Source: a virus | Taxonomy: Duplodnaviria; Heunggongvirae; Uroviricota; Caudoviricetes | Length of the DNA: 43,524 bases | IMG/VR virus record: IMGVR_UViG_2531839666_000032 | Direction: 5' to 3' (one strand) | In this document: one piece after another, positions 1-43,524 of the stretch | Layout of the letters: each line of letters starts with the position of its first letter | Numbering within the stretch: position 1 is the first letter of the stretch | Made by a program: the position numbers and the translations under genes | The notes under the pieces: generated by a model | What the model was told of the DNA's origin: nothing | The model's database searches: none | Seen by the model: the letters and a program-made list of their open reading frames with translations, nothing else

Positions 1-7
1 CATCCAA

Positions 8-40
8 CCGCAGCACGTTCTTGCTTAAGACGTGCTGCGG
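8..40 (-). terminator. Hairpin with 10-bp stem (CCGCAGCACG / CGTGCTGCGG, 13-nt loop) just downstream of tfa; possible end of the late operon
   Basis: Inverted repeat read directly; the downstream U-tract cannot be judged because the window ends. Confidence 0.3.
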
Positions 41-54
41 CATAATCCCAATGA

Positions 55-639
55 TTACTCCCTGACAGGGTTCGTAGGCCACTCAATATCAGGTGCAGTT
101 GATGTATCAACACGGTTCAGCAACACCCGATACTTTTTCCAGGCTTCCAGCAATGAGGTTTCTTCCTCCGTTGCGATTTCCAGATCTACAGCATCCTGAA
201 GTGGCGCAATATGCTCACTGGCTACCTGCATCAGGCTGTTTTTTGTTTCTTCCGCCTCTCGGATCCGGAACAGTTTTTCTGCTTCTGCATCTTTCACCCA
301 GGCTGTGCCGTTCCACTTCTGAAACTCCCCTTCCGGCGATAACCAGGTAACATTTTCCGGTAACGGACCGAGTTCAGAAATAAATAACGCGTCCCCTGAC
401 GCTACGTCATAAACCGTTTTACCCCGATGGTCTTCAACGAGATGCCACGATGCCTCATCACTGTTGAAAACAGCCACAAAGCCAGCAGGAATATCTGGTG
501 GTGCAATATCGGTACTGTTTGCTGGCAGACCTGTATGAGGCGGAATATATGCGTCACCTTCACCAATAAATTCATTAGTTCCGGCCAGCAGATTATAAAT
601 TTTTATGGTCCGTGCTTGTTCACTCATTCTGAATGCCAT
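55..639 (-). CDS. tfa: Tail fiber assembly protein Tfa
   Basis: 194-aa ORF beginning [54 protein letters not shown], near-identical to lambda Tfa as recalled. Confidence 0.9.
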
Positions 640-3600
640 TATGCAAGCCTCACAATATAGTTAAATGCGATGTTTTTGACAGTGTTTTCCGCGTTACCAG
701 CAGCGTTAACGGTGATGGTGTGTCCATGTGAGCCAATCGCAACCGAGTGCGTATGAGCACCAATACCGACAGTATGTGCGTGTGCACCTGCAGATGCAGC
801 GGTGCCGCTGACACTATGAGTGTGCGCTCCTGCAGCACTTGTATTCACACTGGCCGCAGACACTACCTTATGTACTGACCCATTTTGTGACCACTGGCTG
901 ACTGCTGATGCGCCTGTGACACTATGAGTATGGTTTCCGGCACTTGCGGCTGTACCGCTCACACTGTGCGTATGCGCCCCGGTGTTATTCGTGGATTTAG
1001 TGCCGTAATCAAACGACGATGTGGTTTTCGTCCCCAAATCCGTACTGGATGCGCTGGCGCTGTGGGTGTGCGATTTAATGCCGTCCTGTTCCTGAGACAA
1101 TACGGCCCGACCACTGGCAGGTTTGCCCTTAATCGTCCAGCTACGCATATCAGGGATCAGGCCTGACGGATAAGCGGCTGCAAGTTTCGGGTATGCAGAT
1201 TTGTCAAAAGTCTGCCCCTGCATCAGGGCATAACCAGACGGAACGGTATCTGATGGCCACGGGATTGGTGCACCGACTGGATAAAACTCTGCAGGAGGAT
1301 GAGCCGAGGTGTAAAGCTGCGCCCACGGCGACCAGTTTGCGTCGGTCGTATCCCGTCGTGAACGAATAAATGCCGGAGCATGAGCACCGCTTGTACCACT
1401 CCAGCCGATGAGTAACTCACCTTCGCCAACGGCTGTCATCCCTTTCAGGTGAATGATATTTCCATACGTTGTTGGATATCCGTTGTTATACACCTCGTAT
1501 AACTCAAGACCTGCTGCCCCCTGCGTATTGTCTGTCAGCGCGGCTACCCGACCTTTTGAAGCCAGATTAACTGATGATACTGCTGTTCCACCTGACGGTA
1601 GCGCCCCGATCTCTGATGCCGTTGGCTTATTTCTGGAGTTATAGTCCCTTCGCCAGCCAGGTGAATAATCTGTTCCGTGATTAATATAGGTAAACAGGGC
1701 GTTGGTTGTTCCGCCACCGCTGGATGTGGTCGGAGTGGTAATGCGGATCGTCATCGCTGACTTTATCCCCATTACTTCAATGACAGCTCCGGCGAGATGA
1801 ATATTACCGCAGCCAGTATCAGTAATGATTTTATTATTGCCATAAGACCAGGAACCCTTGCACATCCAGTATGGATGGTTAAATGCTCCCTGAGAATCCA
1901 GCCACTCGATAAACTGTGCAGTCGTCCAGTTTCCTGTTGTTGTGCTTACTGACCCACCGAAGGCACGGCAGGCACCAATATTTTTCGTAAAGGTGTCTTT
2001 GCCAGGGATATCCGCACCGTTCTGATCTTTCTGCAGACGTTTCTCAGCATTGTCATTGGCTGCTTTTACTGCCTTTGGCGTTGCCGCCAGCGTTTCAGAC
2101 GTGCTGTTGGTCGTGCTGCTTAGTTGGACTATCCCTTTCTGTGCTGTCGTTGCATCCTGTGCTGTGTATTTCCCGTTAGCCAGGTCATACGCGGCCTTAA
2201 CTGCTTTTGGCGTTGCCGCCAGTGACTCGGAAGTGCTGTTGGTCGCACTGCTGAGCTGTACTATCCCCTTTTTCGTCGTGCTCGCATCCTCAAGCGCCAC
2301 GGCGGATGCAATATCCTCTGCCCGTTTTGCCGCTGTCTCAGCGCGCGTTGCTGCAGATTCCGCCGTACTTTTGCTCTGAGCTGCTGCCGTCGCACTACCA
2401 GCTGCCTCTGTCGCCTTTGTGGATGCCGTCGTGGCGCTGCCCTTCGCTGCTGACGCCTGTCTGGTCGCCTCATCTTTTGAAGCAGACGCCGATGATGCCG
2501 ATGACGCCGCCGAACTGGCGGACGATGCCGCTGCCGTTTTTGAGGATTCTGCACGGGTTTCCGACGCTTTCGCGTTCGTTTCGGATGTCTTCGCTGCGGA
2601 AGCTGACCTCGCTGCTGCCGTGGCCTGCTCAGTGGCTTCGCCAGCCTTCGTTGTGGCTGTTGAAGCGGATGATGCGGCGCTTTCTGCCGATTTTCCGGCG
2701 GCGGTGGCACTGGCTGAGGCCTGCCCGGCACTTGTTGACGCGGCACTGGCAGACGACGCAGCCGCTGTTTTTGAGCCTGCCGCAGCTGAGGCGCTCTGTC
2801 CCGCTGCCGTCTCAGAAGACCTGGCGTTCGTCTCGGACGTTTTTGCCGCCTTCGCGGAATTTCCTGCCGCCGTTGCCGAGGAAGCTGCGCTACTGGCGCT
2901 CAAGGATGCGTTCGTTTCTGATGATTTCGCTGCCTCTTTTGAGGCCGCCGCATCCCGGGCTGAGGTGGCAGCTTCTGACGCTTTCGTGATCGCGGTGGAT
3001 GCAGAAGTGGCGGCTGATTGTTCTGACGCTGCGGCATTCGTTTCTGACGTTTTCGCCGCACCGGCACTGGTAGCTGCCACGCTTTTTGAGGACTCTGCAG
3101 CGGCAGCACTTTTTGAGGCTTCAGTGGCCTTTGTTGATGCCGTTCCTGCGCTGGAAGACGCTGACTGAGCCGACGAAGCGGCCTGTCCGGCTGACGTGCT
3201 GGCTGCACGTGCTGAATCTGCAGCATCAGTCGCATGGGTTGCCGCCTCACGGGCAGATGTGCCGGCATCACTGGCTGACTTCTTCGCGGCTGCCGTGTTC
3301 TGTGCCACCACGGACGCGTTACGCGCTACCTCTTCCACCATCAGTTCAAAACGGCGCAGTGCCTCAGGACGGGCATCATCCTCCGTCATGGCACCGAGAA
3401 AATCATTCAGCGTACCGGGTCGGGAATCTTCATACACGGTGATGGTCCCGGCATGTGACGGCGGGAATCCTTCCACCAACAGAATAACGCTGTACTGACC
3501 GTACTCAACGTCCATGCTGTAACGCCCGGCTTCATCCGGATTTTCTGAGGCCAGCGTGTTCACCACCACCGTGGTGCTGTTACGTTTTGCTTTCAGCTGG

Positions 3601-3671
3601 ATTGTGCAGTTCTGTACCGGTTTTCCTGTGCCGTCTTTCAGTACACCTGAAATCTTTACTGCCATATTCAC
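639..3671 (-). CDS. stf: Side tail fiber protein Stf (1010 aa) with a long Ala/Ser/Thr-rich repetitive shaft and His-x-His repeats at the C-terminus
   Basis: N-terminus [29 protein letters not shown] and C-terminus [16 protein letters not shown] match lambda Stf; [24 protein letters not shown] motif occurs twice; GAHTHSV repeats. Confidence 0.9.
2050..3300. repeat. Low-complexity degenerate tandem repeats encoding the Stf shaft
   Basis: Recurrent GCNGCNTCNGANGC-type units; spurious long ORFs appear in several frames on the opposite strand. Confidence 0.6.
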
Positions 3672-3729
3672 CCCACAAAAAAGCCCGCCTGAACCGGCGG
3701 GCTGTCATAACACTGTGTTACCTGGCTAA

Positions 3730-4329
3730 TCAGAACTTATAACCGACACCCATGATGAAACCGTCAGTGCGCCAGTCGCCACTGCCGGAGCCTTCATAAG
3801 CAATATCAATGGCCACGGATTCGGTCGGGTTAAACTGCACGCCAGCTCCCCACGCCAGAGACGTGTTGCTGTGGCGACCGTCATCACTTCCGGTCAGCAC
3901 GTCGTGCGTTTTCCCCTTGTTGTCAGTTACGCGGAGATAATCCCCGGAGAAAGTCGACACACGGCTGTAAGCCACACCCGCCATCGCATACGCGCTGAAC
4001 CATTCATTCACGCGCACAGACGGCCCCACCATCACGCTGAACCAGCGGTTACGAACGGAATCTTCATGCCAGCGGGTATCGCTGTAACGGGTCAGCTGGC
4101 GATTCTTGTCTCCTGCATAGCTGAATGACGTCACCAGCCCCAGTGTGTCCGTAAACTCATAACGGTATTTCACGTTAATCCCGTTCAGATCATCGCTGCC
4201 GGGAACGTTCGTCGAGGCATGAAGATACCCCGCGCTCAGCGTGGACTGATGTTCAGACGCCCATGCAGGCGCACCGGATACGGCCAGACAAATGGCTGCG
4301 GACAAAATGGCGGCATAAAGTTTACGCAT
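3730..4329 (-). CDS. lom: Outer membrane beta-barrel protein of the Lom/Ail/PagC family
   Basis: 199 aa, signal peptide MRKLYAAILSAAICLAVSGAPAWA, C-terminal YEGSGSGDWRTDGFIMGVGYKF; sits between J and stf as in lambda but is divergent from lambda Lom in the N-terminal two thirds. Confidence 0.85.
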   Translation of the reverse strand: MRKLYAAILSAAICLAVSGAPAWASEHQSTLSAGYLHASTNVPGSDDLNGINVKYRYEFTDTLGLVTSFSYAGDKNRQLTRYSDTRWHEDSVRNRWFSVMVGPSVRVNEWFSAYAMAGVAYSRVSTFSGDYLRVTDNKGKTHDVLTGSDDGRHSNTSLAWGAGVQFNPTESVAIDIAYEGSGSGDWRTDGFIMGVGYKF

Positions 4330-4395
4330 AATTACCTCTCGCTTTTCTGCAATAAAAAAGGCGTCATTTCTGACGCCCGTTATGGGTTATAAAAT

Positions 4396-7797
<3,402 letters not shown>

Positions 7798-7854
7798 TCA
7801 TGCTCCATAAACGATAAAACCGCCCGGAGGCGGTTTCACATAAAACATTTTGCA

Positions 7855-8526
7855 TCAGCGACCAATCACCACAACCTGACCACCATCCCCTTCGTCTGCC
7901 GTGCTGATCTCCTGAGAAACCACGCGTGACCCCACGCGCATTTCACCGTACAGAACCGGCAGAACATTGCCCTGGGCAACCATGTTATCCAGTGAGGAGA
8001 AATAGGTGTTCTGTTTGCCGTTATCCGTTGTCTGTGTACGGGGAGTTCTGGCTTTCGGTGCCAGCATCTGCGCCACACCACCGAGCACCATACTGGCACC
8101 GAGAGAAAACAGGATGCCGGTCATACCTCCGGCCCCAATGGCTGCCCCCCATGCTGCAAGGGTGGCTCCGGCGGTAAAGAATGATCCGGCAATGGCGGCA
8201 GCCCCCAGGACAATCTGGAATATGCCACCTGACTTGGCCCCGGCGACTCTGGGAACAATATGAATCACAGCGCCATCAGGCAGAGTCTCATGTAACTGCG
8301 CCGTTAACCCGGACGTGCTGACGTCCCGCCCGGCAATCCGTACCTGATACCAGCCGTCGCTCAGTTTCTGACGAAACACCGGGAGCTGTGTGGCCAGTGC
8401 GCGGATGGCTTCAGCCCCCGTTTTCACACGAAGGTCGATGCGGCGGCCAAATCGTTGCAAATCCCCGTAAAGGCAGATGCGCGCCATGCCCGATGACGCC
8501 AGAGGGAGTGTGTGCGTCGCTGCCAT
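7855..8526 (-). CDS. I: Tail tip assembly protein I
   Basis: 223 aa; overlaps the K 3' end by about 100 nt as in lambda. Confidence 0.9.
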   Translation of the reverse strand: MAATHTLPLASSGMARICLYGDLQRFGRRIDLRVKTGAEAIRALATQLPVFRQKLSDGWYQVRIAGRDVSTSGLTAQLHETLPDGAVIHIVPRVAGAKSGGIFQIVLGAAAIAGSFFTAGATLAAWGAAIGAGGMTGILFSLGASMVLGGVAQMLAPKARTPRTQTTDNGKQNTYFSSLDNMVAQGNVLPVLYGEMRVGSRVVSQEISTADEGDGGQVVVIGR

Positions 8527-9167
8527 TTGTCGGTATACCTCTCTCGTTTGCTCAGTTGTTCAGGAATATGGTGCAGCAGCTCGCCATCACCACAGTAAAT
8601 GGCGGCATGATTCGGCACCGATGAACCAAAACAGCACAGCAGCACATCGCCCGGTTGTGCTGATGACAACGGCACCTGATACAGCCCTGTGGCCTCCAGA
8701 TTATCCAGATAGAGATTCTGACCGTGACGCCACCAGTCATCCTCGCGATGAAAATCCGGCATCTCAATCCCCGCCAGATGATAAGCATCCCGGAACAGCG
8801 TGTAACAGTCCGTCACCCCGTGCTCAAAGCGCCGCCCGGTGAGATGCGGCACACAGCGGAACTTATGAATCGTCCCCCGGCAGACCAGCCACCACGGCAA
8901 ATCACTCTGCACCTGCAGCCGCCGGTCGGCCTCACTCAGCCAGGGCAGACCACCGGGGTGGCTGTGGACCAGCGCCACAATCTCACCCTGCATTTCTGCC
9001 TGCAGCCAGTCTTCCGGCGACATACGGAAATACGCCTCCGGCTCACCGGAGATATTCACGCAGGGGAAATATCTTTCCCCCTCCGGCGTGCTTACCACGA
9101 AGCCGCACGACTCCGCTGGCGCACATCGCCGGGCGTGCGCCAGAATCGCTGATTCTGTCTGTGTCAT
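8424..9167 (-). CDS. K: Tail tip assembly protein K (JAB/MPN plus NlpC/P60-like)
   Basis: HSHPGG metal-binding motif; ORF starts 5 nt after L; lambda annotation uses the internal Met giving 199 aa. Confidence 0.85.
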   Translation of the reverse strand: MTQTESAILAHARRCAPAESCGFVVSTPEGERYFPCVNISGEPEAYFRMSPEDWLQAEMQGEIVALVHSHPGGLPWLSEADRRLQVQSDLPWWLVCRGTIHKFRCVPHLTGRRFEHGVTDCYTLFRDAYHLAGIEMPDFHREDDWWRHGQNLYLDNLEATGLYQVPLSSAQPGDVLLCCFGSSVPNHAAIYCGDGELLHHIPEQLSKRERYTDKWQRRTHSLWRHRAWRASAFTGICNDLAAASTFV

Positions 9168-9172
9168 GGGAT

Positions 9173-9871
9173 TTACTGCGAAAGTTTGTTAATGGAAAGG
9201 AAGCCGCCAAAGTTGCCGACGTTATTGCGGAACTTACAACCGCTCAGGCATTTGCTGCATTTATCCTTCGTGATATCGGACGTCGGCTGGTCATATTCAT
9301 CCGCGACCGCCGGACCGTGATAACCGCACTCATCGCCGCGATAGGTCCAGGTGCAGGTGTTGGCCAGCATGATACGTCCCGGAAAAACAGCGCCATCCGT
9401 TTCCGTCGGCGTGGACAGTACAAAGGAGGCACTCACCGCGCTCAGTTCGCTGCACTGCTCGATGCGCCAGCGGCTGATCACCTCCTGCTCCGGATCGGCG
9501 TCGCTGTTTCCGTTGACGAAGTTCACCGCATCCAGAAAACGGGCGTAAACCTTACGCCGGACCACCGTTCCGCCGACCAAACTCTGCAGATCTTCCGCCA
9601 TCCCGGTGACCATACCGTACAGGTTAGAAACCGTCAGCGTGGGGCGCGTACTGGTGCCTTTGCCATTCAGTTCAAGACCACTCCCCTGAATGGGATATGG
9701 CTGATACTGTCGCCCCTGCCAGGTGACCGGCTCACCTTTTTCGTTCTGCTCATTACAGAAAAAATAACGTTCTCCACCGACCTCTGTCAGGTCGATTTCC
9801 CATAGCACCACGCTGGCCGACTGCTCCGCACGGGTGCATTCATTCAGTGTTTCCTGCCGGATATCCTGCAT
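9173..9871 (-). CDS. L: Tail tip protein L
   Basis: 232 aa, MQDIRQETLNECTRAEQSASVVLWEIDLTEVGGERYFFCNEQNEKGEPVTWQGRQYQPYPIQG. Confidence 0.9.
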   Translation of the reverse strand: MQDIRQETLNECTRAEQSASVVLWEIDLTEVGGERYFFCNEQNEKGEPVTWQGRQYQPYPIQGSGLELNGKGTSTRPTLTVSNLYGMVTGMAEDLQSLVGGTVVRRKVYARFLDAVNFVNGNSDADPEQEVISRWRIEQCSELSAVSASFVLSTPTETDGAVFPGRIMLANTCTWTYRGDECGYHGPAVADEYDQPTSDITKDKCSKCLSGCKFRNNVGNFGGFLSINKLSQ

Positions 9872-10200
9872 CAGTTCACCACCTGTTCAAACTCTGCGCT
9901 GAACTCAACACGCAGCATACTGACCCGCGACGACCATTTTGCGCAGGTCACCTTTATCTGCCGCCACTCATAAGGCGGCGTCCACAGAAAGGCTTTCCAG
10001 CCCCCGTGCTCTTCCAGAAACGACTCCAGTACCGTGGCCTCCTCACGGGGGACAGAAAGCGTCACGCTGTACGTTTTCAGGTTGGCATTCAGCCCGGCAG
10101 GCGCTCGCTGGGAATAGCCATCACCAAAGCGCACCTTTCTTACAGAAGGGGACGAAGCCACATCCATACCGGGTTTCACTTTCCAGCGGAAGGTTTTCAT
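9871..10200 (-). CDS. M: Tail tip protein M
   Basis: 109 aa; ATGA-type overlaps with L and H. Confidence 0.9.
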   Translation of the reverse strand: MKTFRWKVKPGMDVASSPSVRKVRFGDGYSQRAPAGLNANLKTYSVTLSVPREEATVLESFLEEHGGWKAFLWTPPYEWRQIKVTCAKWSSRVSMLRVEFSAEFEQVVN

Positions 10201-12758
10201 CGTCCACCTCCGGAGAACAGACCACCATCGCGCATCTGCCCGGTCACAACATCCATTGCCGCCTTACGGGCTACGTCATAAACAGCCTTCAGTGCCTGTG
10301 GCCCTATCTGACCGTTCGTGCCGTCGTTGTTAATCACCACATGGTTATTCTGCTCAAACGTCCCGGACGCCTGCGACCGGCTGTCAGCCAGACTGCCCGG
10401 TGTACCGACATAACCACCGGTGGCATAGCCGCGCATCAGCCGGTAGAGATTCCCCACGCCAATCCGGCTGGTTGCCTCCTTCGTGAAGACAAATTCACCA
10501 CGGTGAACAATCCCCGCTGGCTCATATTTGCCGCCGGTTCCTGTGAATCCTCCGGTTGCAAAATGGAATTTCGCCGCAGCGGCCTGAATGGCTGTACCGC
10601 CTGACGCGGATGCGCCGCCACCAACAGCCCCGCCAATGGCGCTGCCGATACTCCCGACAATCCCCACCATTGCCTGCTTAAGCAGAATTTCTGTCATCAT
10701 GGACAGCACGGAACGGGTGAAGCTGCGCCAGTTCTGCTCACTGCCGGTCAGCATCGCTGCCATATTCTGTGCAATACCATCAAAGGTCTGCGTGGCTGCA
10801 CTTTTTACCTGCGACATACTGTCCGTGGCGCTCTCTTCCCACTCACTCCAGCCGGACTTCAGGCCTGCCATCCAGCTCCCGCGAAGCTGGTCTTCAGCCG
10901 CCCAGGTCTTTTTCTGCTCTGACATGACGTTATTCAGCGCCAGCGGATTATCGCCATACTGTTCCTTCAGGCGCTGTTCCGTGGCTTCCCGTTCTGCCTG
11001 CCGGTCAGTCAGCCCCCGGCTTTTCGCATCAATGGCGGCCCGTTTTGCCCGTTGCTGCTGTGCGAATTTATCCGCCTGCTGCGCCAGCGCGTTCAGGCGC
11101 TCCTGATACGTAACCTTGTCGCCAAGTGCAGCCAGCTGGCGTTTGTACTCCAGCGTCTCATCTTTATGCGCCAGCAGGGATTTCTCCTGTGCAGACAGCT
11201 GGCGACGTTGCGCCGCCTCCTCCAGTACCGCGAACTGACTCTCCGCCTTCCACAAATCCCGGCGCTGCTGGCTGATTTTCTCATTTGCTCCGGCATGCTT
11301 CTCCAGCGTCCGGAGTTCAGCCTGAAGCGTCAGCAGGGCAGCATGAGCACTGTCTTCCTGACGATCGCCCGCAGACACCTTCACGCCGGACTGTTTCGGC
11401 TTTTTCAGCGTCGCTTCATAGTCCTTTTTCGCCGCCGCCATCAGCGTGTTGTAATCTGCCTGCAGAATTTTCCCGTCCTTCAGTGCCTTGTTCAGTTCTT
11501 CCTGACGGGCGGTATATTTCTCCAGCGGCGTCTGCAGCCGTTCGTAAGCCTTCTGCGCCTCTTCGGTATATTTCAGCCGTGACGCTTCAGTATCGCTCTG
11601 CTGCTGCGCATTTTTGTCCTGTTGACTCTGCTGTTCAGCCTTCTTTCTGGCGGCTTCAAGCGCAAGACGGGCCTTTTCACGATCATCCCAGTAACGCGCC
11701 CGCGCTTCATCGTTAACAAAATAATCATCCTTGCGCAGACTCCAGATGTCGTCCGCTTTCTTAAACGCAGCCTCTGCCTTAATCAGCATCTCCTGCGCGG
11801 TATCAGGACGACCAATATCCAGCACCGCATCCCACATGGATTTGAATGCCCGCGCTGTCCTGTCTGCCCAGGTCTCCAGCGTACCCATGTTCTCTTTCAG
11901 GCGGCGGGTCTGGTCATCAACCCCTTTCGTCGCGGCCTCGTTCGCCGCCTGCAATGCCCCGGCTTCATCGCCGGAACGCTGCAACTGAGCAACATACGCA
12001 ATCTGCTCCGCCGTCACGTTATGGAACTGGCGTGCCATCGCTGTCAGCCCTGACGTCGGGTCTGTGGTCAGCTTCCCGAAGGCTTCAGCGACCTTGTCCA
12101 CCTCCACGCCGGATGCAGAGGAGAAACGCGCCACACTCTGGCTGATGGATGCAATCTGAGCCTCACCGCTTACCCCCGCCTTAACCAGTGCGCTGAGTGA
12201 CTCGCTGGTCTGGTTAAACGTCAGCCCTGCCGCCTGCCCGGCTCTGGACAGGACCAGCATACGATCTGCCGTCAGCCCCGACTGATTGCCGGAAAGGACC
12301 AGCGTTTTGTTGAAATCGGACAGGGTTGAGTTGCCCTGATACCAGGCATACGCCAGCGCACCGGTCGCCACCGCCAGCGAGGTGGCCCCCACCATCGGCA
12401 GGGTGATCGCACCGGCAAGCCCCCTGAACATGGGGATCATCCCGCCGAAGGAGTCCTTAACCTGACCACCCTGTTGCAGCAGGATCAGCCACGGACTTTG
12501 CCCGCCTGCAAGCTGCGTGGCCACGTCGGTGAACTGTGCAGGCAGCATACGCATGGCGGCTTTATACTGCCCGACGGAAATCCCCGCTTTCTGTGCAGCC
12601 AGCGCCTGTCGGCTCAGCGACTGTTCAACGACTGCCGCTGTTTTTTTCGCATCACTTTCCGTACCGGAAAAATGACGCCTGACTCTGGCCATCTGCTCGT
12701 CAAATCTGGCCGCATCCAGACTCAAATCAACGACCAGATCGCCTACCGGTTCAGCCAT
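10197..12758 (-). CDS. H: Tail tape measure protein H
   Basis: 853 aa, same length as lambda H; coiled-coil-rich centre and Gly-rich C-terminus. Confidence 0.95.
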   Translation of the reverse strand: MAEPVGDLVVDLSLDAARFDEQMARVRRHFSGTESDAKKTAAVVEQSLSRQALAAQKAGISVGQYKAAMRMLPAQFTDVATQLAGGQSPWLILLQQGGQVKDSFGGMIPMFRGLAGAITLPMVGATSLAVATGALAYAWYQGNSTLSDFNKTLVLSGNQSGLTADRMLVLSRAGQAAGLTFNQTSESLSALVKAGVSGEAQIASISQSVARFSSASGVEVDKVAEAFGKLTTDPTSGLTAMARQFHNVTAEQIAYVAQLQRSGDEAGALQAANEAATKGVDDQTRRLKENMGTLETWADRTARAFKSMWDAVLDIGRPDTAQEMLIKAEAAFKKADDIWSLRKDDYFVNDEARARYWDDREKARLALEAARKKAEQQSQQDKNAQQQSDTEASRLKYTEEAQKAYERLQTPLEKYTARQEELNKALKDGKILQADYNTLMAAAKKDYEATLKKPKQSGVKVSAGDRQEDSAHAALLTLQAELRTLEKHAGANEKISQQRRDLWKAESQFAVLEEAAQRRQLSAQEKSLLAHKDETLEYKRQLAALGDKVTYQERLNALAQQADKFAQQQRAKRAAIDAKSRGLTDRQAEREATEQRLKEQYGDNPLALNNVMSEQKKTWAAEDQLRGSWMAGLKSGWSEWEESATDSMSQVKSAATQTFDGIAQNMAAMLTGSEQNWRSFTRSVLSMMTEILLKQAMVGIVGSIGSAIGGAVGGGASASGGTAIQAAAAKFHFATGGFTGTGGKYEPAGIVHRGEFVFTKEATSRIGVGNLYRLMRGYATGGYVGTPGSLADSRSQASGTFEQNNHVVINNDGTNGQIGPQALKAVYDVARKAAMDVVTGQMRDGGLFSGGGR

Positions 12759-13185
12759 ACCGGACTCCTCCTGCGATCCCTTCTGATACTGTCATCAGCA
12801 TTACGTCATCCTCCGTCATGTCCGCCACATCCGGGGAAGTAGGGATAACTTCATTCCCGTCCGGGCCAAAGCGGACACCTCCGGCAAGCCCTGCCGCTTT
12901 CTGCATCAGCACATCATCTTCAGGCTCTTCGTCAGCCTCGCGCCGGTTCAGCAGACTGAAATCCAGCGGATGCATATCCGGATCGCTGAAAAACAGGCTG
13001 AGCACGGTGTATGTCAGCCCGGAAAAGTGCATATCCAGCAGAACATCATGAAAATAATGGGTACTGTAAAAGCGGTGCCAGTCGGCATACTCCGTGGATG
13101 ACATCCCGGCAAGCATGGCGCGCCAGTCGGGTCGCCCCATCTCACGCGCCAGTTTCAGGGCAAAACTCAGCTCACCGTCGAACAC
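12751..13185 (-). CDS. T: T reading frame of the G-T tail assembly chaperone, expressed by -1 frameshift from G
   Basis: ORF in the -1 frame relative to G overlapping the G 3' end; slippery GGGAAAG present. Confidence 0.8.
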   Translation of the reverse strand: MFDGELSFALKLAREMGRPDWRAMLAGMSSTEYADWHRFYSTHYFHDVLLDMHFSGLTYTVLSLFFSDPDMHPLDFSLLNRREADEEPEDDVLMQKAAGLAGGVRFGPDGNEVIPTSPDVADMTEDDVMLMTVSEGIAGGVRYG

Positions 13186-13589
13186 TTTCCCGCAGAAACA
13201 GGCTCTGTAGGCCCGGCGTCATCTGCCTGTTCAGGGGCATTATTCACCACAAACTCAGACATTCCGGACAGACGTAACACCACGTTTTCAGCCTGAGCAA
13301 TTGCCTCCGTGGGCCAGGTGGTAAGCACTTCCTGCTCAATCTGCGTAATGGCTTCATTCATGGACGGCAGCTTTGTCTTCTGCGGATGGTTATGCCACAG
13401 AGACATCGCCACCAGAAACGCCCCGCCTCTGATAAGATCCTCTACAGACACCTGCAGGTTGCCACTGGATTCAGCCTTTTTTTCCTGCTCTTTCAACCAG
13501 GCGAGATGCTCAATACGCTGCAGGGCTGACAGTTCAGAAAGCGTGACGGTCACGCCGTTATATTCAAATGATTCGGTTTTCAGGAACAT
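13167..13589 (-). CDS. G: Tail assembly chaperone G
   Basis: 140 aa, MFLKTESFEYNGVTVTLSELSALQRIEHLAWLKEQEKK. Confidence 0.9.
   Translation of the reverse strand: MFLKTESFEYNGVTVTLSELSALQRIEHLAWLKEQEKKAESSGNLQVSVEDLIRGGAFLVAMSLWHNHPQKTKLPSMNEAITQIEQEVLTTWPTEAIAQAENVVLRLSGMSEFVVNNAPEQADDAGPTEPVSAGKCSTVS
13185..13191 (-). promoter_or_regulatory. Programmed -1 ribosomal frameshift slippery heptamer G GGA AAG (G to G-T)
   Basis: Plus-strand CTTTCCC at 13185-13191 is the reverse complement of GGGAAAG, located at the G/T junction. Confidence 0.75.
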
Positions 13590-13604
13590 CGCTGACTCTC
13601 CGGA

Positions 13605-14345
13605 TTAACTGGCGGTGACGGTGATTTCTGCAACCGCAGCAAACTCACCATTACTGGATACAACCGGAATGTTGACCTTGCCTGCAGCAACGCCGTTCAC
13701 GGTGATGGTCATACCACTGACCGACACGGTGGCTTTTGTTTTATCCGCAGACACCGCACGGAAGCTCTTGTCGGTTACACCTTCCGGCTGGAATGCCACG
13801 GTCAGCGTGGTGCTCTGCCCTTTCACTACGGAAGCACTGGCTGGCGTTACCGTCATGCCGGTTGCTGCCGTCACCGTACTGCGATCTTCAGCCATCGACG
13901 GGCGTCCCACATTGGTGACCTTCACCGTGCGGGTGATCACTTCCTTCGCCGTCACCGCTTTACCGATACTGCTGACCCAGCCACGGAACACATCGACCGT
14001 GCCGTTCGGGAAGCGGATTTTATAGGCACGGGTATCACCTTCATTAAACCACGCCAGCAGCGCCTGCTGCCCCTGCTCTCCGGGCATCCACGCCAGCGTG
14101 AAGCTGGTATCTCCGGCAGATTTCTGCCCCTGCCCGGTCGCAGTCCAGTCCGCATCTTCATCATCGAGATAGCTGTCGTCATAGGACTCAGCGGTCAGTT
14201 CGCCGGGTGTCAGGTCTTTAACTTTTGCCAGACGCGACCAGTCAACGTCTGAAAGCGGGTTCGCATAAGGGTCACCGTTCCCCTTATAAACCCACAGTGT
14301 GGTCCCGGCACCTTTCACCGGCATTGTTGGATTTGGTACAGGCAT
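13605..14345 (-). CDS. V: Major tail tube protein V
   Basis: 246 aa from [22 protein letters not shown]; Ig-like C-terminal domain; the ORF track extends 10 codons upstream. Confidence 0.9.
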
Positions 14346-14352
14346 AGCGTCC

Positions 14353-14748
14353 TCACATTTCATAGGTAATGACATACGTCAGATCGGCTGAACTCCACAG
14401 GCCCGCATCATCGTCGCGCCGGTAGTCATAGCCACTGGCCACCATACTGGTGATCAAATCTGACAGTGCCGGGATATCGCTCATCACCGGATAAATCCGG
14501 GACTCCATCCACGAATCCAGCTCTGAATCCGGCACCTGAGCAGGCAGGAAAACTTCAATATGCAGCTCCGCCTGCCAGGTATCGCTGTCCAGCTCTTCGC
14601 CCGTGTATTCAGCGCCGGTGAGATAAACGGCAATTGCCGGAAAATCCGCCTCATCAAAAACAGCGGGGCGACCATCAAAAAGCGTCGCCCCGGTGTCATG
14701 CTTCTCCAGTGCATCCAGTACGGCTGCTCGGAGTTCAGTATGTTTCAT
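14353..14748 (-). CDS. U: Tail terminator protein U
   Basis: 131 aa, [51 protein letters not shown]. Confidence 0.9.
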
Positions 14749-15323
14749 CGCTTTATTACCATTCTCAGTTGATGCTGCAGCGCATAGCCCAGCTCTTTCG
14801 GAAGACGCTCACGCCGTATCCGCTCAATATTCTGTTTAAACGCCGTGGTCAGCGGCACCGCCATCGGGATTTTCACCACATCAATGGGGTAACGGTTTTT
14901 CCCGGCCACACGCTGCATGACATGCCACCGGCCATTTTTCAGTTGCTGAATAAACGCGCCGGGAATACGACGGTTTCCCACCACAAGCACGCTGCCGCCA
15001 CCTTTCAGGGCTGAACGCTGCCCCTTTTTACGACGCCTGCGTCGGGACAGGACAATCCGCGCGTTACCCAGCTTTATTACGGGCAAATCCCCCCGGTTAA
15101 CCTTGATTCTGGCCTGCGGGTTTTTGACCGTGGCCCTTTTCAGCCTGGCCCTTTCCTTTACCAGTTTCCGGCGTACCTTTGTCTCACGGGCAACCTGTGA
15201 CGCCGACAGCGATATCGCGGATGAAGCAACGCGGTTAATGGCCATTGCGGCGGCACCAGGCACCGCCGTTCTGCTGATACGGCTGAGGTTTTCAACGGCC
15301 TGCTCAAGACCTTTTATGGCCAT
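14745..15323 (-). CDS. Z: Tail completion protein Z
   Basis: 192 aa, MAIKGLEQAVENLSRISRTAVPGAAAMAINRVASS. Confidence 0.9.
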   Translation of the reverse strand: MAIKGLEQAVENLSRISRTAVPGAAAMAINRVASSAISLSASQVARETKVRRKLVKERARLKRATVKNPQARIKVNRGDLPVIKLGNARIVLSRRRRRKKGQRSALKGGGSVLVVGNRRIPGAFIQQLKNGRWHVMQRVAGKNRYPIDVVKIPMAVPLTTAFKQNIERIRRERLPKELGYALQHQLRMVIKR

Positions 15324-15334
15324 ACATCCCCCTT

Positions 15335-15688
15335 TCAGCGGCGACGGTTAACGGCAGGCGGTACGCCCCGCCCAAGCCAGAGATGACAGCTTCCACCATC
15401 ATCCGGCGAAACCCGGTCTATCCAGAAGTTTTCCTCACCGATGGTCAGCGTGTCTCCACGCCGCAGTTGCCGCACATCATCAGTCCGGACAAACAGGGAC
15501 GGGCTGGAGCCTTCAACGCGCACGCCCTGTCCGGCATAGCTGATATTTTCAGGGTCATCAAAAACACCACGTATTACTGCGCCGGACTGCTCACCGGATG
15601 TCATGGTGGCTGACGTTCCCATGTACCCGCGTATCGTTTCATCGGCGCGGGCAATGGCAGCATCGAACAGGTTATCGAAATCAGCCAC
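15335..15688 (-). CDS. FII: Head-tail connector protein FII
   Basis: 117 aa, MADFDNLFDAAIARADETIRGYMGTSA. Confidence 0.9.
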   Translation of the reverse strand: MADFDNLFDAAIARADETIRGYMGTSATMTSGEQSGAVIRGVFDDPENISYAGQGVRVEGSSPSLFVRTDDVRQLRRGDTLTIGEENFWIDRVSPDDGGSCHLWLGRGVPPAVNRRR

Positions 15689-15699
15689 AGCGCCTCCCG

Positions 15700-16098
15700 T
15701 TATTGCATTCTGGCCAGGCCGCGCTCTGTCATTTCAACTGCCACACCGGCAGAGACACGGAACTCCGTTCCCGGCAGCACAAAATCCACAGGCTCATCCC
15801 GTGTGGCGTGAAGTGCATCGGTATGCAGCGTCACCAGTGCCACGACCGTGACCAGATCAGCCGTATCCTGAATTACGGTATCCGGCGGCTCTGATACCAC
15901 CTCATTTTCATGCCCGGTCAGCGCATTTTCCGGGCTGACAGGCGTGTCCTGGCCGGAAGTGTCATCCGAGTCATCAAGCTCCTCTTCCAGCTCTGCCACA
16001 CGGAGCGCCAGTTCTTCCTTCGTCCCCGTCAGGCTGACATCACGGTTCAGTTGCTCACCCAGCACCTTAAGACGGGCAATCAGTTCATCTTTCGTCAT
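15700..16098 (-). CDS. FI: DNA packaging protein FI
   Basis: 132 aa from MTKDELIARLKVLGEQLNRDVSLTGTKEELALRVAELEEELDD. Confidence 0.85.
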   Translation of the reverse strand: MTKDELIARLKVLGEQLNRDVSLTGTKEELALRVAELEEELDDSDDTSGQDTPVSPENALTGHENEVVSEPPDTVIQDTADLVTVVALVTLHTDALHATRDEPVDFVLPGTEFRVSAGVAVEMTERGLARMQ

Positions 16099-16137
16099 GG
16101 ACTCCTCCACAGAGAAAATGGCCCCGAAGGGCCATGA

Positions 16138-17163
16138 TTACGCCAGTTGTACGGACACGAACGCATCAGGGTCAGCCAGCAGCATCAGCGGTGCAGACTG
16201 AATCATGGTGAACTCACGCGCCGGATCGCCGGTGGTCACCCAGTTTTTCGGGTAGCGGGCAGAGGCGTTAATGCCTTCGCGCTGTGCGTCCGCATCCTGA
16301 ATGCAGCCATAGGTGCGCAGACCGCGTGCCTGAGTGTTCCCCAGCACCATCGTGTTGTCCGGCAGGAAGTTCTTTTTGACGTCTTTTTCCACGTACTGTC
16401 CGGAATACACGACGATCGCCGTATCGCCATACATCCCCTTATAGGACACCGCTTCGCCCAGGTCTTTTACCGCTGTCTCCAGCTCGGAATTAGAGCCGCG
16501 ACGGGTATCCAGCTTCTCCTTGACGGCTTTGAAGGAACGGAACAGCGCCCAGCCTTTCGGATCAAACACGATGATATTCACCACACCGCTGGCGTTCAGC
16601 GCGTAGGCTTCGATATCGTCGGTCGGGTCATACGTGGACTTGTCACGCTTGCTCCACTCCGTGCCGCCGGACTGTGTGATGTTATTCGCCGCACTGCGGC
16701 CCATATCCACCTCAACCGGCTCGAAGGCTTCACCGGTCATGGTGTATTTGCCCTTGAGCACGGCAGAAACGGCCTGCATCTCTTCGACCTGAGCAATGGC
16801 CAGCTCTTCGTCTCGCATGTTCTGCATGATGATGCGACGGCGGCGGTAAGCCGGGTCCGCCAGATTCTGTGGATCTTCATCCGGCAGGCGACGCAGGGTC
16901 ATCTGCGGATTCACCTCATGCTTCGGCTTGACATATCCCGGCGTAAACTCAGAGGTGGAGCCGCCACGGGAGCGGATAACCTCACCGGAAACAATCGGCG
17001 AAACGTACAGCGCCATGTTTACCAGTCCCGGAATTTGTGAGAGATAGACTTTCTCCGTGGTGAAGGGATAGCTCTCACGGAAAAAGAGACGCAGAAACAG
17101 CGGATCAAACTTAAATTTCTGCTCATTTGCCGCCAGCAGCTGGGCGGTTGTGTACATCGACAT
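16138..17163 (-). CDS. E: Major capsid protein E
   Basis: 341 aa from MSMYTTAQLLAANEQKFKFDPLFLRLFFRESYPFTTEKVYLSQIPGLVNMALYVSP. Confidence 0.95.
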   Translation of the reverse strand: MSMYTTAQLLAANEQKFKFDPLFLRLFFRESYPFTTEKVYLSQIPGLVNMALYVSPIVSGEVIRSRGGSTSEFTPGYVKPKHEVNPQMTLRRLPDEDPQNLADPAYRRRRIIMQNMRDEELAIAQVEEMQAVSAVLKGKYTMTGEAFEPVEVDMGRSAANNITQSGGTEWSKRDKSTYDPTDDIEAYALNASGVVNIIVFDPKGWALFRSFKAVKEKLDTRRGSNSELETAVKDLGEAVSYKGMYGDTAIVVYSGQYVEKDVKKNFLPDNTMVLGNTQARGLRTYGCIQDADAQREGINASARYPKNWVTTGDPAREFTMIQSAPLMLLADPDAFVSVQLA

Positions 17164-17218
17164 AAAAAAATCCCGTAAAAAAAGCCGCACAGGCGGCCTT
17201 TAGTGATGAAGGGTAAAG

Positions 17219-17551
17219 TTAAACGATGCTGATTGCCGTTCCGGCAAACGCGGTCCGTTTTTTCGTCTCGTCGCTGGCAGCCTCCGGCCAGAGCACATCC
17301 TCATAACGGAACGTGCCGGACTTGTAGAACGTCAGCGTGGTGCTGGTCTGGTCAGCAGCAACCGCAAGAATGCCAACGGCAGCACCGTCGGTGGTGCCAT
17401 CCCACGCAACCAGCTTACGGGTGGAGGTATCCAGCATCAGCGGGGTCATTGCAGGCGCTTTCGCACTCAATCCGCCGGGCGCGGTTGCCGTATGTGCCGG
17501 GTCACTGTTGCCCAGCGGCTGGTAATGGGTAAAGGTTTCTTTGCTCGTCAT
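17219..17551 (-). CDS. D: Head decoration protein D
   Basis: 110 aa from [12 protein letters not shown]; C-terminus [14 protein letters not shown]. Confidence 0.9.
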
Positions 17552-17560
17552 AAACATCCC

Positions 17561-18166
17561 TTACACTGGTGTGTTCAGCAAATCGTTAACGGCATCAGAT
17601 GCCGGGTTACCTGCAGCCAGCGGTGCCGGTGCCCCCTGCATCAGACGATCCAGCGCAGTGTCACTGCGCGCCTGTGCACTCTGTGGTGCAGCTGCCAGAA
17701 TGCGGCGGGCCGTTTCCACGGTCATACCGGGGGTTTCGGCCAGCACGCGTGCCTGTTCTTCACGTCCGTGAGCCTCCTCACAGTTGAGGATCCCCATAAT
17801 GCGACTGTTTTCTGCCGCAACCGCTGCGGTGATCTGCGCGTTTACGTCCGGCTGCGCCGCGCTGGCGTTCTCGCCCTCCGTCGCTTGCACCACGCCAGTA
17901 ACGTCAGCCTGCGAAGCAGTGGCTGAAACAGTTGTTGATTGAGTCTCTTTGGTCATTCGCCCTCCTGAGAGACGGGATTTACGTGCATCCAGTGCATCAC
18001 GCATGACGGTGATCGCATCGGTACTGTTAACAAGTTCATCAGCCAGTCCGGCATCAATGGCCTCCTGACCGCTGTACACTGCAGCCTCGGTATCCAGCAC
18101 AGCCTGCACAGACAGGCCGGTATATGCCGACACCTTCTGTGCAAACATCCGGCGGGTTGCATCCAT
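17561..18166 (-). CDS. Nu3: Scaffolding protein Nu3, nested in-frame in the 3' third of C
   Basis: In-frame internal start MDATRRMFAQKVSAYTGLSVQ giving 201 aa, as in lambda. Confidence 0.7.
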   Translation of the reverse strand: MDATRRMFAQKVSAYTGLSVQAVLDTEAAVYSGQEAIDAGLADELVNSTDAITVMRDALDARKSRLSGGRMTKETQSTTVSATASQADVTGVVQATEGENASAAQPDVNAQITAAVAAENSRIMGILNCEEAHGREEQARVLAETPGMTVETARRILAAAPQSAQARSDTALDRLMQGAPAPLAAGNPASDAVNDLLNTPV

Positions 18167-18860
18167 CCGGGACTGCAGTGTTTCCCGGACATCATCCGGT
18201 AGATGGCTGTAGGGGTTGCCATCCACCTTATGGCTGCCGCTGTAAATCAGCGTGATTTCCACGCCCTGTTTCTCCAGCGCAGCGCCGTAATTACTGTGAG
18301 CCATCATGACGCCGATGGAGCCTGTCCGGGCGGTCTGCGTGACCAGACGCCGGGAGGCGGCACTGGCAAGCAGCTGACCTGCGCTGCAGTTCATGTCATT
18401 GGCCAGCGCCCATACCGGCTTTATGTCACGCACACGGGCGATGATGTCAGCGCAGTCAAATGCCCCCGCCACCATTCCGCCTGGCGTATCCATATCGAGC
18501 AGAATGCCGTCCACCATCGGGTCACTGGCAGCCTGTTGCAGACGGGCGATAATGCCGTTGTAACCGGTCATTCCCGAATACGGCTGCAGCGCCCGCGTCC
18601 GACTGACCAGCGTACCGGACACCGGCAGCACGGCGATGCCGTTCATGACCTGATAACTGCGGGCCTGTCGTGGTCCGTCATCATCACCGGATAACGCCAG
18701 CGCCGCGGGTGCCTCTCCGGCAGTCAGGCTGTCGCCGGATACTGCATCCGTCAGGCGGCTGATCCCAAGCTGGCCTGCAAGCGCACAAAAGAAAACCCGC
18801 GCATAGGCGGGTTCAAGCATCAGCGGCTCATTAAAAGCCATGCTGGCAATATGCGGGAGA

Positions 18861-18880
<20 letters not shown>
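17561..18880 (-). CDS. C: Capsid assembly protease C (S49 / ClpP-like), GTG start
   Basis: 439 aa from (GTG)TAELRNLPHIASMAFNEPLMLEPAYARVFFCALAGQLG; GGAGGAG Shine-Dalgarno upstream. Confidence 0.9.
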
Positions 18881-22561
<3,681 letters not shown>

Positions 22562-22587
<26 letters not shown>

Positions 22588-23107
22588 TCAGCAACCCCGG
22601 TATCAGTTCATCCAGCGCGGCTGCTTTGTTCATGGCTTTGATGATATCCCGTTTCAGGAAATCAACATGTCGGTTTTCCAGTTCCGGAAAACGCCGCTGC
22701 ACCGACAGGGGGATCCCGTCGAGAATACTGGCAATTTCACCTGCGATCCGCGACAGCACGAAAGTACAGAATGCGGTTTCCACCACTTCAGCGGAGTCTC
22801 TGGCATTTTTCAGCTCCTGTGCGTCGGCCTGCGCACGCGTAAGTCGATGGCGTTCGTACTCAATAGTCCCTGGCTGGAGATCTGTCTCGCTAGCCTGCCG
22901 CAGTTCTTCAACTTCCCGGCGTAGCTTTTCGTTCTCAATTTCAGCATCCCTTTCGGCATACCATTTTATGACGGCGGCAGAGTCATAAAGCACCTCATTA
23001 CCCTTGCCACCGCCTCGCAGAACGGGCATTCCCTGTTCCTGCCAGTTCTGAATGGTACGGATACTCGCACCGAAAATGTCAGCCAGCTGCTTTTTGTTGA
23101 CTTCCAT
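22562..23107 (-). CDS. Nu1: Terminase small subunit Nu1
   Basis: 181 aa, MEVNKKQLADIFGASIRTIQNWQEQGMPVLRGGGKGNEVLYDSAAVIKWYAERDAEIENEKLRREVEELRQASE. Confidence 0.95.
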
Positions 23108-23330
23108 TGTTCATTCCACGGACAAAAACAGAGAAAGGAAACGACAGAGGCCAAAAAGCTCGCTTTCAGCACCTGTCGTTTCCTTTCTTTTCAGAGGGTA
23201 TTTTAAATAAAAACATTAAGTTATGACGAAGAAGAACGGAAACGCCTTAAACCGGAAAATTTTCATAAATAGCGAAAACCCGCGAGGTCGCCGCCCCGTA
23301 ACCTGTCGGATCGCCGGAAAGGACCCGCAA
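23108..23330. other. cos: cos packaging site: cosB between Nu1 and cosN, the 12-nt cohesive end at 23285-23296, cosQ side beyond
   Basis: Plus-strand AGGTCGCCGCCC at 23285-23296 is the reverse complement of the lambda cohesive end GGGCGGCGACCT; flanking sequence matches the lambda left end as recalled. Confidence 0.85.
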
Positions 23331-23495
23331 AATGATAATAATTATCATCTACATGTCACAACGTGCATCTACGCCATCAAACCACGTCAAATAATCAATT
23401 ATGACGCAGGTATCGTATTAATTGATCTGCATCAACTTAACGTAAAAACAACTTCAGACAATACAAATCAGCGACACTGAATACGGGGCAACCTC

Positions 23496-23690
23496 ATGTC
23501 AACGAAGAACAGAACCCGCAGAACAACAACCCGCAACATCCACTTTCCTAACCAAATGATTGAACAAATTAACATCGCTCTTGAGCAAAAAGGGTCTGGG
23601 AATTTCTCAGCCTGGGTCATTGAAGCCTGCCGTCGGAGACTAACGTCAGAAAAGAGAGCATATACATCAATCCAAAGTGATGATGGATGA
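23496..23690 (+). CDS. Small conserved protein of the lambda right end (lambdap79-like), function unknown
   Basis: 64-aa ORF MSTKNRTRRTTTRNIHFPNQMIEQINIALEQKGSGNFSAWVIEACRRRL in the same position relative to cos as in lambda. Confidence 0.5.
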   Translation: MSTKNRTRRTTTRNIHFPNQMIEQINIALEQKGSGNFSAWVIEACRRRLTSEKRAYTSIQSDDG

Positions 23691-24049
23691 ACATCCCGGT
23701 TTCTTCCACCATCGCACCGGAAAAGCGACTATGAGGGTAACCCTGCGTCTGTCAGCACAGTAAAACCCGGTGTGCATCGTTTTTGATTATTCCCGCACAC
23801 TCACGCAGAAGGAATTCCCCGTCGGGCTACGGTCATGGTTAATGCGGGAATACGGCGACGATACAGCGCAGCTAAAAGGGTAATGGACAGATAGAGCGGT
23901 TTATTTCATTCCACAGGATTCTGAGTGCCCCCCTCCTCCAATAGGCTGAGCATCCACCTATATAGTTTTAATTTTCATCAATCCATTTAACTATCGTTTA
24001 ATTGTTGTCACATAGGATTCTGCCGTTTTTAACAATGCAGGATAATAAG

Positions 24050-24343
24050 ATGAAAAAAATGTTGTTTTCTGCCGCTCTGGCAATGCTTATTACAGGATGT
24101 GCTCAACAGACGTTTACTGTTGGAAACAAACCGACAGCAGTAACACCAAAGGAAACCATCACCCATCATTTCTTCGTTTCGGGAATTGGACAGGAGAAAA
24201 CTGTTGATGCAGCCAAAATTTGTGGCGGCGCAGAAAATGTTGTTAAAACAGAAACCCAGCAAACATTCGTAAATGGATTTCTCGGTTTTATTACTTTAGG
24301 CATTTATACTCCGCTGGAAGCGCGTGTGTATTGCTCACAATAA
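24050..24343 (+). CDS. bor: Bor lipoprotein (serum-resistance type)
   Basis: 97 aa from MKKMLFSAALAMLITGCAQQTFTV with lipobox LITGC; AGGA Shine-Dalgarno upstream; opposite strand to the late genes as in lambda. Confidence 0.9.
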   Translation: MKKMLFSAALAMLITGCAQQTFTVGNKPTAVTPKETITHHFFVSGIGQEKTVDAAKICGGAENVVKTETQQTFVNGFLGFITLGIYTPLEARVYCSQ

Positions 24344-24348
24344 TTGCA

Positions 24349-24364
24349 TGAGTTGCCCATCGAT
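24349..24364. terminator. Palindromic hairpin GCCCAT-CGAT-ATGGGC between the convergent bor and Rz genes
   Basis: 6-bp stem, 4-nt loop read directly; no clear U-tract, so terminator function is uncertain. Confidence 0.3.
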
Positions 24365-24374
24365 ATGGGCAGCT

Positions 24375-24836
24375 CTATCTGCACTGCTCATTAATATACT
24401 TCTGGGTTCCTTCCAGTTGTTTTTGCATAGTGATCAGCCTCTCTCTGAGGGTGAAATAATCCCGTTCAGCGGTGTCTGCCAGTCGGGGGGAGGCTGCATT
24501 ATCCACGCCGGAGGCGGTGGTGGCTTCACGCACTGACTGACAGACTGCTTTGATGTGCAACCGACGACGACCAGCGGCAACATCATCACGCAGAGCATCA
24601 TTTTCAGCTTTCGCATCAGCTAACTCCTTCGTGTATTTTGCATCGAGCGCAGCAACATCACGCTGACGCATCTGCATGTCAGTAATTGCCGCGTTCGCCA
24701 GCTTCAGTTCTCTGGCATTTTTGTCGCGCTGGGCTTTGTAGGTAATGGCGTTATCACGGTAATGATTAACAGCCCATGACAGGCAGACGATGATGCAGAT
24801 AACCAGAGCGGAGATAATCGCGGTTACTCTGTTCAT
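24375..24836 (-). CDS. Rz: Spanin inner-membrane subunit Rz
   Basis: 153 aa from [51 protein letters not shown]; start overlaps the R stop. Confidence 0.9.
24434..24616 (-). CDS. Rz1: Spanin outer-membrane lipoprotein Rz1, embedded in the +1 frame of Rz
   Basis: 60 aa [60 protein letters not shown]; lipobox VVGC, proline-rich. Confidence 0.85.
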
Positions 24837-25330
24837 TGCTGACCCCACAAACAGATTTCACGCTCAATCTCACGACGAGTCATGAGACCTTTCCATTGCT
24901 TACCGCCAGCATATGTCCAGCGACGTAGCTGATCACATGCGCCTTTGATATCGCCCTGGTTTATTTTGCGAAGAAGCGTCGATGTTCTGAAATTGCCAGC
25001 ACCCACGTTGTAAACGAATGAGTAAAGAGCGCCGCGCATTGTTTCCGGTATATCGACTTTGATGTACGGGTTAATTTGTCTGGCGACCGTGGCAAGGTCT
25101 TTATTCAGGAGGGCTTTGCATTCTGCTTTGGTATACGTTTTACCGAGCATGATGTCTTTTCCTGTATGCCCGTGACATACAGTCCATACACCAACAATAT
25201 CTTTGTATGGTATGTAGCTGACACCTTCCAGACCATCGTTACCACTTGGGCCAGTGATTAACACTGATGCTATAGCAATTGCTCCGCCACCAATAGCAGC
25301 AGCAACGGCTTTTCGTAATGATGGAGGCAT
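24833..25330 (-). CDS. R: SAR (signal-anchor-release) endolysin, T4-lysozyme fold, phage 21 R type
   Basis: 165 aa with N-terminal Gly/Ala-rich weak TM segment [21 protein letters not shown]; not the lambda transglycosylase. Confidence 0.85.
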
Positions 25331-25545
25331 TATTCACCTCTCGCAGCCTTGCGCTTATCTTCTTTAATCTTGAAATAAAGGTTTGTCAGGTACGTCAGCA
25401 GGCCAAATACCAGGCTACCCAGCACACCTATTGCTGCCCACTGTGAGGGCGTGACTTTATCGAGCAGCTGTAAAAACCAGTAACCGGCACTACCTGCTGA
25501 GGTGCCATAGGCGACACCCGTTGTTAACTTATCCATGGATTTCAT
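25330..25545 (-). CDS. S: Pinholin, phage 21 S type, with dual-start MKSM motif
   Basis: 71 aa from [71 protein letters not shown]; GAGGTGGGG Shine-Dalgarno; TAATG stop/start overlap with R. Confidence 0.85.
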
Positions 25546-26133
25546 AACCCCACCTCGCAGACAAAGCGGGTGTAAATTGAGGGAATACAACGTATCGCAA
25601 AAAAGCAGAAACGTAACAGACTCGGAGTCAGTGAATAACTCAGGTATTGAGTTATCAGCTAATATCGAGACTCAAAAAATGGAAAAACCAGCTCGACGGC
25701 GGGTTTAAGCTGTGTGACGAAGTAACCACTCTTAACAGCATAACCAATTTTTTACGTACGTAAACCACTGAATGATATTTATGAGAATGCTACCGAGTGT
25801 TCAAAACACCACCACAAATACATAAGAAAACCTCAACAAATAACCAATAAATAATTTCCGGCGTTATTTTTAGTTAATTTAAATTAAACCACCGAATTAT
25901 ACCCCCCCCATAAATAACAGCCATTAATATAAATTAGCTAATAGGTTTATTTTTGTTCAAATAAGAGCCATAAATAGGTTTCGATAGAAAAAGTTCAGAT
26001 AAAAATAGAGATCTACTTCACAAATTAAATGAGAAACTAAAACTTACATCTTGAAATAATCACATTGATTAGATGAATATTTATCGCGCAGTGACATCAT
26101 TTTTTAATAATAGTTCAAAAAAAAGGGCTCACG

Positions 26134-27231
26134 ATGAAAAAATTAACAGTGGCAATTTCTGCTGTAGCTGCATCAGTACTGATGGCGATGTCTGCTCAGG
26201 CAGCTGAAATTTATAATAAAGACAGTAACAAGCTGGATCTGTACGGAAAAGTTAATGCCAAGCACTACTTTTCCTCTAACGATGCAGATGATGGTGATAC
26301 TACTTATGTTCGTCTGGGCTTCAAAGGCGAAACCCAAATCAACGATCAGCTGACTGGTTTCGGTCAGTGGGAATATGAATTCAAAGGCAACCGCGCTGAA
26401 TCTCAAGGTTCCTCCAAAGACAAAACCCGTCTTGCATTTGCAGGCCTGAAATTCGGTGACTACGGCTCAATCGATTACGGCCGTAACTACGGTGTAGCAT
26501 ACGACATCGGTGCGTGGACTGACGTTCTGCCAGAATTCGGTGGCGATACCTGGACCCAAACAGATGTGTTCATGACTGGTCGCACCACTGGTGTTGCAAC
26601 CTATCGTAACAACGACTTCTTTGGTCTGGTTGATGGTCTGAACTTTGCTGCTCAGTACCAAGGCAAAAACGATCGTAGCGATTTCGATAACTACACCGAA
26701 GGTAACGGTGATGGCTTCGGTTTCTCTGCTACCTATGAATACGAAGGGTTCGGTATCGGTGCAACTTATGCGAAATCTGATCGTACCGACACTCAAGTTA
26801 ATGCAGGGAAAGTTCTTCCTGAAGTATTTGCTTCCGGTAAAAATGCAGAAGTTTGGGCCGCAGGTCTGAAATATGACGCTAACAACATTTACCTGGCCAC
26901 TACCTATTCTGAAACCCAGAATATGACTGTATTTGCTGATCACTTCGTTGCTAATAAAGCTCAAAACTTCGAAGCTGTTGCACAATATCAGTTCGATTTC
27001 GGTCTGCGTCCGTCCGTTGCTTACCTGCAATCTAAAGGTAAGGATCTTGGAGTATGGGGCGATCAGGACTTAGTCAAATATGTTGATGTAGGTGCAACCT
27101 ATTACTTCAACAAAAATATGTCTACTTTCGTTGATTACAAAATCAACCTGCTTGACAAAAATGACTTCACTAAAGCACTCGGTGTAAGCACTGATGACAT
27201 CGTTGCTGTAGGTCTGGTTTACCAGTTCTAA
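26134..27231 (+). CDS. nmpC: Phage-encoded OmpC/OmpF-type porin (NmpC / Lc type), apparently intact
   Basis: 365 aa, signal peptide [24 protein letters not shown]-terminal VGLVYQF; lies between Q and S on the strand opposite to the late operon, as nmpC does in DLP12. Confidence 0.9.
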
Positions 27232-27393
27232 TCTGATTACGAAAAAGATATGTTGCGGGAGGCTTTGCCTCCCCAACATATAAGTGGCTCCCTCAAGCCA
27301 CTTCCTTTAGGAGCACAACCTTGCTTCTAACTATATAAACCTTCTGTTATATATTACCCTTTATTTTTGGGGGCGTTGCAACGCCCCATTTTT
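27232..27393 (+). ncRNA. ipeX: Candidate IpeX-like sRNA from the nmpC 3' UTR
   Basis: Positional: about 160 nt directly after the nmpC stop, ending at a strong terminator; in DLP12 the IpeX sRNA derives from this location. Not verified by sequence comparison. Confidence 0.35.
27370..27393 (+). terminator. Rho-independent terminator closing nmpC / candidate IpeX
   Basis: GGGGCGTTGCAACGCCCC palindrome followed by TTTTT on the plus strand. Confidence 0.7.
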
Positions 27394-27420
27394 AATAATT
27401 TTTAGTAAACAATTGGCATA

Positions 27421-27804
27421 TTAATTAGAGTTATTAACAACGATATCCATCTCTAACCGGATATCTAATGCCATTAACATCCCTTCAATTATGCCCTCAG
27501 CCTTCTGTAACCTTTTCCCGATATAACCATCAGAGCAGCAATGCTTACCTGCCAGTGACATGAATGTCATACCGACTACATAATAATCTACTAATAAATC
27601 GTGCAAATCGCTGTTGTTCTTTTTCAGACGGGCCATGCACCCGCAAATGATCATCGCGTCATCGTCACAACATTGCGGGCGAGATTTTACTTTTGAAGGA
27701 ATTAATCCCTTAAAACCGGCGGCAATGGACGACCAGGTCACATCTTCATGATTATTAGCCGCCCACGCTCCCCAACGCTCAAGAACCATCTGAATATCAC
27801 GCAT
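27421..27804 (-). CDS. Q: Late-gene antiterminator Q of the phage 21/82 (QuuD) type
   Basis: 127 aa from [62 protein letters not shown]; immediately upstream of the late region. Confidence 0.85.
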
Positions 27805-27889
27805 CAACTTACTCCACAAAAATCAGACCAGAACGCCAATTACAAGCAAAAATCAACAAAACAGTATTAGTTGATTGTTATCTCTGACT

Positions 27890-28030
27890 TCATACTCCTG
27901 CTCCTGTCAGGGTTTTGGCGTAATTCTTCAGTATTCGGTAATCGGTCAAAACAGAACCGGGGAAACGATATAAGCGCAGACGCCCCCAGCGGTGGCGAAG
28001 AAGTTCTGCCATATTAAACTCAAACATCAT
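27890..28030 (-). CDS. ylcG: Small protein YlcG
   Basis: 46-aa [49 protein letters not shown] found by hand (below the ORF-track cutoff); ATGA overlap with the rusA stop. Confidence 0.6.
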
Positions 28031-28389
28031 TCATTCCCCATTTCGGTGATGGTCAGTTCCAGCCTCCCACCTTTGGTAACAGGCATCTTCACAACGCGGT
28101 AATCAACGACCTGAGCATCATCCAGCCAGAAACCTGCTTTAGTGAGTGCGTCAAAAGCGGCTTTTTGCAGATTATCCAGGTCACGGCGACGGCGATCCGG
28201 CATGTGGCACTCAATGCGGATTTTCACAGGCATAGCCAGGCCGATATCCAGCATTGCGTTTTTAATGATTCGGGCGACGTTATCGCGGTATGCCTGCCCC
28301 TCTGCGCTGACGTGCGTGCGCCCGCGATTATGGCGGTAATAGCGATTATTGCTCGGAGGCCAGGGTAATGTGATACTGTAGGTATTCAC
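28027..28389 (-). CDS. rusA: Holliday junction resolvase RusA
   Basis: 120 aa [120 protein letters not shown]. Confidence 0.95.
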
Positions 28390-28677
28390 GCCTTAATAAC
28401 CCCCTCTTTCAGCCAGATAACCTGTGTTCTCGCCATACCTTCCAGCGCGCATTCTTTTGCATATGCAGCATCGACAAAATGTGTGCGGCGGTCGATTTCG
28501 TCGTGGCAGGCAGAACATGCAATGGTGGCAATCAGGTCTGGCGGTTTGATACCGGTACCGCACAATCCAGCCAGCCGGATATGTGCCAGTACAGACGTTT
28601 CAGAATTGCCATTACATACGCCAGGGATTCTTACCTGGCATTCCCGACCACGCGCTGCTTTTCTCAAATCAGCCATG
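28386..28677 (-). CDS. ybcO: YbcO-like Cys-rich protein (DUF1364, putative nuclease)
   Basis: 96 aa from [64 protein letters not shown]; translationally coupled to ninE and rusA. Confidence 0.8.
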
Positions 28678-28839
28678 ATTCCTCCTTGCTGCCAGTCGCA
28701 ACCATTTTTTATCAACCAGGCTAGCGGTATATCCGAGCAGTGTTGGTATTTCGGATGGCTTCGGCTCAGGCTTACGCTTACGACGATTTGATACTCTGTA
28801 GATGTGTCCGTTCATGACACGAATAAGCGGTGTAGCCAT
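28669..28839 (-). CDS. ninE: NinE protein
   Basis: 56-aa [59 protein letters not shown] found by hand; ATGA overlap with the ninB stop. Confidence 0.75.
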   Translation of the reverse strand: MATPLIRVMNGHIYRVSNRRKRKPEPKPSEIPTLLGYTASLVDKKWLRLAARRNHG

Positions 28840-29294
28840 TACGCCTCCTGCTTGTCACGGAGCAGCTGGAACTCGCAGCTCTGCGGAATAGTCAGGTGGC
28901 AGCCAATATTCACCGCCCAGGCTTCAACCTTACACAGGAAGACATACATCTCTCCGATATCAAGATCGGAGGTATGGCGTAACGACTGGATAGTGGTGAT
29001 ATCACCGGTTACGACATCAACCAGGTCTTTGGTTTCATAACCGAGATATGTGTGTTTGAGAGCATCTTTTACCCAAGCTGGAGTGGCGAACGTTTTACCC
29101 CTGTTGATGAGGTATTCACTGATTTCGCTGTACCACATGTGGCTGAGTGCATTCTGGGAAAGACTGCGTTTCTCACGCCACGGTTTAAGCACCATGCGAA
29201 AGCATTTGCCCTCCTCCAGATAAGGCTGGATCTGCCGACCGATAGCGGTGAAGTTACCGCGATGTAATTTGATGCCATCTTGTGGGAGATTCAC
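28839..29294 (-). CDS. ninB: NinB / YbcN recombination-associated protein, GTG start
   Basis: 151 aa (GTG)[61 protein letters not shown]. Confidence 0.85.
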
Positions 29295-29392
29295 GCTTCA
29301 CCTCCGCAGAGGTCAAACGCTGGATACAATATATCGCAGGTGCATTTCTGCATCTGTGGAGGGAGAAGAGAGTTTGGATTGTGTGTGCGCAT
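29291..29392 (-). CDS. ylcH: Small protein YlcH
   Basis: 33-aa [36 protein letters not shown] found by hand; overlaps the ninB start. Confidence 0.5.
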
Positions 29393-29523
29393 AAACGTCC
29401 CCGTTTAGCGCAGAAGTCACCGGAGTTGTTCAGGCTCCGATGACATGATTATGGCGAGTTGATTATCGCAAATCAAAGGTTTGAACCGCCCCGGTTTTCC
29501 GGGAGAGTGTTTTATCTGTGAAC

Positions 29524-30423
29524 TCAGGCTGCCAGACCACCATTTCCGATGGAAGCGTAATATGCCTTTTCCGCTTCTGCCGGCGGGATATGACCCAGTC
29601 GTTCCAGCAACCGTCGGTTATTGTACCAGTCCACCCACGTCAGTGTGGCCAGTTCCACTTCGGCGCGGTTTTTCCAGCTCTTACGATGTATCACCTCCGC
29701 TTTATAAAGTCCGTTGATGCTCTCCGCCATCGCGTTGTCATATGAGTCGCCTGTGCTGCCGGTTGACGCCAGCAACTCTGCATCCTTAAGCCGCTGAGTG
29801 TATGCCAGCGACACATATTGTGACCCCTTATCTGAGTGATGGATGGTGCCCGACGGGCGACGGGCCCACAGCGCCTGCTCCAGTGCATCCAGCACGAACG
29901 TCGTTTTCATCGACGATGAGACCCGCCAGCCCACAATGACGCCGGCGAACACATCGATGATGAACGCCACGTAAGCGAAGCCCTGCCAGGTGCTCACATA
30001 CGTGAAGTCAGCCACCCACAGCTGGTCGGGGCGTTCTGCCACGAACTGGCGGTTCACCCGGTCACCCGCAGCGGCTTCTTTCCGGCTGACTGTGGTGCGG
30101 ACCTTTTTACCCCGGCGCACACCGGCAAGCCCCATCACCTTCATCAGCCGTTCTACTGTGCACCTGGCCACGGTCACCCCCTCACGCAACAACTGGCGCC
30201 AGACCTTGCGCACACCGTACACGCTGTGGTTTTCATCGTACACGCGCTGTATCTCCGGCTTCAGCAGGTCATCACGCTGTGCCCGCTGACTGCGTTTATC
30301 CGGATGCCGTTGATGCGCACGATGCCGGTAATACGTTGACGGGGCGACAGCCAGCTCGTGGCATACCGGTCCGACCCCGTGCGCACCACGCAGGGTATCC
30401 ACCAGAGGCGCTATTTTTTCCAC
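29524..30423 (-). CDS. IS629 OrfB, DDE integrase-type transposase catalytic subunit
   Basis: 299-aa ORF, ...[34 protein letters not shown]...[10 protein letters not shown]...; overlaps orfA in the -1 frame, consistent with the IS3-family frameshift. Confidence 0.9.
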
Positions 30424-30737
30424 AGGCGGTCGAACTCCGCCTTCGCAAAATACGCGGAAGCCTGGCGCAGGATATCGTTGCTGCGGCGCAGTTCGCGGTT
30501 TTCACGCTCCAGTTCCTTCAGACGCTGACGTTCAGTGGTGCTCAGTCCGCCGTCACCTGCACCGGCATCGCGCTCATACTGACGCAGCCAGGTACGCAGG
30601 GTCTCAGGCGTACAGCCGATTTTAGGGGCGATGGAGCTGATGGCCGCCCACTGCGAGTCATAGTCATTCTGGCTTTCGATAACCATACGAACGGCCCGCT
30701 GACGGACCTCAGGGGAAAAGCGCGTATTTTTAGTCAT
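30411..30737 (-). CDS. IS629 OrfA, helix-turn-helix transposase subunit
   Basis: 108 aa [64 protein letters not shown]...[36 protein letters not shown]. Confidence 0.9.
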
Positions 30738-30794
30738 CCTGTTTACCTCTCTCTCAAGGAGTTTAGTCTCCAGGATTCCCGGGGCGATTCAGTT

Positions 30795-31151
30795 TTAATT
30801 GTGCTTTATTCCTTCAAGCGTTGCCTTCATACCAACCAAAGAAATGTTTAGCTCTCCAACTTTCTCAGGGCTATATAATTCAGAATGAAGCCAATATTCT
30901 GATTTATCTAAACATCTTTTAGCCAGCTCTCGATCAAAGTCTACGACTTGGGAAGACGCTTCATACCAAAGCCTATAAAGTTTTTCTTCTTCGTTTGGGT
31001 TATTAGGCTCACCACGTTTTAATTTTTCAGTATATAAAATTGTTGAACAAATCGCAGGAGTTAATCCAGTGATTGCCCTCTGCCGCAGATCGGATTTGTT
31101 TGTTATCCACCCCAACAGACGATCTCCCATCCATGTGATAATTGTATCCAT
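30795..31151 (-). CDS. Hypothetical protein (118 aa), AT-rich cargo gene
   Basis: ORF MDTIITWMGDRLLGWITNKSDLRQRAITGLTPAICSTILYTEKLKRGEPNNPNEEEKLYRLWYEAS with AAGAAGGG Shine-Dalgarno; no family recognised; stop codon is 3 bp from the IS629 end. Confidence 0.55.
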   Translation of the reverse strand: MDTIITWMGDRLLGWITNKSDLRQRAITGLTPAICSTILYTEKLKRGEPNNPNEEEKLYRLWYEASSQVVDFDRELAKRCLDKSEYWLHSELYSPEKVGELNISLVGMKATLEGIKHN

Positions 31152-31612
31152 GCTTTAGCCCTTCTTAGTAAATAGTGTGTAGGGCGACTGAAGGACCGAG
31201 TTTATGCTTTTTCGCATTGCTTTCAGTTAGTACACCGGTATCGCACCGGAAACAATCCTACGGCAAATTGGTTGTCTGACCTCTCGGTTTTTCGTGCATT
31301 AACCGATACCCACTACAGTCTCGGCGAAAGCTGCACACCCCCAGGGTGTACTGGTAGCACTCGGCACAGCCTAGCACGCCACTTTCTTCTCACTATCCAG
31401 TCTAATTTTATCCCCTAGTCAGACACTCAGATGTAGTGCTCCGCAGCGGCATGCGGGGGAATACAAAAACTCGGACAAAATTGGGCCCTCCTTTTTGAAT
31501 CACTCGCGGGGATGTAGTTATTAATACATGGAAAAAGATCTGTTTTCAAATCCAACATTATATGGTTTCAATACCACGGGGTGGCTATGTGTTTCTCATT
31601 GTTAATTGGAAT

Positions 31613-31936
31613 CTACTGTAATCGATCCGAACGTAAATGCGGCAAAACTCGACTCCACTTATCATCCTGCCACGGCCGGAATTTTACATGTGCCGTTTCT
31701 CTGGCAAGGATTGCCTGTGCCTTATTGAGTATCTGGGGATATTCTTGCTCGATAGAAGTGAAGCGACCAGCTTCACGATGCTCCGCAACCTGAAGAAGAG
31801 GAGTAACGTTCTGGTAGGTAATTAACATCACATTCCCTGCTCGCCATAACCAGGCGAGTGTGCAAAGTTCGTTATCAGTGAATTGTTTTGTGATTGGGGA
31901 TTGTTGAACTGCTAGAACGAGAACGCCAGCATCCAT
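31613..31936 (-). CDS. Hypothetical protein (107 aa)
   Basis: ORF MDAGVLVLAVQQSPITKQFTDNELCTLAWLWRAGNVMLITYQNVTPLLQVAEHREAGRF with AGGGA Shine-Dalgarno; no family recognised. Confidence 0.5.
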   Translation of the reverse strand: MDAGVLVLAVQQSPITKQFTDNELCTLAWLWRAGNVMLITYQNVTPLLQVAEHREAGRFTSIEQEYPQILNKAQAILARETAHVKFRPWQDDKWSRVLPHLRSDRLQ

Positions 31937-32047
31937 TGGCAGTCCCTATAGTAAAACCATAGCTCAGGACGCTTCGTTCAGGATAGATAATTTTATTGTA
32001 CTTACCTAACTTTCTTACTATAGCACGGTTGAAAAAGTGATTATTAC

Positions 32048-33574
32048 TCAAAAATAAACCTCACCATCAACCATATATTTGAGAGCACTTATCGCCTGCT
32101 GGGCGGATATTACTTTCATTAAAGGATAGTGTTTAAAAACAATGCCATTCATAAAATAGATATCACAGCTTTTATTATCCGTATTAATTATGATTTTTTC
32201 GAATGTTTTATAGGCAAGTGTACGGCATAACTCTCGTCCATTTTTACTGGTTAAGTCAATAGCATAAAAATCACTGAATGAATTTACACCTTTACTCTTC
32301 AAAGTTTTCAATGATACCGAAGCCCTTCTTAATTCCTTATCTAATAGTCTTATTTTCTCTGCTATAGCGGTAACTTCAGGCGCGACAGACAATGCAACGA
32401 TTAAATTATTAATTTTCATCTGAAGCTCAATAATTTTTAACTCTAAAGTTTCATTAGCATCTTTCTTGTTTTCAACTGGTTGAATTTTGCTACAATTAAA
32501 AAGCAATTCATTAATGATATTATAATCAACCAAATCTCTTTTTATTGATGGCCTGTCACATCGATGTAATCTTCTCATCGGACAAACATAATAGCCATGC
32601 AAACTTCCAGATACCGCATGAACAATCATGGTATTACCACAAGCCTCACACTTCATAACTGTTCGAAGTAGATTTATTAGCATAGGATTCTTGCTACTAT
32701 TGCTAATACCAAAAGGTGCCAACCGAATTTCCTGTACAGCGTAAAACAAATCATCTGATATGACTCTGGGATAATAGCCAGCGATTTCACTTATCCCTTT
32801 CCCTCTTGCACGATATGAAGGTACGCATATACCTATCAGAGCTTTATTCGCTAATAATTTTTCAATTACAGAAGGTCCCCATGCACTTTCTTTTCCTGAG
32901 AAATTCTTTACAGCATGATCATTTAAATACTTGGCTATTGCATTCAATGAGCGCCTTTCCATCCTGAGTTTAAAAATTAGCTCAATAGTTTTCACCCTGT
33001 CGGGGTCTGGAACAAAAGCCGTTCTTTTGTCATCTAAGGAGAGCCATCTCGGACAAGACGCCGTCATAATCGTACCTGATTCCAGTGCATCCTGCCGTTT
33101 TTTCTTCCATGATAATTTAACCCGACTTGACTTTATCTCGCTTTCTTCATTTGCCCTTTGTGCTATAAGTATGGCTTTTATTAATGAATATGGCTCATTC
33201 AAAGAGTCAATATTATAGACTGTATTGTCGCAAAGAGTTATAACATCAATACCGTGATTCAAAATTAATTTCAGACGTTCAATCGCTTCACCGACTTTTT
33301 CTCTTGAAAGTCTGTCCAGACTTTCAACTAACAATGTAGTTCCTGGCAATATATAACCATGCTCTATAGCATCTAAAAATTCCGAAAAAGCTCCTGATTG
33401 TGCATGCTTTCCTTTGAATGCACTTAATCCTAAATCTTCATATGTTATGGTATCAAGATAATAATCACTATTTACCTTTAACCATTCAGCAATAAGTCTT
33501 CTCTGTCGGTTTAATGAGTCACCAGACATCTGACCTGGTGATGAAAATCGCATATATGCTATGGCTTTTTTCAT
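32048..33574 (-). CDS. ybcK: Large serine recombinase (resolvase-type N-terminal domain, recombinase domain, Cys-rich zinc ribbon), YbcK-like
   Basis: 508 aa MKKAIAYMRFSSPGQMSGDSLNRQRRLIAEW...; Cys cluster CEACGNTMIVH...YYVCPMRRLHRC; AT-rich. Confidence 0.85.
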   Translation of the reverse strand: MKKAIAYMRFSSPGQMSGDSLNRQRRLIAEWLKVNSDYYLDTITYEDLGLSAFKGKHAQSGAFSEFLDAIEHGYILPGTTLLVESLDRLSREKVGEAIERLKLILNHGIDVITLCDNTVYNIDSLNEPYSLIKAILIAQRANEESEIKSSRVKLSWKKKRQDALESGTIMTASCPRWLSLDDKRTAFVPDPDRVKTIELIFKLRMERRSLNAIAKYLNDHAVKNFSGKESAWGPSVIEKLLANKALIGICVPSYRARGKGISEIAGYYPRVISDDLFYAVQEIRLAPFGISNSSKNPMLINLLRTVMKCEACGNTMIVHAVSGSLHGYYVCPMRRLHRCDRPSIKRDLVDYNIINELLFNCSKIQPVENKKDANETLELKIIELQMKINNLIVALSVAPEVTAIAEKIRLLDKELRRASVSLKTLKSKGVNSFSDFYAIDLTSKNGRELCRTLAYKTFEKIIINTDNKSCDIYFMNGIVFKHYPLMKVISAQQAISALKYMVDGEVYF

Positions 33575-33756
33575 GGTGACACCTGCTAACGTATGCTTTT
33601 ATAAACCTTAGTGGTGGGATATAATTTTTGTTTAATTTTTATTTAAAAAAACAATTAAGGTCACATTATCTTGAATATACAACAATAATCGTATTGCAAT
33701 TTTCTTACGCCATAATCTTGAAAGCACAAAAGAACACATAAAAAAATAAAGACATT

Positions 33757-33799
33757 AACAAAAAGCATAAAACGAGGCTCATATAAATATAAGAGCCTC
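33757..33799 (-). terminator. Rho-independent terminator after emrE
   Basis: GAGGCTC / GAGCCTC stem with a 12-nt AT loop, followed on the minus strand by GTTTTATGCTTTTT. Confidence 0.6.
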
Positions 33800-33830
33800 C
33801 ATATTTTAGTCGTTTAGAAACAAATTATTT

Positions 33831-34163
33831 TTAATGTGGTGTGCTTCGTGACAATAGATTAATAACCAACACACCGGCACAAATCAACATCATGCCTATA
33901 ATGGCTGGCAGGTCCAGCCGTTGGCCGAAAAGTCCCCATGACAGTAAGCTAATCAGGACAATACCGACTCCTGACCAGATAGCATAAGCAATCCCTGTAG
34001 GAATATAAGCCAGCGTCTGAGCTAATAACCAGAATGATGCACAATAACAAATAATTGTACCAACAGATGGCCATAACCGTGTAAAACCTTCTGAAAACTT
34101 CATTAAGGTTGTACCAATGACCTCTGCAAGTATTGCACCACCAAGATAAATATAAGGGTTCAT
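33831..34163 (-). CDS. emrE: Small multidrug resistance (SMR) efflux transporter EmrE
   Basis: 110 aa from MNPYIYLGGAILAEVIGTTLMKFSEGFTRLWPSVGTIICYCASFWLLAQTLAYIPTGIAYAIWSGVGIVLISLLSWG; four TM helices; the ORF track extends 18 codons upstream. Confidence 0.9.
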   Translation of the reverse strand: MNPYIYLGGAILAEVIGTTLMKFSEGFTRLWPSVGTIICYCASFWLLAQTLAYIPTGIAYAIWSGVGIVLISLLSWGLFGQRLDLPAIIGMMLICAGVLVINLLSRSTPH

Positions 34164-34230
34164 AGCATATTCTTTCCTGTTCAAACTGGAGAGAATTGTA
34201 CTACAGTTTGAACTCAACTCACCTGTTTCA

Positions 34231-34533
34231 TCATTGTGTACCCATTGATGTTCTTTTATATACCCTCAATACCCGTTTCATCGCGGCACTCTGGCGACAC
34301 TCCTTAAAAATCAGATTCGTGCTCACCTTTCCTTCCCGTTCTTCTCTGGTAGCGAACCGGTAATACACCGTTCGCCAGACCTTACCATCAACGACCAGGA
34401 TTCCTGCCCGCGCCATTTTAGCCGCAGCCTGATTTATGCTGGTTACGGTTGCGCCTGTTACCGCGGCAACGTCCTGTGCACAGAAGCTCTTATGCGTCCC
34501 CAGGTAATGAATAATTGCCTCTTTGCCCGTCAT
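34231..34533 (-). CDS. ren: Ren protein
   Basis: 100 aa MTGKEAIIHYLGTHKSFCAQDVAAVTGATVTSINQAAAKMARAGILVVDGKVWRTVYYRFATREEREGK. Confidence 0.85.
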   Translation of the reverse strand: MTGKEAIIHYLGTHKSFCAQDVAAVTGATVTSINQAAAKMARAGILVVDGKVWRTVYYRFATREEREGKVSTNLIFKECRQSAAMKRVLRVYKRTSMGTQ

Positions 34534-35231
34534 ACACTTGCTCCTTTCAGTCCGAACTTAGCTTTAATTTCTGCGATCTTCGCCAGAGCCTGTGCACGAT
34601 TTAGAGGTCTACCGCCCATAACAGGAAGTTGTTTTACTGGTTCAGGTATCGTCTCACCACGGTTAATTCGCGCTGTCATACAGGTCAGTTCATCGGCAGC
34701 CTTGCGCCGTAATTCCGCGTCAGTCAGCGCATTGGCCCGCATGTTCTGGTACAAGTTGGTAACCAACCAGTAATGCGCGTTCGATTTCCACGGATAAGAC
34801 TCTGCATCCGGATACAGGCCACGCTTCCGGCAATACTCGTAAACCATATCAACCAGCTCGCTGACGTTTGGCAGCCCGGCGTTAACAGATGCTTCTTCCC
34901 GGCACCAGGCGACAAACTGCCCGGGTGATGGCAGGAATGGTCGATTCTGCCGACGGGCTACGCGCATTCCAGCGTTAACCTGTTCCATTGTGGTGATCCC
35001 GTTTTCCCGGAAAGCCAGAACCCACTGGCGGCGGATTTCGTTCAGTTCATTCTGGTCACGGTTAGCCAGGCTCGCCGGGAAAGTTGCCAGTAACTGGCTG
35101 AACACACCGTTGATGATCTGCGCTACCTGCTGTACCTGTGGCTTTTCGTCGTACTGTTCCGGCATGTTGTTGGCGATCCGGCGCATCTGCTCACAGTCAA
35201 AGTTAACCATCTGTGCGGCGATGTTTTTCAT
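34530..35231 (-). CDS. P: Replication protein P (DnaB helicase loader), lambda type
   Basis: 233 aa MKNIAAQMVNFDCEQMRRIANNMPEQYDEKPQVQQVAQIINGVFSQLLATFPASLANRDQNELNEIRRQWVLAFRENGITTMEQVNAGMRVARRQNRPFLPSPGQFVAWCREEA. Confidence 0.95.
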   Translation of the reverse strand: MKNIAAQMVNFDCEQMRRIANNMPEQYDEKPQVQQVAQIINGVFSQLLATFPASLANRDQNELNEIRRQWVLAFRENGITTMEQVNAGMRVARRQNRPFLPSPGQFVAWCREEASVNAGLPNVSELVDMVYEYCRKRGLYPDAESYPWKSNAHYWLVTNLYQNMRANALTDAELRRKAADELTCMTARINRGETIPEPVKQLPVMGGRPLNRAQALAKIAEIKAKFGLKGASV

Positions 35232-36157
35232 AGCTCCACCCCGTAAATCCAGTCAGTGTTCGTCAGGTCGAGTTTTGGTTTGCCGGCTGTCACGCCAGCC
35301 TGTTGCTTGTTTCGGTTGATTTCGAGCTGGGTCCACTTGTCGCGGAGTTTGGCCGGACTTAGCACGTTACCGGACCAGAAGTTGTCCTGGCATGCCCAGC
35401 GGAACAGCACGCACATGTCGCGGTGGTTACGTCCGTCACGTTCACGCATCAGGCGGATATCGTTAGCCCACCCTGCAAAATTCGGTTTTCTGGCTGATGG
35501 CGCGATGGTCTTCACCATGTCAAACATCCACTCTGCGGCGGTCAGGTCTTCTGCTGTCCCCCACTTGCTGCCGCTCTGAATTGCAGCATCCGGTTTCACC
35601 ACAGGAAGATCGTTTTCTGGTTGGTCAGAGGATTCGCCAGAATTCTCGGACGAAAAAGGTTTTATATTGTCTTTTGTTAGTTTGTCTTTTGTGTTTACCT
35701 GATTCGGGTAAACGCCTTTACCTGATTTGGGTAAACTTTTTTTACCTGATTCAGGTAAATTTACCTCTTTCAGGTAAACTTTATTTTTCTTACCTGATTC
35801 GGGTAATGTTGACCATTCACTGACCACATTATTAATGCCGGTATTCCGCCCGCTCTGAATAAAAATCCCACGCTTTACCAGAACACTTTTTGCAGCAGAA
35901 CACTTGTGCGGCAATATCCCGGTTAATTCGGAAAGTTGCTCGTTGCTAACCCAATCCAGTTTTTTATTAAAGCCATATGTTTTGCGCATGACAGCCAGAA
36001 AGACCAGAAGCTGGTGCTGTGTTAATCCGGCCAGCATCACAGCTTCCAGCAACTCATTTGCAATGCGCGTATAACCATCATCGAGATCTGCCACGCGCGG
36101 CTCCTTTTGTGCCGCATCCGGCACTGGAAAATTGAATATCTCAGCAGTGTTTGCCAT
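35228..36157 (-). CDS. O: Replication initiator O, chimeric: non-lambda iteron-binding N-terminal domain, lambda-like P-interacting C-terminal domain
   Basis: Start chosen at MANTAEIFNFPVPDAAQKEPRVADLDDGY (GGAGG Shine-Dalgarno); the ORF track extends to 36247; C-terminus ...FAGWANDIRLMRERDGRNHRDMCVLFRWACQDNFWSGNVLSPAKLRDKWTQLEINRNKQQAGVTAGKPKLDLTNTDWIYGVEL. Confidence 0.85.
   Translation of the reverse strand: MANTAEIFNFPVPDAAQKEPRVADLDDGYTRIANELLEAVMLAGLTQHQLLVFLAVMRKTYGFNKKLDWVSNEQLSELTGILPHKCSAAKSVLVKRGIFIQSGRNTGINNVVSEWSTLPESGKKNKVYLKEVNLPESGKKSLPKSGKGVYPNQVNTKDKLTKDNIKPFSSENSGESSDQPENDLPVVKPDAAIQSGSKWGTAEDLTAAEWMFDMVKTIAPSARKPNFAGWANDIRLMRERDGRNHRDMCVLFRWACQDNFWSGNVLSPAKLRDKWTQLEINRNKQQAGVTAGKPKLDLTNTDWIYGVEL
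35696..35806. repeat. Replication origin: five 17-bp iterons TTACC-N7-GGTAA inside the O gene, with an adjacent AT-rich tract at 35640-35695
   Basis: Iterons start at 35696, 35718, 35742, 35761 and 35790; they encode the LPESGKK-like repeats in O. Confidence 0.8.
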
Positions 36158-36243
36158 AATTCCTCCCGCAATGAGTGTGTTACGATTTGCACCTGAAAGT
36201 CGGTTCTGTTCCAGCAGACCGGCTTTCGCCATTTCTGAACCTG

Positions 36244-36783
36244 TCATATCGCCCCCAGCATGGTAGTAACCATCGCCATCAATGGACCAGCCAGATCTGG
36301 GTCCACACGAAACATCGACACAATACCTTCACTAATTTCCTTCAGTTTCTGGTGGCGTGGTGCGTTGAGAATGACAGCCTGTTTTGCCTCACTGAGTTCC
36401 TTTTCCATTTCAGCCAACCTAGCCATGAAGCTATCCTGCTCAACCAGGTAACCGCGATATTCCAGCGGTAGTACCGCCAGAATTGCCGGGGTCAGTTCAC
36501 GCACGTTATTTCGGTATTTTTCAGAATCGAATTTGTTATCGAGGAAGCGGAACAGCTTCTGGCGTGCACGGCTGACATCATCAGGGAAATCGATGGTGCC
36601 GCCGCCCTGCTCCCGATACTCATTCACAATGAGTGTGGCAACGACATCCTGATTATCTACAGCCGACCAGGCGCGGACGGCATCACGGATTTTTTCGTGG
36701 CCTGGCACCTGTTTTGTTTGAGAACGATTTATCACCGCAGTCGGGCTAAATCCGCTAGTCTGTTGGTATGTAAGTGGTTGCAT
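36244..36783 (-). CDS. CII-like lysogeny regulator (CP76-type), putative
   Basis: 179-aa ORF MQPLTYQQTSGFSPTAVINRSQTKQVPGHEKIRDAVRAWSA between cro and O; family assignment is from memory and weak. Confidence 0.5.
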   Translation of the reverse strand: MQPLTYQQTSGFSPTAVINRSQTKQVPGHEKIRDAVRAWSAVDNQDVVATLIVNEYREQGGGTIDFPDDVSRARQKLFRFLDNKFDSEKYRNNVRELTPAILAVLPLEYRGYLVEQDSFMARLAEMEKELSEAKQAVILNAPRHQKLKEISEGIVSMFRVDPDLAGPLMAMVTTMLGAI

Positions 36784-36852
36784 AATTGACTCCTTTAGTT
36801 TGAATTGACTGTTAAGTTGATTGCTTATTGTTAAAGAGCGTGAAATGGAAAT

Positions 36853-37083
36853 TTAAGCTGCGTTCTTTTCGGTGTGTGGAAACAACTTCGGAAGATCCGG
36901 GCGAATCTGGTATGCCTTCACTACTCCACCAGTAGCCGTAACAATGCTGCCGACATGTTCAGGGGATACCTTTGCTTTGTTGTGAAGCCACTTATAGACG
37001 GCCTGCTGTGAAACTTCGCAAGCAGCGCCCAGTTTCTTTTGTGAACCAACGATATTGATCGCTGTTTTGATAGCTGGGTTCAT
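36853..37083 (-). CDS. cro: Cro-like helix-turn-helix repressor
   Basis: 76 aa MNPAIKTAINIVGSQKKLGAACEVSQQAVYKWLHNKAKVSPEHVGSIVTATGGVVKAYQIRPDLP, divergent from cI; GGAGG Shine-Dalgarno. Confidence 0.8.
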   Translation of the reverse strand: MNPAIKTAINIVGSQKKLGAACEVSQQAVYKWLHNKAKVSPEHVGSIVTATGGVVKAYQIRPDLPKLFPHTEKNAA

Positions 37084-37187
37084 AACAACCTCCGTGGTTA
37101 ATTTGAATCAAGATTAAAACTATGGTTGTTTTTAGTCAACAACCATTTTCGTTTGATGAAATAAAACCTTGGTTGTACATTTGGACT
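37084..37187. promoter_or_regulatory. Immunity control region oR with divergent promoters: candidate pR (-35 TTGACT 37134-37139, -10 TAATCT 37111-37116, minus strand) and pRM (-35 TTGATG 37153-37158, -10 TACATT 37176-37181, plus strand), plus operator palindrome ATGGTTGTT-N7-AACAACCAT at 37122-37146
   Basis: Hexamers with 17-nt spacers and ACAAC/GTTGT half-sites read directly; pRM would give a leaderless cI mRNA as in lambda. Confidence 0.45.
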
Positions 37188-37877
37188 ATGAAAACAACAC
37201 TCTCAGAAAGACTTAAAGAAGCCAGATTAGCGCGAGGCCTTACACAAAAGGCGCTTGGGGATTTGGTCGGGGTTAGCCAGGCTGCTATTCAGAAAATCGA
37301 AACAGGGAAAGCTAATCAAACAACTAAAATCGTGGAGATCGCGAACGCTTTGGGTGTGCGCGCAGAATGGTTATCTTCTGGCGTTGGAAATATGTCAGAC
37401 AGTACAGTGCAACCAATACAATCAACTGTCAGCCATTCCAAATACTTCAAGATTGACGTTCTTGATATAGAAGTCAGTGCTGGGCCGGGAGTCATCAACC
37501 GTGAGTTTGTAGAAGTTCTACGCTCGGTTGAGTACTCGTTTGACGATGCTCGTCACATGTTCGATGGTAGGAAGGCGGAAAATATCCGCATCATTAACGT
37601 GCGTGGTGACAGCATGTCAGGAACGATCGAACCAGGTGATCTGCTGTTCGTTGATATCACAGTTAAATCTTTCGACGGTGATGGTATCTATGCGTTTCTG
37701 TACGACGACACAGCCCATGTAAAGCGCCTGCAAATGATGAAGGATAAGCTGCTGGTCATCTCTGATAACAAAAGCTACTCACCGTGGGACCCGATCGAGA
37801 AAGACGAGATGAACCGGGTGTTCATCTTCGGTAAGGTTATTGGGAGCATGCCGCAGACATATAGGAAGCATGGGTAG
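37188..37877 (+). CDS. cI: CI-type prophage repressor (N-terminal HTH, C-terminal LexA-like S24 autopeptidase domain)
   Basis: 229 aa from MKTTLSERLKEARLARGLTQKALGDLVGVSQAAIQKIETGKANQTTKIVEIANALGVRAEWL; C-terminal ...VRGDSMSGTIEPGDLLFVD...HVKRL; the ORF track extends 22 codons upstream across the operator. Confidence 0.85.
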   Translation: MKTTLSERLKEARLARGLTQKALGDLVGVSQAAIQKIETGKANQTTKIVEIANALGVRAEWLSSGVGNMSDSTVQPIQSTVSHSKYFKIDVLDIEVSAGPGVINREFVEVLRSVEYSFDDARHMFDGRKAENIRIINVRGDSMSGTIEPGDLLFVDITVKSFDGDGIYAFLYDDTAHVKRLQMMKDKLLVISDNKSYSPWDPIEKDEMNRVFIFGKVIGSMPQTYRKHG

Positions 37878-37998
37878 TACCAATTAAAAATTATCAACTG
37901 GGCATTGTGCTCATTCAGTAAAGAACTAATTCCTATCTTTGCTCTAGGTAGTAATATTAAGCCACCGCAATAATATCTTTACCTAACGGCGTAAGAAT

Positions 37999-38025
37999 CC
38001 CGGTCACCGTGCCGGGTTTTCTTTT
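37999..38025 (+). terminator. Rho-independent terminator after cI
   Basis: CCCGG-TCACCGTG-CCGGG hairpin followed by TTTTCTTTT. Confidence 0.6.
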
Positions 38026-38119
38026 GCCCTCCCCTCATCACACACACCGTTAAAAAAACCACCATAACCTCGCTTCAGTTATCGCTATGCGATTCAAGTC
38101 ACAAAATAAATCCATCCTA

Positions 38120-38196
38120 AATACAACCAGTTATATCTAAAACAACCAATAAAACAACTTTTGTTGTTGACGATAAAACAACTATAGTTTTAAATA
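38120..38196 (+). promoter_or_regulatory. oL/pL candidate: -35 TTGACG 38167-38172, -10 TTAAAT 38190-38195, overlapped by operator palindrome AACAAC-TTTT-GTTGTT at 38153-38168 and further AACAAC half-sites
   Basis: Read directly; same half-site family as in oR. Confidence 0.4.
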
Positions 38197-38388
38197 AGTT
38201 CATCGCAACAACACAACGATACGGCAACTACCTGATTCACCGTTGCGATGACCGCTTAGATCCGCAGTTTGAATTTCAGCAGGCTTCGGGGAGTGCGAGG
38301 GGTGAAACGGACGCGTGAACGTCGGTGTGACCAGCTGAAATTAACTCAACATTTCATACCTTAGTCGCTTCAACGAGGCGGCTTAGTT

Positions 38389-38679
38389 ATGACAACCGGC
38401 GGCCATCCACCGCCTGAATACGCGCAGAAGTCTCTATATGTTCAGCAGCCCAGCTTACGGGCAGGAGTTTTTATGGTTCATCAACATTATGGAACGCAGA
38501 CCGTTAATCGAGGTGCGGTCATGCCAGGAATGCTGGTCAAACACAAAGATGGTACCTGGACTGCATCAGCTAATTTACGCGGACGGCTTTATCTGCATCG
38601 CGGCATCGAGCGCACTTATACCCGTGATTTGCTCGTGGAAGTTTTTCTCGACGGACGCGGTAACGGCCTGAATCACTAA
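38389..38679 (+). CDS. Hypothetical protein (96 aa), first gene of the pL operon, in the position lambda kil occupies upstream of gam
   Basis: [73 protein letters not shown]; no family recognised; an alternative 77-aa frame overlaps. Confidence 0.4.
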
Positions 38680-38754
38680 TCCCCTTTCCTGTTTTCCTAA
38701 TCAGCCTGGCATTTCGCGGGCGATATTTTCACAGCCATTTTCAGGAGGTCAGCC

Positions 38755-39051
38755 ATGAACGCTTATTACATTCAGGATCGTCTTGAGGCTCAGAGCTGGG
38801 CGCGTCACTACCAGCAGATCGCCCGTGAAGAGAAAGAGGCAGAACTGGCAGACGACATGGAAAAAGGCCTGCCCCAGCACCTGTTTGAATCGCTATGCAT
38901 CGATCATTTGCAACGCCACGGGGCCAGCAAAAAAGCCATTACCCGTGCGTTTGATGACGATGTTGAGTTTCAGGAGCGCATGGCAGAACACATCCAGTAC
39001 ATGGTTGAAACCATTGCTCACCACCAGGTTGATATTGATTCAGAGGTATAA
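38755..39051 (+). CDS. gam: Gam, RecBCD inhibitor
   Basis: 98 aa [98 protein letters not shown]. Confidence 0.95.
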
Positions 39052-39056
39052 AACGG

Positions 39057-39842
39057 ATGAGTACAGCACTCGCAACGCTGGCAGGGAAGCTGGCTGAACG
39101 TGTCGGCATGGATTCTGTCGACCCACAGGAACTGATCACCACTCTTCGCCAGACGGCATTTAAAGGTGATGCCAGCGATGCGCAGTTCATCGCATTGTTG
39201 ATCGTCGCCAACCAGTACGGCCTTAATCCGTGGACGAAAGAAATTTACGCCTTCCCTGATAAGCAGAACGGCATCGTTCCGGTGGTGGGCGTTGATGGCT
39301 GGTCCCGCATCATCAATGAAAACCAGCAGTTTGATGGCATGGACTTTGAGCAGGACAATGAATCCTGTACATGCCGGATTTACCGCAAGGACCGTAATCA
39401 TCCGATCTGCGTTACCGAATGGATGGATGAATGCCGCCGCGAACCATTCAAAACTCGCGAAGGCAGAGAAATCACGGGGCCGTGGCAGTCGCATCCCAAA
39501 CGGATGTTACGGCATAAAGCCATGATTCAGTGTGCCCGTCTGGCCTTCGGATTTGCTGGTATCTATGACAAGGATGAAGCCGAGCGCATTGTCGAAAATA
39601 CTGCATACACTGCAGAACGTCAGCCAGAACGCGACATCACTCCGGTTAACGATGAAACCATGCAGGAGATTAACACTCTGCTGATCGCCCTGGATAAAAC
39701 ATGGGATGACGACTTATTGCCGCTCTGTTCCCAGATATTTCGCCGCGACATTCGCGCATCGTCAGAACTGACACAGGCCGAAGCAGTGAAAGCTCTTGGA
39801 TTCCTGAAACAGAAAGCCACTGAGCAGAAGGTGGCAGCATGA
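39057..39842 (+). CDS. bet: Bet (Red-beta) single-strand annealing protein
   Basis: 261 aa [89 protein letters not shown]. Confidence 0.95.
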
Positions 39843-40519
39843 CACCGGACATTATCCTGCAGCGTACCGGGATCGACGTGAGAGCTGTCGAACAGGGGGA
39901 TGATGCATGGCACAAATTACGGCTCGGCGTCATCACCGCTTCAGAAGTTCACAACGTGATAGCAAAGCCCCGCTCAGGAAAGAAGTGGCCTGACATGAAA
40001 ATGTCCTACTTCCACACCCTGCTGGCTGAGGTTTGCACCGGTGTGGCTCCGGAAGTTAATGCTAAGGCGCTGGCCTGGGGAAAACAGTACGAGAACGACG
40101 CCAGAACCCTGTTTGAATTCACTTCCGGCGTGAATGTTACTGAATCCCCGATCATCTATCGCGACGAAAGTATGCGCACCGCCTGCTCTCCCGATGGTTT
40201 ATGCAGTGACGGCAACGGCCTTGAACTGAAATGCCCGTTTACCTCCCGGGATTTCATGAAGTTCCGGCTCGGTGGTTTCGAGGCCATAAAATCGGCTTAC
40301 ATGGCCCAGGTGCAGTACAGCATGTGGGTGACGCGAAAAGATGCCTGGTACTTTGCCAACTATGACCCGCGTATGAAGCGTGAAGGCCTGCATTATGTCG
40401 TGATTGAGCGGAATGAAAAGTACATGGCGAATTTTGACGAGATGGTGCCGGAGTTCATCGAAAAAATGGACGTGGCACTGGCTGAAATTGGTTTTGTATT
40501 TGGGGAGCAATGGCGATGA
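39839..40519 (+). CDS. exo: Exo (Red-alpha) 5'-3' exonuclease
   Basis: 226 aa [94 protein letters not shown]. Confidence 0.95.
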
Positions 40520-40677
40520 AGCATCCTCACGATAATATCCGGGTAGGCGCGATCACTTTCATCTACTCCGTTACAAAGCGAGGCTGGGCATTTCCCGGCC
40601 TTTCTGTTATCAGAAATCCACTGAAAGCACAGCGGCTGGCTGAGGCGATAAATAATAAACGGGGGCTGTATGACTGA
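40510..40677 (+). CDS. orf60a-like small protein
   Basis: 55-aa [58 protein letters not shown] found by hand; overlaps the exo stop and the methyltransferase start. Confidence 0.6.
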
Positions 40678-41227
40678 TTTCACCGGAAGCAATACTCCTG
40701 CCGAACATCGCGACAGCTGGCGCACACCACCAGAGATTTTTGCTGCGCTTAATGCAGAGTTCGTTTTTCAACTTGATGCTGCCGCCAGCGAAAAAAACCG
40801 ACTATGTCGGCTTTTTATCTCACAGGAGCAGAACACATTAACCACTTCATGGCCTGAAGCAATGGGATATGCCTCTGGTTATGTCTGGTTGAATCCACCA
40901 TACAGCAATATTTCCCCTTTTGTGAAAAAGGCAGCCACTGAAAACAAATTCAGTAGTGTGGGATGTGTAATGTTATTGCCTGCTGACACATCTGTCGGAT
41001 GGTTTCATGAAGCGATACAAACCGCCAGTGAGGTCAGATTCATCACGGCAGGACGACTGGCATTTATTAACCCACTCACTGAGAAACCCGTCAGTGGAAA
41101 TAATAAAGGCTCGATGCTCATTATCTGGCACCCATACCCCCGTACACACTGCCACTTTACGACCGTTGATCGTGGAGAGTTGATGGCGTTCGGCTCAAGG
41201 ATTCTTGCCCGTCGGGAGGCTGCATGA
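40670..41227 (+). CDS. Orphan phage DNA N6-adenine methyltransferase
   Basis: 185 aa with catalytic motif IV NPPY (VWLNPPYSNISPFV); no adjacent restriction endonuclease gene. Confidence 0.8.
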   Translation: MTDFTGSNTPAEHRDSWRTPPEIFAALNAEFVFQLDAAASEKNRLCRLFISQEQNTLTTSWPEAMGYASGYVWLNPPYSNISPFVKKAATENKFSSVGCVMLLPADTSVGWFHEAIQTASEVRFITAGRLAFINPLTEKPVSGNNKGSMLIIWHPYPRTHCHFTTVDRGELMAFGSRILARREAA

Positions 41228-41307
41228 CAACCACGGAATGCATTTTTCTGGCAGCGGGCTTCATATTCTGTGTGCTTATGCTTGCCGACATGGGACTTGT
41301 TCAATGA
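41224..41307 (+). CDS. Putative 27-aa single-pass membrane micro-protein
   Basis: ORF MTTTECIFLAAGFIFCVLMLADMGLVQ found by hand; its ATG overlaps the methyltransferase stop (ATGA) and its stop overlaps the next ATG. Confidence 0.3.
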   Translation: MTTTECIFLAAGFIFCVLMLADMGLVQ

Positions 41308-41519
41308 CACATCAGCAGGAAAACGCCCTTCGCAGCATTGCCCGTCAGGCTAATTCTGAAATCAAAAAAGCCAGACAGCAGTTTCCGGATAAAAACGTCG
41401 ATGACATTTGCCGTAGCGTACTTAAGAAGCACCGCGAAACGGTAACGCTGATGGGATTCACACCGACTCATTTAAGCCTGGCGATCGGCATGTTAAACGG
41501 CGTCTTTAAGGAACGGTGA
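41304..41519 (+). CDS. Hypothetical protein (71 aa)
   Basis: MTHQQENALRSIARQANSEIKKARQQFPDKNVDDICRSVLKKHRETVTLMGFTPTHLSLAIGMLNGVFKER; followed by a terminator. Confidence 0.5.
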   Translation: MTHQQENALRSIARQANSEIKKARQQFPDKNVDDICRSVLKKHRETVTLMGFTPTHLSLAIGMLNGVFKER

Positions 41520-41540
41520 ACATGAAAAGCAAAATCATCA

Positions 41541-41563
41541 GGGAGCTACAGGCTCCTTTTTTA
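41541..41563 (+). terminator. Rho-independent terminator
   Basis: GGAGC-TACAG-GCTCC hairpin followed by TTTTTT. Confidence 0.55.
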
Positions 41564-41617
41564 TTGTTCGCATTCATCCTCAAGCGTATTAACCAACAAT
41601 TCAGGGATTAATGGAAG

Positions 41618-41836
41618 ATGGCAGACATCATTGATTCAGCATCAGAAATCGAAGAATTACAGCGCAATACAGCAATAAAAATGCGTCGTCAGAACTACCA
41701 GACTGTATCCGCAACTCATTGTTGTGAGTGTGGCGATCCGATAGATGAGCGAAGACGCCTGGCTGTTCAGGGTTGTCGGACTTGTGCAAGTTGCCAGGAG
41801 GAGATCGAACTTAAGAACAAACAATGGGGACTGTGA
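41618..41836 (+). CDS. TraR/DksA-family C4 zinc-finger protein (lambda orf73-like)
   Basis: 72 aa MADIIDSASEIEELQRNTAIKMRRQNYQTVSATHCCECGDPIDERRRLAVQGCRTCASCQEEIELKNKQWGL; CxxC...CxxC. Confidence 0.75.
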   Translation: MADIIDSASEIEELQRNTAIKMRRQNYQTVSATHCCECGDPIDERRRLAVQGCRTCASCQEEIELKNKQWGL

Positions 41837-41883
41837 TGGCCTCAAAGCAGCAAATTTCAACATCGTCCAACTGAGGTGTAAAA

Positions 41884-42162
41884 ATGTTCAGAATCATTTT
41901 TCCTAACACCTGGTACGTCGACCACCACGGCACTCCCTGCAAAATCCTGCGTTCTACCCACAACAAAGTTCACTACATCCGAAAAGGCAGAACATGTATC
42001 GCCAGCATGTTCCGCTTTAATCATGACTTTGAACCTGTGAATAAAGCTGATGCAGATCGGATAGCAGAAGAGATCGAAACGGCAGAACACATTAAGAAGT
42101 TACGTGACATGCGTTCAAAAAGCAGAGGTAACCATGGAATCATACAGCCTCACACTCGATGA
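41884..42162 (+). CDS. Hypothetical protein (92 aa)
   Basis: ORF MFRIIFPNTWYVDHHGTPCKILRSTHNKVHYIRKGRTCIASMFRFNHDFEPVNKADADRIAEEIETAEHIKKLRDMRSK with GAGGTG Shine-Dalgarno. Confidence 0.5.
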   Translation: MFRIIFPNTWYVDHHGTPCKILRSTHNKVHYIRKGRTCIASMFRFNHDFEPVNKADADRIAEEIETAEHIKKLRDMRSKSRGNHGIIQPHTR

Positions 42163-42505
42163 GGCCTGTCAGTTTCTTAAGATATCCAGACCAACCGCCA
42201 CCAACTGGATACGAACAGGCCGCCTACAGGCAACACGTAAAGATCCAACCAAGCCAAAATCTCCTTACCTCACAACACGGCAAGCCTGCATTGCGGCGCT
42301 TCAGTCTCCGCTGCATACTGTCCAGGTGAGCGCGGGTGATGGCATAACAGAGGAAAGAAAATGTCACTCTTCCGCAGAAATGAAATATGGTATGCCTCGT
42401 ATTCGCTCCCGGGCGGGAAACGAATTAAGGAATCTCTTGGCACAAAGGACAAGCGGCAAGCTCAGGAGTTGCACGACAAGCGAAAAGCAGAACTCTGGCG
42501 AGTAG
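42134..42505 (+). CDS. xis: Excisionase-like protein (AlpA/Xis-type HTH); the frame runs about 145 nt into int
   Basis: [38 protein letters not shown]...; position just upstream of int; true C-terminus uncertain. Confidence 0.5.
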
Positions 42506-43524
42506 AAAAGCTAGGGGATTTACCTGATGTCACTTTTGAAGAGGCCTGCCTAAGATGGCTTGAGGAAAAAGCTGATAAAAAATCTCTCGATTCAGATAAA
42601 AGCCGGATTGAGTTCTGGCTTGAACATTTTGAGGGTATAAGGCTTAAAGATATCTCGGAGGCAAAGATTTACTCTGCTGTAAGCAGAATGCATAACAGAA
42701 AGACGAAAGAAATATGGAAACAGAAAGTTCAGGCCGCCATCAGGAAAGGTAAAGAACCGCCTGTTTATGAACCAAAGCCAGTATCAACTCAGACAAAGGC
42801 AAAGCATCTTGCCATGATAAAGGCCATTCTCCGTGCTGCAGAACGCGACTGGAAGTGGCTGGAAAAAGCGCCTGTCATCAAGATACCAGCGGTCAGAAAC
42901 AAGCGAGTCAGATGGCTGGAAAAGGAGGAAGCAAAACGCCTTATTGATGAGTGCCCCGAACCACTGAAATCTGTCGTCAAGTTTGCGCTGGCAACTGGTC
43001 TGAGAAAGTCGAACATCATAAATCTGGAATGGCAACAAATCGACATGCAGCGACGAGTTGCCTGGGTGAATCCAGAAGAGAGCAAATCAAACCGCGCCAT
43101 TGGTGTGGCGCTGAACGATACCGCCTGTAAAGTGTTGCGTGATCAAATAGGCAAGCATCACAAATGGGTGTTTGTACATACCAAGGCGGCTAAGCGAGCA
43201 GATGGAACATCAACGCCTGCGGTCAGGAAGATGCGCATCGACAGCAAGACATCATGGCTATCAGCTTGTCGTCGTGCAGGAATTGAAGATTTCCGTTTCC
43301 ATGACCTCAGACACACCTGGGCAAGCTGGCTGATTCAGTCAGGCGTCCCATTATCAGTGCTTCAGGAAATGGGCGGATGGGAGTCCATAGAAATGGTTCG
43401 TAGGTATGCTCACCTTGCGCCTAATCATTTGACAGAGCATGCGAGGAAAATAGACGACATTTTTGGTGATAATGTCCCAAATATGTCCCACTCTGGAATT
43501 ATGGAGGATATAAAGAAGGCGTAA
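42361..43524 (+). CDS. intD: Tyrosine integrase of the DLP12 IntD type
   Basis: 387 aa [53 protein letters not shown]...; catalytic-region motifs [11 protein letters not shown] and VRRYAHL; stop at the window end. Confidence 0.95.

Follow-up and report, generated by a model that had tools for sequence, protein, structure and literature searches.

The 1310-bp insertion upstream of the Q gene of this lambdoid prophage is a complete, recently inserted IS3-family element, placed by ordinary transposition. The sole consequence of its presence that is demonstrated by comparison between genomes is evolutionary, as it forms the end-point of an 11.7-kb deletion that removed the whole early region. The explanation that best accounts for the observations as a whole, and which is probably correct, is that an intact IS629-like insertion had only a small immediate effect on Q, and later acted as a deletion end-point. 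The comparisons show that an intact and recently transposed copy, built exactly like IS629 but approximately 16% diverged from it, entered an intergenic spacer of a DLP12-type prophage beside argU by ordinary transposition, without breaking a reading frame. Transcripts reading through the element would gain 1.3 kb, and should meet neither a terminator nor a Rho-loading site that can be recognised in the direction of the operon, with the absence of such signals suggesting that Q expression and phage yield would at first be little affected. The later consequence is the use of the element as a deletion end-point, seen in one of four genomes, where 11.7 kb is gone and a cryptic remnant similar to the DLP12 of K-12 is left. 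IS insertions of this sort in a prophage are routine and well known, the present one is already annotated in public genomes, and its significance beyond correct annotation is small.

Structure and insertion site of the element

The window, meaning the whole 43,524-nucleotide stretch of DNA that was analysed, contains a lambdoid prophage at the DLP12 site, beside tRNA-Arg (argU) and fimZ. The PGAP annotation includes a full set of head, tail, lysis, Q, nin, replication, immunity, recombination and int genes, with pseudogene calls limited to ylcJ and a short helix-turn-helix fragment, such that the prophage is otherwise complete by this annotation. All genes from the cro-like gene (position 37083) to quuD (position 27421) form an unbroken string on the minus strand, beginning with the cro-like gene (of the YdaS type), a YdaT-domain gene, O, P, ren, emrE, ylcJ and ybcK, and continuing with a P22AR_C fragment, the gene for a 118-aa protein, the element, ylcH, ybcN, ninE, ybcO, rusA, ylcG and quuD. 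The protein encoded by the gene preceding the element had no Pfam match, and the exact sequence was found on at least 1000 contigs.

A sequence-only reading of this locus had placed the element 3 bp after the stop codon of the 118-aa gene and about 90 bp before ylcH, co-directional with the operon. These positions were corroborated by the annotated coordinates (Table 1), and in the PGAP annotation the minus strand carries the transposase as well as every gene from cro to Q. The gene order that it gave downstream, ylcH-ninB-rusA-Q, also holds, except that the gene called ninB is ybcN; the match of its product to the Pfam NinB profile was only sub-threshold (22.2 bits against 23.8). The element occupies an intergenic spacer, and breaks no reading frame.

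Table 1. Window coordinates of the element, its flanking features and the interval lost from JNEC-KY202
Feature	Position	Strand	Basis or remark
Complete IS3-family insertion sequence, IS629-like	29482..30791	-	1310 bp; ends, flanking duplication and uninterrupted empty-site alleles
Left (transposase-proximal) terminal inverted repeat	30765..30791	-	TGAATCGCCCCGGGAATCCTGGAGAC... on the minus strand; 21/27 positions match the opposite end
Right (orfB-distal) terminal inverted repeat, at the end facing ylcH	29482..29508	-	
Target-site duplication GTT (AAC on the minus strand), ylcH-side copy	29479..29481		Empty sites have a single copy
Target-site duplication GTT, copy abutting the stop codon of the 118-aa gene	30792..30794		
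orfA, 108 aa, HTH_Tnp_1 domain	30411..30737	-	Pfam PF01527, E = 2.7e-13; 96/108 identical to IS629 OrfA
orfB frame, -1 relative to orfA	29524..30423	-	HTH_21 PF13276, E = 7.9e-20; rve (DDE) PF00665, E = 4.3e-26
Slippery heptamer AAAAAAT at the end of orfA	30413..30419	-	orfA terminates AAA AAA TAG at 30419..30411
ALIL frameshift-stimulating pseudoknot	30340..30456	-	Rfam RF01497; 95.3 bits against a gathering score of 50, E = 4.7e-24
Promoter-like site TTGATT-17-CATAAT	29448..29476	-	Promoter scan; 5 bp downstream of the element end
Inverted repeat with 10-bp arms, GTCATCGGAG-N9-CTCCGGTGAC, in the ylcH leader	29416..29444	-	Found once in the window; chance expectation 0
Intact 118-aa gene without assigned function, upstream neighbour	30795..31151	-	Stop codon at 30795-30797, 3 bp from the element
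ylcH homologue (orf33 of phage 82), 33 codons	29291..29392	-	Start 89 bp past the element; 27/33 identical to K-12 YlcH
ybcN, 151 aa (first read as ninB)	28839..29294	-	PGAP: DNA base-flipping protein YbcN
quuD, Q antiterminator, downstream of the element	27421..27804	-	PGAP; Pfam Phage_antitermQ, E = 9.7e-54
Interval missing in JNEC-KY202	30792..42528		11,737 bp, from the left end of the element into intD

The construction of the element is that of the IS3 family. Its termini read TGAACCGCCCCGG... and ...CCGGGGCGATTCA (that is, TGAACC...GATTCA), are complementary over 21 of the outermost 27 positions, and have the 5'-TG...CA-3' form typical of the family, with a 3-bp duplication where 3-4 bp would be expected. 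Between them lie overlapping orfA (helix-turn-helix) and orfB (DDE, rve) frames with -1 frameshifting signals, which PGAP joins in the public genomes as a 404-aa "IS3 family transposase, programmed frameshift" spanning 29524..30737. The rve match in OrfB covers the full profile, and the D, D and E motifs, including DNAMAES, are present and identical to those of IS629 in an alignment.

The precision of the insertion was assessed by joining 400 bp of each flank around a single GTT, and searching the resulting empty site against complete E. coli genomes. The site was uninterrupted in 148 of these genomes, at up to 99.8% identity, as well as in the isolated phages Turner and IdasGreatGrand. Alignment with EC931 and phage Turner showed the undisturbed sequence to be ...TTAAAAC followed by CTTTGATT..., with a single AAC, and therefore both the element boundaries and the duplication are exact. 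The closest IS-free version of the prophage region was that of strain CB7453 (93% coverage, 98.7% identity). The occupied site was itself found in four complete genomes, these being FHI_NMBU_11 from Norway, JNEC-KY174 and JNEC-KY202 from Japan, and CFIAFB20190167 from Canada, of which FHI_NMBU_11 and JNEC-KY174 match the window at 100%. An assembly artefact is ruled out by the identical junctions in these four independently assembled sequences.

The insertion site has a distinctive position within the mosaic structure of these phages. Homology between this prophage, the DLP12 of K-12 and phage 82 begins at TTTGATT (position 29477), 1 bp beyond the duplicated AAC, and therefore the element sits at a module junction. 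Upstream of 29477, the two types of cargo, ybcL-ybcM in one case and the P22AR_C fragment with the 118-aa gene in the other, are unrelated. The comparison thereby places the insertion no more than 5 bp from the boundary between the variable cargo and the conserved ylcH-ybcN-ninE-ybcO-rusA-ylcG-Q block.

A rarer relative of IS629

The sequence-only reading had called this insertion a complete 1310-bp IS629 with imperfect ends and a GTT duplication. The size, coordinates, ends and duplication all stand; it is the name that does not. Relative to the IS629 annotated by the depositors of BP-4795, the alignment of the element was gapless, with 1098 of 1310 positions identical (83.8%), leaving 212 that differ. 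At the protein level, the identities were 88.9% for OrfA (96/108) and 86.9% for OrfB (259/298). Copies of the same IS conventionally share roughly 90-95% or more of their nucleotides, and at least 95% of their amino acids, by the usage of ISfinder. The element shares with IS629 its length (1310 bp), its imperfect ends of approximately 25 bp and its 3-bp duplication, but lies below the identity expected of a copy. The recognised subtypes I-III of IS629 diverge by only 4-5%, and IS1203 and IS3411 are treated as isoforms (Rump et al., PMC3271280); when set against this range, an identity of 83.8% therefore makes the element a distinct IS629-like member of the IS3 family.

The distribution of matches in public sequences gives the same impression. 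Across 5,426 complete E. coli genomes, 7 records matched the element at 99% identity or above, with copies that were 100% identical, 25 at 95-99%, 34 at 90-95%, and 6,760 at 80-90%, the large group being the common copies of IS629. Hence the matches are split mainly between 32 records at 95% or above and the thousands at 80-90%, with 34 lying between them. Each of the 174 phage records matching the element fell in the 80-90% band, and the best 20 of these 174, which include BP-4795 records and Stx2a phages, were 83.8-84.0% identical. It is true that the resemblance to IS629, IS1203 and IS3411 extends to equal length, near-identical outer ends of the form TGAA(C/T)CGCCCCGG..., a 108-aa OrfA, an orfB frame of 298 codons, the AAAAAAT heptamer followed by the ALIL pseudoknot, the 3-bp duplication, and, as judged from three copies, a preference for prophage DNA. 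Nevertheless, these shared features of organisation sit alongside so many differing positions, and so uneven a distribution of identities, that it is scarcely credible that the element is IS629 proper, or one of its isoforms such as IS1203 and IS3411. Instead, by sequence comparison, the element is classified as a rarer IS629-like relative within the IS3 family, approximately 16% diverged from IS629 itself, which is found in thousands of records compared with the 7 at 99% or above for this element. Hence analyses of typing or copy number based on IS629 should exclude it.

No more specific name was found for the element. An exact look-up of OrfA and OrfB in a collection of 15 billion proteins returned only "transposase" or "IS3 family transposase", and the labels given to it in E. 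coli genomes, and in plasmids of Salmonella (IncHI1B) and E. coli, were no more specific. Nor was there a citrate-transposon context, a possible pointer to IS3411. Further copies of the element include ones 100% identical to it at other sites in FHI_NMBU_11 and DS26-1, flanked by their own 3-bp duplications (TAT and ATC), and others on Salmonella IncHI1B plasmids (99.3% identity) and E. coli plasmids (98.9%). To judge from the identical copies with their own duplications, the element looks active.

Transcription towards Q

Two opposing effects on Q could be envisaged for an IS at this position. The first is that the element is polar on delayed-early transcription driven by pR, which would lower the amount of Q produced upon induction and attenuate the prophage. 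Such polarity is well established for classical insertions, including those of IS2 in lambda and in the gal operon. The element does lie within the unbroken, co-directional string of genes from cro to Q, and approximately 900 nt of orfB would be translated only after frameshifting, making this mostly untranslated RNA. No recognisable N-like antiterminator gene was found between the cI-like gene and kil, meaning that read-through transcription may not be resistant to termination. Hence the orfB RNA could be exposed to Rho in a phage without a recognisable N gene.

The features of the element itself point the other way. A scan of 29482..30791 found no terminator-like hairpin on the minus strand. 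There was also no C-rich, G-poor window of 78 nt, of the type associated with Rho loading, within the element, where C/(G+1) reached a maximum of 1.23, compared with 1.9-2.75 in windows after cro and over ylcH. Polarity of the element on Q would therefore not be predicted from these signals. Rho-dependent polarity is in general poorly predictable from sequence.

Related phages provide a further comparison. PhiR34_1, for which the GenBank host is E. coli K-12 MG1655, has, to judge from annotation tables and BLAST hits, the same architecture and N-less layout, with a 100% identical immunity region, while Turner and IdasGreatGrand have the identical junction between the 118-aa gene and ylcH without the element. 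All three carry approximately 5 kb of cargo between ren and ylcH, such that, in IS-free phages of this type, transcripts from pR already cross a long stretch of genes including emrE and ybcK. The existence of these phages with the same architecture would argue against the element mattering much for transcription of Q, and they are the comparison phages for the question of polarity.

Precedents in other lambdoid phages are consistent with this view. IS629 insertions are the main source of diversity within types of Stx2a phage, and encapsidated DNA of IS629-bearing Stx2a phages, including one with IS629 in roi, was recovered after induction (PMC4587872); therefore such an insertion does not, alone, mean attenuation. 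These insertions in the prophages of O157:H7 resemble the present case in that a related element occupies genes or spacers of a lambdoid prophage, including roi and an intergenic region (PMC4587872). They differ in that the present element is only 84% identical to IS629, and is found at another site, in a phage related to DLP12 and phage 82 that lacks stx.

It had also been proposed that all transcription driven by pR must cross the element to reach Q. Any transcript from pR would indeed do so, but the idea that pR is the only route to Q is weakened, because a promoter-like site lies just downstream of the element. Both of its hexamers are conserved in the DLP12 of K-12, phage 82 and phage Turner, and are annotated in the phage 82 record (X92588) as a putative -35 and -10 ahead of orf33, which is ylcH; the site matches the consensus at 9 of 12 positions, a level reached by 16 sites in the region compared with 18.3 expected by chance. 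The same record labels the inverted repeat of the ylcH leader a "possible regulator-binding site", and no further copies of the repeat, such as might indicate a regulon, were found within the window. The insertion created none of these features: the promoter-like site, the repeat and ylcH all belong natively to the nin block, and are intact. Although the element end replaces the sequence upstream of approximately -41, this is unlikely to have removed a required conserved site, because the sequence there already varies between natural alleles. Hence, taken together, these observations make polarity on Q unlikely, albeit a possibility to be taken seriously.

The leader between the element and ylcH has further distinctive properties. 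This 97-nt sequence folds at -36.9 kcal/mol (z = -6.1), while the pL leader folds no better than shuffled sequence (z = -0.57), and searches with Rfam at permissive thresholds found nothing meaningful among known RNA elements in the ylcH leader or the pL and pR leaders. The ylcH gene is itself C-rich and G-poor.

The second potential effect is the converse, in which ylcH-ybcN-rusA-Q would receive transcription leaving the element, started at its transposase promoter or at a hybrid promoter formed by its right end, making expression of nin genes or Q independent of pR and the repressor. The transposase is co-directional with the downstream genes, and there is precedent in the same block: rusA is reported to be normally quiescent in K-12, and was activated there by the upstream insertions of IS2 and IS10 in the DLP12 alleles rus-1 and rus-2 (PMC1636454). 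These resemble the present insertion in placing an IS within the ylcH-to-Q block upstream of rusA, but differ in that they were selected for rusA activation, whereas the present element lies farther upstream, ahead of ylcH. Scanning for promoters gave no minus-strand candidate inside the element, nor any spanning the junction of its end with the flank, and a hybrid or outward promoter at the right end was rejected on the latter basis. Furthermore, transcripts leaving the element would meet the strongly folding leader before ylcH, and constitutive Q would be expected to activate the lysis genes, and thus be counter-selected, whereas four genomes from three countries retain the insertion. Read-out from the element is correspondingly improbable.

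A broader version of these ideas would be that an unnamed IS629-like element, positioned approximately 41 bp upstream of the presumed start site of the conserved promoter in the ylcH leader, rewires the control of Q in an N-less phage of the DLP12 type, either by read-out or through induction-coupled expression of the transposase. Were the latter true, the phage would both carry the element and trigger its transposition. This is more doubtful still than simple read-out. Instead, a small immediate effect on Q is the favoured interpretation.

From complete prophage to cryptic remnant

The demonstrable effect of the element is evident from the four genomes in which the site is occupied. In FHI_NMBU_11 and JNEC-KY174, the prophage contains this element alone. 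In CFIAFB20190167, it is accompanied by ISEc8 inside ybcO. In JNEC-KY202, the element and the ISEc8 insertion in ybcO are combined with a deletion flush with the element, the left end of which (...GGGGCGATTCA) abuts window position 42529, within intD. The genes lost are the cargo, ren, P, O, the cro-like and cI-like genes, kil, gam, bet, exo and the first 168 nt of int, with the deletion reaching codon 57 of the last. The product is a truncated int, followed by the IS, ylcH through to Q, and the lysis genes.

A deletion flush with an IS terminus is a classic signature of adjacent deletion mediated by an IS. The analysis covered the end-point of this deletion, and in principle the same structure could have been generated by recombination between two element copies instead of by intramolecular transposition. 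The proposal that the insertion marks a possibly attenuated prophage survives in an altered form. The element is associated with decay, through the flush deletion in JNEC-KY202 and therefore by a different mechanism from that envisaged, while the insertion on its own does not imply attenuation. Hence the series forms a clean natural example of the conversion of an apparently complete DLP12-type prophage into a cryptic remnant like that of K-12, the steps being the element alone, then ISEc8 in ybcO, then the 11.7-kb flush deletion.

Other prophages of the DLP12 type exhibit similar signs of decay. The remnant in JNEC-KY202 resembles the DLP12 of K-12 in that both have lost immunity and replication genes, and, as in the present prophage, IS elements occur in the ren-to-Q interval of other remnants of this type. 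The difference is that the prophage in the window is still complete, the element having caused no loss there as yet. In these remnants, the interval is interrupted by IS3 in renD in the DLP12 of K-12, by an IS3-family element beside a frameshifted ren pseudogene in VR50, by an IS3-family element in rusA in MS 196-1, and by IS3 between ybcO and rusA, along with copies of IS1, in EC931.

Signals and rearrangements around the insertion

Between the IS629-like element and ylcH lies a short leader in which a promoter-like site (TTGATT-17-CATAAT) is followed by an inverted repeat, unique in the window, whose arms are 10 bp long, then a second hairpin, and then ylcH itself. This arrangement is kept in K-12 DLP12, phage 82 and phage Turner, and the phage 82 record (X92588) labels it only with a putative promoter and a "possible regulator-binding site". 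The leader may be a control point for the nin and Q genes that is independent of pR.

The operon has been altered further in two of the strains sharing the insertion. Both CFIAFB20190167 and JNEC-KY202 carry an additional insertion sequence, ISEc8 of the IS66 family, within ybcO, between the IS629-like element and Q. As the ybcO fragments are of equal lengths in the two strains, this suggests they descend from a common ancestor nested inside the insertion-carrying lineage. JNEC-KY202 has additionally lost 11.7 kb, corresponding to window 30792..42528, such that intD (window position 42529) is joined straight onto the left, transposase-proximal end of the element (6229-6230 in the JNEC-KY202 locus, L014). 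The deletion took out the cargo genes; ren, P and O; both the cro-like and the cI-like gene; kil, gam, bet and exo; and the 5' end of int.

Positions of features in the window and in related loci
Feature	Position	Strand	Remark
iss/bor	window about 24050..24343	+	lysogenic conversion
Complete porin gene	window 26134..27231	+	lysogenic conversion
ISEc8 in ybcO	window ~28386..28676 (ybcO); CFIAFB20190167 locus (L015) 4387-7127; JNEC-KY202 locus (L014) 1372-4112		
ylcH	window 29291..29392	-	C-rich 33-codon ORF
ylcH leader	window 29416..29476	-	promoter-like site and inverted repeat; conserved
118-aa protein gene	window 30795..31151	-	without Pfam match
107-aa protein gene	window 31613..31936	-	C-terminal domain only of a P22 antirepressor-type protein
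Strongest C-rich, G-poor stretch of early operon	window 36750..36920	-	C/(G+1) up to 2.75
AACAAC/GTTGTT palindromes	window 37122..37146 and 38150..38195		
Identical element copies	FHI_NMBU_11 locus (L006) 2501-3810; DS26-1 locus (L007) 2501-3810		
Element copy on Salmonella plasmid p08-4425.1	L003 6001-7310		

Early operon and cargo genes

No N-like gene was found between the cI-like repressor and kil (window 37878..38472), where the sole ORF is an arginine-rich one of 31 codons with a TTG start (window 38269..38364). This N-less region had no Rfam match, and the folding of the pL leader was not unusually good. Since the region is 100% identical in PhiR34_1, for which MG1655 is the recorded host, this phage type appears to function without a recognisable N. 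Palindromes of the AACAAC/GTTGTT type, such as ATGGTTGTTTTTAGTCAACAACCAT, occur in two places, one in the gap separating the cI-like gene from the cro-like gene and the other downstream of cI; they resemble operators belonging to an immunity region of the Rac type (YdaS/YdaT). The stretch of the early operon that is most strongly C-rich and G-poor covers the cro-like gene's 3' end and reaches into the beginning of the YdaT-domain gene, at approximately the place of the Rho-dependent terminator tR1 in lambda.

The cargo differs from that of K-12 DLP12, which has ybcL-ybcM at this position, where the window instead encodes the 118-aa and 107-aa proteins. The exact sequence of the 118-aa protein was present on at least 1000 contigs. 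The porin gene and iss/bor are on the strand opposite to the late operon, and the porin gene is complete, whereas its K-12 counterpart, nmpC, is broken by IS5.

Element copies elsewhere

Prophage DNA was the location of all three examined copies, including that in the window, with both the other identical copy in FHI_NMBU_11 and that in DS26-1 lying in lambdoid prophages. One of these two has a DUF7380 gene on one side and a DUF4209 gene on the other, with hokD and a YdaT-family gene close by, and the second copy lies within a DUF1367 gene adjoining a DUF1364 (ybcO-like) gene. In Salmonella 1,4,[5],12:i:-, the element is carried, at 99.3% identity, by IncHI1B plasmids roughly 246 kb in size. 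In p08-4425.1, its neighbour on one side is a cluster of SAVED-domain/ThiF/MPN genes resembling an anti-phage signalling system, and on the other an EAL-domain gene adjoining tibA.

Follow-up and report, generated by a model that had tools for sequence, protein, structure and literature searches.

A cargo slot between ren and ninB in a DLP12-type lambdoid prophage: a probable mosaic of independently inherited pieces

Introduction

The closest described counterpart of the locus considered here is the ybcK locus of the cryptic prophage DLP12 in Escherichia coli K-12, where emrE-ylcJ-ybcK-ybcL-ybcM follow ren in the nin region and where a Rho/NusG-dependent terminator, t_ybcK, has been reported in the leader of ybcK (PMC4150792). 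A search of the literature returned no published assay or functional study of YbcK, the phenotype on record being sabinene tolerance on overexpression. In its domain order the protein matches the phage serine integrases, among them SprA of SPbeta, Bxb1, phiC31 and the Listeria A118/LI enzymes. Two further groups enter the comparison: the antirepressor-like proteins of the P22 Ant/BRO family and the cis-acting structured leaders of horizontally acquired operons, which include the processive-antitermination RNAs put (HK022) and EAR (Bacillus) as well as riboswitch-type leaders.

The window analysed (the whole stretch of 43,524 nucleotides of IMG/VR record IMGVR_UViG_2531839666_000032) is a DLP12-like lambdoid prophage with 100% identity to E. 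coli FHI_NMBU_11. Within it, a sequence-only reading had singled out positions 30795–33574 as an AT-rich cargo island consisting of a large serine recombinase and two small proteins of no recognisable family, and had put it forward as a candidate defence, superinfection-exclusion or anti-defence system. Three open reading frames are indeed present there on the minus strand, and the same three coding sequences appear in the RefSeq annotation of the identical genome, which lists emrE, ylcJ, ybcK, a “P22AR C-terminal domain-containing protein” and a hypothetical protein. The block occupies a slot that is well known to vary among E. coli prophages of the DLP12 type, and its protein-coding part is already catalogued. 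Taken as a whole, the interval is probably best explained as a mosaic, made up of three pieces with separate histories of inheritance that share the cargo slot between ren and ninB, and not as one system, a result that saves the effort that would otherwise go into testing a nonexistent three-gene “system”.

An AT-rich module in a variable slot

Against the phage background (window GC 0.518; GC3 of ren, P and ybcN 0.52–0.59), the AT-richness attributed to the block as a whole holds for ybcK (GC 0.354, GC3 0.28) and for the 118-aa ORF (GC 0.384, GC3 0.32) but not for the 107-aa ORF (GC 0.472, GC3 0.43), which, like the 461-bp spacer before the 118-aa gene (GC 0.462), is near background. The true AT-rich island is emrE-ylcJ-ybcK, at about 32009–34257, and it reaches beyond the limits first drawn. 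Its first gene, emrE (33831–34163, minus strand; GC 0.42, GC3 0.35), which fell outside those limits, encodes an SMR efflux pump of 110 aa (Pfam Multi_Drug_Res 4.8e-35, in agreement with RefSeq) and is linked to ybcK in every case noted among the E. coli loci and phages inspected. The sequence 3′ of emrE (33760–33800, minus strand) can be read directly as a putative terminator, namely GGAGGCTC, a 12-nt loop, GAGCCTC and a T-rich tail; this hairpin is not in the consensus scan list because its loop exceeds 8 nt. The small ORF ylcJ (33632–33782, minus strand) is frameshifted in this copy, as RefSeq also records (“ylcJ, frameshifted”), and an intact copy matches Pfam YlcJ; it lies within the ybcK leader, where GC falls to 0.27.

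Of 5426 complete E. coli genomes, 1424 have this foreign AT-rich module, as do 12 records of sequenced coliphages; it follows ren every time, with varying downstream neighbours. Module and site are the same as in DLP12, and YbcK and its DLP12-type counterpart in PhiR34_1 are 99.6% identical in amino-acid sequence. Past the ybcK stop codon, the likeness between the two arrangements ends within about 40 bp; DLP12 then has ybcL-ybcM, whereas the window continues with a truncated antirepressor gene, followed by a structured RNA and the 118-aa gene. The window also differs from DLP12 in its frameshifted ylcJ and in a 1.3-kb IS3-family element (29486–30791, minus strand) inserted before ylcH-ybcN. 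This element contains orfA (108 aa) and orfB (299 aa), matches Pfam HTH_Tnp_1 and rve, and carries an ALIL frameshift pseudoknot (Rfam ALIL, 95 bits). It separates the block from ylcH-ybcN, is missing at the same point in the sequenced phage Turner, which has the same block without it, and is no part of the cargo. The original placement of the block between ren/emrE and ylcH-ybcN (ninB) was right, except that the insertion had been overlooked.

Comparison across prophages bore out the suggestion that the ren-to-ninB interval is a variable cargo slot, since its content alternates between related phages. DLP12 and PhiR34_1 hold emrE-ylcJ-ybcK-ybcL-ybcM; Perceval and 4A7 hold emrE-ybcK and an alpha/beta hydrolase; in O157:H7, ybcK is followed directly by ylcH-ybcN; NCTC9100 has ybcK, a 99-aa truncated ant and then a 169-aa gene; and IdasGreatGrand lacks emrE and ybcK but has a full-length ant together with the RNA and the 118-aa gene. 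Downstream of the module, at least five different neighbours have been seen. The blastn breakpoints on this side of ybcK (32009, 31923 and 31765) differ and so define no common site, and no repeats were found flanking the module.

YbcK as a serine integrase-type protein

The gene ybcK (32048–33574, minus strand) encodes an intact large serine recombinase of 508 aa with three Pfam domains: Resolvase (5.4e-19, residues 4–161), Recombinase (2.3e-14, residues 191–284) and Zn_ribbon_recom (7.9e-8, residues 302–357). Its layout comprises a catalytic domain, a recombinase domain, a zinc ribbon, a coiled coil and a C-terminal alpha/beta domain. The catalytic residues Y7, R9, S11, Q15, D87, R88 and R91 do not vary among 23 homologues, and they line up with what we take to be Y6, R8, S10, Q14, D67, R68 and R71 of gamma-delta resolvase; the zinc-ribbon cysteines C309, C312, C331 and C339 are likewise invariant in homologues. 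In the AF2 model (pLDDT 78), helices 373–397 and 401–427 form a coiled-coil hairpin, and the top Foldseek matches are the SPbeta, Bxb1, phiC31 and A118 integrases. E values lie between 1e-18 and 1e-12 for SPbeta (9dxd_A, 8.5e-18), Bxb1 (9iu2_A, 8.4e-14) and phiC31 (9tep_A, 1.2e-13), and LI (4kis_C) has 1.4e-9. The structural matches to these phage enzymes run over the full length, and catalytic Ser/Arg and the four zinc cysteines are common to both sides. Sequence identity is just 14–20%, and a phmmer search of PDB sequences with YbcK gave no chain below 1e-3. The differences are an additional C-terminal alpha/beta domain, modelled at about residues 444–507, and genomic position: unlike the phage serine integrases, ybcK does not sit beside an att site at the edge of its element, and its phage uses a tyrosine integrase (42361–43524). 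The observation that a large serine recombinase occurs in a phage already so equipped is upheld by these domain assignments.

Selection on ybcK is strongly purifying (dN/dS 0.077 over dS 0.13). To judge from its sequence, YbcK is an intact, conserved and widespread protein of the serine integrase type, carried by roughly one in four complete E. coli genomes as well as by sequenced coliphages, which makes it worth attention, and it presumably retains recombinase activity. It would then perform serine-integrase-type attP × attB recombination on some pair of sites, and its role may be that of an accessory or alternative integration function, a remnant of a serine-integrase module, exercised independently of the two small ORFs. 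Since no substrate site was found by the searches described below, the argument for an active integrase is one of sequence integrity and selection. Given the terminator-like hairpin after emrE and the published Rho-dependent terminator in the leader, ybcK is most likely silent in the lysogen, and would most likely be expressed only on read-through by N-antiterminated early transcription.

Genomic position of YbcK relatives

Relatives of YbcK at 49–59% identity occupy prophage ends, in the position of the integrase: beside ssrA in Atlantibacter, beside lepA in Erwinia and beside other host genes in Ewingella and Pantoea. In Yersinia, the prophage end abuts a second prophage. YbcK appears to be part of an enterobacterial clade in which the remaining members are found where a prophage ends and host DNA begins, and this position of its nearest relatives supplies both a concrete hypothesis and concrete assays. 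Homologues are also found in nin regions, in locus L014 (60% identity) and in the Pantoea locus L011 (42%), so that a specific nin-region role of YbcK, or its targeted insertion there, is possible. Searches for att-like direct or inverted repeats around the ybcK module gave only short, chance-level matches. When the non-coding flanks of eight homologues were compared by BLAST with the window and with each other, no att-like similarity emerged, the sole match being between L007 and L014, over the 68 bp that immediately precede the start codon. Nor does the window offer a boundary-adjacent att site for ybcK, which is internal to the prophage and has no shared breakpoint.

These observations bear on two further readings of the protein. 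YbcK could be the integrase of a small mobile cassette that inserts site-specifically, with cargo such as emrE, into lambdoid nin-region genes, the truncated ant being the scar. The two nin-region relatives reside in unrelated lambdoid prophages, as this would predict, and in L014 the 5′ end of a DUF1367 gene is found on both sides of the segment recombinase-KGG-DinI, as direct repeats of 229 bp that are 82.5% identical. The gene copy upstream is truncated at codon 60 and the one downstream is intact, which is the pattern that an element restoring its target gene would leave. The L014 recombinase is, moreover, 83% identical to one beside ssrA at a prophage end, implying recent movement of the gene between positions, and in the window a truncated gene does abut ybcK. 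However, the E. coli module always follows ren, its upstream boundary is a mosaic joint also used by phages that have no ybcK, and the varied downstream breakpoints share no motif. The 5′ half of ant is gone and has not merely been moved aside, which indicates replacement and not simple insertion; the module has no repeats at its ends, its flanks bear no similarity to those of homologues, and homologous recombination in the flanking P/ren and ybcN genes suffices for its spread. On balance, we consider a mobile cassette of this kind unlikely.

It is similarly doubtful that YbcK serves as a second functional integrase with which DLP12-type phages lysogenise at an alternative site when that of the tyrosine integrase is occupied or absent. 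An intact protein under strong purifying selection, whose clade members stand in the integrase position and whose gene has been retained in the 12 coliphage records, would fit such a role, and a place in the early rightward operon would mean that YbcK is made in every infection. Against this, none of the E. coli loci inspected has ybcK at a prophage/host junction; the gene lies inside the prophage in all of them. The gene adjoining the junction is instead that of the tyrosine integrase, beside icd in L023 and beside ybhC in L026–L028, and the window likewise has its tyrosine integrase at the edge; the repeat and flank searches also revealed no attP-like site.

Two small genes of different kinds

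Profile and structure searches, which the sequence-only reading had named as the way to place the two small proteins, separated them. The 107-aa ORF (31613–31936, minus strand), described there as belonging to no recognisable family, proved to have a Pfam P22_AR_C domain (1.1e-15) and so falls into an ordinary phage family, an outcome that the sequence-only reading had itself named as counting against its proposal and that applies here to one of the two small proteins. It is the 5′-truncated form of a Bro-N plus P22AR_C antirepressor-like gene and consists of 9 novel N-terminal residues joined to the last 98 residues of its parent. Full-length parents, with both Bro-N and P22_AR_C, are the 202-aa protein of IdasGreatGrand and the 249-aa “Rha” of PhiR5_1, and DNA identity to these genes is 88–97%. 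The junction between ybcK module and ant lies at about 31923, and it is from this junction that the first 9 codons come. In comparison with P22 Ant and the BRO-type proteins, the ORF retains the complete P22AR C-terminal domain and is devoid of the N-terminal Bro-N domain, which makes it a fragment of an antirepressor-like family member and not a complete one. We propose that the joining of the ybcK module severed an antirepressor-like gene and left this ORF as its 3′ remnant. No relaxation of selection was detected on the truncated ORF (dN/dS 0.21, versus 0.27 between full-length copies); as this ratio is not raised, the ORF may still be expressed and useful rather than being a dead relic.

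For the 118-aa gene (30795–31151, minus strand), the description stood: there is no Pfam match, and the only PHROG families hit are of unknown function. Its homologues are also of 118 aa, show 51–79% identity with 44 invariant columns, and occur in prophages of Obesumbacterium and Enterobacter, within the nin region and away from any recombinase; phage IdasGreatGrand likewise has the gene without ybcK. The AF2 model (pLDDT 75.7) is all helical, a predicted four-helix protein, and a search of PDB and BFVD with it gave only generic four-helix bundles (best E 0.28), so that no function can be read from the fold. The ORF is a real, conserved, all-helical orphan and one of several cargo genes that alternate behind the structured RNA.

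A candidate structured RNA

The only new feature of the interval appears to lie in the 461-bp “intergenic” stretch before the 118-aa gene, and had been overlooked. This stretch contains a conserved promoter-like site and, at about 31186–31514 on the minus strand, a candidate new structured RNA of about 330 nt and 18 helices that looks undescribed. The sigma-70 promoter-like site (31520–31549, minus strand) has a -35 TTGAAA at 31549–31544 and a -10 ATTAAT at 31525–31520; it is weak by consensus and under the consensus-scan threshold in the window, yet TTGA and T.AAT are invariant in 19 homologues, and the sequence farther upstream is unalignable.

RNAalifold predicts 91 pairs in the alignment, 15–17 of them with compensatory double changes. 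Of the alignment cells, 97.8% are paired, compared with 34–47% in slid controls, and double changes affect 16 pairs (70 cells) compared with 1–3 in the same controls. Covariation is 0.244, as against 0.05 in controls, and was reached by none of 500 shuffles, in a set of homologues that are all at least 70% identical and come from few lineages (effective sequence number 1.04). The structure was confirmed on 19 sequences, and the variation that exists is concentrated in the helices as compensatory pairs. Invariant G-U pairs fix the strand as minus. The folding energy of the single sequence is no better than that of shuffles (z = -0.32).

The RNA is unannotated in RefSeq. A scan of 31100–31650 against Rfam 15 gave no match apart from a chance snoRNA (E 8.3), and a literature search found no paper matching fragments of the sequence and, by keyword, nothing relevant. 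It is present in 159 E. coli genomes. Searched with its covariance model, the window yields a single copy, whereas ybcK loci of other types yield none. Exact-pattern scans with its motifs gave matches in viral and metagenome collections and no match in a one-genome-per-species collection. For a group as heavily studied as E. coli prophages, it is unusual that a large, well-supported RNA should be missing from both Rfam and annotation.

Could the conserved 380-bp stretch be a DNA-level site, for protein binding or recombination, or a small protein gene? The annotators of phage Turner called two small ORFs there, and the single-sequence folding energy is, as noted, unremarkable. However, the small ORFs are stop-interrupted or not conserved in homologues (a frame that is open in L084 and L060 has TAG, TAA and TGA in the window), and there are invariant runs of more than 40 nt without third-position variation. 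The concentration of variation in compensatory pairs also speaks for RNA, as do the many invariant G-U pairs, which on the opposite strand or in duplex DNA would become A-C mismatches. We regard both the DNA site and the small gene as quite improbable.

As an RNA, it would be either a 5′ leader or a free-standing noncoding RNA upstream of the 118-aa gene. The genes behind it vary: the 118-aa gene, a 66-aa deletion form of it, a two-TM protein of 178–191 aa, genes for 183-aa and 177-aa proteins, a pair encoding 95 and 162 aa, and a DUF1367-like gene. Nothing credible was found for these alternative cargo proteins in Pfam, and five of them had no PADLOC match. The 118-aa gene is best seen as part of a self-contained cassette in which a promoter-like site is followed by the RNA and then by a cargo gene, the RNA being the constant part and the gene behind it exchangeable. 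The RNA would act in cis as a leader setting the expression of whichever cargo follows, and the fact that its place is fixed while the orphan genes behind it change points to a general means by which prophages express or regulate accessory cargo.

The comparison with put, EAR and riboswitch-type leaders is one of analogy: here too a conserved structured RNA would stand between a promoter-like site and genes in a terminator-rich phage early region, and be conserved independently of the gene that follows. With about 330 nt, 18 helices and 7 branch points it is much larger than those leaders, and it resembles no Rfam 15 family in either sequence or model. We offer tentatively, as a possibility we rate below even, that it represents a new class of phage structured RNA, a promoter-plus-leader “expression platform” that heads the cargo slot of enterobacterial lambdoid prophages and controls exchangeable orphan genes by antitermination, sensing or stabilisation. 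If so, the candidate controlled genes would include membrane proteins, possibly abortive-infection or exclusion effectors. The variety of genes behind the RNA may also simply reflect an RNA gene that borders a hotspot, with no regulation involved.

Two other candidate functions were dropped. The motifs UCCCCGCG ... GGGGAUAAA in the RNA resemble what we take to be the two halves of the type I-E CRISPR repeat, but about 90 nt separate these halves, and the part that would serve as the crRNA handle is variable and is taken up in the pairing of helix 1. A type III toxin-antitoxin system was set aside because tandem repeats are lacking and the genes that follow the RNA are unrelated to one another.

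One system or a patchwork

Counts in complete E. coli genomes (ybcK 1424, RNA 159, whole block 91) set the pieces apart, and the varied neighbours of ybcK, the truncation of ant and the occurrence of the 118-aa gene without a recombinase elsewhere together indicate that the three pieces have been inherited independently. A search of PADLOC-DB v2 with YbcK and the 107-aa and 118-aa proteins gave no match at E ≤ 0.1, and the proposal of a single island or candidate system found no support. That the three ORFs nonetheless form one undescribed defence, superinfection-exclusion or anti-defence system is very improbable: they are adjacent and co-oriented in a slot that holds variable cargo, a SIR2-domain gene lies in the same region of the related prophage L014, and their arrangement recurs in the 91 E. 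coli genomes and in phage Turner, but ybcK has five other downstream neighbours, the 118-aa gene and RNA occur without ybcK in IdasGreatGrand and in the Obesumbacterium and Enterobacter prophages, the 107-aa ORF is a truncated antirepressor-like gene, PADLOC gave no matches, and the 91 genomes with this arrangement hold near-identical copies (98–100% identity) of a single phage lineage.

Gene Order and Composition of the Block

The window is an E. coli lambdoid prophage resembling DLP12, and its segment 30738-33830 (3.1 kb) is 100% identical to the corresponding locus of E. coli FHI_NMBU_11. The three ORFs picked out by the sequence-only reading, ybcK (32048-33574, 508 aa), a 107-aa ORF (31613-31936) and a 118-aa ORF (30795-31151), are all on the minus strand exactly where it placed them. 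In FHI_NMBU_11 the RefSeq order runs O, P, ren, emrE, ylcJ (frameshifted) and ybcK, followed by a “P22AR C-terminal domain-containing protein”, a hypothetical protein and an IS3-family transposase, and then by a 33-aa ORF, ybcN, ninE, ybcO, rusA, ylcG and quuD. Because this order sets the block between ren/emrE and ylcH-ybcN, and because the phage encodes a tyrosine integrase elsewhere (42361-43524; Pfam Phage_integrase, 5.5e-47), the positional description of that reading was right; its sole omission was the IS3-family element (29486-30791, 1.3 kb, orfA/orfB), which separates the 118-aa gene from ylcH-ybcN and contains an ALIL frameshift pseudoknot. The related coliphage Turner carries the same block at 98.7% identity without the element at that point. 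With a GC content of 0.59, the element causes the abrupt change in composition at the block's left boundary. Two further accessory genes of the window are a late-region porin gene of the NmpC/OmpC type, which lies on the other strand (26134-27231, plus), and a Dam-family N6-adenine methyltransferase gene in the early left operon (40670-41227, plus).

The AT-richness ascribed to the whole block holds for ybcK (GC 0.354, GC3 0.28) and the 118-aa ORF (GC 0.384, GC3 0.32) but not for the 107-aa ORF (GC 0.472, GC3 0.43) or the 461-bp spacer between the two small ORFs (GC 0.462), as judged against 0.518 for the window and a GC3 of 0.52-0.59 for ren, P and ybcN. The true compositional island consists of emrE, the ylcJ region (GC 0.27) and ybcK, and it runs past the right-hand limit first assigned to the block.

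A Mosaic Interval with Independently Inherited Pieces

The ren-to-ninB interval was compared across related phages and prophages. All sampled ybcK-bearing E. coli loci share the order ren-emrE-(ylcJ)-ybcK, and the content downstream varies from phage to phage, in keeping with the earlier suggestion of a variable cargo position: ybcL-ybcM in the DLP12-type phage PhiR34_1, an oppositely oriented alpha/beta hydrolase gene in Perceval/4A7, ylcH-ybcN almost directly in O157:H7, a 99-aa truncated antirepressor-like gene (ant) plus a 169-aa gene in NCTC9100, and, in FORC_041 and Turner among others, the arrangement of the window. In phage IdasGreatGrand, where emrE and ybcK are missing, the same spacer and 118-aa gene come after an antirepressor-like gene of full length (202 aa), and PhiR5_1 has a 249-aa “Rha” version of the antirepressor-like gene followed by a different gene. 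By blastn, homology 3′ of ybcK ends at 32009 for the DLP12 type, 31923 for the ant module and 31765 for the Perceval type, and the outer joints do not depend on the presence of ybcK: one is at about 34258-34288, within ren or immediately beyond it, and the other at 29477-29485, ahead of ylcH. No meaningful direct or inverted repeats were found at the ends of the ybcK module, and prophages that carry it adjoin different chromosomal genes (icd, ybhC) with different tyrosine integrases. The slot pattern is ordinary lambdoid mosaicism, arising by recombination in conserved flanking genes, and not site-specific insertion.

Among 5426 complete E. coli genomes, ybcK is present in 1424 (nearly full length in 1398), an RNA element in the spacer in 159 and the whole block in 91. 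These comparisons show that the interval is made of three independently inherited pieces, which leaves the proposal of a single three-gene system unsupported, and we found no support for membership of any known defence system. The protein-coding content is already known: the ybcK locus of DLP12-type prophages, with a PHROG orphan and an antirepressor fragment from a common family.

The fragment is the 107-aa ORF, which had been thought to belong to no recognisable family and in fact matches the P22 antirepressor C-terminal domain (1.1e-15) and no other. When aligned with the full-length 202-aa and 249-aa proteins, both of which have Bro-N plus P22_AR_C, it consists of nine unrelated residues joined to their last 98 residues. 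The ORF is the 3′ part of an antirepressor-like gene in which the ybcK module has taken the place of the 5′ half. Measured against full-length copies, its dN/dS is 0.21, not above the value between full-length copies (0.27), so the fragment may still be in use.

A Conserved Structured RNA Precedes Exchangeable Genes

Some 380 bp directly upstream of the 118-aa gene are conserved across genera, with invariant runs longer than those in the protein-coding part, and farther from the gene no alignment is possible. The conserved unit opens with a promoter-like site at 31549-31520 (minus strand; TTGA(A/T)A, a spacer of 17-18 nt and T(T/A)AAT), followed at 31514-31186 (minus strand) by a candidate structured RNA of about 330 nt with 18 predicted helices. 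For 12 distinct sequences RNAalifold predicts 91 pairs, and compensatory double changes occur in 15. In this structure 97.8% of cells are paired, vs. 34-47% in controls with the 3′ partners displaced by 1-3 columns; double-change pairs number 16 vs. 1-3 in these controls, and the covariation score, calculated from homologues that are all at least 70% identical, is 0.244 vs. 0.05 and was matched by 0 of 500 column shuffles. The addition of seven metagenomic copies gave the same picture, and the folding energy of the single sequence is unexceptional (z = −0.32). Because several of the invariant pairs are G-U, the RNA can be assigned to the strand that follows the direction of nin transcription. 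The covariation thus places the 118-aa gene behind a conserved RNA of well-supported predicted structure.

No Rfam 15 family matches this RNA, and nothing is annotated by RefSeq at its position in the 159 E. coli genomes that have it; it is probably a structured phage RNA or leader absent from described families. A search with a covariance model derived from the alignment recovered a single copy in the window and none in loci of the DLP12 type, of the Perceval type or of other homologues, and two Klebsiella phage records have a copy at 79% identity.

When the genes downstream of the promoter-plus-RNA unit were read in IMG/VR and metagenome contigs, the RNA was found to be the constant element and the gene behind it exchangeable. 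Besides the 118-aa gene, the position is occupied by a 66-aa deletion derivative of it (about 137 bp shorter, corresponding to phrog_8527 and frequent in E. coli prophages), a protein of 178-191 aa with hydrophobic segments at its ends, a protein of 183 or of 177 aa, a pair of 95 and 162 aa, or a DUF1367-like gene; searches of the genes behind the RNA in Pfam and PADLOC gave no match. Upstream of the 66-aa derivative the RNA is intact at 98-99% identity (IMG/VR loci L062-L066 and L093; metagenome loci L119 and L127), so loss of the protein leaves the RNA in place. In the window no terminator separates the RNA from the start codon of the 118-aa gene. The alternative to a leader is an independent noncoding RNA gene that merely borders a hotspot. 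The simplest reading is that of a long cis-acting leader, which would govern whichever cargo gene comes next. In three non-E. coli contigs (L110, L117, L118) a conserved hydrophobic protein of 74-75 aa (MAHKVKK...) follows different cargo genes about 0.7-1.2 kb downstream of the RNA and seems to mark the far edge of the slot.

The 118-aa ORF itself is a real gene, and the judgement that it has no recognisable family was borne out in Pfam and PADLOC. Its homologues, from Obesumbacterium, Enterobacter and metagenomes, are of the same length, with 51-79% identity and 44 invariant columns, and both contexts inspected (Obesumbacterium and Enterobacter) are lambdoid nin regions with no recombinase nearby. 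The predicted structure has four helices (pLDDT 75.7), and no informative structural neighbours were found for it.

YbcK Has the Features of a Complete Serine Integrase

YbcK contains the Resolvase, Recombinase and Zn_ribbon_recom domains, and an alignment of 23 family members has Y7, R9, S11, Q15, D87, R88, R91 and four zinc cysteines invariant; the seven noncysteine residues align with the catalytic residues of gamma-delta resolvase. The AlphaFold model (pLDDT 78) comprises a catalytic domain, long E helix, recombinase domain, zinc ribbon, coiled-coil hairpin (373-427) and additional C-terminal alpha/beta domain; the structures that match the model best are those of full-length serine integrases, namely SPbeta (8.5e-18), Bxb1 (8.4e-14), phiC31 (1.2e-13) and A118 (1.4e-9). 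The gene is present in 12 sequenced E. coli phage records, and the window and Perceval copies differ at 39 synonymous and 12 non-synonymous sites (dN/dS 0.077), so YbcK is under strong constraint. Sequence and predicted fold together show YbcK as a complete serine integrase under purifying selection, which would retain recombination of the serine-integrase type on some pair of sites. YbcK thus agrees with large serine recombinases in sequence and fold but, unlike phage integrases, is not encoded beside its own att site at an element boundary; no att-like site was found for it, and the flanks of its homologues share nothing with the window.

Several relatives do occupy the integrase position, at a prophage end that borders host DNA: those in Erwinia (52% identity, before lepA), Ewingella (49%), Pantoea (52%) and Yersinia (56%, closing a lambda-like prophage that abuts a P2-like one). 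The Atlantibacter relative (59% identity; locus L007, 8001-10432) is the final gene in a prophage with a Mu-like tail and lies 540 bp away from the tmRNA gene (ssrA-smpB) on the 3′ side of the latter, which suggests that the clade includes ssrA-targeting serine integrases. Nin-region relatives occur in a Pantoea dispersa prophage (42%) and in the metagenomic lambdoid contig L014 (60%), the latter 83% identical to the Atlantibacter end-of-prophage protein, and one relative (44%) is on an IncFII plasmid. From these positions the clade appears to consist mainly of prophage integrases, and the nin-region copies appear to be displaced members in which the enzyme has been kept intact.

It is also possible that recombinases of the YbcK type move small cassettes into phage genes. 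In L014 a recombinase-KGG-DinI segment is bracketed by 229-bp direct repeats (9623-9851 and 12609-12831, 82.5% identical) that correspond to a DUF1367 gene at its 5′ end. Of the two copies, the upstream one stops at codon 60 and the downstream one is intact, a pattern that an insertion restoring its target gene may have left. Such movement is not needed to explain the E. coli data. A SIR2_2 gene lies a few kb upstream of the L014 segment.

In the literature searched no function is given for YbcK, and only a leader terminator and a tolerance phenotype on overexpression (PMC7181518) are reported. The terminator is Rho/NusG-dependent and holds the gene silent in K-12 (PMC4150792). Since the window also has a terminator-like hairpin after emrE (33800-33760) and an AT-rich leader, ybcK would be silent in the lysogen as well, and would be made once N-modified polymerase from pR reads through. 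Within the ylcJ region (27% GC), which forms the leader, a 19-nt direct repeat occurs at 33664-33682 and 33711-33729 (sense strand, TTGTATATTCAAGATAATG and TTGTGCTTTCAAGATTATG; 79% identical, 47-bp spacing), and this may bind a protein or, in DNA this AT-rich, match by chance. The longest emrE ORF (33831-34217, 128 aa) begins with a TTG at 34217; annotation and conservation both point to the ATG at 34163 (110 aa), and a 13-nt inverted repeat (34179-34213) lies between ren and that ATG.

Follow-up and report, generated by a model that had tools for sequence, protein, structure and literature searches.

A conserved candidate RNA gene with an intricate predicted fold beside the accessory gene slot of lambda-like prophages

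Background

In bacteria, large RNAs with elaborate pseudoknotted folds are uncommon, and the solved examples usually revealed new biochemistry in the form of ribozymes, ribonucleoprotein machines or RNA-only assemblies. GOLLD, ROOL, HEARO, OLE and raiA are stand-alone, large orphan RNAs of this kind, with an intricate fold, long-range tertiary pairings and many invariant nucleotides. GOLLD and ROOL are often carried by prophages. In type III toxin-antitoxin systems (ToxIN, CptIN, TenpIN) the antitoxin is composed of tandem direct repeats, and the toxin is a ToxN/AbiQ/CptN endoribonuclease that is co-inherited with the RNA. The layout of ToxIN consists of a promoter, the RNA, a terminator and a protein gene without its own promoter. 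The put sites of phage HK022 are about 70 nt long, fold into two stem-loops and lie just past pL and pR rather than in the nin region, while hok/sok-type mRNAs require an ORF for a hydrophobic peptide and an antisense RNA. The small RNAs of prophages, such as DicF, IsrK, AgvB/AsxR, STnc100 and Pas, measure 50-200 nt and rely on simple hairpins and short single-stranded seeds. The context of Pas sRNAs and STnc100 is described in bioRxiv 10.64898/2026.05.13.724894.

We analyzed a prophage sequence of 43,524 nucleotides (IMG/VR record IMGVR_UViG_2531839666_000032, hereafter the window), in which an initial annotation had proposed the segment 31152-31612 as either a candidate structured non-coding RNA or a gene relic. 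By comparing the segment with its relatives, we found a conserved element that very probably is a true gene for a structured RNA, encoded on the minus strand (Table 1).

Table 1. Position of the RNA, its structural elements and the neighboring features in the window
Feature	Position	Strand	Remarks
107-aa ORF	31613..31936	-	P22_AR_C: residues 15-85 match profile positions 3-73 of 73
Conserved motif	31552..31565	-	Directly upstream of the predicted -35 box; CCATATAATGTTGG here, palindrome CCATATGTTGTATGG in relatives
Predicted -35 box, TTGAAA	31544..31549	-	TTG invariant in 27 distinct upstream sequences
Predicted -10 box, TATTAA	31521..31526	-	TTTAAT, TTAAAT or TTATAT in relatives
Structured RNA body	31183..31513	-	331 nt; RNA nt n corresponds to window position 31514-n
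5' domain	31410..31513	-	RNA nt 1-104; helices 1-4, 97-100% of cells paired
Putative tiny ORF	31419..31478	-	Inside the 5' domain; 19 codons (MSEFLYSPACRCGALHLSV); UUG start
Kissing-loop arm CACUAC	31433..31438	-	Loop of the short 5' hairpin; pairs with 31311-31316
Pseudoknot arm GUCUGACU	31417..31424	-	Strand between the short hairpin and P1; pairs with 31274-31281
3' domain	31186..31402	-	RNA nt 112-328; helices 7-16
Kissing-loop arm GUAGUG	31311..31316	-	Loop of the 3'-domain hairpin nt 189-212; helix 5
Pseudoknot arm GGUCAGAC	31274..31281	-	Partner of 31417-31424
Spacer between RNA and 118-aa gene	31152..31182	-	Holds the ribosome-binding site of the 118-aa gene; no terminator
118-aa gene	30795..31151	-	Variable cargo slot downstream of the RNA

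Results and discussion

Composition of the segment and distribution of the RNA

The segment contains no ORF of at least 60 aa (the longest has 48 aa), and its coordinates and neighbors had been given correctly. Only two annotated intergenic gaps of the prophage are larger, and in this respect the segment is unusual, but the lack of ORFs is in itself ordinary: 21% of the shuffled versions of the segment likewise have no stop-free run that reaches 60 codons, and one of 80 codons, with no usable start, is present in the real segment. The described difference in composition was reproduced, with a GC content of 0.46 in the segment and 0.51 in the RNA body, compared to 0.38 in the 118-aa gene and 0.35 in ybcK; the GC content of the 107-aa gene (0.47) is close to that of the segment. 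Also the recurrence of the pentamer CCGAG is genuine: the 461 bp contain one copy of it and four of its complement CTCGG, where 0.5 occurrences are expected from the window's own frequency (Poisson P-value ~2e-4).

The RNA occupies a fixed place between the replication genes and the ninB/ybcN block of lambda-like prophages. Homology ends at the same two points in all relatives, and the genes upstream and downstream vary. A truncated antirepressor fragment and a copy of IS3 adjoin the segment, in a mosaic cargo region. The RNA segment is present in 159 out of 5,426 complete Escherichia coli genomes and is annotated in none of them in RefSeq; the laboratory strain K-12 does not carry it, which may be the reason why the RNA went unnoticed. 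It is also found in phages of E. coli and Klebsiella (four of 50,697 phage records; isolated carriers include Turner, IdasGreatGrand and the Klebsiella phage Kp4856-1), in about 70 IMG/VR viral contigs, also in metagenomes, and in Enterobacter pasteurii, Enterobacter bugandensis, Escherichia sp. ESNIH1 and Obesumbacterium. The hosts thus comprise the most studied bacterial species and the clinically important Klebsiella and Enterobacter.

The covariance model built on the family (R1) scored 384.5 bits at the RNA of the window. All its other matches lie at the homologous place of a related locus, one per locus, and no second, paralogous copy was detected in any of these loci. A scan of the genome collection returned two true members and a match in a Burkholderiales genome that the covariance model fails to recognize and that we attribute to chance. 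There was no match among the PLSDB plasmids, and a looser gapped pattern recovered no further members from the viral contigs.

The length of the RNA ranges from 329 to 345 nt across four genera, with very few indels. The RNA has a mass of about 107 kDa and may form multimers. The 36 distinct sequences are 70-100% identical, and 131 of the 331 positions, many of them in junctions and loops, are invariant, although many members were fetched with exact patterns of 18-23 nt, a procedure that favors apparent invariance in those blocks. Members found by BLAST or via the 118-aa protein also carry the pattern blocks.

Secondary and tertiary structure

RNAalifold predicted 78 pairs, 16 of which show compensatory changes. 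When a model of 91 pairs was evaluated on the 36 distinct sequences, 97.2% of the cells were paired, compared to 31-44% with slid partners. Changes on both sides were detectable in 27 pairs (2-8 in the slid controls) and in 227 cells (8-30 in the controls), figures that correspond to a modest number of independent compensatory events and, in the case of the cells, are inflated by shared ancestry, because the family is narrow (at least 70% identity, roughly ten lineages). None of 500 shuffles attained the observed values of pairing and covariation.

The model folds into two domains. Helix P1 (31508-31513 with 31410-31415) closes the three-way junction of the 5' domain, whose two hairpins are a long one (nt 7-61) and a short one (nt 67-89), with compensatory changes in helices 1 and 4. 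Within the 3' domain, which is closed by the helix GACUGG/UCAGUC (31397-31402 with 31186-31191), a three-way junction (nt 128-188) is accompanied by the hairpin of nt 189-212 and by a long-range helix (nt 226-231 with nt 314-319) that encloses two small hairpins. Both-side changes are found in helices 8, 10, 12, 13 and 14.

Two long-range pairings would tie these domains together. The first is a kissing loop of 6 bp with 99% of the cells paired and three of the six pairs covarying; it occurs in four variants, all complementary (CACUAC/GUAGUG, CGCAAC/GUUGCG, CAUCAC/GUGAUG and CACCAC/GUGGUG). The second is a pseudoknot of 8 bp (helix 6), paired in 99.7% of the cells and with three covarying pairs, whose variants include GUCUGAU/AUCAGAU in the L072 group and GUCCGGC/GCCGGAC in Escherichia sp. 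ESNIH1.

None of this is detectable from one sequence. The comparison with shuffled sequences that had been suggested as a check gave no signal for the 461-nt segment (z = -0.41 and +0.09 on the two strands) and was uninformative for the 331-nt RNA (z = -1.26). Since single-sequence folds are no better than shuffles, this check alone would miss the RNA, and the comparison with relatives is needed. Among the three hairpins previously named in the segment, only CCGG-N7-CCGG (31232-31246; helix 15) is kept in the relatives, where it shows one compensatory change from C:G to U:A. The other two fail when the alignment is read by eye: CCGCA/TGCGG is expected to have a C:A mismatch in most relatives, and the first hairpin, which actually pairs ACTGAAG with CTTTCAGT and includes a bulge, appears limited to the lineage of the window.

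Strand and coding potential

G:U pairs account for 11.8% of the paired cells, whereas the other strand reaches only 85.8% of canonical pairs with the same model, so that the G:U pairs are compatible with the minus strand only. The initial annotation had named no strand. In terms of coding potential, variable columns are distributed over the three codon positions as 57/50/65, with no three-base periodicity, and the longest stop-free runs, in differing frames, range between 41 and 86 codons for the RNA strand and between 59 and 109 codons for the opposite one. Two short ORFs called here in the record of phage Turner (39 and 43 aa) are not conserved.

We therefore rejected the suggestion that the segment is the decayed remainder of a longer gene starting at the 107-aa ORF, and did so on four grounds. 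The 107-aa product corresponds to the C-terminal P22_AR_C domain only, hence any lost part would lie upstream of the ORF and not in the gap; the RNA is present in relatives devoid of the 107-aa ORF; no frame is conserved on either strand; and a single intact gene across the gap is found in none of the relatives, nor is there any intact homologous gene in the contexts examined. The alignment with homologous prophages, which had also been proposed, revealed compensatory base changes. More generally, a decayed coding sequence, or a site that functions at the DNA level, for instance in recombination or replication, could be expected in surroundings as mosaic as those with the antirepressor fragment and the IS3 copy. 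Compensatory changes and strand-specific G:U pairs, however, indicate selection on a single-stranded transcript, and the constant length across four genera also argues against this reading, which we consider extremely unlikely and close to refuted.

The 5' domain hosts a putative ORF of 19 codons, which raises the possibility that the RNA serves as messenger for a 19-residue peptide, alone or as part of a dual function, the rest being a structured UTR that controls translation or stability. The UUG start lies 8 nt past a strong AAGGAGG (31487-31493), and GGAGG persists in lineages L055 and L056 despite differing adjacent bases. In 27 of the 32 distinct sequences the ORF has 19 codons (12 in three and, with a frameshift, 16 in two), and the first ten residues of the product, MSEFLYSPAC-x-C...LSV, are nearly invariant. 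These features are offset by a one-base deletion that shifts the frame in L074 and L088, by three E. coli variants whose ORF stops after codon 12 and by the loss of the Shine-Dalgarno sequence in L074 (GUUGG). Most changes in codons 11-19 are non-synonymous, and it is these same changes that covary as RNA pairs. As the stop codon falls inside the invariant pseudoknot arm, the constant length of the ORF may be a by-product of the RNA structure. Furthermore, the ORF accounts for 60 of the 331 conserved nt and leaves the other 270 unexplained, and the peptide lacks the hydrophobic character of type I toxins. Overall, we regard a messenger for this peptide as quite improbable. The RNA resembles hok/sok-type mRNAs in its size range (330-400 nt) and nucleotide-level conservation, and also in its long-range pairing and in the hairpin that buries a ribosome-binding site. 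We rejected this type, however, as the RNA has no conserved ORF for a hydrophobic peptide, no antisense promoter was seen and neither Sok nor related models of Rfam matched.

Promoter-like boxes and terminators

Consensus promoter scans called nothing in the window or in the related locus L004, and the consensus scan for terminators missed a clear minus-strand terminator in L004. For this reason we aligned the upstream regions and folded the 3' flanks directly. Upstream of the RNA, a TTGAA block and an AT-rich block lie 17 nt apart, separated by a spacer that varies in sequence and not in length, and they end 7 nt ahead of where conservation begins. Judging from sequence, these boxes may act as a promoter, with a predicted transcription start near 31513. 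The -10 box of most relatives has no A at the usual position 2 of the hexamer, and in L098 an IS30-like element is inserted inside the box. Given the weak -10 box and no consensus promoter call, the RNA might instead be cut from the long early-right transcript. A protein might bind to the conserved motif that precedes the -35 box. We also considered the palindrome as a repressor site and discarded it: it has 6-mers in common with the immunity operators of the prophage (ATGGTTGTT...AACAACCAT), which are arranged the other way round, and its copy in the window is degenerate.

In 16 out of 22 lineages a GC-rich terminator hairpin follows 5-6 nt past the RNA and precedes a U-run, mostly of 6-8 nt. 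The stem varies in sequence among lineages with complementarity kept, and the strength of the hairpin is between -11 and -18 kcal/mol in 15 lineages and -6.1 in L088. Including this hairpin, the RNA measures about 360 nt in the relatives. Six lineages, among which is that of the window, have no good terminator. Since it is missing there, the same transcript should run on into the 118-aa gene, which is probably co-transcribed with the RNA in the window's lineage.

This arrangement suggests a possible cis-acting leader, namely a portable promoter-plus-sensor that controls the cargo gene through terminator read-through or put-like processive antitermination. Directly downstream of the RNA there is always an accessory gene with the same orientation. 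It starts about 27 nt past the terminator U-run in lineages of the L066 type and 32-34 nt past the RNA where the terminator is absent, with no promoter of its own evident in either arrangement. In Escherichia, Enterobacter and Obesumbacterium, homologues of the 118-aa gene (at least 69% identity) are always found 34 nt past the RNA, and in the six lineages with no good terminator the RNA is in effect a 5' UTR. In addition, a nearly invariant alternative pairing (nt 40-50 with nt 308-318) could work as a conformational switch.

However, this pairing shows one compensatory change versus four breaks, and a missing promoter says little, because genes of the nin region are normally read from pR and have no promoter of their own. 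Terminator stems vary among lineages and are clear of the last helix of the RNA, and we saw no conserved antiterminator or competing pairing. The RNA is kept where the downstream gene decayed: in other E. coli lineages the 118-aa gene is cut to 66 aa next to an intact RNA. Known attenuators or put sites need far less than 331 nt and around 16 helices. We therefore hold a cis-acting leader to be unlikely, although it is, together with the dual-function RNA for the 19-residue peptide, one of the two main alternatives. A riboswitch or attenuator in the classical sense was rejected, as the sensor helix does not overlap the expression platform, the terminator beginning 5-6 nt past the closing helix, and as the downstream genes belong to several unrelated families rather than to one regulon. 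Like HK022 put, the element is a structured RNA of a lambda-like phage that lies in the direction of the early operon and is followed by terminators, and the prophage of the window has no obvious N gene at the usual place. Its location and size set it apart from put, as judged from the description of put only.

Downstream genes

The genes downstream of the RNA encode several unrelated, uncharacterized protein families that are shuffled relative to the lineages of the RNA. Cargo and neighboring proteins had no match in Pfam or PADLOC, including the ToxN/AbiQ type, with the exception of P22_AR_C in the 107-aa ORF. AlphaFold predicts an all-helical bundle for the 118-aa protein (pLDDT 79), with no significant neighbor in the PDB, where weak matches to HEPN proteins were returned at E ~1. 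By eye, some cargo proteins look toxin-like, owing to an R-x4-H motif, a PIN-like N-terminus or the architecture of a two-helix membrane protein.

The RNA could act as an antitoxin or neutralizer of toxic cargo in the manner of type III systems, where an abundant RNA, a terminator and a scarce toxin follow each other. The gene order of ToxIN is shared in 16 of the 22 lineages and absent in the window, which has no terminator, and no protein antitoxin neighbors any of the toxin-like cargo. On the other hand, the RNA is not a tandem array, and neither Tandem Repeats Finder nor a repeat search detected direct repeats in 31100-31650. The cargo families have no recognizable toxin domain in the databases searched, the 118-aa protein has no significant structural match, RNA and cargo are shuffled rather than co-inherited, and the RNA persists beside truncated cargo. 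A type III-like antitoxin is thus very unlikely.

Comparison with known families

We compared 1.4 kb around the segment with the 4227 covariance models of Rfam 15, accepting E-values up to 10, and obtained only two chance matches to snoRNAs (E ~8), both outside the RNA. A scan at gathering thresholds of the window and nine related loci returned nothing at the RNA. Nor did ARAGORN report any tRNA or tmRNA in the complete window, which discards these RNAs as candidates. Similarly, a retron msr-msd was excluded because no reverse transcriptase is annotated in the 43.5-kb prophage or seen beside the RNA in the related loci. A literature search by sequence and by topic that covered described families found no description of the RNA, and it is not mentioned in the preprint on Pas sRNAs (bioRxiv 10.64898/2026.05.13.724894), a survey of non-coding RNAs in 50 genomes and a catalogue of RNAs from the human microbiome. 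The RNA is therefore new as a family, with no relative among the described families or the literature examined.

The proposal of a candidate structured non-coding RNA outside known families is thus strongly supported by conservation in unrelated contexts, compensatory changes, strand-specific G:U pairs, promoter-like boxes, the terminator of the relatives and the lack of Rfam matches. The locus has the generic characteristics of a structured non-coding RNA gene, the promoter being a prediction from sequence.

Among the small RNAs of prophages, the RNA is similar to DicF, IsrK, AgvB/AsxR, STnc100 and Pas in that it is a non-coding 'moron' of lambda-like prophages with an intrinsic terminator in most lineages. 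It differs from them in its 331 nt, around 16 helices, kissing loop and pseudoknot, and its covarying loops pair with each other instead of being free as in seed sRNAs. The longest stretches of complementarity to the rest of the window are 12-14 nt, about what is expected by chance, and involve mostly variable parts of the RNA; an antisense regulator is unlikely. Set against Hfq-type base-pairing sRNAs, which are short and have a conserved single-stranded seed, the relatives have a terminator with a U-tail, and the size and fold of the RNA are atypical.

The RNA is closer in character to the large orphan families, although no similarity in sequence or structure to GOLLD, ROOL and the others was detected with cmscan. 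It is also shorter (~330 nt versus 500-800 for GOLLD and ROOL) and, unlike them, limited to the lambda-like prophages of Enterobacterales, at a fixed place of the genome. No association with tRNA genes was seen. A compact fold with several junctions, two long-range tertiary pairings and so many invariant positions is, among bacterial RNAs, typical of catalytic or ribonucleoprotein RNAs. The RNA could accordingly be a ribozyme, either self-processing or acting on another RNA. This resemblance in complexity is the sole basis for such a reading, no ribozyme family of Rfam 15 matched even at E = 10, and no conserved processing site or substrate is evident, which makes a ribozyme highly improbable.

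Proposed mode of action

We propose that the RNA has a sigma-70-like promoter of its own, that its transcription follows the direction of the early-right operon of the phage, and that the transcript would end at the strong intrinsic terminator in most lineages. Its two multi-helix domains would be locked by the kissing loop and the pseudoknot. With promoter-like signals and a terminator of its own, the RNA may represent a self-contained accessory unit, or 'moron', of lambda-like prophages, directly upstream of a slot for interchangeable accessory genes. It would most likely act in trans by binding a protein, as a scaffold, decoy or sponge, with a probable role in the dealings of the prophage with its host or with competing phages. 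For the whole statement of a stand-alone, folded RNA gene, action in trans included, we judge the chances to be even.

The placement beside a slot for swapped, unrelated and possibly toxic accessory genes is suggestive of conflict between phage and host or between phages. A bolder version would see here a new class of complex-fold RNA as the active part of a phage-conflict module, for instance as gatekeeper or sensor of interchangeable toxic cargo, or alternatively a new ribozyme or ribonucleoprotein core encoded by temperate phages of E. coli and Klebsiella; we consider it doubtful, to about the same degree as the cis-acting leader. Other non-coding RNAs are found in the same related loci, which carry copies of STnc100 and isrJ elsewhere.

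Setting of the gap

The window holds an intact, lambda-like DLP12-family prophage, identical in sequence to a chromosome segment of E. coli FHI_NMBU_11 and carrying integrase, exo/bet/gam, repressor, O/P/ren, emrE, ybcK, ybcN-ninE-rusA-Q, lysis, head and tail genes. The early-right operon occupies the minus strand, and the gap lies within its accessory region, with ren/emrE/ybcK on one side and ybcN on the other (Table). The initial annotation had drawn attention to this segment as ORF-free, richer in GC than its neighbors and marked by a recurring CCGAG pentamer. Indeed, its longest ORF measures 48 aa, its GC content is 0.46 (0.51 in the RNA body) compared to 0.38 in the 118-aa gene and 0.35 in ybcK, and the two orientations of CCGAG add up to five occurrences versus 0.5 expected. 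What makes the gap unusual is its size, since only two annotated intergenic spaces of the prophage exceed it, and not the lack of ORFs, which is common to 21% of the shuffles of the segment. Of three hairpins read by eye, the CCGG stem is kept on comparison with relatives and the other two are not. Single-sequence folding compared with shuffles, a check that the annotation had proposed, returned no excess stability on either strand.

The same annotation had considered the gap as the remainder of a gene beginning with the 107-aa ORF. This candidate was rejected: the ORF corresponds only to the C-terminal domain of a P22-type antirepressor (PF10548), and is therefore not the start of a gene running into the gap. 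It looks like a truncated antirepressor, and only approximately 110 bp lie between it and the upstream ybcK.

Elsewhere in the prophage, Rfam matches an IS009 RNA and an ALIL frameshift pseudoknot. A further annotated gap directly follows the repressor gene, the position where lambda has pL, nutL and gene N; the prophage may be devoid of an N-type antiterminator, or another non-coding element may be hidden there.

Coordinates of the features in the window and in related loci (L-numbers)
Feature	Location	Strand	Remark
Gap	window 31152-31612		between the 118-aa and 107-aa ORFs
Predicted structured RNA	window 31183-31513	-	331 nt; RNA nt n = window 31514-n
RNA 5' domain	RNA nt 1-104		three-way junction, closing helix AUCCCC/GGGGAU
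RNA 3' domain	RNA nt 112-328		closing helix GACUGG/UCAGUC
Alternative pairing	RNA nt 40-50 with 308-318 (window 31464-31474 with 31196-31206)		11 nt, 91% complementary
107-aa ORF	window 31613-31936	-	upstream neighbor of the gap
118-aa ORF	window 30795-31151	-	downstream neighbor of the gap
IS3 copy	window 29524-30737		between the 118-aa gene and ybcN
IS009 RNA	window 98-296	-	left end, near tail-fibre genes
ALIL pseudoknot	window 30340-30456	-	inside the IS3 copy
Annotated gap after repressor	window 37878-38472		595 bp
Segment of that gap	window 37898-38388		no ORF of at least 40 aa, no Rfam match
Locus with 66-aa truncation	L003:2800-3000		
39- and 43-aa ORFs, phage Turner	L005:4107-4226 and 4276-4407		in PP925837.1
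RNA copy with deletion	L057:14193-14452		
RNA copy between leaders	L074:4025-4355	-	
IS30-like element	L098:5552-6808		approximately 1.25 kb

Distribution of the RNA

The RNA segment was found in 159 of 5426 complete E. coli genomes, and bears no RefSeq annotation in any of them. E. coli 3426 and Klebsiella phages Kp4856-1 and Kp4862-1 have copies with 78-83% identity, set among entirely different flanking genes. Exact-word scans of viral, genome and metagenome collections returned approximately 100 further loci, including Enterobacter pasteurii and a divergent copy in Escherichia sp. ESNIH1, while the copies of Obesumbacterium proteus and Enterobacter bugandensis were reached independently through the 118-aa protein. 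All loci collapse to 36 distinct sequences, with a lowest identity of approximately 70%, and the limits of homology are the same in every case, starting at window 31513 and stopping at 31183. Only 4 of 50,697 phage records carry the RNA, and none was detected in the plasmid collection.

One copy has lost most of the 5' domain (approximately 70 nt deleted) and retains an intact 3' domain (L057, Table). The GenBank entry for Escherichia phage Turner (PP925837.1) places two hypothetical proteins within the RNA gene; relatives do not conserve these ORFs, which are probably spurious.

Covariation and strand

RNAalifold, applied to the alignment of 32 distinct sequences, returned 78 pairs, 16 of which show compensatory changes. 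By searching all column pairs, we identified two additional long-range helices, both crossing the nested structure. The first is a kissing loop, a 6-bp loop-loop pairing that occurs as CACUAC/GUAGUG, CGCAAC/GUUGCG, CAUCAC/GUGAUG and CACCAC/GUGGUG. The second is an 8-bp pseudoknot, GUCUGACU/GGUCAGAC, replaced by GUCUGAUC/GAUCAGAU in one group and by GUCCGGCU/GGCCGGAC in Escherichia sp. ESNIH1. With both included, the model comprises 91 pairs and is 97.2% paired across the 36 sequences, compared to 31-44% in controls where every 3' partner was slid by one to three columns. Both sides change in 27 pairs and 227 cells (2-8 and 8-30, respectively, in the slid controls), and none of 500 shuffles matches the observed pairing or covariation score. 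G:U accounts for 11.8% of the paired cells, and canonical pairs fall to 85.8% when the model is read on the opposite strand. The variable columns are spread over the codon positions as 57/50/65, with no 3-base periodicity. On either strand, lineages disagree on both the frame and the length of their longest open frame, and no tandem repeats were found. Comparative sequence analysis thus identifies the gap segment as encoding a predicted RNA, read off the minus strand.

The kissing loop and the pseudoknot link the 5' to the 3' domain, whose interior holds another three-way junction along with a hairpin and a long-range helix around two small hairpins. Across the 36 sequences 131 of 331 positions never vary, and junctions hold many of these; as exact-word retrieval favors members that keep the words, part of the apparent invariance of those blocks comes from the retrieval itself. 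The retrieval words are also present in the members derived from BLAST and from the protein. Both the 5' hairpin and the long-range helix of the 3' domain have a competitor, an alternative pairing (Table) that hardly varies; a single compensatory change, in Escherichia sp. ESNIH1, and four breaks were seen. This pairing may act as a conformational switch.

Transcription signals

The 27 distinct upstream sequences share GTTGAA, 17 nt constant in length only, and an AT-rich T(T/A)(T/A)A(A/T)T block that stops 7 nt before the start of RNA conservation; a conserved palindrome, CCATATGTTGTATGG, adjoins the -35 box. These blocks resemble a sigma-70-type promoter with a predicted start near 31513. 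We infer this promoter rather than call it, because the usual A at position 2 of the -10 box is missing in most relatives and a strict consensus scan made no call. In a metagenomic lineage, an IS30-like element with ends TGTAGTGG...CCACTACA lies exactly inside the predicted -10 box (L098, Table) and would probably silence the RNA in that strain.

In 16 of 22 lineages, a GC-rich terminator hairpin starts 5-6 nt past the RNA and is followed by a U-run, mostly of 6-8. Its stems vary in sequence by lineage and keep complementarity, with folding energies of -11 to -18 kcal/mol in 15 of the 16 (-6.1 in L088). No terminator follows the RNA in the lineage of the window or in the relatives with the 118-aa gene, which begins 32-34 nt past the RNA.

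Genomic context and cargo genes

On one side of the RNA unit there are always replication or Ea22-like genes and on the other the ninB/ybcN block; one variable gene lies directly downstream of the unit. This cargo slot hosts the 118-aa helical protein in the window and part of its relatives and, in other loci, a 178-aa protein whose termini are formed by hydrophobic helices (L088/L068), a 176-183-aa protein with the motif RLRHNLLH (L072/L004), a 177-aa protein with a PIN-like start, MKNIIIDSNAW (L074/L100), all three described by eye, a 95-aa protein, and others. RLRHNLLH fits R-x4-H, a feature of HEPN RNases. None of the families matches Pfam or PADLOC, and the cargo genes of L072/L004, L074/L100 and L088/L068 have no protein antitoxin next to them. 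AlphaFold models the 118-aa protein as a four-helix bundle (pLDDT 79), for which no significant structural neighbor was found.

Cargo families and RNA lineages are mutually shuffled, and a 51%-identical homolog of the 118-aa protein exists without the RNA. Many E. coli strains have the 118-aa gene shortened to 66 aa beside an intact RNA; two such loci (L003 and L014, with RNA 96-98% identical) retain the full covariance-model score for the RNA, so that gene and RNA are not under joint selection.

An approximately 150-nt leader with three hairpins, in which ORF finders call a spurious protein (MTSAHLRGLKCDHNLNSS), precedes ybcN/ninB. It is absent from the window, and in several other loci it also lies behind the cargo gene. 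In L074 it occurs twice, approximately 260-55 nt upstream of the RNA and again approximately 650 nt downstream, flanking the RNA-plus-cargo module as if insertion of the module had duplicated it.

Interpretation and comparison with known systems

These observations define a self-contained gene for a putative non-coding RNA of complex fold, carried as an accessory unit by temperate Enterobacterales phages. Our favored interpretation, to which we give about an even chance as a whole, is that the RNA would act in trans, binding protein. Termination of the RNA by itself in most lineages, conservation independent of the downstream gene, and covarying loops that serve internal tertiary contacts and not free seeds all point in this direction. 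The main rival, a cis-acting leader for the cargo slot, would account for the invariable adjacency of RNA and cargo, a cargo gene without its own promoter and the possible switch, and we consider it rather unlikely. Even more doubtful is a dual function, with the RNA also encoding the product of a 19-codon ORF: the ORF lies behind a strong Shine-Dalgarno sequence and is kept in most members, but it is frameshifted or shortened in five, and its variable codons coincide with covarying RNA pairs.

Type III toxin-antitoxin loci have a similar gene order, but their defining features are absent here. An antitoxin of this type is less likely, as are a ribozyme, a pseudogene or a DNA site. In line with the reading by eye, no known family fits: Rfam 15 has no match at the RNA even at E = 10, and ARAGORN found nothing. 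Sequence-string and topic searches of the literature returned no description of the RNA, which we rate as a new family relative to the described families and the literature searched. Closest in kind are the orphan large structured RNAs of bacteria and phages reportedly described by Breaker, Weinberg and colleagues (GOLLD, ROOL, HEARO, OLE and raiA), and the RNA is a member of none of them.

Follow-up and report, generated by a model that had tools for sequence, protein, structure and literature searches.

The DNA analysed here, which we refer to as the window, is a stretch of 43,524 nucleotides that carries a lambdoid prophage. The plus strand carries cI (37122-37877) and then, in order, the pL region, a small ORF, gam, bet, exo, a methyltransferase gene, a DksA-like gene, and the genes for excisionase and integrase, while the minus strand encodes a YdaS-type cro, a YdaT-type "cII", O, P, ren, emrE, ybcK-ybcO, rusA, and a Q-like antiterminator. 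By its gene content, which is that of an unbroken K-12 DLP12, the prophage reads as an intact DLP12-like lambdoid phage. The interval of interest lies between the cI stop codon (37877) and the first ATG-initiated ORF of the pL operon (38389). It measures 511 bp, in agreement with the value of about 510 bp given in an earlier, sequence-only reading of this DNA, and it is 100% identical to the corresponding interval of Escherichia phage PhiR34_1 and 99.8% identical to that of phage Turner. The cI terminator and the oL/pL control region lie in this interval, as do the first ~190 nt of an untranslated leader that extends for ~270 nt when counted to kil proper, and the pL operon that it serves (kil-gam-bet-exo ... 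xis-int) is N-less.

The cI transcript ends at an intrinsic terminator (37999-38026, plus strand) in which a CCCGGT..CCGGG stem (37999-38016), predicted to contain six pairs of which five are G-C, is followed by a T-run in the tail TTTTCTTTTG. The oL operators, palindromes of the AACAAC-N4-GTTGTT type, and pL occupy 38140-38201 on the same strand. We infer pL from hexamers read by eye, a -35 sequence TTGACG (38167-38172) and a -10 sequence TTAAAT (38190-38195) separated by a 17-nt spacer, which the consensus promoter scan did not list, and transcription would then start at about 38202. In alignments with phages of other immunity types, in which the promoter reads TTGATA-17-TATTAT, similarity starts abruptly at 38202, a purine 7 nt past the -10 hexamer. 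Since this mosaic boundary with the other immunity regions falls at +1, the conserved unit would be the transcript itself. The leader is a conserved, modular non-coding RNA that starts exactly at the transcription start and contains a 5' CA-rich stem-loop, a 71-nt element that we refer to as X, and, around ATG 38389, a two-hairpin module that covaries.

The operon opens with kil. The 96-aa ORF that opens at ATG 38389 matches the Kil family phrog_294 (E = 1.2e-38, profile positions 4-80 of 83) and the FtsZ inhibitor profile NF008465 (E = 4e-17, positions 1-70 of 73; 61.9 bits, where the cut-off is 92), and its identity to the proteins annotated as Kil in HK225 and S9-5 is 85% and 75%, respectively. 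The NF008465 match begins at profile position 1 on ORF residue 29, which is an internal, in-frame ATG at 38473 preceded by an AGGAG Shine-Dalgarno sequence (38460-38464), and phages 4A7 and HK225 are annotated with the 68-aa form of the protein. The kil gene probably starts at this internal ATG and encodes a 68-aa KilR/phi80-type FtsZ inhibitor (38473-38679, plus strand). KilR of the Rac prophage and phi80 Kil belong to the same family (phrog_294; NF008465), the score below the 92-bit cut-off making the window protein a relative of the K-12 protein and not its equivalog, and the 47-aa Kil of lambda is unrelated to it. The sequence-only reading was right to list N as missing and to place gam-bet-exo after the first ORF, but it also counted kil as absent and described the 96-aa ORF as unknown, and both of these statements are overturned by the Kil matches. 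The PhiR34_1 record annotates an overlapping wrong-frame ORF in place of kil, and recognition of kil as the first gene of the operon is an annotation correction.

No intrinsic terminator is predicted in this window from pL to the end of exo. A terminator-like hairpin with nine pairs (six G-C) and a weak T-tract lies just 3' of exo (40580-40602, plus strand), and a strong intrinsic-terminator-like site, AGGGAGCTACAGGCTCCTT plus TTTTTATTGTT, is found at 41540-41569 (plus strand), within a conserved 31-codon ORF at the boundary between the recombination genes and the dksA-like-xis-int genes. No sigma-70-like promoter is predicted in the window 3' of the 41540 site.

No N, Nun, or other early antiterminator was recognized by Pfam, PHROGs, or NCBIfam among the ORFs of the gap and the pL operon, and the only antiterminator in the window is the Q-like late protein. 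Searches of the window by tblastn with the N proteins of lambda, P22, and phage 21 and with HK022 Nun returned nothing. With phi80 N, the only hit below E = 1 (E = 0.005) lies inside bet and is not credible. ORF list, profile scans, and tblastn thus agree with the sequence-only reading that the gap has no N-like ORF on either strand, nor did profile searches bring up, in the gap or the pL operon, the divergent N homologue that this reading had considered. The gap contains only two ORFs of at least 30 aa, one of 36 aa on the minus strand and a 31-codon ORF with a TTG start (38269-38364, plus strand) that overlaps X and is arginine-rich (..VKRTRERRCDQLK..), a character of this ORF inside the predicted structure that had previously been missed. 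It might be supposed that this ORF, or the in-frame fusion to kil that it forms in relatives, encodes a short N-like RNA-binding peptide. Indeed, the segment ..VKRTRERRCDQLK.. recalls the arginine-rich motif of lambda N, TRRRERRAEKQ, and in most relatives the stop codon TAG at 38362 is CAG, so that the frame runs open into kil and has been mis-annotated as a "Kil" of 126-140 aa with ATC or GTG starts. However, no ribosome-binding site is evident for the TTG, ATC, or GTG starts, the frame is closed by the stop codon in the window and in 12 of 55 variants, about a fifth, and the differences, by a hand count of ~3 synonymous and 6 non-synonymous, have no synonymous bias. In addition, the ORF has no family match in Pfam, PHROGs, or NCBIfam, the leader translation retrieved no N proteins from phages by tblastn, and a boxB-like target site was not found in both operons. 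In view of the non-ATG start, the polymorphic stop, the lack of synonymous bias, and the lack of N-protein likeness we rejected this ORF as a gene and judge it to be non-coding, and we consider an N-like peptide very improbable.

On the pR side, an rrn-type boxA, CGCTCTTTAACAA, is located on the minus strand at 36828-36840, 12 nt past the cro stop codon and in the position of lambda nutR. It contains an exact 12-mer match to the GCTCTTTAACAA consensus (36828-36839), the only one in the window, and matches 12 of the 13 positions of the full rrn boxA consensus, TGCTCTTTAACAA. This boxA is common to 45 related loci, whereas phages with the same pL leader and another immunity type lack it and carry, at the cro stop, a GCCGC-N7-GCGGC hairpin. 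The pR boxA is not followed by a boxB-like hairpin, and in the pL leader nothing resembles a boxA within two mismatches. No convincing intrinsic terminator is predicted on the minus strand from cro to Q, and the right operon therefore plausibly runs without a phage antiterminator. Host Nus factors loaded at boxA possibly help it against Rho, a step that draws on established knowledge of rrn antitermination (see PMC4807359, PMC6614797).

The pL transcript would begin with a 5'-terminal stem-loop (38200-38251, plus strand) in which TCATCGCAAC pairs with GTTGCGATGA around the CA-rich loop CAACAACACAAC, as indicated by a 10-bp inverted repeat and by predicted folds. The first 29 nt of the leader are identical at 24 of 29 positions to the leader 5' of putL in Salmonella phage S9-5, a score that none of 300 shuffles reached, and the 5' leader also resembles those of HK639, CobraSix, and phi80. 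The leaders of the window and of an IMG/VR contig termed L128, to which we return below, both start with AUCG(A/C)AAC. The predicted CA-rich stem-loop is shared with put-type phages. Within it, the sequence AACGAT (38217-38222, about +16 to +21) fits the very loose pattern NANNAT, a -10-like sequence that early in putL has been proposed to cause a sigma-dependent pause (PMC9378689).

At the other end of the leader, a conserved two-hairpin module (38355-38414, plus strand) is made up of CATACC, a hairpin H1 (38363-38371 paired with 38375-38383, loop AAC), the segment TAGTTATGACAAC that includes ATG 38389, and a hairpin H2 (38398-38402 paired with 38410-38414, GGCGG-CCATCCA-CCGCC with the loop CCATCCA), with a further conserved motif, GCGCAGAAGTCT, 3' of H2 at 38422-38433. 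H1 has double-sided changes in six of its nine pairs, with 97% of cells paired and a stem sequence that is wholly different between lineages, and its covariation score of 0.435 compares with 0.161 in shuffles (0/500 reach 0.435) and with values of at most 0.06 when the pairing partners are slid. The segment TAGTTATGACAAC is invariant across lineages. The reading frame past ATG 38389 is not conserved across module-bearing phages, and what is conserved is therefore the RNA rather than a peptide. In HK225, the module upstream of kil is ~95% identical, compared with ~75% for the kil coding sequence. It was found by blastn in phi80, HK639, CobraSix, S9-5, ENT1, and KO-TP1 as well as in HK225 and in other genera, and more than 120 viral contigs were recovered by a pattern search. 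Almost everywhere else, the module is directly 3' of an intrinsic terminator, which is absent in this window. In phi80, this is tL1A, just 3' of the experimentally defined N gene, with the Rho-dependent tL1B annotated ~120 nt further on, and in HK639 the depositors annotated H2 and its T-run as a terminator. A sigma-70 promoter was rejected for the module, as no acceptable hexamers were seen by eye on either strand. Candidate roles are a translation-initiation or RNA-processing operator, or Rho-dependent termination. The H1/H2 module, which has no match in Rfam, represents a covariation-supported RNA motif located beside early terminators in many enterobacterial phages.

H1 sequesters a GAGG 10 nt 5' of ATG 38389 and H2 lies at +10 to +26, a layout typical of translational control, and this bears on a second explanation of the locus, an N-independent early program with no antitermination, in which the leader is an ordinary regulatory 5' UTR. 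Specifically, the 5' stem-loop and X would stabilize the message or tune Rho loading, H1/H2 would govern the initiation of translation both at ATG 38389 and at the toxic kil gene, pL transcripts would end at 40580 or 41540, and xis-int would be expressed otherwise. The most constrained part of the leader, directly 5' of kil at 38415-38472 (nucleotide diversity pi = 0.007 among ~76 loci), also favors such a program. We regard it as a serious possibility, and the evidence on both of its sides is taken up again below together with the terminators.

Between the 5' stem-loop and the H1/H2 module lies an exact 9-bp inverted repeat, AATTTCAGC (38272-38280) with GCTGAAATT (38334-38342), that encloses GACG (38310-38313) and CGTC (38320-38323), just as it had been described, to the coordinate and the letter, in the sequence-only reading. 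These sequences delimit X, a 71-nt candidate cis-acting RNA (38272-38342, plus strand; about +71 to +141 on the inferred pL transcript). It is predicted to fold into a three-way junction in which a closing stem, 38272/3-38280 with 38334-38341/2, surrounds two hairpins, one of them GACG/CGTC. On its own the 9-bp repeat is weak evidence, because 15% of dinucleotide shuffles of the interval contain a perfect repeat of this kind (9 bp or longer, gap of 3-100 nt). The interval has two independent repeats, the second being the 10-bp pair 38200-38209/38242-38251. A 79-nt piece around X has a minimum free energy of -26.4 kcal/mol (z = -2.2, with 6 of 200 shuffles equally stable), the corresponding structure making up 27% of the ensemble, and the fold of the whole leader reaches z = -1.5 only, not better than shuffles.

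Of 5426 complete E. coli genomes, 2210 contain the 157-nt promoter-proximal part of the leader, nearly always with at least 95% identity, and the leader carrying X is unannotated in every one of them. Copies of X occur in E. coli only, and all of them are at least 90-95% identical. Diverged relatives were sought by nhmmer over 1.8 Mb of related loci, which yielded near-identical copies only, and by a species-level genome scan via Kil, which recovered the H1/H2 module and did not find X outside E. coli. Among ~76 loci, pi is 0.029 for X (38272-38342) and 0.022 for 38353-38414, compared with 0.047-0.059 at the third codon positions of kil, gam, bet, and exo in these loci, such that X is about half as diverse as the third positions of its neighboring genes. 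Just 20 variants of X occur among 139 loci, with no deletion variants, and the 33 nt at 38309-38341 are invariant except for position 38314. The few polymorphisms are mostly compatible with the predicted helices. The changes 38278 A>G and 38307 A>G each yield a G-U pair, whereby pairing is kept by a one-sided change. Two of them speak against parts of the fold as drawn: 44 of 55 variants have A-C at 38272/38342, the outermost position of the closing stem, and the change 38286 U>C disrupts the first inner hairpin, CUUCG/CGAGG, unless this hairpin is redrawn. No compensatory, two-sided changes in the pairs of X were found among the variants, because the variation is too low. X looks selected, with a structure that is not provable by covariation.

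These data also bear on the possibility that X is a neutral remnant, a spacer left by a deleted antitermination cassette (put, or N with nut and tL1), the conservation of which reflects the recent spread of one E. coli prophage lineage. The near identity of all copies, their restriction to E. coli, and the lack of covariation in X would all fit this explanation, as would the fact that the terminator that precedes the H1/H2 module in other phages is missing here, which is compatible with a deletion junction near TTTCATACC. On the other hand, a spacer leaves unexplained why X is about half as diverse as third codon positions in the same loci and has 33 consecutive bases nearly invariant, why none of the 139 loci has a deletion, and why the fold is more stable than shuffles. 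With its boundary at +1, no deletions, halved diversity, and a compact fold, X behaves as a selected unit, and we consider a neutral remnant unlikely.

Several known RNAs were compared with the leader. A search of Rfam with gathering thresholds on the whole window, and with E<=10 on 36200-38800, returned nothing in the leader, and no second copy of the leader, operator similarity aside, is present in the pR operon or anywhere in the window. The put RNA acts in cis without protein factors, binds the beta' zinc-binding domain of RNA polymerase, and suppresses pausing and termination (PMC9378689). A set of nine RNAs, the putL sequences of HK022, UPF_BP1, phiEt88, S9-5, CobraSix, HK639, and PdC23 together with two putR sequences, aligns well and with compensatory changes, and its hallmarks are a GAACGGC loop, GCGUCGG, a GGCGGGUUCAGGAUGAACGGCAAU core, and a covarying stem II. 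The covariance model built on this family, run over the whole window with filters off, found no match in the pL or pR leader (best elsewhere, E = 0.19), and put was not found by blastn in either leader. In 14 other loci, true putL sequences received 62-97 bits with this model. Homology of X to the nutL leader of HK225/phi80 or to the third hairpin of HK639 putL was likewise rejected, as the alignments were no better than shuffles. Words common to X and those leaders are GCGAGGGG, CAGCAG, and GAACGG, and the 5' CA-rich start alone beats shuffles. The anti-sRNA AgvB was also considered and rejected because it is encoded in the late region, 3' of pR' (PMC4104026). A 12-nt complementarity of the leader to GcvB is a curiosity only, and RNAduplex with the whole leader and GcvB gave a meaningless full-length duplex. 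The suggestion in the sequence-only reading of an antitermination RNA in the style of HK022 put thus fails as far as family membership is concerned, by both blastn and covariance model, and the structure and covariation comparison that it proposed gave no put match and no covariation in X. What persists is the functional idea, as putL occupies the same slot in the colinear operon of L128, and its other suggestion, an N-independent early program, is equally viable.

The L128 contig carries a putL of 97 bits (E = 3e-23) in the order cI, pL, a ~60-nt 5' leader, putL, 13 nt, the H1/H2 module, a small gene, kil, gamL, bet, and exo. In the window, the order is pL, a ~70-nt homologous 5' leader, X, 13 nt, the module, kil, gam, bet, and exo, and the distance from the start site to the module is ~155 nt, compared with ~137 nt in L128. 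The two operons also have homologous terminator-like hairpins (41540-41558 in the window, 12614-12630 in L128), both ahead of dksA-like, xis, and int, and the 41540-type terminator recurs ~2.8-3.2 kb 3' of X in many X-bearing loci. The position of X at that of putL in a colinear operon with terminators lends positional support to a put-like function. It should be noted that a true putL lies 5' of the module on the same strand in 14 of 100 module-bearing contigs and that in most other put phages the module is 450-1100 nt from putL with genes and terminators between them, which makes the slot argument a soft one, and the adjacency of putL and module in L128 could be a deletion product.

Based on these comparisons, we put forward a hypothetical mechanism in which X is a cis-acting RNA that functionally replaces putL, an assignment that we make tentatively and at somewhat less than an even chance. 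X would not be a diverged member of the put family but an independent, or unrecognizably diverged, solution. We propose that X folds during transcription and stays with the elongating RNA polymerase, and that the polymerase so modified resists downstream terminators. The terminators to be overridden would be the kil-gam hairpin, which has a T-run in some relatives, the 40580 hairpin, and, above all, the 41540 site. By read-through, transcription from pL would extend into xis and int in the absence of N. No RNA of this type would be needed in the pR operon, in which no intrinsic terminators are predicted before Q and the rrn-type boxA after cro could recruit host Nus factors against Rho. The put RNAs are known to override terminators of the kind found in this operon, and the other occupants of the promoter-proximal slot, putL and the nutL-N-tL1A of phi80, are both antitermination devices. 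Against a put-like X we count the lack of a put or Rfam match, of covariation, of diverged relatives, and of a pR counterpart.

The terminators themselves can be read in two ways. With none predicted between pL and the end of exo, antitermination is perhaps not needed for the main early-left genes, and this, together with the equally terminator-free minus strand from cro to Q, a pR operon that evidently works without a phage antiterminator, and the lack of similarity of X to put, is what the N-independent early program has in its favor. That program, however, leaves unexplained both the presence of X in the putL slot of a colinear operon and the retention of a strong terminator ahead of xis-int with no predicted promoter after it, and in some X-type phages a T-run on the kil-gam hairpin makes a better terminator ahead of gam. 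By synteny, a put-like X would be the most likely single mechanism, with the ordinary leader of the N-independent program close behind.

To our knowledge, processive antitermination by RNA alone is so far essentially limited to one family, put. Should the put-like reading hold, X would represent a class of cis-acting antiterminator RNA that modifies the polymerase, has not been recognized before, shows no sequence relation to put, and is present in prophages of ~40% of sequenced E. coli strains. The neighboring H1/H2 module, located after tL1-type terminators in phi80-, put-, and X-type phages, would then be a second undescribed element of the same circuitry, a broader proposal that we consider possible and put forward with more reserve than the put-like function itself. 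For the question of how early operons are controlled in lambdoid phages that have neither N nor put, this leader is a concrete candidate: it is very common, X is in the putL slot, and cultured carriers are at hand in PhiR34_1, Turner, 4A7, and Perceval.

The lambda N-nut system resembles the window in that pL leads into early-left recombination genes and then xis-int and that a boxA lies right after cro, but the window is without N protein, boxB, and a boxA in the pL leader, and its pR-side boxA has the full rrn consensus where that of lambda is a weaker form. Compared with the rrn boxA and its NusB-NusE-SuhB complex, the boxA of the window is in a phage mRNA leader, without the rrn boxB/boxC context, and in one immunity type only. 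With phi80 (GenBank M11919, JX871397), the window shares the CA-rich 5' start, the H1/H2 module, and a downstream Kil of the same family, while a boxA nutL leader containing TGCTTTTTAACAA, a 98-aa N, and tL1A ahead of the module are found in phi80 only and not on the pL side of the window. As for put, X has no sequence or structure homology to it detectable with the covariance model, put being two side-by-side stems and X a predicted three-way junction, and X, which is a candidate in function only, starts ~70 nt past +1 and is without a pR copy. The HK639, CobraSix, and L128 loci have putL only, so putR is not universal. Like X, HK022 put and the putL-like RNAs of HK639, HK75, phiEt88, and CobraSix are non-coding RNAs of ~70 nt that come soon after pL in an N-less lambdoid phage, and the 5' hairpin of HK022 putL is a GACG/CGTC hairpin as in X. 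Finally, in L128, putL is flanked, as X is here, by a homologous 5' leader on one side and the H1/H2 module on the other, and this put phage has the same downstream operon with the same terminator as the window.

The pL leader of the window carries a conserved RNA module (38355-38433) that in order consists of a covarying hairpin (H1), an invariant linker with an ATG, a second hairpin (H2) and the motif GCGCAGAAGTCT, and the same module lies at 3001-3100 in phi80 (L238), 3648-3740 in HK639 (L090), 3001-3100 in HK225 (L096) and 6233-6340 in L128, an IMG/VR contig whose colinear operon has the HK022-type antiterminator RNA putL. Rfam has no entry for the H1/H2 module. Intrinsic terminators stand immediately 5' of it in the early-left operons of phi80-type phages, of phages with put RNA and of those carrying X, the 71-nt predicted folded element of the pL leader.

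Terminator-like hairpins also occur further downstream. One lies between kil and gam (38704-38721; about 362 nt 3' of X in PhiR70_1, L006), and in a few X-type phages, PhiR70_1 among them, it is followed by TTTTTTCA in place of GATATTTTCA, which makes it a proper intrinsic terminator 5' of gam in those phages. A strong one (41540-41558) is enclosed in a 31-codon ORF (MNMKSKIIRELQAPFLLFAFILKRINQQFRD, 41516-41611), and the putL phage L128 keeps both the ORF and the hairpin within it. Where kil itself lies (38473-38679), the deposited PhiR34_1 record has annotated an out-of-frame ORF of 77 aa instead (38438-38671 in the window). Other records have a "Kil" of 126-140 aa with an ATC or GTG start, and these long calls result from the open frame of the leader.

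Near its 5' end the pL transcript has CAACAACACAAC (38206-38217), which over 12 nt is perfectly complementary to the R1 seed (GUUGUGUUGUUG, taken from NC_000913.3) of GcvB, an sRNA of the host; the pairing reaches 14 nt if flanking G-U pairs are counted. The segment may act as a target or a sponge for GcvB, or it may be just a CA-rich, rut-like stretch. The cI-pL spacer (37878-38140) is a cargo slot, which in relatives (L001, L004-L008) holds a GevT/GevA toxin-antitoxin pair, a lipoprotein, an ASCH-domain protein or membrane proteins and in the window has no insert. Elsewhere, the pR operon has an IS3-family insertion in its ybcL/ybcM region (29524-30851); the element has the operon's own orientation and contains an ALIL frameshift pseudoknot (RF01497, 30340-30456). 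An IS009 RNA (RF02111) matches at 98-296.

On the pR side, this N-less phage has an exact rrn-type boxA, CGCTCTTTAACAA, on the minus strand at 36828-36840, 12 nt past the cro stop, whereas phi80-type pL leaders read TGCTTTTTAACAA instead. HK225 (L096, 1745-2037) has a pL leader of the phi80 nutL type, and this boxA-like sequence is common to HK225 and phi80; the two differ in the first gene, which in HK225 encodes a 70-aa protein (phrog_5305, unknown function) that replaces phi80 N.

Follow-up and report, generated by a model that had tools for sequence, protein, structure and literature searches.

What gene occupies the early-left position immediately ahead of gam in this phage genome, in the slot where lambda carries kil, and which of the open reading frames found there encodes it? 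The window, by which we mean the whole 43,524-nucleotide stretch of IMG/VR record IMGVR_UViG_2531839666_000032 that was analysed, carries two overlapping plus-strand open reading frames at this point, one of 96 and one of 77 codons. Both were reported in a preliminary description of the DNA and both were found again here (Table 1). The reading that we consider quite probable is that the locus encodes a 68-amino-acid cell-division inhibitor of the KilR family, produced as the first gene of the cI-repressed pL transcript. As a finding this is ordinary, and its value lies in filling in the annotation: a KilR-type division inhibitor occupies the lambda kil slot.

Table 1. Coordinates of features in the early-left region of the window, with the basis on which each was assigned.
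Feature	Position	Strand	Basis or remark
cro-like gene, divergent	36853-37083	-	
cI-type repressor, HTH plus S24 peptidase	37122-37877		
Intrinsic terminator	37999-38016		
pL promoter/operator region (presumed)	38160-38206	+	From sequence and start of inter-immunity homology
5' pL leader, conserved only in the window's phage type	38207-38359	+	96-99% identity, 16 phage records
Leader hairpin 1, 9-bp stem (38360-38368 with 38378-38386)	38360-38386	+	Covariation
96-codon ORF	38389-38679	+	Present in window
In-frame 28-codon extension, the short ORF of the leader cassette	38389-38472	+	Not conserved in divergent Kil homologues
Leader hairpin 2, GGCGG-CCAUCCA-CCGCC, within the short ORF	38398-38414	+	
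77-codon alternative-frame ORF, not a gene	38438-38671	+	No family; stops in homologues
Leader hairpin 3, GCCC-AGCUUAC-GGGC, abutting the kil Shine-Dalgarno	38448-38462	+	By eye
Shine-Dalgarno AGGAG, 5 nt before ATG 38473	38463-38467	+	From sequence
kil (KilR-family cell-division inhibitor), 68 aa, most likely start	38473-38679	+	Family models, homologue starts, RefSeq CDS
Lambda mosaic junction and lambda-type kil-gam intergenic region with gam Shine-Dalgarno	38672-38760	+	Alignment
gam, 98 aa	38755-39051	+	Pfam Gam, E 2e-64

Gene position and protein family

Features in this part of the window run in the order cro (minus strand), cI, terminator, pL, kil, gam, bet and exo, and an early-left position near the recombination genes is also seen in Rac, phi80, HK639, HK225, KO-TP1 and S9-5. 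When aligned with lambda, the window is ~98% identical from ~38672 onward and unalignable upstream. The divergence from lambda noted in the preliminary description is therefore real, but the point at which it was placed, ~38690, lies ~18 nt too far to the right. The sequence at the junction, TCACTAA, comprises the final codon and the stop, which the two kil genes share; most lambda-like records in the phage database match only positions 38673-38760 of the window. It is likely that a KilR-type gene took the place of lambda kil in a mosaic exchange whose junction lies at the stop codon. Within the lambda-homologous kil-gam intergenic region, a terminator-like hairpin with a T-rich tail (38704-38721) lies just 5' of the gam Shine-Dalgarno.

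The earlier proposal that the gene sits in the kil position and replaces kil is borne out by its place directly ahead of gam and by BLASTP, which found no alignment between lambda Kil and the window protein at E <= 100; the lambda Kil family was also absent among the Pfam hits of the window. Lambda Kil, a 47-aa, ZipA-dependent inhibitor of FtsZ, thus shares with the window protein its slot directly before gam and its presumed purpose but no sequence similarity, making it a functional analogue and not a relative. The locus clearly illustrates how genes that are analogous in function but not homologous can be exchanged at one fixed position, here with a stop codon as the junction.

Profile searches, proposed in the preliminary description as a check, place the protein in a family and, together with its database homologues, show the ORF to be no mere chance open frame. 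The 96-codon frame matched PHROG 294 ("Kil protein for bacterial septation inhibition") at E 1.2e-38, with aa 20-96 spanning profile positions 4-80 of 83, as well as the NCBIfam KilR model NF008465/PRK11354 ("FtsZ inhibitor protein") at 61.9 bits and E 4.4e-17. The latter score falls under the curated cutoff of 92 bits for this model; the window protein represents a sister subfamily and not KilR proper. BLASTP against Rac KilR gave 36% identity over 61 aa (E 9e-13), while the identity of the 68-aa protein is 41% to phi80 Kil, 85% to HK225 Kil and 100% to the annotated Kil of PhiR47_2 and Perceval. Precomputed assignments of Pfam PF27398 cover Rac KilR and proteins 96-100% identical to the 68-aa sequence; our local copy of Pfam-A, which is older than PF27398, left the 96-aa ORF unmatched. 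Residues H5, R13, G19, S32, L59 and G63 are invariant family-wide in an alignment that includes KilR, phi80 Kil and HK639 Kil, and the window protein carries the conserved residues of all branches, namely the N-terminal HYG, R13, V16-x-PG19, AS32A, Y40, L59 and G63.

Judged by its sequence, then, the window protein is a member of the known and already annotated KilR family, with homologues annotated as Kil in HK225, mEp237, phi80, HK639 and Stx2a phages. Of these, the 68-aa Kil of HK225, mEp237 and HK639 and the phi80 Kil (PHROG 294) share both family and length with the window protein; all four are annotated as septation inhibitors, and as far as we found their function is likewise only inferred. 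A published comparison of lambdoid phages lists three "Kil" protein clusters, two of which are weakly similar to one another (PMC9836094). The division-inhibitor guess made for this position agrees with the homology to Rac KilR, phi80 Kil and PHROG 294. The protein can no longer be called unknown, as the very same 68-aa protein carries the annotation Kil in PhiR47_2 and Perceval and has the RefSeq entry WP_000233576.1.

Start codon and reading frame

Several comparisons place the beginning of kil inside the 96-codon frame. Positions 1-70 of the 73-position NCBIfam KilR model align to residues 29-96 of the ORF, and the database homologues (149-305) are mostly 67-68 aa long and start at the position of ATG 38473, with SD-like motifs equally spaced before the start in the HK225, Klebsiella and IMG/VR homologues. 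Where longer homologue ORFs have been called, their N-terminal extensions are mutually unrelated or are frameshift artefacts. The RefSeq protein WP_000233576.1 ("phage encoded cell division inhibitor protein") corresponds to exactly the 207-nt CDS at 38473. The functional start of kil is most likely 38473 and not 38389, and codons 1-28 lie, on these comparisons, outside the conserved protein; the 96-aa protein first described was thus right in frame, but its first 28 codons are not conserved. The longer ORF appears because the short ORF of the leader cassette described below has no stop here and continues in frame into kil.

We consider it unlikely that translation from ATG 38389 yields a 96-aa product, either as one of two or as the only one, in which Kil carries a 28-residue N-terminal extension. 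This ATG opens a short ORF that is kept in many phages, and several in-frame length variants of it end in ...EVLY*, a hint that the short ORF may also be translated; in other kil-linked variants of the cassette, however, it stops before kil or goes out of frame, and the only SD-like element available to ATG 38389 is a GAG(G) located 10-11 nt upstream, inside hairpin 1. In the window's phage type no stop separates this ATG from kil, and since KilR is active with an N-terminal mCherry fusion (PMC12482147), an extension need not inactivate the protein. Set against this, the family model begins at residue 29 of the 96-aa ORF, all divergent homologues either lack the 28-residue extension or have an unrelated one, and PGAP left it unannotated in every listed match among 2301 E. 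coli genomes carrying the cassette.

Public annotations of the kil locus conflict with one another and are mostly wrong, with RefSeq carrying the 68-aa CDS. Over-long Kil ORFs of 128 and 139 aa are annotated in PhiR47_2 (L002:3377-3763) and Perceval (L003:3249-3668), respectively, because CAG in those phages replaces an in-frame TAG (38362-38364) of the window. That one of these longer ORFs is the true gene, and that the TAG is a nonsense change leaving the window with a pseudogene or a truncated allele, strikes us as very improbable. The frame is indeed open further upstream in relatives with CAG, but the TAG allele is present in 21 of ~49 IMG/VR copies of the window's leader type, which makes it a common variant and not a one-off and implies that phages can do without the upstream extension, which is most likely non-coding. 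Moreover, the TAG/CAG site is the unpaired mismatch position of hairpin 1, and the stretch upstream is pL leader from ~+1, containing a covarying hairpin and unrelated to the divergent Kil proteins.

The preliminary description had regarded the choice between the 96- and 77-codon frames as not settled; comparison with homologues now settles it. Substitutions in the kil frame number 9, 8 and 39 at codon positions 1, 2 and 3 relative to the homologue of Klebsiella RCIP0098, and 9, 7 and 39 relative to that of HK225, with ratios of synonymous to non-synonymous codon changes of 29:14 and 32:10, respectively. By this third-position bias, and by the stop codons that interrupt the 77-codon frame in the HK225, Klebsiella and phi80 homologues, the 96-codon frame is the coding frame and the 77-codon frame is spurious. 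GenBank record PV340559 (PhiR34_1), which is 100% identical to the window at this locus, annotates the latter as a hypothetical protein (L001:3559-3792). An open frame with an ATG does exist there and was chosen by the depositor's pipeline, but its translation had no PHROGs or NCBIfam match and only a sub-threshold Pfam one (PHD_P300, E 0.075), and the pattern of substitutions is phased with the codons of the other frame, so we rule it out as a gene with near certainty. The analysis thus corrects the public records at this locus, PV340559 for a wrong frame and PhiR47_2 and Perceval for over-long ORFs.

Predicted activity and the C-terminal tail

In the mechanism we propose, kil would be expressed early from pL on induction or infection, after cI is inactivated. 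Its product would fold into a small beta-barrel of the SH3-like type that ends in a flexible C-terminal tail of 9 residues and, by analogy with Rac KilR, would block formation of the Z-ring by acting on FtsZ, producing filamenting cells while the phage replicates and recombines. The reading frame, the family, the consensus start, the predicted fold, the gene context and the mosaic junction are results of the analysis; we infer the pL assignment, the FtsZ target, the toxicity and the timing of expression. KilR disrupts Z-rings, and overexpression of FtsZ rescues the cells (PMC12482147); at high dose KilR also mislocalises MreB (PMC12482147). KilR works independently of ZipA, unlike lambda Kil (PMC12482147), and whereas toxicity of lambda Kil is suppressed in ftsA* delta-zipA cells, toxicity of the KilR type is not (PMC12482147).

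Rac KilR (73 aa) is the closest described counterpart, being similar in size, homologous to the window protein over the whole domain with shared invariant residues, and likewise encoded early-left, ahead of recombination genes. An AlphaFold2 model of the 68-aa protein, built from a 31-sequence alignment, consists of six strands in a small barrel (mean pLDDT 85.9), with lower confidence at residues 1-7 and 60-68. Its best viral structural match, with TM 0.81, was a family member of 73 aa encoded by a Pantoea phage, and no solved structure was related by sequence to the 68-aa protein. KilR modelled in AF3 has a beta-sheet core with short unstructured ends (PMC12482147), a description with which the fold predicted here agrees.

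The two proteins differ at their C-termini. The 12-residue tail of KilR is essential and acts in a length-dependent manner (PMC12482147). Removal of its last three residues preserves toxicity and filamentation but abolishes cell rounding (PMC12482147), and three alanines in their place restore rounding (PMC12482147). In the family alignment the window tail, DGRGNGLNH, has 9 residues in place of the 12 found in KilR proper and ends exactly where KilR-delta3C ends, so that it lacks the last three residues that KilR needs for rounding. This suggests, by analogy with the KilR truncation and with modest confidence, that the 68-aa Kil subfamily may act on division alone and leave MreB-dependent elongation unaffected. 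Were this true, tail length would separate division-only Kil proteins from those with dual effects on division and elongation, a prediction that can be tested.

A protein with the KilR fold could also have another main target, such as MreB and the elongasome or a different host protein, or could serve as a trigger or decoy for host defence. We rate this as rather improbable. KilR itself has a second, MreB-linked activity (PMC12482147), and the tail, which is critical for function, differs in the window protein, but the family-wide invariant residues are retained, and many phages keep the gene beside their recombination genes. Small beta-barrels are versatile as binding folds, and a host defence protein is reported to recognise the complex of FtsZ with another phage protein that binds it (PMC13423816); nonetheless, nothing at this locus points to any specific alternative target.

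The pL region and the leader cassette

Promoter elements consistent with pL are found at 38167-38172 (TTGACG) and 38190-38195 (TTAAAT), separated by a 17-nt spacer and accompanied by AAAACAAC repeats. A consensus promoter scan did not call pL, and the promoter was therefore assigned by eye and from the start of homology among phages of different immunity, which begins at ~38207; in alignment with Perceval, a phage of different immunity, conservation runs from TCGCAACAAC onward. The AAAACAAC motifs, found at 38100-38200 and including the palindrome AACAACTTTTGTTGTT, overlap the presumed -35 and -10 elements of pL and are probably the operators of the window's immunity type. Perceval has unrelated CAATAGC repeats at the operator position. 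The rex slot between cI and pL (37878-38160) is empty in the window; in PhiR47_2 it holds an annotated GevT toxin and GevA antitoxin (L002:1648-3076), and in Perceval two other genes (L003:1433-2983).

No N gene was found between pL and kil, and PhiR34_1 has none annotated in its entire genome. Also absent from the window is the intrinsic terminator found ahead of the cassette in phi80, HK225 and HK639, and the early-left transcript may reach kil, gam, bet and exo without antitermination. Because of the missing N gene, an antiterminator RNA of the HK022/HK639 put type was considered for the pL leader. The leader gave no meaningful alignment with the putL-like RNA of HK639, and its folding energy over 38205-38350 is ordinary (z 0.35); within these limited tests no put-like features were seen. 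An Rfam scan of 37800-38800 at E <= 1 returned no match.

Between this leader and kil lies a conserved leader cassette at 38353-38472, with a core at 38387-38412. The cassette recurs in HK225 (L005:2370-2500), at L007:1990-2100 and L010:2480-2610, and in the IMG/VR loci L011-L130. Its core, TTATGACAAYCGGCGGCCATCCACCG, is present in at least 120 IMG/VR contigs by a scan for exact matches, which is biased with respect to sequence variability. An 81-nt query taken from window positions 38345-38425 matched 2301 of 5426 complete E. coli genomes (~42%), and no annotated feature underlies the cassette among the E. coli matches listed. A conserved, covarying leader RNA that is widespread in complete E. 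coli genomes yet carries no annotation is thus a by-product of the analysis. The usual order of elements is an intrinsic terminator, CATACC, hairpin 1, and an AUG opening a short ORF that contains hairpin 2, followed by a variable stretch, a small GC hairpin, a Shine-Dalgarno and a variable gene that begins 83-105 nt past the AUG of the short ORF. The short ORF (MTTGGHPPP...) usually has 16-24 codons and in other phages ends ahead of the gene that follows. The first gene after the cassette varies, with at least 25 different ones found; of 72 distinct contexts, 59 have a member of the kil family within the next 1 kb.

Hairpin 1 contains one internal mismatch, at which the in-frame TAG of the window falls, and a loop UUCAACGAG whose ...GAG is conserved. 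Of the 8 pairs tested, 7 show compensatory changes, with 95% of cells paired. Covariation scored 0.523, compared with 0.154 in shuffles, none of 500 of which reached the observed value, and with at most 0.109 when the partners were slid. The pairs include 19 G.U as against 4 A.C, pointing to a structure formed by RNA of the pL-sense strand. Hairpin 2 is retained at the nucleotide level in CobraSix despite a 1-nt deletion that shifts the frame of the short ORF, implying that the constraint is at least partly on the nucleotides, and Salmonella phage S9-5 likewise keeps the hairpin, with a G.U pair in it. Some copies, that of HK639 among them, have a T-run after hairpin 2 and a terminator annotated there, and the phi80 cassette falls inside the region annotated as tL1; the window has no such T-run. 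The stem of hairpin 3 varies among copies as GCCC/GGGC, GCGC/GCGC or GCC/GGC, as judged by eye.

The cassette upstream of kil in phi80, HK225 and HK639 is the same as that of the window. In those phages it follows the intrinsic terminator and other genes may separate it from kil, whereas in the window kil comes directly after the cassette, with neither the upstream terminator nor an N gene. Leader-peptide attenuators, and the phi80 and HK639 copies annotated as tL1 or "terminator", resemble the window cassette in that a short ORF overlaps a hairpin, with a T-run in some copies; the window copy departs from them in having none after hairpin 2. For hairpin 1 with its ...GAG loop we found no described counterpart and no Rfam family, and no description of the cassette was found in the searchable literature. 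Rfam scans over the cassette in five related phages likewise gave no match, the hits elsewhere being isrB in HK225 and a weak Trp-leader. The isrB match (an Hfq-binding sRNA) is antisense, at L005:3274-3371 on the minus strand, scores 38.2 bits against a gathering threshold of 35, and sits between a Gifsy-1-like ORF and recE.

The cassette is possibly the only new item at this locus. The cassette might couple translation to the control of termination or of downstream initiation, or might be a structured recombination linker. A more specific proposal is that the cassette acts in cis as an RNA gating the kil-containing segment of the pL transcript in many enterobacterial lambdoid phages, for instance through translation-coupled control of termination or of how accessible the next ribosome-binding site is, and, separately, that the 68-aa Kil inhibits division only, having lost KilR's activity toward MreB; this is tentative, and we would sooner doubt than accept it. 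Should the cassette prove regulatory, it would be relevant to how prophages restrain toxic early genes such as kil.

Pairwise alignment revealed no evident similarity between the window leader and the kilS-kilR leader of Rac. For the Rac prophage of E. coli K-12, the RefSeq annotation includes a small RNA, KilS (L004:7406-7503, minus strand), within the leader that precedes kilR. Both kil-family genes, that of Rac and that of the window, nevertheless have long structured or regulatory leaders ahead of them.

Follow-up and report, generated by a model that had tools for sequence, protein, structure and literature searches.

A candidate 27-codon membrane micro-gene joined by ATGA overlaps to a Dam-family methyltransferase and to Orf61 in the exo-xis region of a lambdoid prophage

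Introduction

[quoted passage not shown] A terminator, 't2', was predicted between orf61 and orf73 (Bloch 2014, PMC4195576), and lambda mRNA declines past the homologous site (PMC4195576). The long form of Orf61 was overexpressed in published work and formed insoluble aggregates, and its residues 1-23 were modelled inconsistently. For lambda, the passage of PMC8614690 that cites Liu 2013 mentions only a 7-aa and a 31-aa ORF as newly found translated ORFs of the region. A Dam-type methylase of Stx phages, M.EcoVT2Dam, has been reported to target GATC (PMC6602927).

We analyzed a 43,524-nt stretch of DNA (IMG/VR record IMGVR_UViG_2531839666_000032), referred to below as the window. An earlier note on this DNA had pointed to a cluster of four overlapping ORFs that includes an orphan adenine methyltransferase and a 27-aa hydrophobic micro-ORF. 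Here the cluster is compared with the exo-xis region and its relatives, and the reading frames that follow the methyltransferase gene are reconsidered.

Results

The locus was identified as the distal pL early operon ("exo-xis region") of a lambdoid prophage, with the order bet, exo, orf60a, cargo, orf61, orf73/TraR-like gene, xis and int, and with the integrase at 42361 (Table 1). Four of the five genes of the lambda block are present in order (exo, the DUF1317 gene, Orf61 and the TraR-like gene). The missing gene is orf63 (DUF1382), and alignment with phage 2851 placed the Dam-family methyltransferase in its position, with homology ending at column ~186. The swapped cassette starts on its left side at ~40664-40670, and for this reason the last orf60a codons differ from those of lambda. 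The earlier note had assigned the cluster to a variable accessory site in the ea/orf region of lambda, and the location is indeed the variable exo-xis slot of that phage.

Table 1. Features of the exo-xis region in the window
Feature	Coordinates	Strand	Evidence and remarks
exo, lambda exonuclease homologue	39839..40519	+	Pfam YqaJ, E=5.6e-30; labelled exonuclease in PhiR30_1 and phage 2851
orf60a-like gene (DUF1317), 55 aa	40510..40677	+	PF07026, E=4.4e-31; phrog_1998
Hairpin within orf60a	40580..40602	+	Sequence matches predicted terminator 't1' (PMC4195576)
Orphan Dam-family N6-adenine DNA methyltransferase, 185 aa	40670..41227	+	PF05869, TIGR01712, phrog_111; occupies the place of lambda orf63
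Shine-Dalgarno GGGAGG and right cassette boundary (REAA-stop / GCATGAC)	41208..41223	+	Same junction directly before orf61-like genes in relatives
27-aa hydrophobic micro-ORF, MTTTECIFLAAGFIFCVLMLADMGLVQ	41224..41307	+	ATGA overlaps at both ends; predicted single-helix membrane micro-protein
Orf61, 71-aa form, three-helix	41304..41519	+	phrog_303, E=1.3e-35
Run of 6 A	41364..41369	+	7 A in reference lambda, frameshifting its orf61
31-aa ORF (MNMKSKIIRELQ...), spans the terminator	41516..41611	+	Joined by GTGA to the orf61 stop
Intrinsic-terminator-like hairpin and T-run	41540-41558, with T-run to 41564	+	Predicted 't2' between orf61 and orf73
TraR/DksA-type zinc-finger protein, lambda Orf73 homologue	41618..41836	+	PF01258, E=2.7e-9; annotations of relatives; PMC9239242; first gene past the terminator

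The four ORFs between 40510 and 41519 form an overlapping chain, as the earlier note had described, although not every overlap is of the ATGA type that it had named. The orf60a/methyltransferase junction, ATGACTGA, overlaps by 8 nt, while the methyltransferase/micro-ORF and micro-ORF/71-aa ORF junctions are 4-nt ATGA overlaps. Upstream, exo and orf60a overlap by 10 nt (ATGGCGATGA), or by 4 nt if the second ATG serves as the start. A fifth overlapping ORF of 31 aa, which was missing from the four-ORF list of the earlier note, begins at the orf61 stop (GTGA, 4 nt). This ORF showed no coding constraint (omega ~0.7 across 81 haplotypes, not significant) and probably corresponds to the 31-aa ORF for which translation has been reported in lambda. 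The terminator said to close the cluster is present at 41540-41564; its hairpin, which matches the predicted 't2', has an 8-bp stem and a 3-nt loop followed by T6 (-11.1 kcal/mol, z=-2.3). Polymerase modified by N is expected to pass through it.

The methyltransferase matched PF05869 with 190.5 bits (cutoff 28.1) over profile positions 1-168 of 169 and the TIGR01712 equivalog model with 165.6 bits (cutoff 97.05). The NPPY motif was read in the translation at residues ~75-78 in the context WLNPPYSN, in agreement with the earlier note, and was kept in a 75%-identical orthologue from an Enterobacter prophage, whose gene is coupled directly to an orf61-like gene. The enzyme is ~46% identical to the nin-region Dam proteins of Stx phages and 434, and these matches may themselves be M.EcoVT2Dam. 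By analogy, the target of the methylase is probably GATC; such methylation would be partly redundant because the host already has Dam. No second Dam-family gene was found in the window, and a PDB sequence search returned no structure of any methylase relative. A kinship with the non-specific adenine methylases Hia5 and Hin1523 was also considered and was dropped when the literature gave no support. The same arrangement is present in 244 of 5,426 complete E. coli genomes, which makes the methylase an ordinary one.

The absence of a partner endonuclease, which the earlier note had asserted, holds for the adjoining genes, namely those for DUF1317, the 27-aa ORF, Orf61 and the TraR-like protein. 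This argues against the enzyme being part of a restriction-modification system. Orphan Dam-type enzymes can also regulate transcription, and the main role of the methyltransferase might be to control host or phage gene expression epigenetically and not to protect the phage from restriction. The under-representation of GATC in the window (observed/expected 0.55) could be read in the same direction; as a clue to specificity this rarity was set aside, being a general lambdoid trait. However, the slot of the methyltransferase is occupied in relatives by MT-A70, C5, D12, N6_N4 or Dam methylases or by a DpdA-like enzyme. These enzymes are interchangeable and yield chemically different products (several m6A classes, m5C and a 7-deazaguanine-type transglycosylase product), and their common denominator is the protection of DNA, not one regulatory motif. 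We therefore consider a mainly regulatory or restriction-modification role unlikely, and the anti-restriction role is indirectly supported because of this range of enzymes in the slot.

The 27-codon ORF is preceded at a distance of 5 nt by its Shine-Dalgarno sequence. Residues ~6-26 of the peptide are hydrophobic, with a mean Kyte-Doolittle value of 1.62 and a maximum of 2.33 in a 19-residue window; the peptide has no basic residues and a net charge of -2. The lack of basic residues is unusual in a membrane anchor. Of 175 phage records with the micro-ORF, 138 carry the identical peptide, among them lambda (NC_001416, 30925-31008, complement), phage 2851 and 434. In these records it sits beneath an "orf61" annotation that is either mis-started (93 aa) or frameshifted (61 aa). 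Neither its presence in lambda itself nor its overprinting by the 93-aa 'orf61/ZapA' had been remarked on in the earlier note. By exact look-up, the protein collection knows the peptide only as a 'hypothetical/uncharacterized protein', and neither the peptide nor its UniProt id gave a match in a full-text literature search. Two proteins of 428 aa that had been clustered with the peptide are unrelated to it and were rejected as artefacts.

Coding constraint on the frame was measured in 81 haplotypes of close relatives (at least 95% identical), with alleles counted per site. In this sample 15 of the allele changes in the micro-ORF were synonymous and 11 nonsynonymous, an omega of ~0.24 (binomial p=3.9e-4), whereas the alternative frames over the same DNA gave 0.9-1.8. 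Sixteen of the 26 changes fell at codon position 3, and all five variants present in at least four haplotypes were synonymous. Substitutions in the 81 haplotypes have a 3-nt periodicity in the micro-ORF frame, which marks it as more than a chance ORF. Conservation of the frame in homologous prophages, which the earlier note had made one of the points on which its proposal could fail, was thus found in 175 records and under purifying selection. The 27-codon frame has the look of a genuine membrane micro-gene, conserved among phages and present without annotation in lambda itself. Speaking against its translation, the new ORFs mentioned for this part of lambda (7 aa and 31 aa) do not include it.

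Micro-ORFs of similar character were observed at the same position in other lineages. In Yersinia phage vB_YenM_06.16-1, a 31-aa hydrophobic micro-ORF is ATGA-coupled to a D12 methylase gene and exactly fills the gap before an orf61-like gene, and IMG/VR contigs carry 36-aa hydrophobic micro-ORFs there. Their sequences are unrelated to the 27-aa peptide. The candidate pairing of a small membrane effector with a partner protein, proposed in the earlier note, gains some weight from these non-homologous micro-ORFs of distant phages. Many lineages can do without the micro-ORF: all 17 enterobacterial prophage loci and a DpdA-type E. coli variant lack it.

Such a distribution would suit a bridge ORF, a frame whose only task is to hand ribosomes from the upstream gene to orf61 and whose peptide has no function. 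The ATGA overlaps on both sides and the lack of a Shine-Dalgarno sequence before orf61 (41304) fit this idea, as do the direct coupling of methylase to orf61-like genes in lineages without a micro-ORF and the divergence of the peptides between lineages, the two IMG/VR sequences L216 and L217 sharing only 13 of 36 residues. On the other hand, purifying selection on the peptide is as strong as that on Orf61 (omega ~0.28, 81 haplotypes). Strong hydrophobicity and helix length are common to the three independent micro-ORFs although a spacer requires neither, and direct ATGA coupling without a spacer works elsewhere. A functionless peptide is therefore improbable in our judgement.

Still less probable is a toxin/antidote-like or exclusion module formed by the micro-ORF and Orf61, in which co-translated Orf61 would neutralise or regulate a membrane-damaging peptide in the service of host killing, superinfection exclusion or abortive infection. 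A hydrophobic peptide of 27-36 aa has the typical size of small membrane toxins, the protein to which this one is tightly coupled is small and soluble, and orf61 deletions, in which the micro-ORF is lost too, increase host survival after infection. However, no Rfam family matched at E<=0.1 in positions 38000-43524, antisense RNA for the micro-ORF included, and the region held three promoter-like sites against a shuffled expectation of 3.8, none of them overlapping the micro-ORF. The peptide also lacks the charged tail that is usual for type I toxins, and Orf61-like genes are common without any micro-ORF.

The 71-aa protein, which the earlier note had left without a recognisable family, proved to be full-length lambda Orf61 (phrog_303), with 98.6% identity to its Stx-phage and 434 counterparts. 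Distant homologues have 69-78 aa and align end to end with 32-48% identity, and ~20 of them start at the 71-aa start. For finding loci, diverse Orf61 alignments were too variable, and single distant queries yielded few. The AlphaFold model has a pLDDT of 89.9 with helices at residues 3-26, 32-49 and 54-64, and the only match of a PDB sequence search was weak and ankyrin-repeat-like (E=3e-4). Relatives use either ATG or GTG as the start codon, and the DpdA-type variant L004, which has no micro-ORF, carries its own GAGG Shine-Dalgarno sequence before the same Orf61 ATG. By tblastn, the orf61 of lambda records was recovered in two pieces.

The database annotation, a 93-aa Orf61 starting at 41238 with the 27-codon frame as a chance overlap of its 5' end, is used by RefSeq/PGAP and in the exo-xis literature and is included in phrog_303, but we give it very little chance of being right, and the 22-codon extension (41238..41303, +) was rejected: its frame has an omega of ~1.0 against 0.24 for the micro-ORF frame, it occurs in no distant homologue and not in L004, no Shine-Dalgarno sequence precedes 41238, structure predictors split on residues 1-23, and the long form is insoluble. 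The accompanying label 'cell division protein ZapA' was also rejected. Orf61 scored 15.2 bits against PF05164 (cutoff 23.8; E=0.028 over 32 residues) and had no NCBIfam match, and a ZapA-like fold was not recovered.

In 16 of the 17 enterobacterial prophages sampled, an Orf61-like gene lies directly 3' of a DNA-modification enzyme gene; these enzymes belong to at least five unrelated families.

Discussion

The explanation that we favour combines a cassette swap, early self-protective methylation and a coupled pair of membrane micro-protein and Orf61, and as a whole we give it a probability of about 0.7; the methylation and the pair are the likeliest account of what the cluster does. Recombination between conserved gene-boundary sequences would have exchanged orf63 and the last orf60a codons for a Dam-family cassette like those of Enterobacter prophages. 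The right joint is the shared boundary 'REAA-stop/GGAGGC-GCATGAC', so that the lambda-type 27-codon ORF now has the strong ribosome-binding site with which an orf61-like gene is normally supplied. Upon infection or induction, N-antiterminated transcription from pL would produce the methylase early, and the replicating phage DNA would be methylated and escape restriction. Ribosomes finishing the methylase may re-initiate at the ATGA and make the 27-residue hydrophobic peptide, which is predicted to insert into the inner membrane. Those terminating on the micro-ORF may in turn re-initiate at the next ATGA and produce the three-helix Orf61, which has no Shine-Dalgarno sequence of its own. We infer that the micro-protein and Orf61 act as a functional pair. 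Such a pair would explain the 'pro-lytic' phenotypes of orf61 deletions, because these deletions take the micro-ORF too.

A broader and rather doubtful idea is that the Orf61 family is a companion of phage DNA-modification enzymes whatever their chemistry, with the 27-aa peptide as a third component. An Orf61-like gene would be translationally coupled to the 3' end of a Dam, MT-A70, D12, N6_N4 or C5 methylase gene or of one for a DpdA-like transglycosylase, with a small membrane micro-protein placed between the two in some lineages. Orf61 would then act on a consequence shared by all foreign DNA modification and not as a generic 'pro-lytic regulator'; it may, for example, block type IV (modification-dependent) restriction or time the modification. 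In that case the published orf61 deletion phenotypes may come partly or wholly from loss of the hidden micro-gene.

The methyltransferase on its own is routine. Lambda and the Stx phages are among the most-studied genomes, yet the exo-xis gene model used in published deletion, overexpression and modelling work appears, from the comparison of reading frames, to be wrong. Three consequences would follow from a real 27-aa gene: Orf61 constructs should begin 22 codons further downstream, a possible reason for the insoluble protein of earlier work; 'orf61' deletions took out two genes; and reference lambda carries an intact micro-gene beside a frameshifted orf61. The linkage between Orf61-like genes and DNA-modification enzymes, tight and independent of enzyme family, provides the first testable functional handle on the Orf61 family. 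It also shows that temperate phages of enterobacteria have an early-expressed slot dedicated to DNA modification.

Small membrane proteins of bacteria and phages (<50 aa) have mostly been discovered by ribosome profiling. The micro-ORF resembles them in length, in its single hydrophobic helix, in having been missed by annotation and in its predicted expression from a coupled operon; it differs in having no basic residues and in lying under an annotated ORF of another frame. Like the peptides of type I toxin-antitoxin systems (the Hok, Ldr, TisB and Ibs classes), it is a short hydrophobic peptide on a mobile element, but its ORF belongs to a polycistronic early operon and is coupled to the protein gene that follows.

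The methyltransferase shares with phage Dam methylases of the M.EcoVT2Dam type a full-length match, the NPPY motif, the lack of a partner nuclease and a location on a prophage. Those enzymes lie in the nin region, whereas the enzyme described here, ~46% identical and of predicted specificity, lies in the early left operon.

[quoted passage not shown] Nucleotide identity is 95-98% in orf60a, orf61 and the intergenic DNA, and the micro-ORF peptide is identical. The two differ in that orf63 (DUF1382) is replaced here by the methyltransferase, and in the gene model, which is a 93-aa orf61 in Stx phages and a frameshifted 61-aa orf61 in lambda, and here a 27-aa gene followed by a 71-aa Orf61.

Gene layout

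The segment from 39057 to 43524 corresponds to the promoter-distal portion of the lambda pL operon, known in the literature as the 'exo-xis region'. The chain of stop/start overlaps proposed in the earlier note was real when the junction sequences were read (exo/orf60a is ATGGCGATGA); the ATGA type was present at the methyltransferase/27-codon ORF and 27-codon ORF/71-codon ORF joints, whereas the orf60a-like gene and the methyltransferase gene overlap by 8 nt (ATGACTGA). The hairpin and T-run taken to close the cluster (8-bp stem, -11.1 kcal/mol, z=-2.3) were present and correspond to predicted terminator 't2', beyond which lambda mRNA levels drop (Bloch et al. 2014, PMC4195576). A second, strong hairpin within the orf60a coding sequence (9 pairs, 6 GC) is 't1' of the same study, and its loop in the window shows a U-to-C difference from lambda and 2851. 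A fifth ORF of 31 codons (MNMKSKIIRELQAPFLLFAFILKRINQQFRD), GTGA-coupled to the stop of the 71-codon ORF, passes through the terminator; it starts with GTG in the window and with ATG in 28 of the 81 haplotypes compared, and it probably corresponds to a 31-aa ORF for which translation in lambda has been reported. Despite that report, it was without coding constraint.

[quoted passage not shown]
Feature	Location	Strand
bet	39057-39842	+
exo	39839-40519	+
DUF1317/orf60a-like gene	40510-40677	+
hairpin 't1'	40580-40602	+
185-aa PF05869 'Dam' methyltransferase	40670-41227	+
shared tail/boundary junctions upstream of orf61-like	41208-41228; L209, L212, L215, L220, L222, L228-L233, L236	
27-codon ORF (micro-ORF)	41224-41307	+
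71-codon ORF	41304-41519	+
A-run within the 71-codon ORF	41364-41369	+
31-codon ORF	41516-41611	+
hairpin + T-run	41540-41564	+
TraR/DksA zinc-finger gene	41618-41836	+
DUF4222 gene, then excisionase-like ORF	between TraR/DksA gene and integrase	+
integrase	42361 to window end	+
lambda copy of the micro-ORF	NC_001416 30925-31008	complement
93-aa RefSeq orf61	NC_049943 (L002:2974-3255)	
phrog_887 protein, alternative slot cargo in E. coli prophages (phrog_887 E=4e-99)	L004:1741-2493; L215:1088-1840	

Coding constraint on the 27-codon ORF

Comparative sequence evidence makes a good case for treating the 27-codon ORF as a gene, a new and previously overlooked one of 27 aa that is also present in lambda. 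Its peptide (MTTTECIFLAAGFIFCVLMLADMGLVQ), whose conservation the earlier note had left to be checked, is identical in lambda, 2851, 434, 933W, and VT2-Sakai, and the ORF is carried by 175 phage records, 138 of them identical. None of the phage records inspected annotates this ORF at its locus; the peptide occurs in the protein collection only as 'hypothetical/uncharacterized protein', and no paper naming it was found by full-text search.

Constraint was assessed in 179 ungapped homologous loci, representing 81 distinct haplotypes, by classifying each minor allele at each polymorphic site in every frame; these sequences are close relatives of one another, and the alleles were tallied site by site instead of along a tree.

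Polymorphism by reading frame among the 81 haplotypes
Frame	Synonymous	Nonsynonymous	omega	p
micro-ORF	15	11	~0.24	3.9e-4
93-aa extension over the overlap	5	14	~1.0	not significant (0.61)
Orf61 proper	25	21	~0.28	2.4e-5
downstream 31-aa ORF	6	14	~0.7	not significant

In the micro-ORF frame, where the expected synonymous fraction was 0.25, 16 of the 26 changes fell at codon position 3, and all five variants found in at least four haplotypes were synonymous. The omega values and allele pattern therefore indicate that the micro-ORF is constrained as strongly as Orf61, while the annotated overlapping frame is unconstrained. The test is conservative because singleton sequencing errors would raise the nonsynonymous count.

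A strong Shine-Dalgarno sequence (GGGAGG) lies 5 nt 5' of the micro-ORF ATG in the window, and none was found there before the Orf61 ATG, a pattern that fits termination-reinitiation coupling from the micro-ORF into Orf61. The two ORFs (41224-41238 and 41304-41321) share their first six bases, ATGACA, and have similar first residues (MTTTE and MTHQQE), which hints at an origin of the micro-ORF start by duplication of, or recombination at, the region where orf61 initiates.

Start and reading frame of orf61

The 71-aa protein, for which the earlier note saw no family, is Orf61, a member of a known but functionally obscure family, and matches the last 71 residues of the 93-aa 'orf61' in Stx phages at 96-99% identity. 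The common orf61 annotation is wrong at its 5' end, and the corrected gene model is new. An exhaustive HMMER search yielded ~20 distant homologues (69-78 aa, 32-48% identical), each of which starts where the 71-aa ORF has its ATG. In L004, an E. coli variant, a different cassette abuts orf61, which starts at the same ATG with its own GAGG Shine-Dalgarno, and in nine haplotypes the start codon is polymorphic between ATG and GTG, both start codons. Residues 1-23 of the 93-aa form are reported to model inconsistently and the overexpressed protein to be insoluble; AlphaFold, given the distant-homologue alignment, produced a confident three-helix model (pLDDT 89.9). Residues ~40-65 (window 41304-41516) gave weak ankyrin-repeat matches centred on GFTPTHLSLAIGMLNG, to PDB 5y4d (E=3e-4) and several long multi-repeat proteins in a representative search.

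In RefSeq, PGAP labels the 93-aa form of Stx phages 'cell division protein ZapA'. Orf61 scored 15.2 bits against the Pfam ZapA profile, below the threshold of 23.8, and its predicted fold matches no ZapA; the label is apparently a misannotation, by now carried over into thousands of E. coli records.

The A-run has six A in the window, in Stx phages, in 434, and in the other lambdoid isolates compared, and seven in reference lambda (NC_001416 ~30860, minus strand) and the lambda-derived records J02459, DE3-type, imm21, and O276. Because of this extra A, reference lambda orf61 is frameshifted, and its annotated 61-aa product is a chimera that opens from an out-of-frame start further upstream, continues through 22 true codons, and finishes with a frameshifted tail. 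The lambda-derived records give two separate tblastn pieces for Orf61, and published accounts call lambda Orf61 simply 'truncated'.

The methyltransferase as exchangeable cargo

Between orf60a and orf61 lies a swap slot, and the methyltransferase is its cargo in the window. About 175 other lambdoid/Stx phages match both flanks and carry orf63 (DUF1382) in its place; in a three-way alignment, the left breakpoint was the last orf60a codons and the right exactly GCATGA, the micro-ORF start. Among phage records the arrangement was found only in PhiR30_1 (99.7% identity). It is not rare: 244 of 5,426 complete E. coli genomes contained 80% or more of a query that covered both junctions. Cargo among ~200 E. 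coli-type loci was orf63 (~170), a Dam-family methyltransferase (16), or a phrog_887 protein (11). The last, in loci without the micro-ORF, is a 250-aa 'queuine tRNA-ribosyltransferase' match without a Pfam match; it is DpdA-like and a candidate enzyme for 7-deazaguanine DNA modification. In L215, a split MT-A70 methylase follows it.

The enzyme and its operon context are ordinary and already annotated (PGAP, in E. coli, 'phage N-6-adenine-methyltransferase'). It clears PF05869 and the TIGR01712 equivalog by wide margins and contains NPPY. Its sequence identity is 75% with a prophage enzyme of Enterobacter cloacae, 46% with the Dam encoded in the nin region of Stx phages and 434, ~45% with enzymes of T1-like phages, and 39% with HP1. 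No nuclease gene adjoins it, and no second Dam-family gene was found within the window. The reported target of M.EcoVT2Dam is GATC (PMC6602927), and by analogy GATC may be the target here too. GATC is under-represented in the whole window (109 observed, 197 expected under a maximal-order Markov model), as are CTAG and GGCC; this scarcity is a general lambdoid trait, uninformative on the target.

Neighbors of Orf61-like genes

The linkage of Orf61-like genes with DNA-modification enzymes is new. In diverged phages, the gene directly upstream encodes an MT-A70 methylase in Klebsiella Mulock, Kp4862-1, and L215, a C5 methylase in Klebsiella 2b LV-2017, a phrog_757 methylase in RCIP0034, a C5+Dam fusion in CobraSix, and a D12 methylase in Yersinia vB_YenM_06.16-1. 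A prophage scan (one genome per species, one Orf61-like subfamily as query) gave 18 loci in Raoultella, Kosakonia, Citrobacter, Enterobacter, and related genera; a DNA methyltransferase lay upstream in 16 of the 17 usable ones, a frequency that overstates the whole family because the query subfamily was picked from methylase-linked members. Classes, overlapping because fusions are included, were MT-A70 (7), C5 (5), Dam (4), N6_N4 (2), D12 (1), and phrog_757-type (1, without a Pfam match). The remaining locus (L223:2205-2501) has a DUF4406 protein directly upstream, possibly with a frame-disrupted MT-A70-like remnant beyond it. The neighbors differ for the Vibrio, Erwinia, and lambda-type members.

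Most scanned loci have an ATGA joint behind a conserved GGAGGC-GCATGAC junction. Non-homologous methylases share a C-terminal tail, (K/R)(T/R)EAA, followed by this junction, a conserved boundary that resembles a linker for exchanging cassettes by recombination; this tail also closes a 183-aa non-methylase ORF upstream of the inserted C5 methylase in Klebsiella phage 2b LV-2017. That such diverse enzyme families share a single position is striking. At the least, this is a slot dedicated to DNA modification and expressed early, with orf61 as its right-hand anchor, which supports the anti-restriction idea of the earlier note; possibly, Orf61 functionally accompanies DNA modification.

The micro-ORF/Orf61 architecture also recurs without sequence homology. 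In vB_YenM_06.16-1, a 31-codon ORF (MKRKISDGAWFWIYLIGYTVAATLYIVSNAG) ATGA-overlaps the stop of the D12-class methylase and ends 3 nt before the GTG of the Orf61-like gene. In three IMG/VR contigs, a hydrophobic ORF of 34-36 codons exactly fills the gap 5' of that gene, with an ATGA overlap with the upstream stop in L217 and L218 and none in L216. The Orf61-like proteins of L216 and L217 are ~88% identical, and their micro-peptides, alike at 13 of 36 residues, keep length and hydrophobicity despite this divergence. Wherever a gap of 80 nt or more was seen before an Orf61-like gene, an ORF of this kind filled it; at the other loci, the Orf61-like gene is overlapped directly by its upstream neighbor. 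The recurrence of unrelated hydrophobic ORFs in the same position argues against a mere spacer role for the micro-ORF, which many lineages nevertheless clearly do without. The gap-filling ORFs support pairing of a small membrane protein with Orf61.

Proposed working

The sequence data establish the gene identities, their overlaps, the cassette boundaries, the coding constraint, and the start of Orf61; the steps that follow are a proposal. Early transcription from pL, driven by N, is lambda textbook biology, and the cluster would be transcribed in this way. The methyltransferase would methylate replicating phage DNA and so protect it; Dam methylation of lambda DNA is reported to reach only about half (PMC3299994). 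Ribosomes would re-initiate into the micro-ORF and then into orf61, and the 27-aa peptide would insert in the membrane. Deletions of orf61 in the literature gave higher lysogenization and survival, and 'pro-lytic' phenotypes were attributed to orf61; because such deletions remove the micro-ORF and lambda orf61 is frameshifted, these phenotypes may belong partly to the micro-gene.
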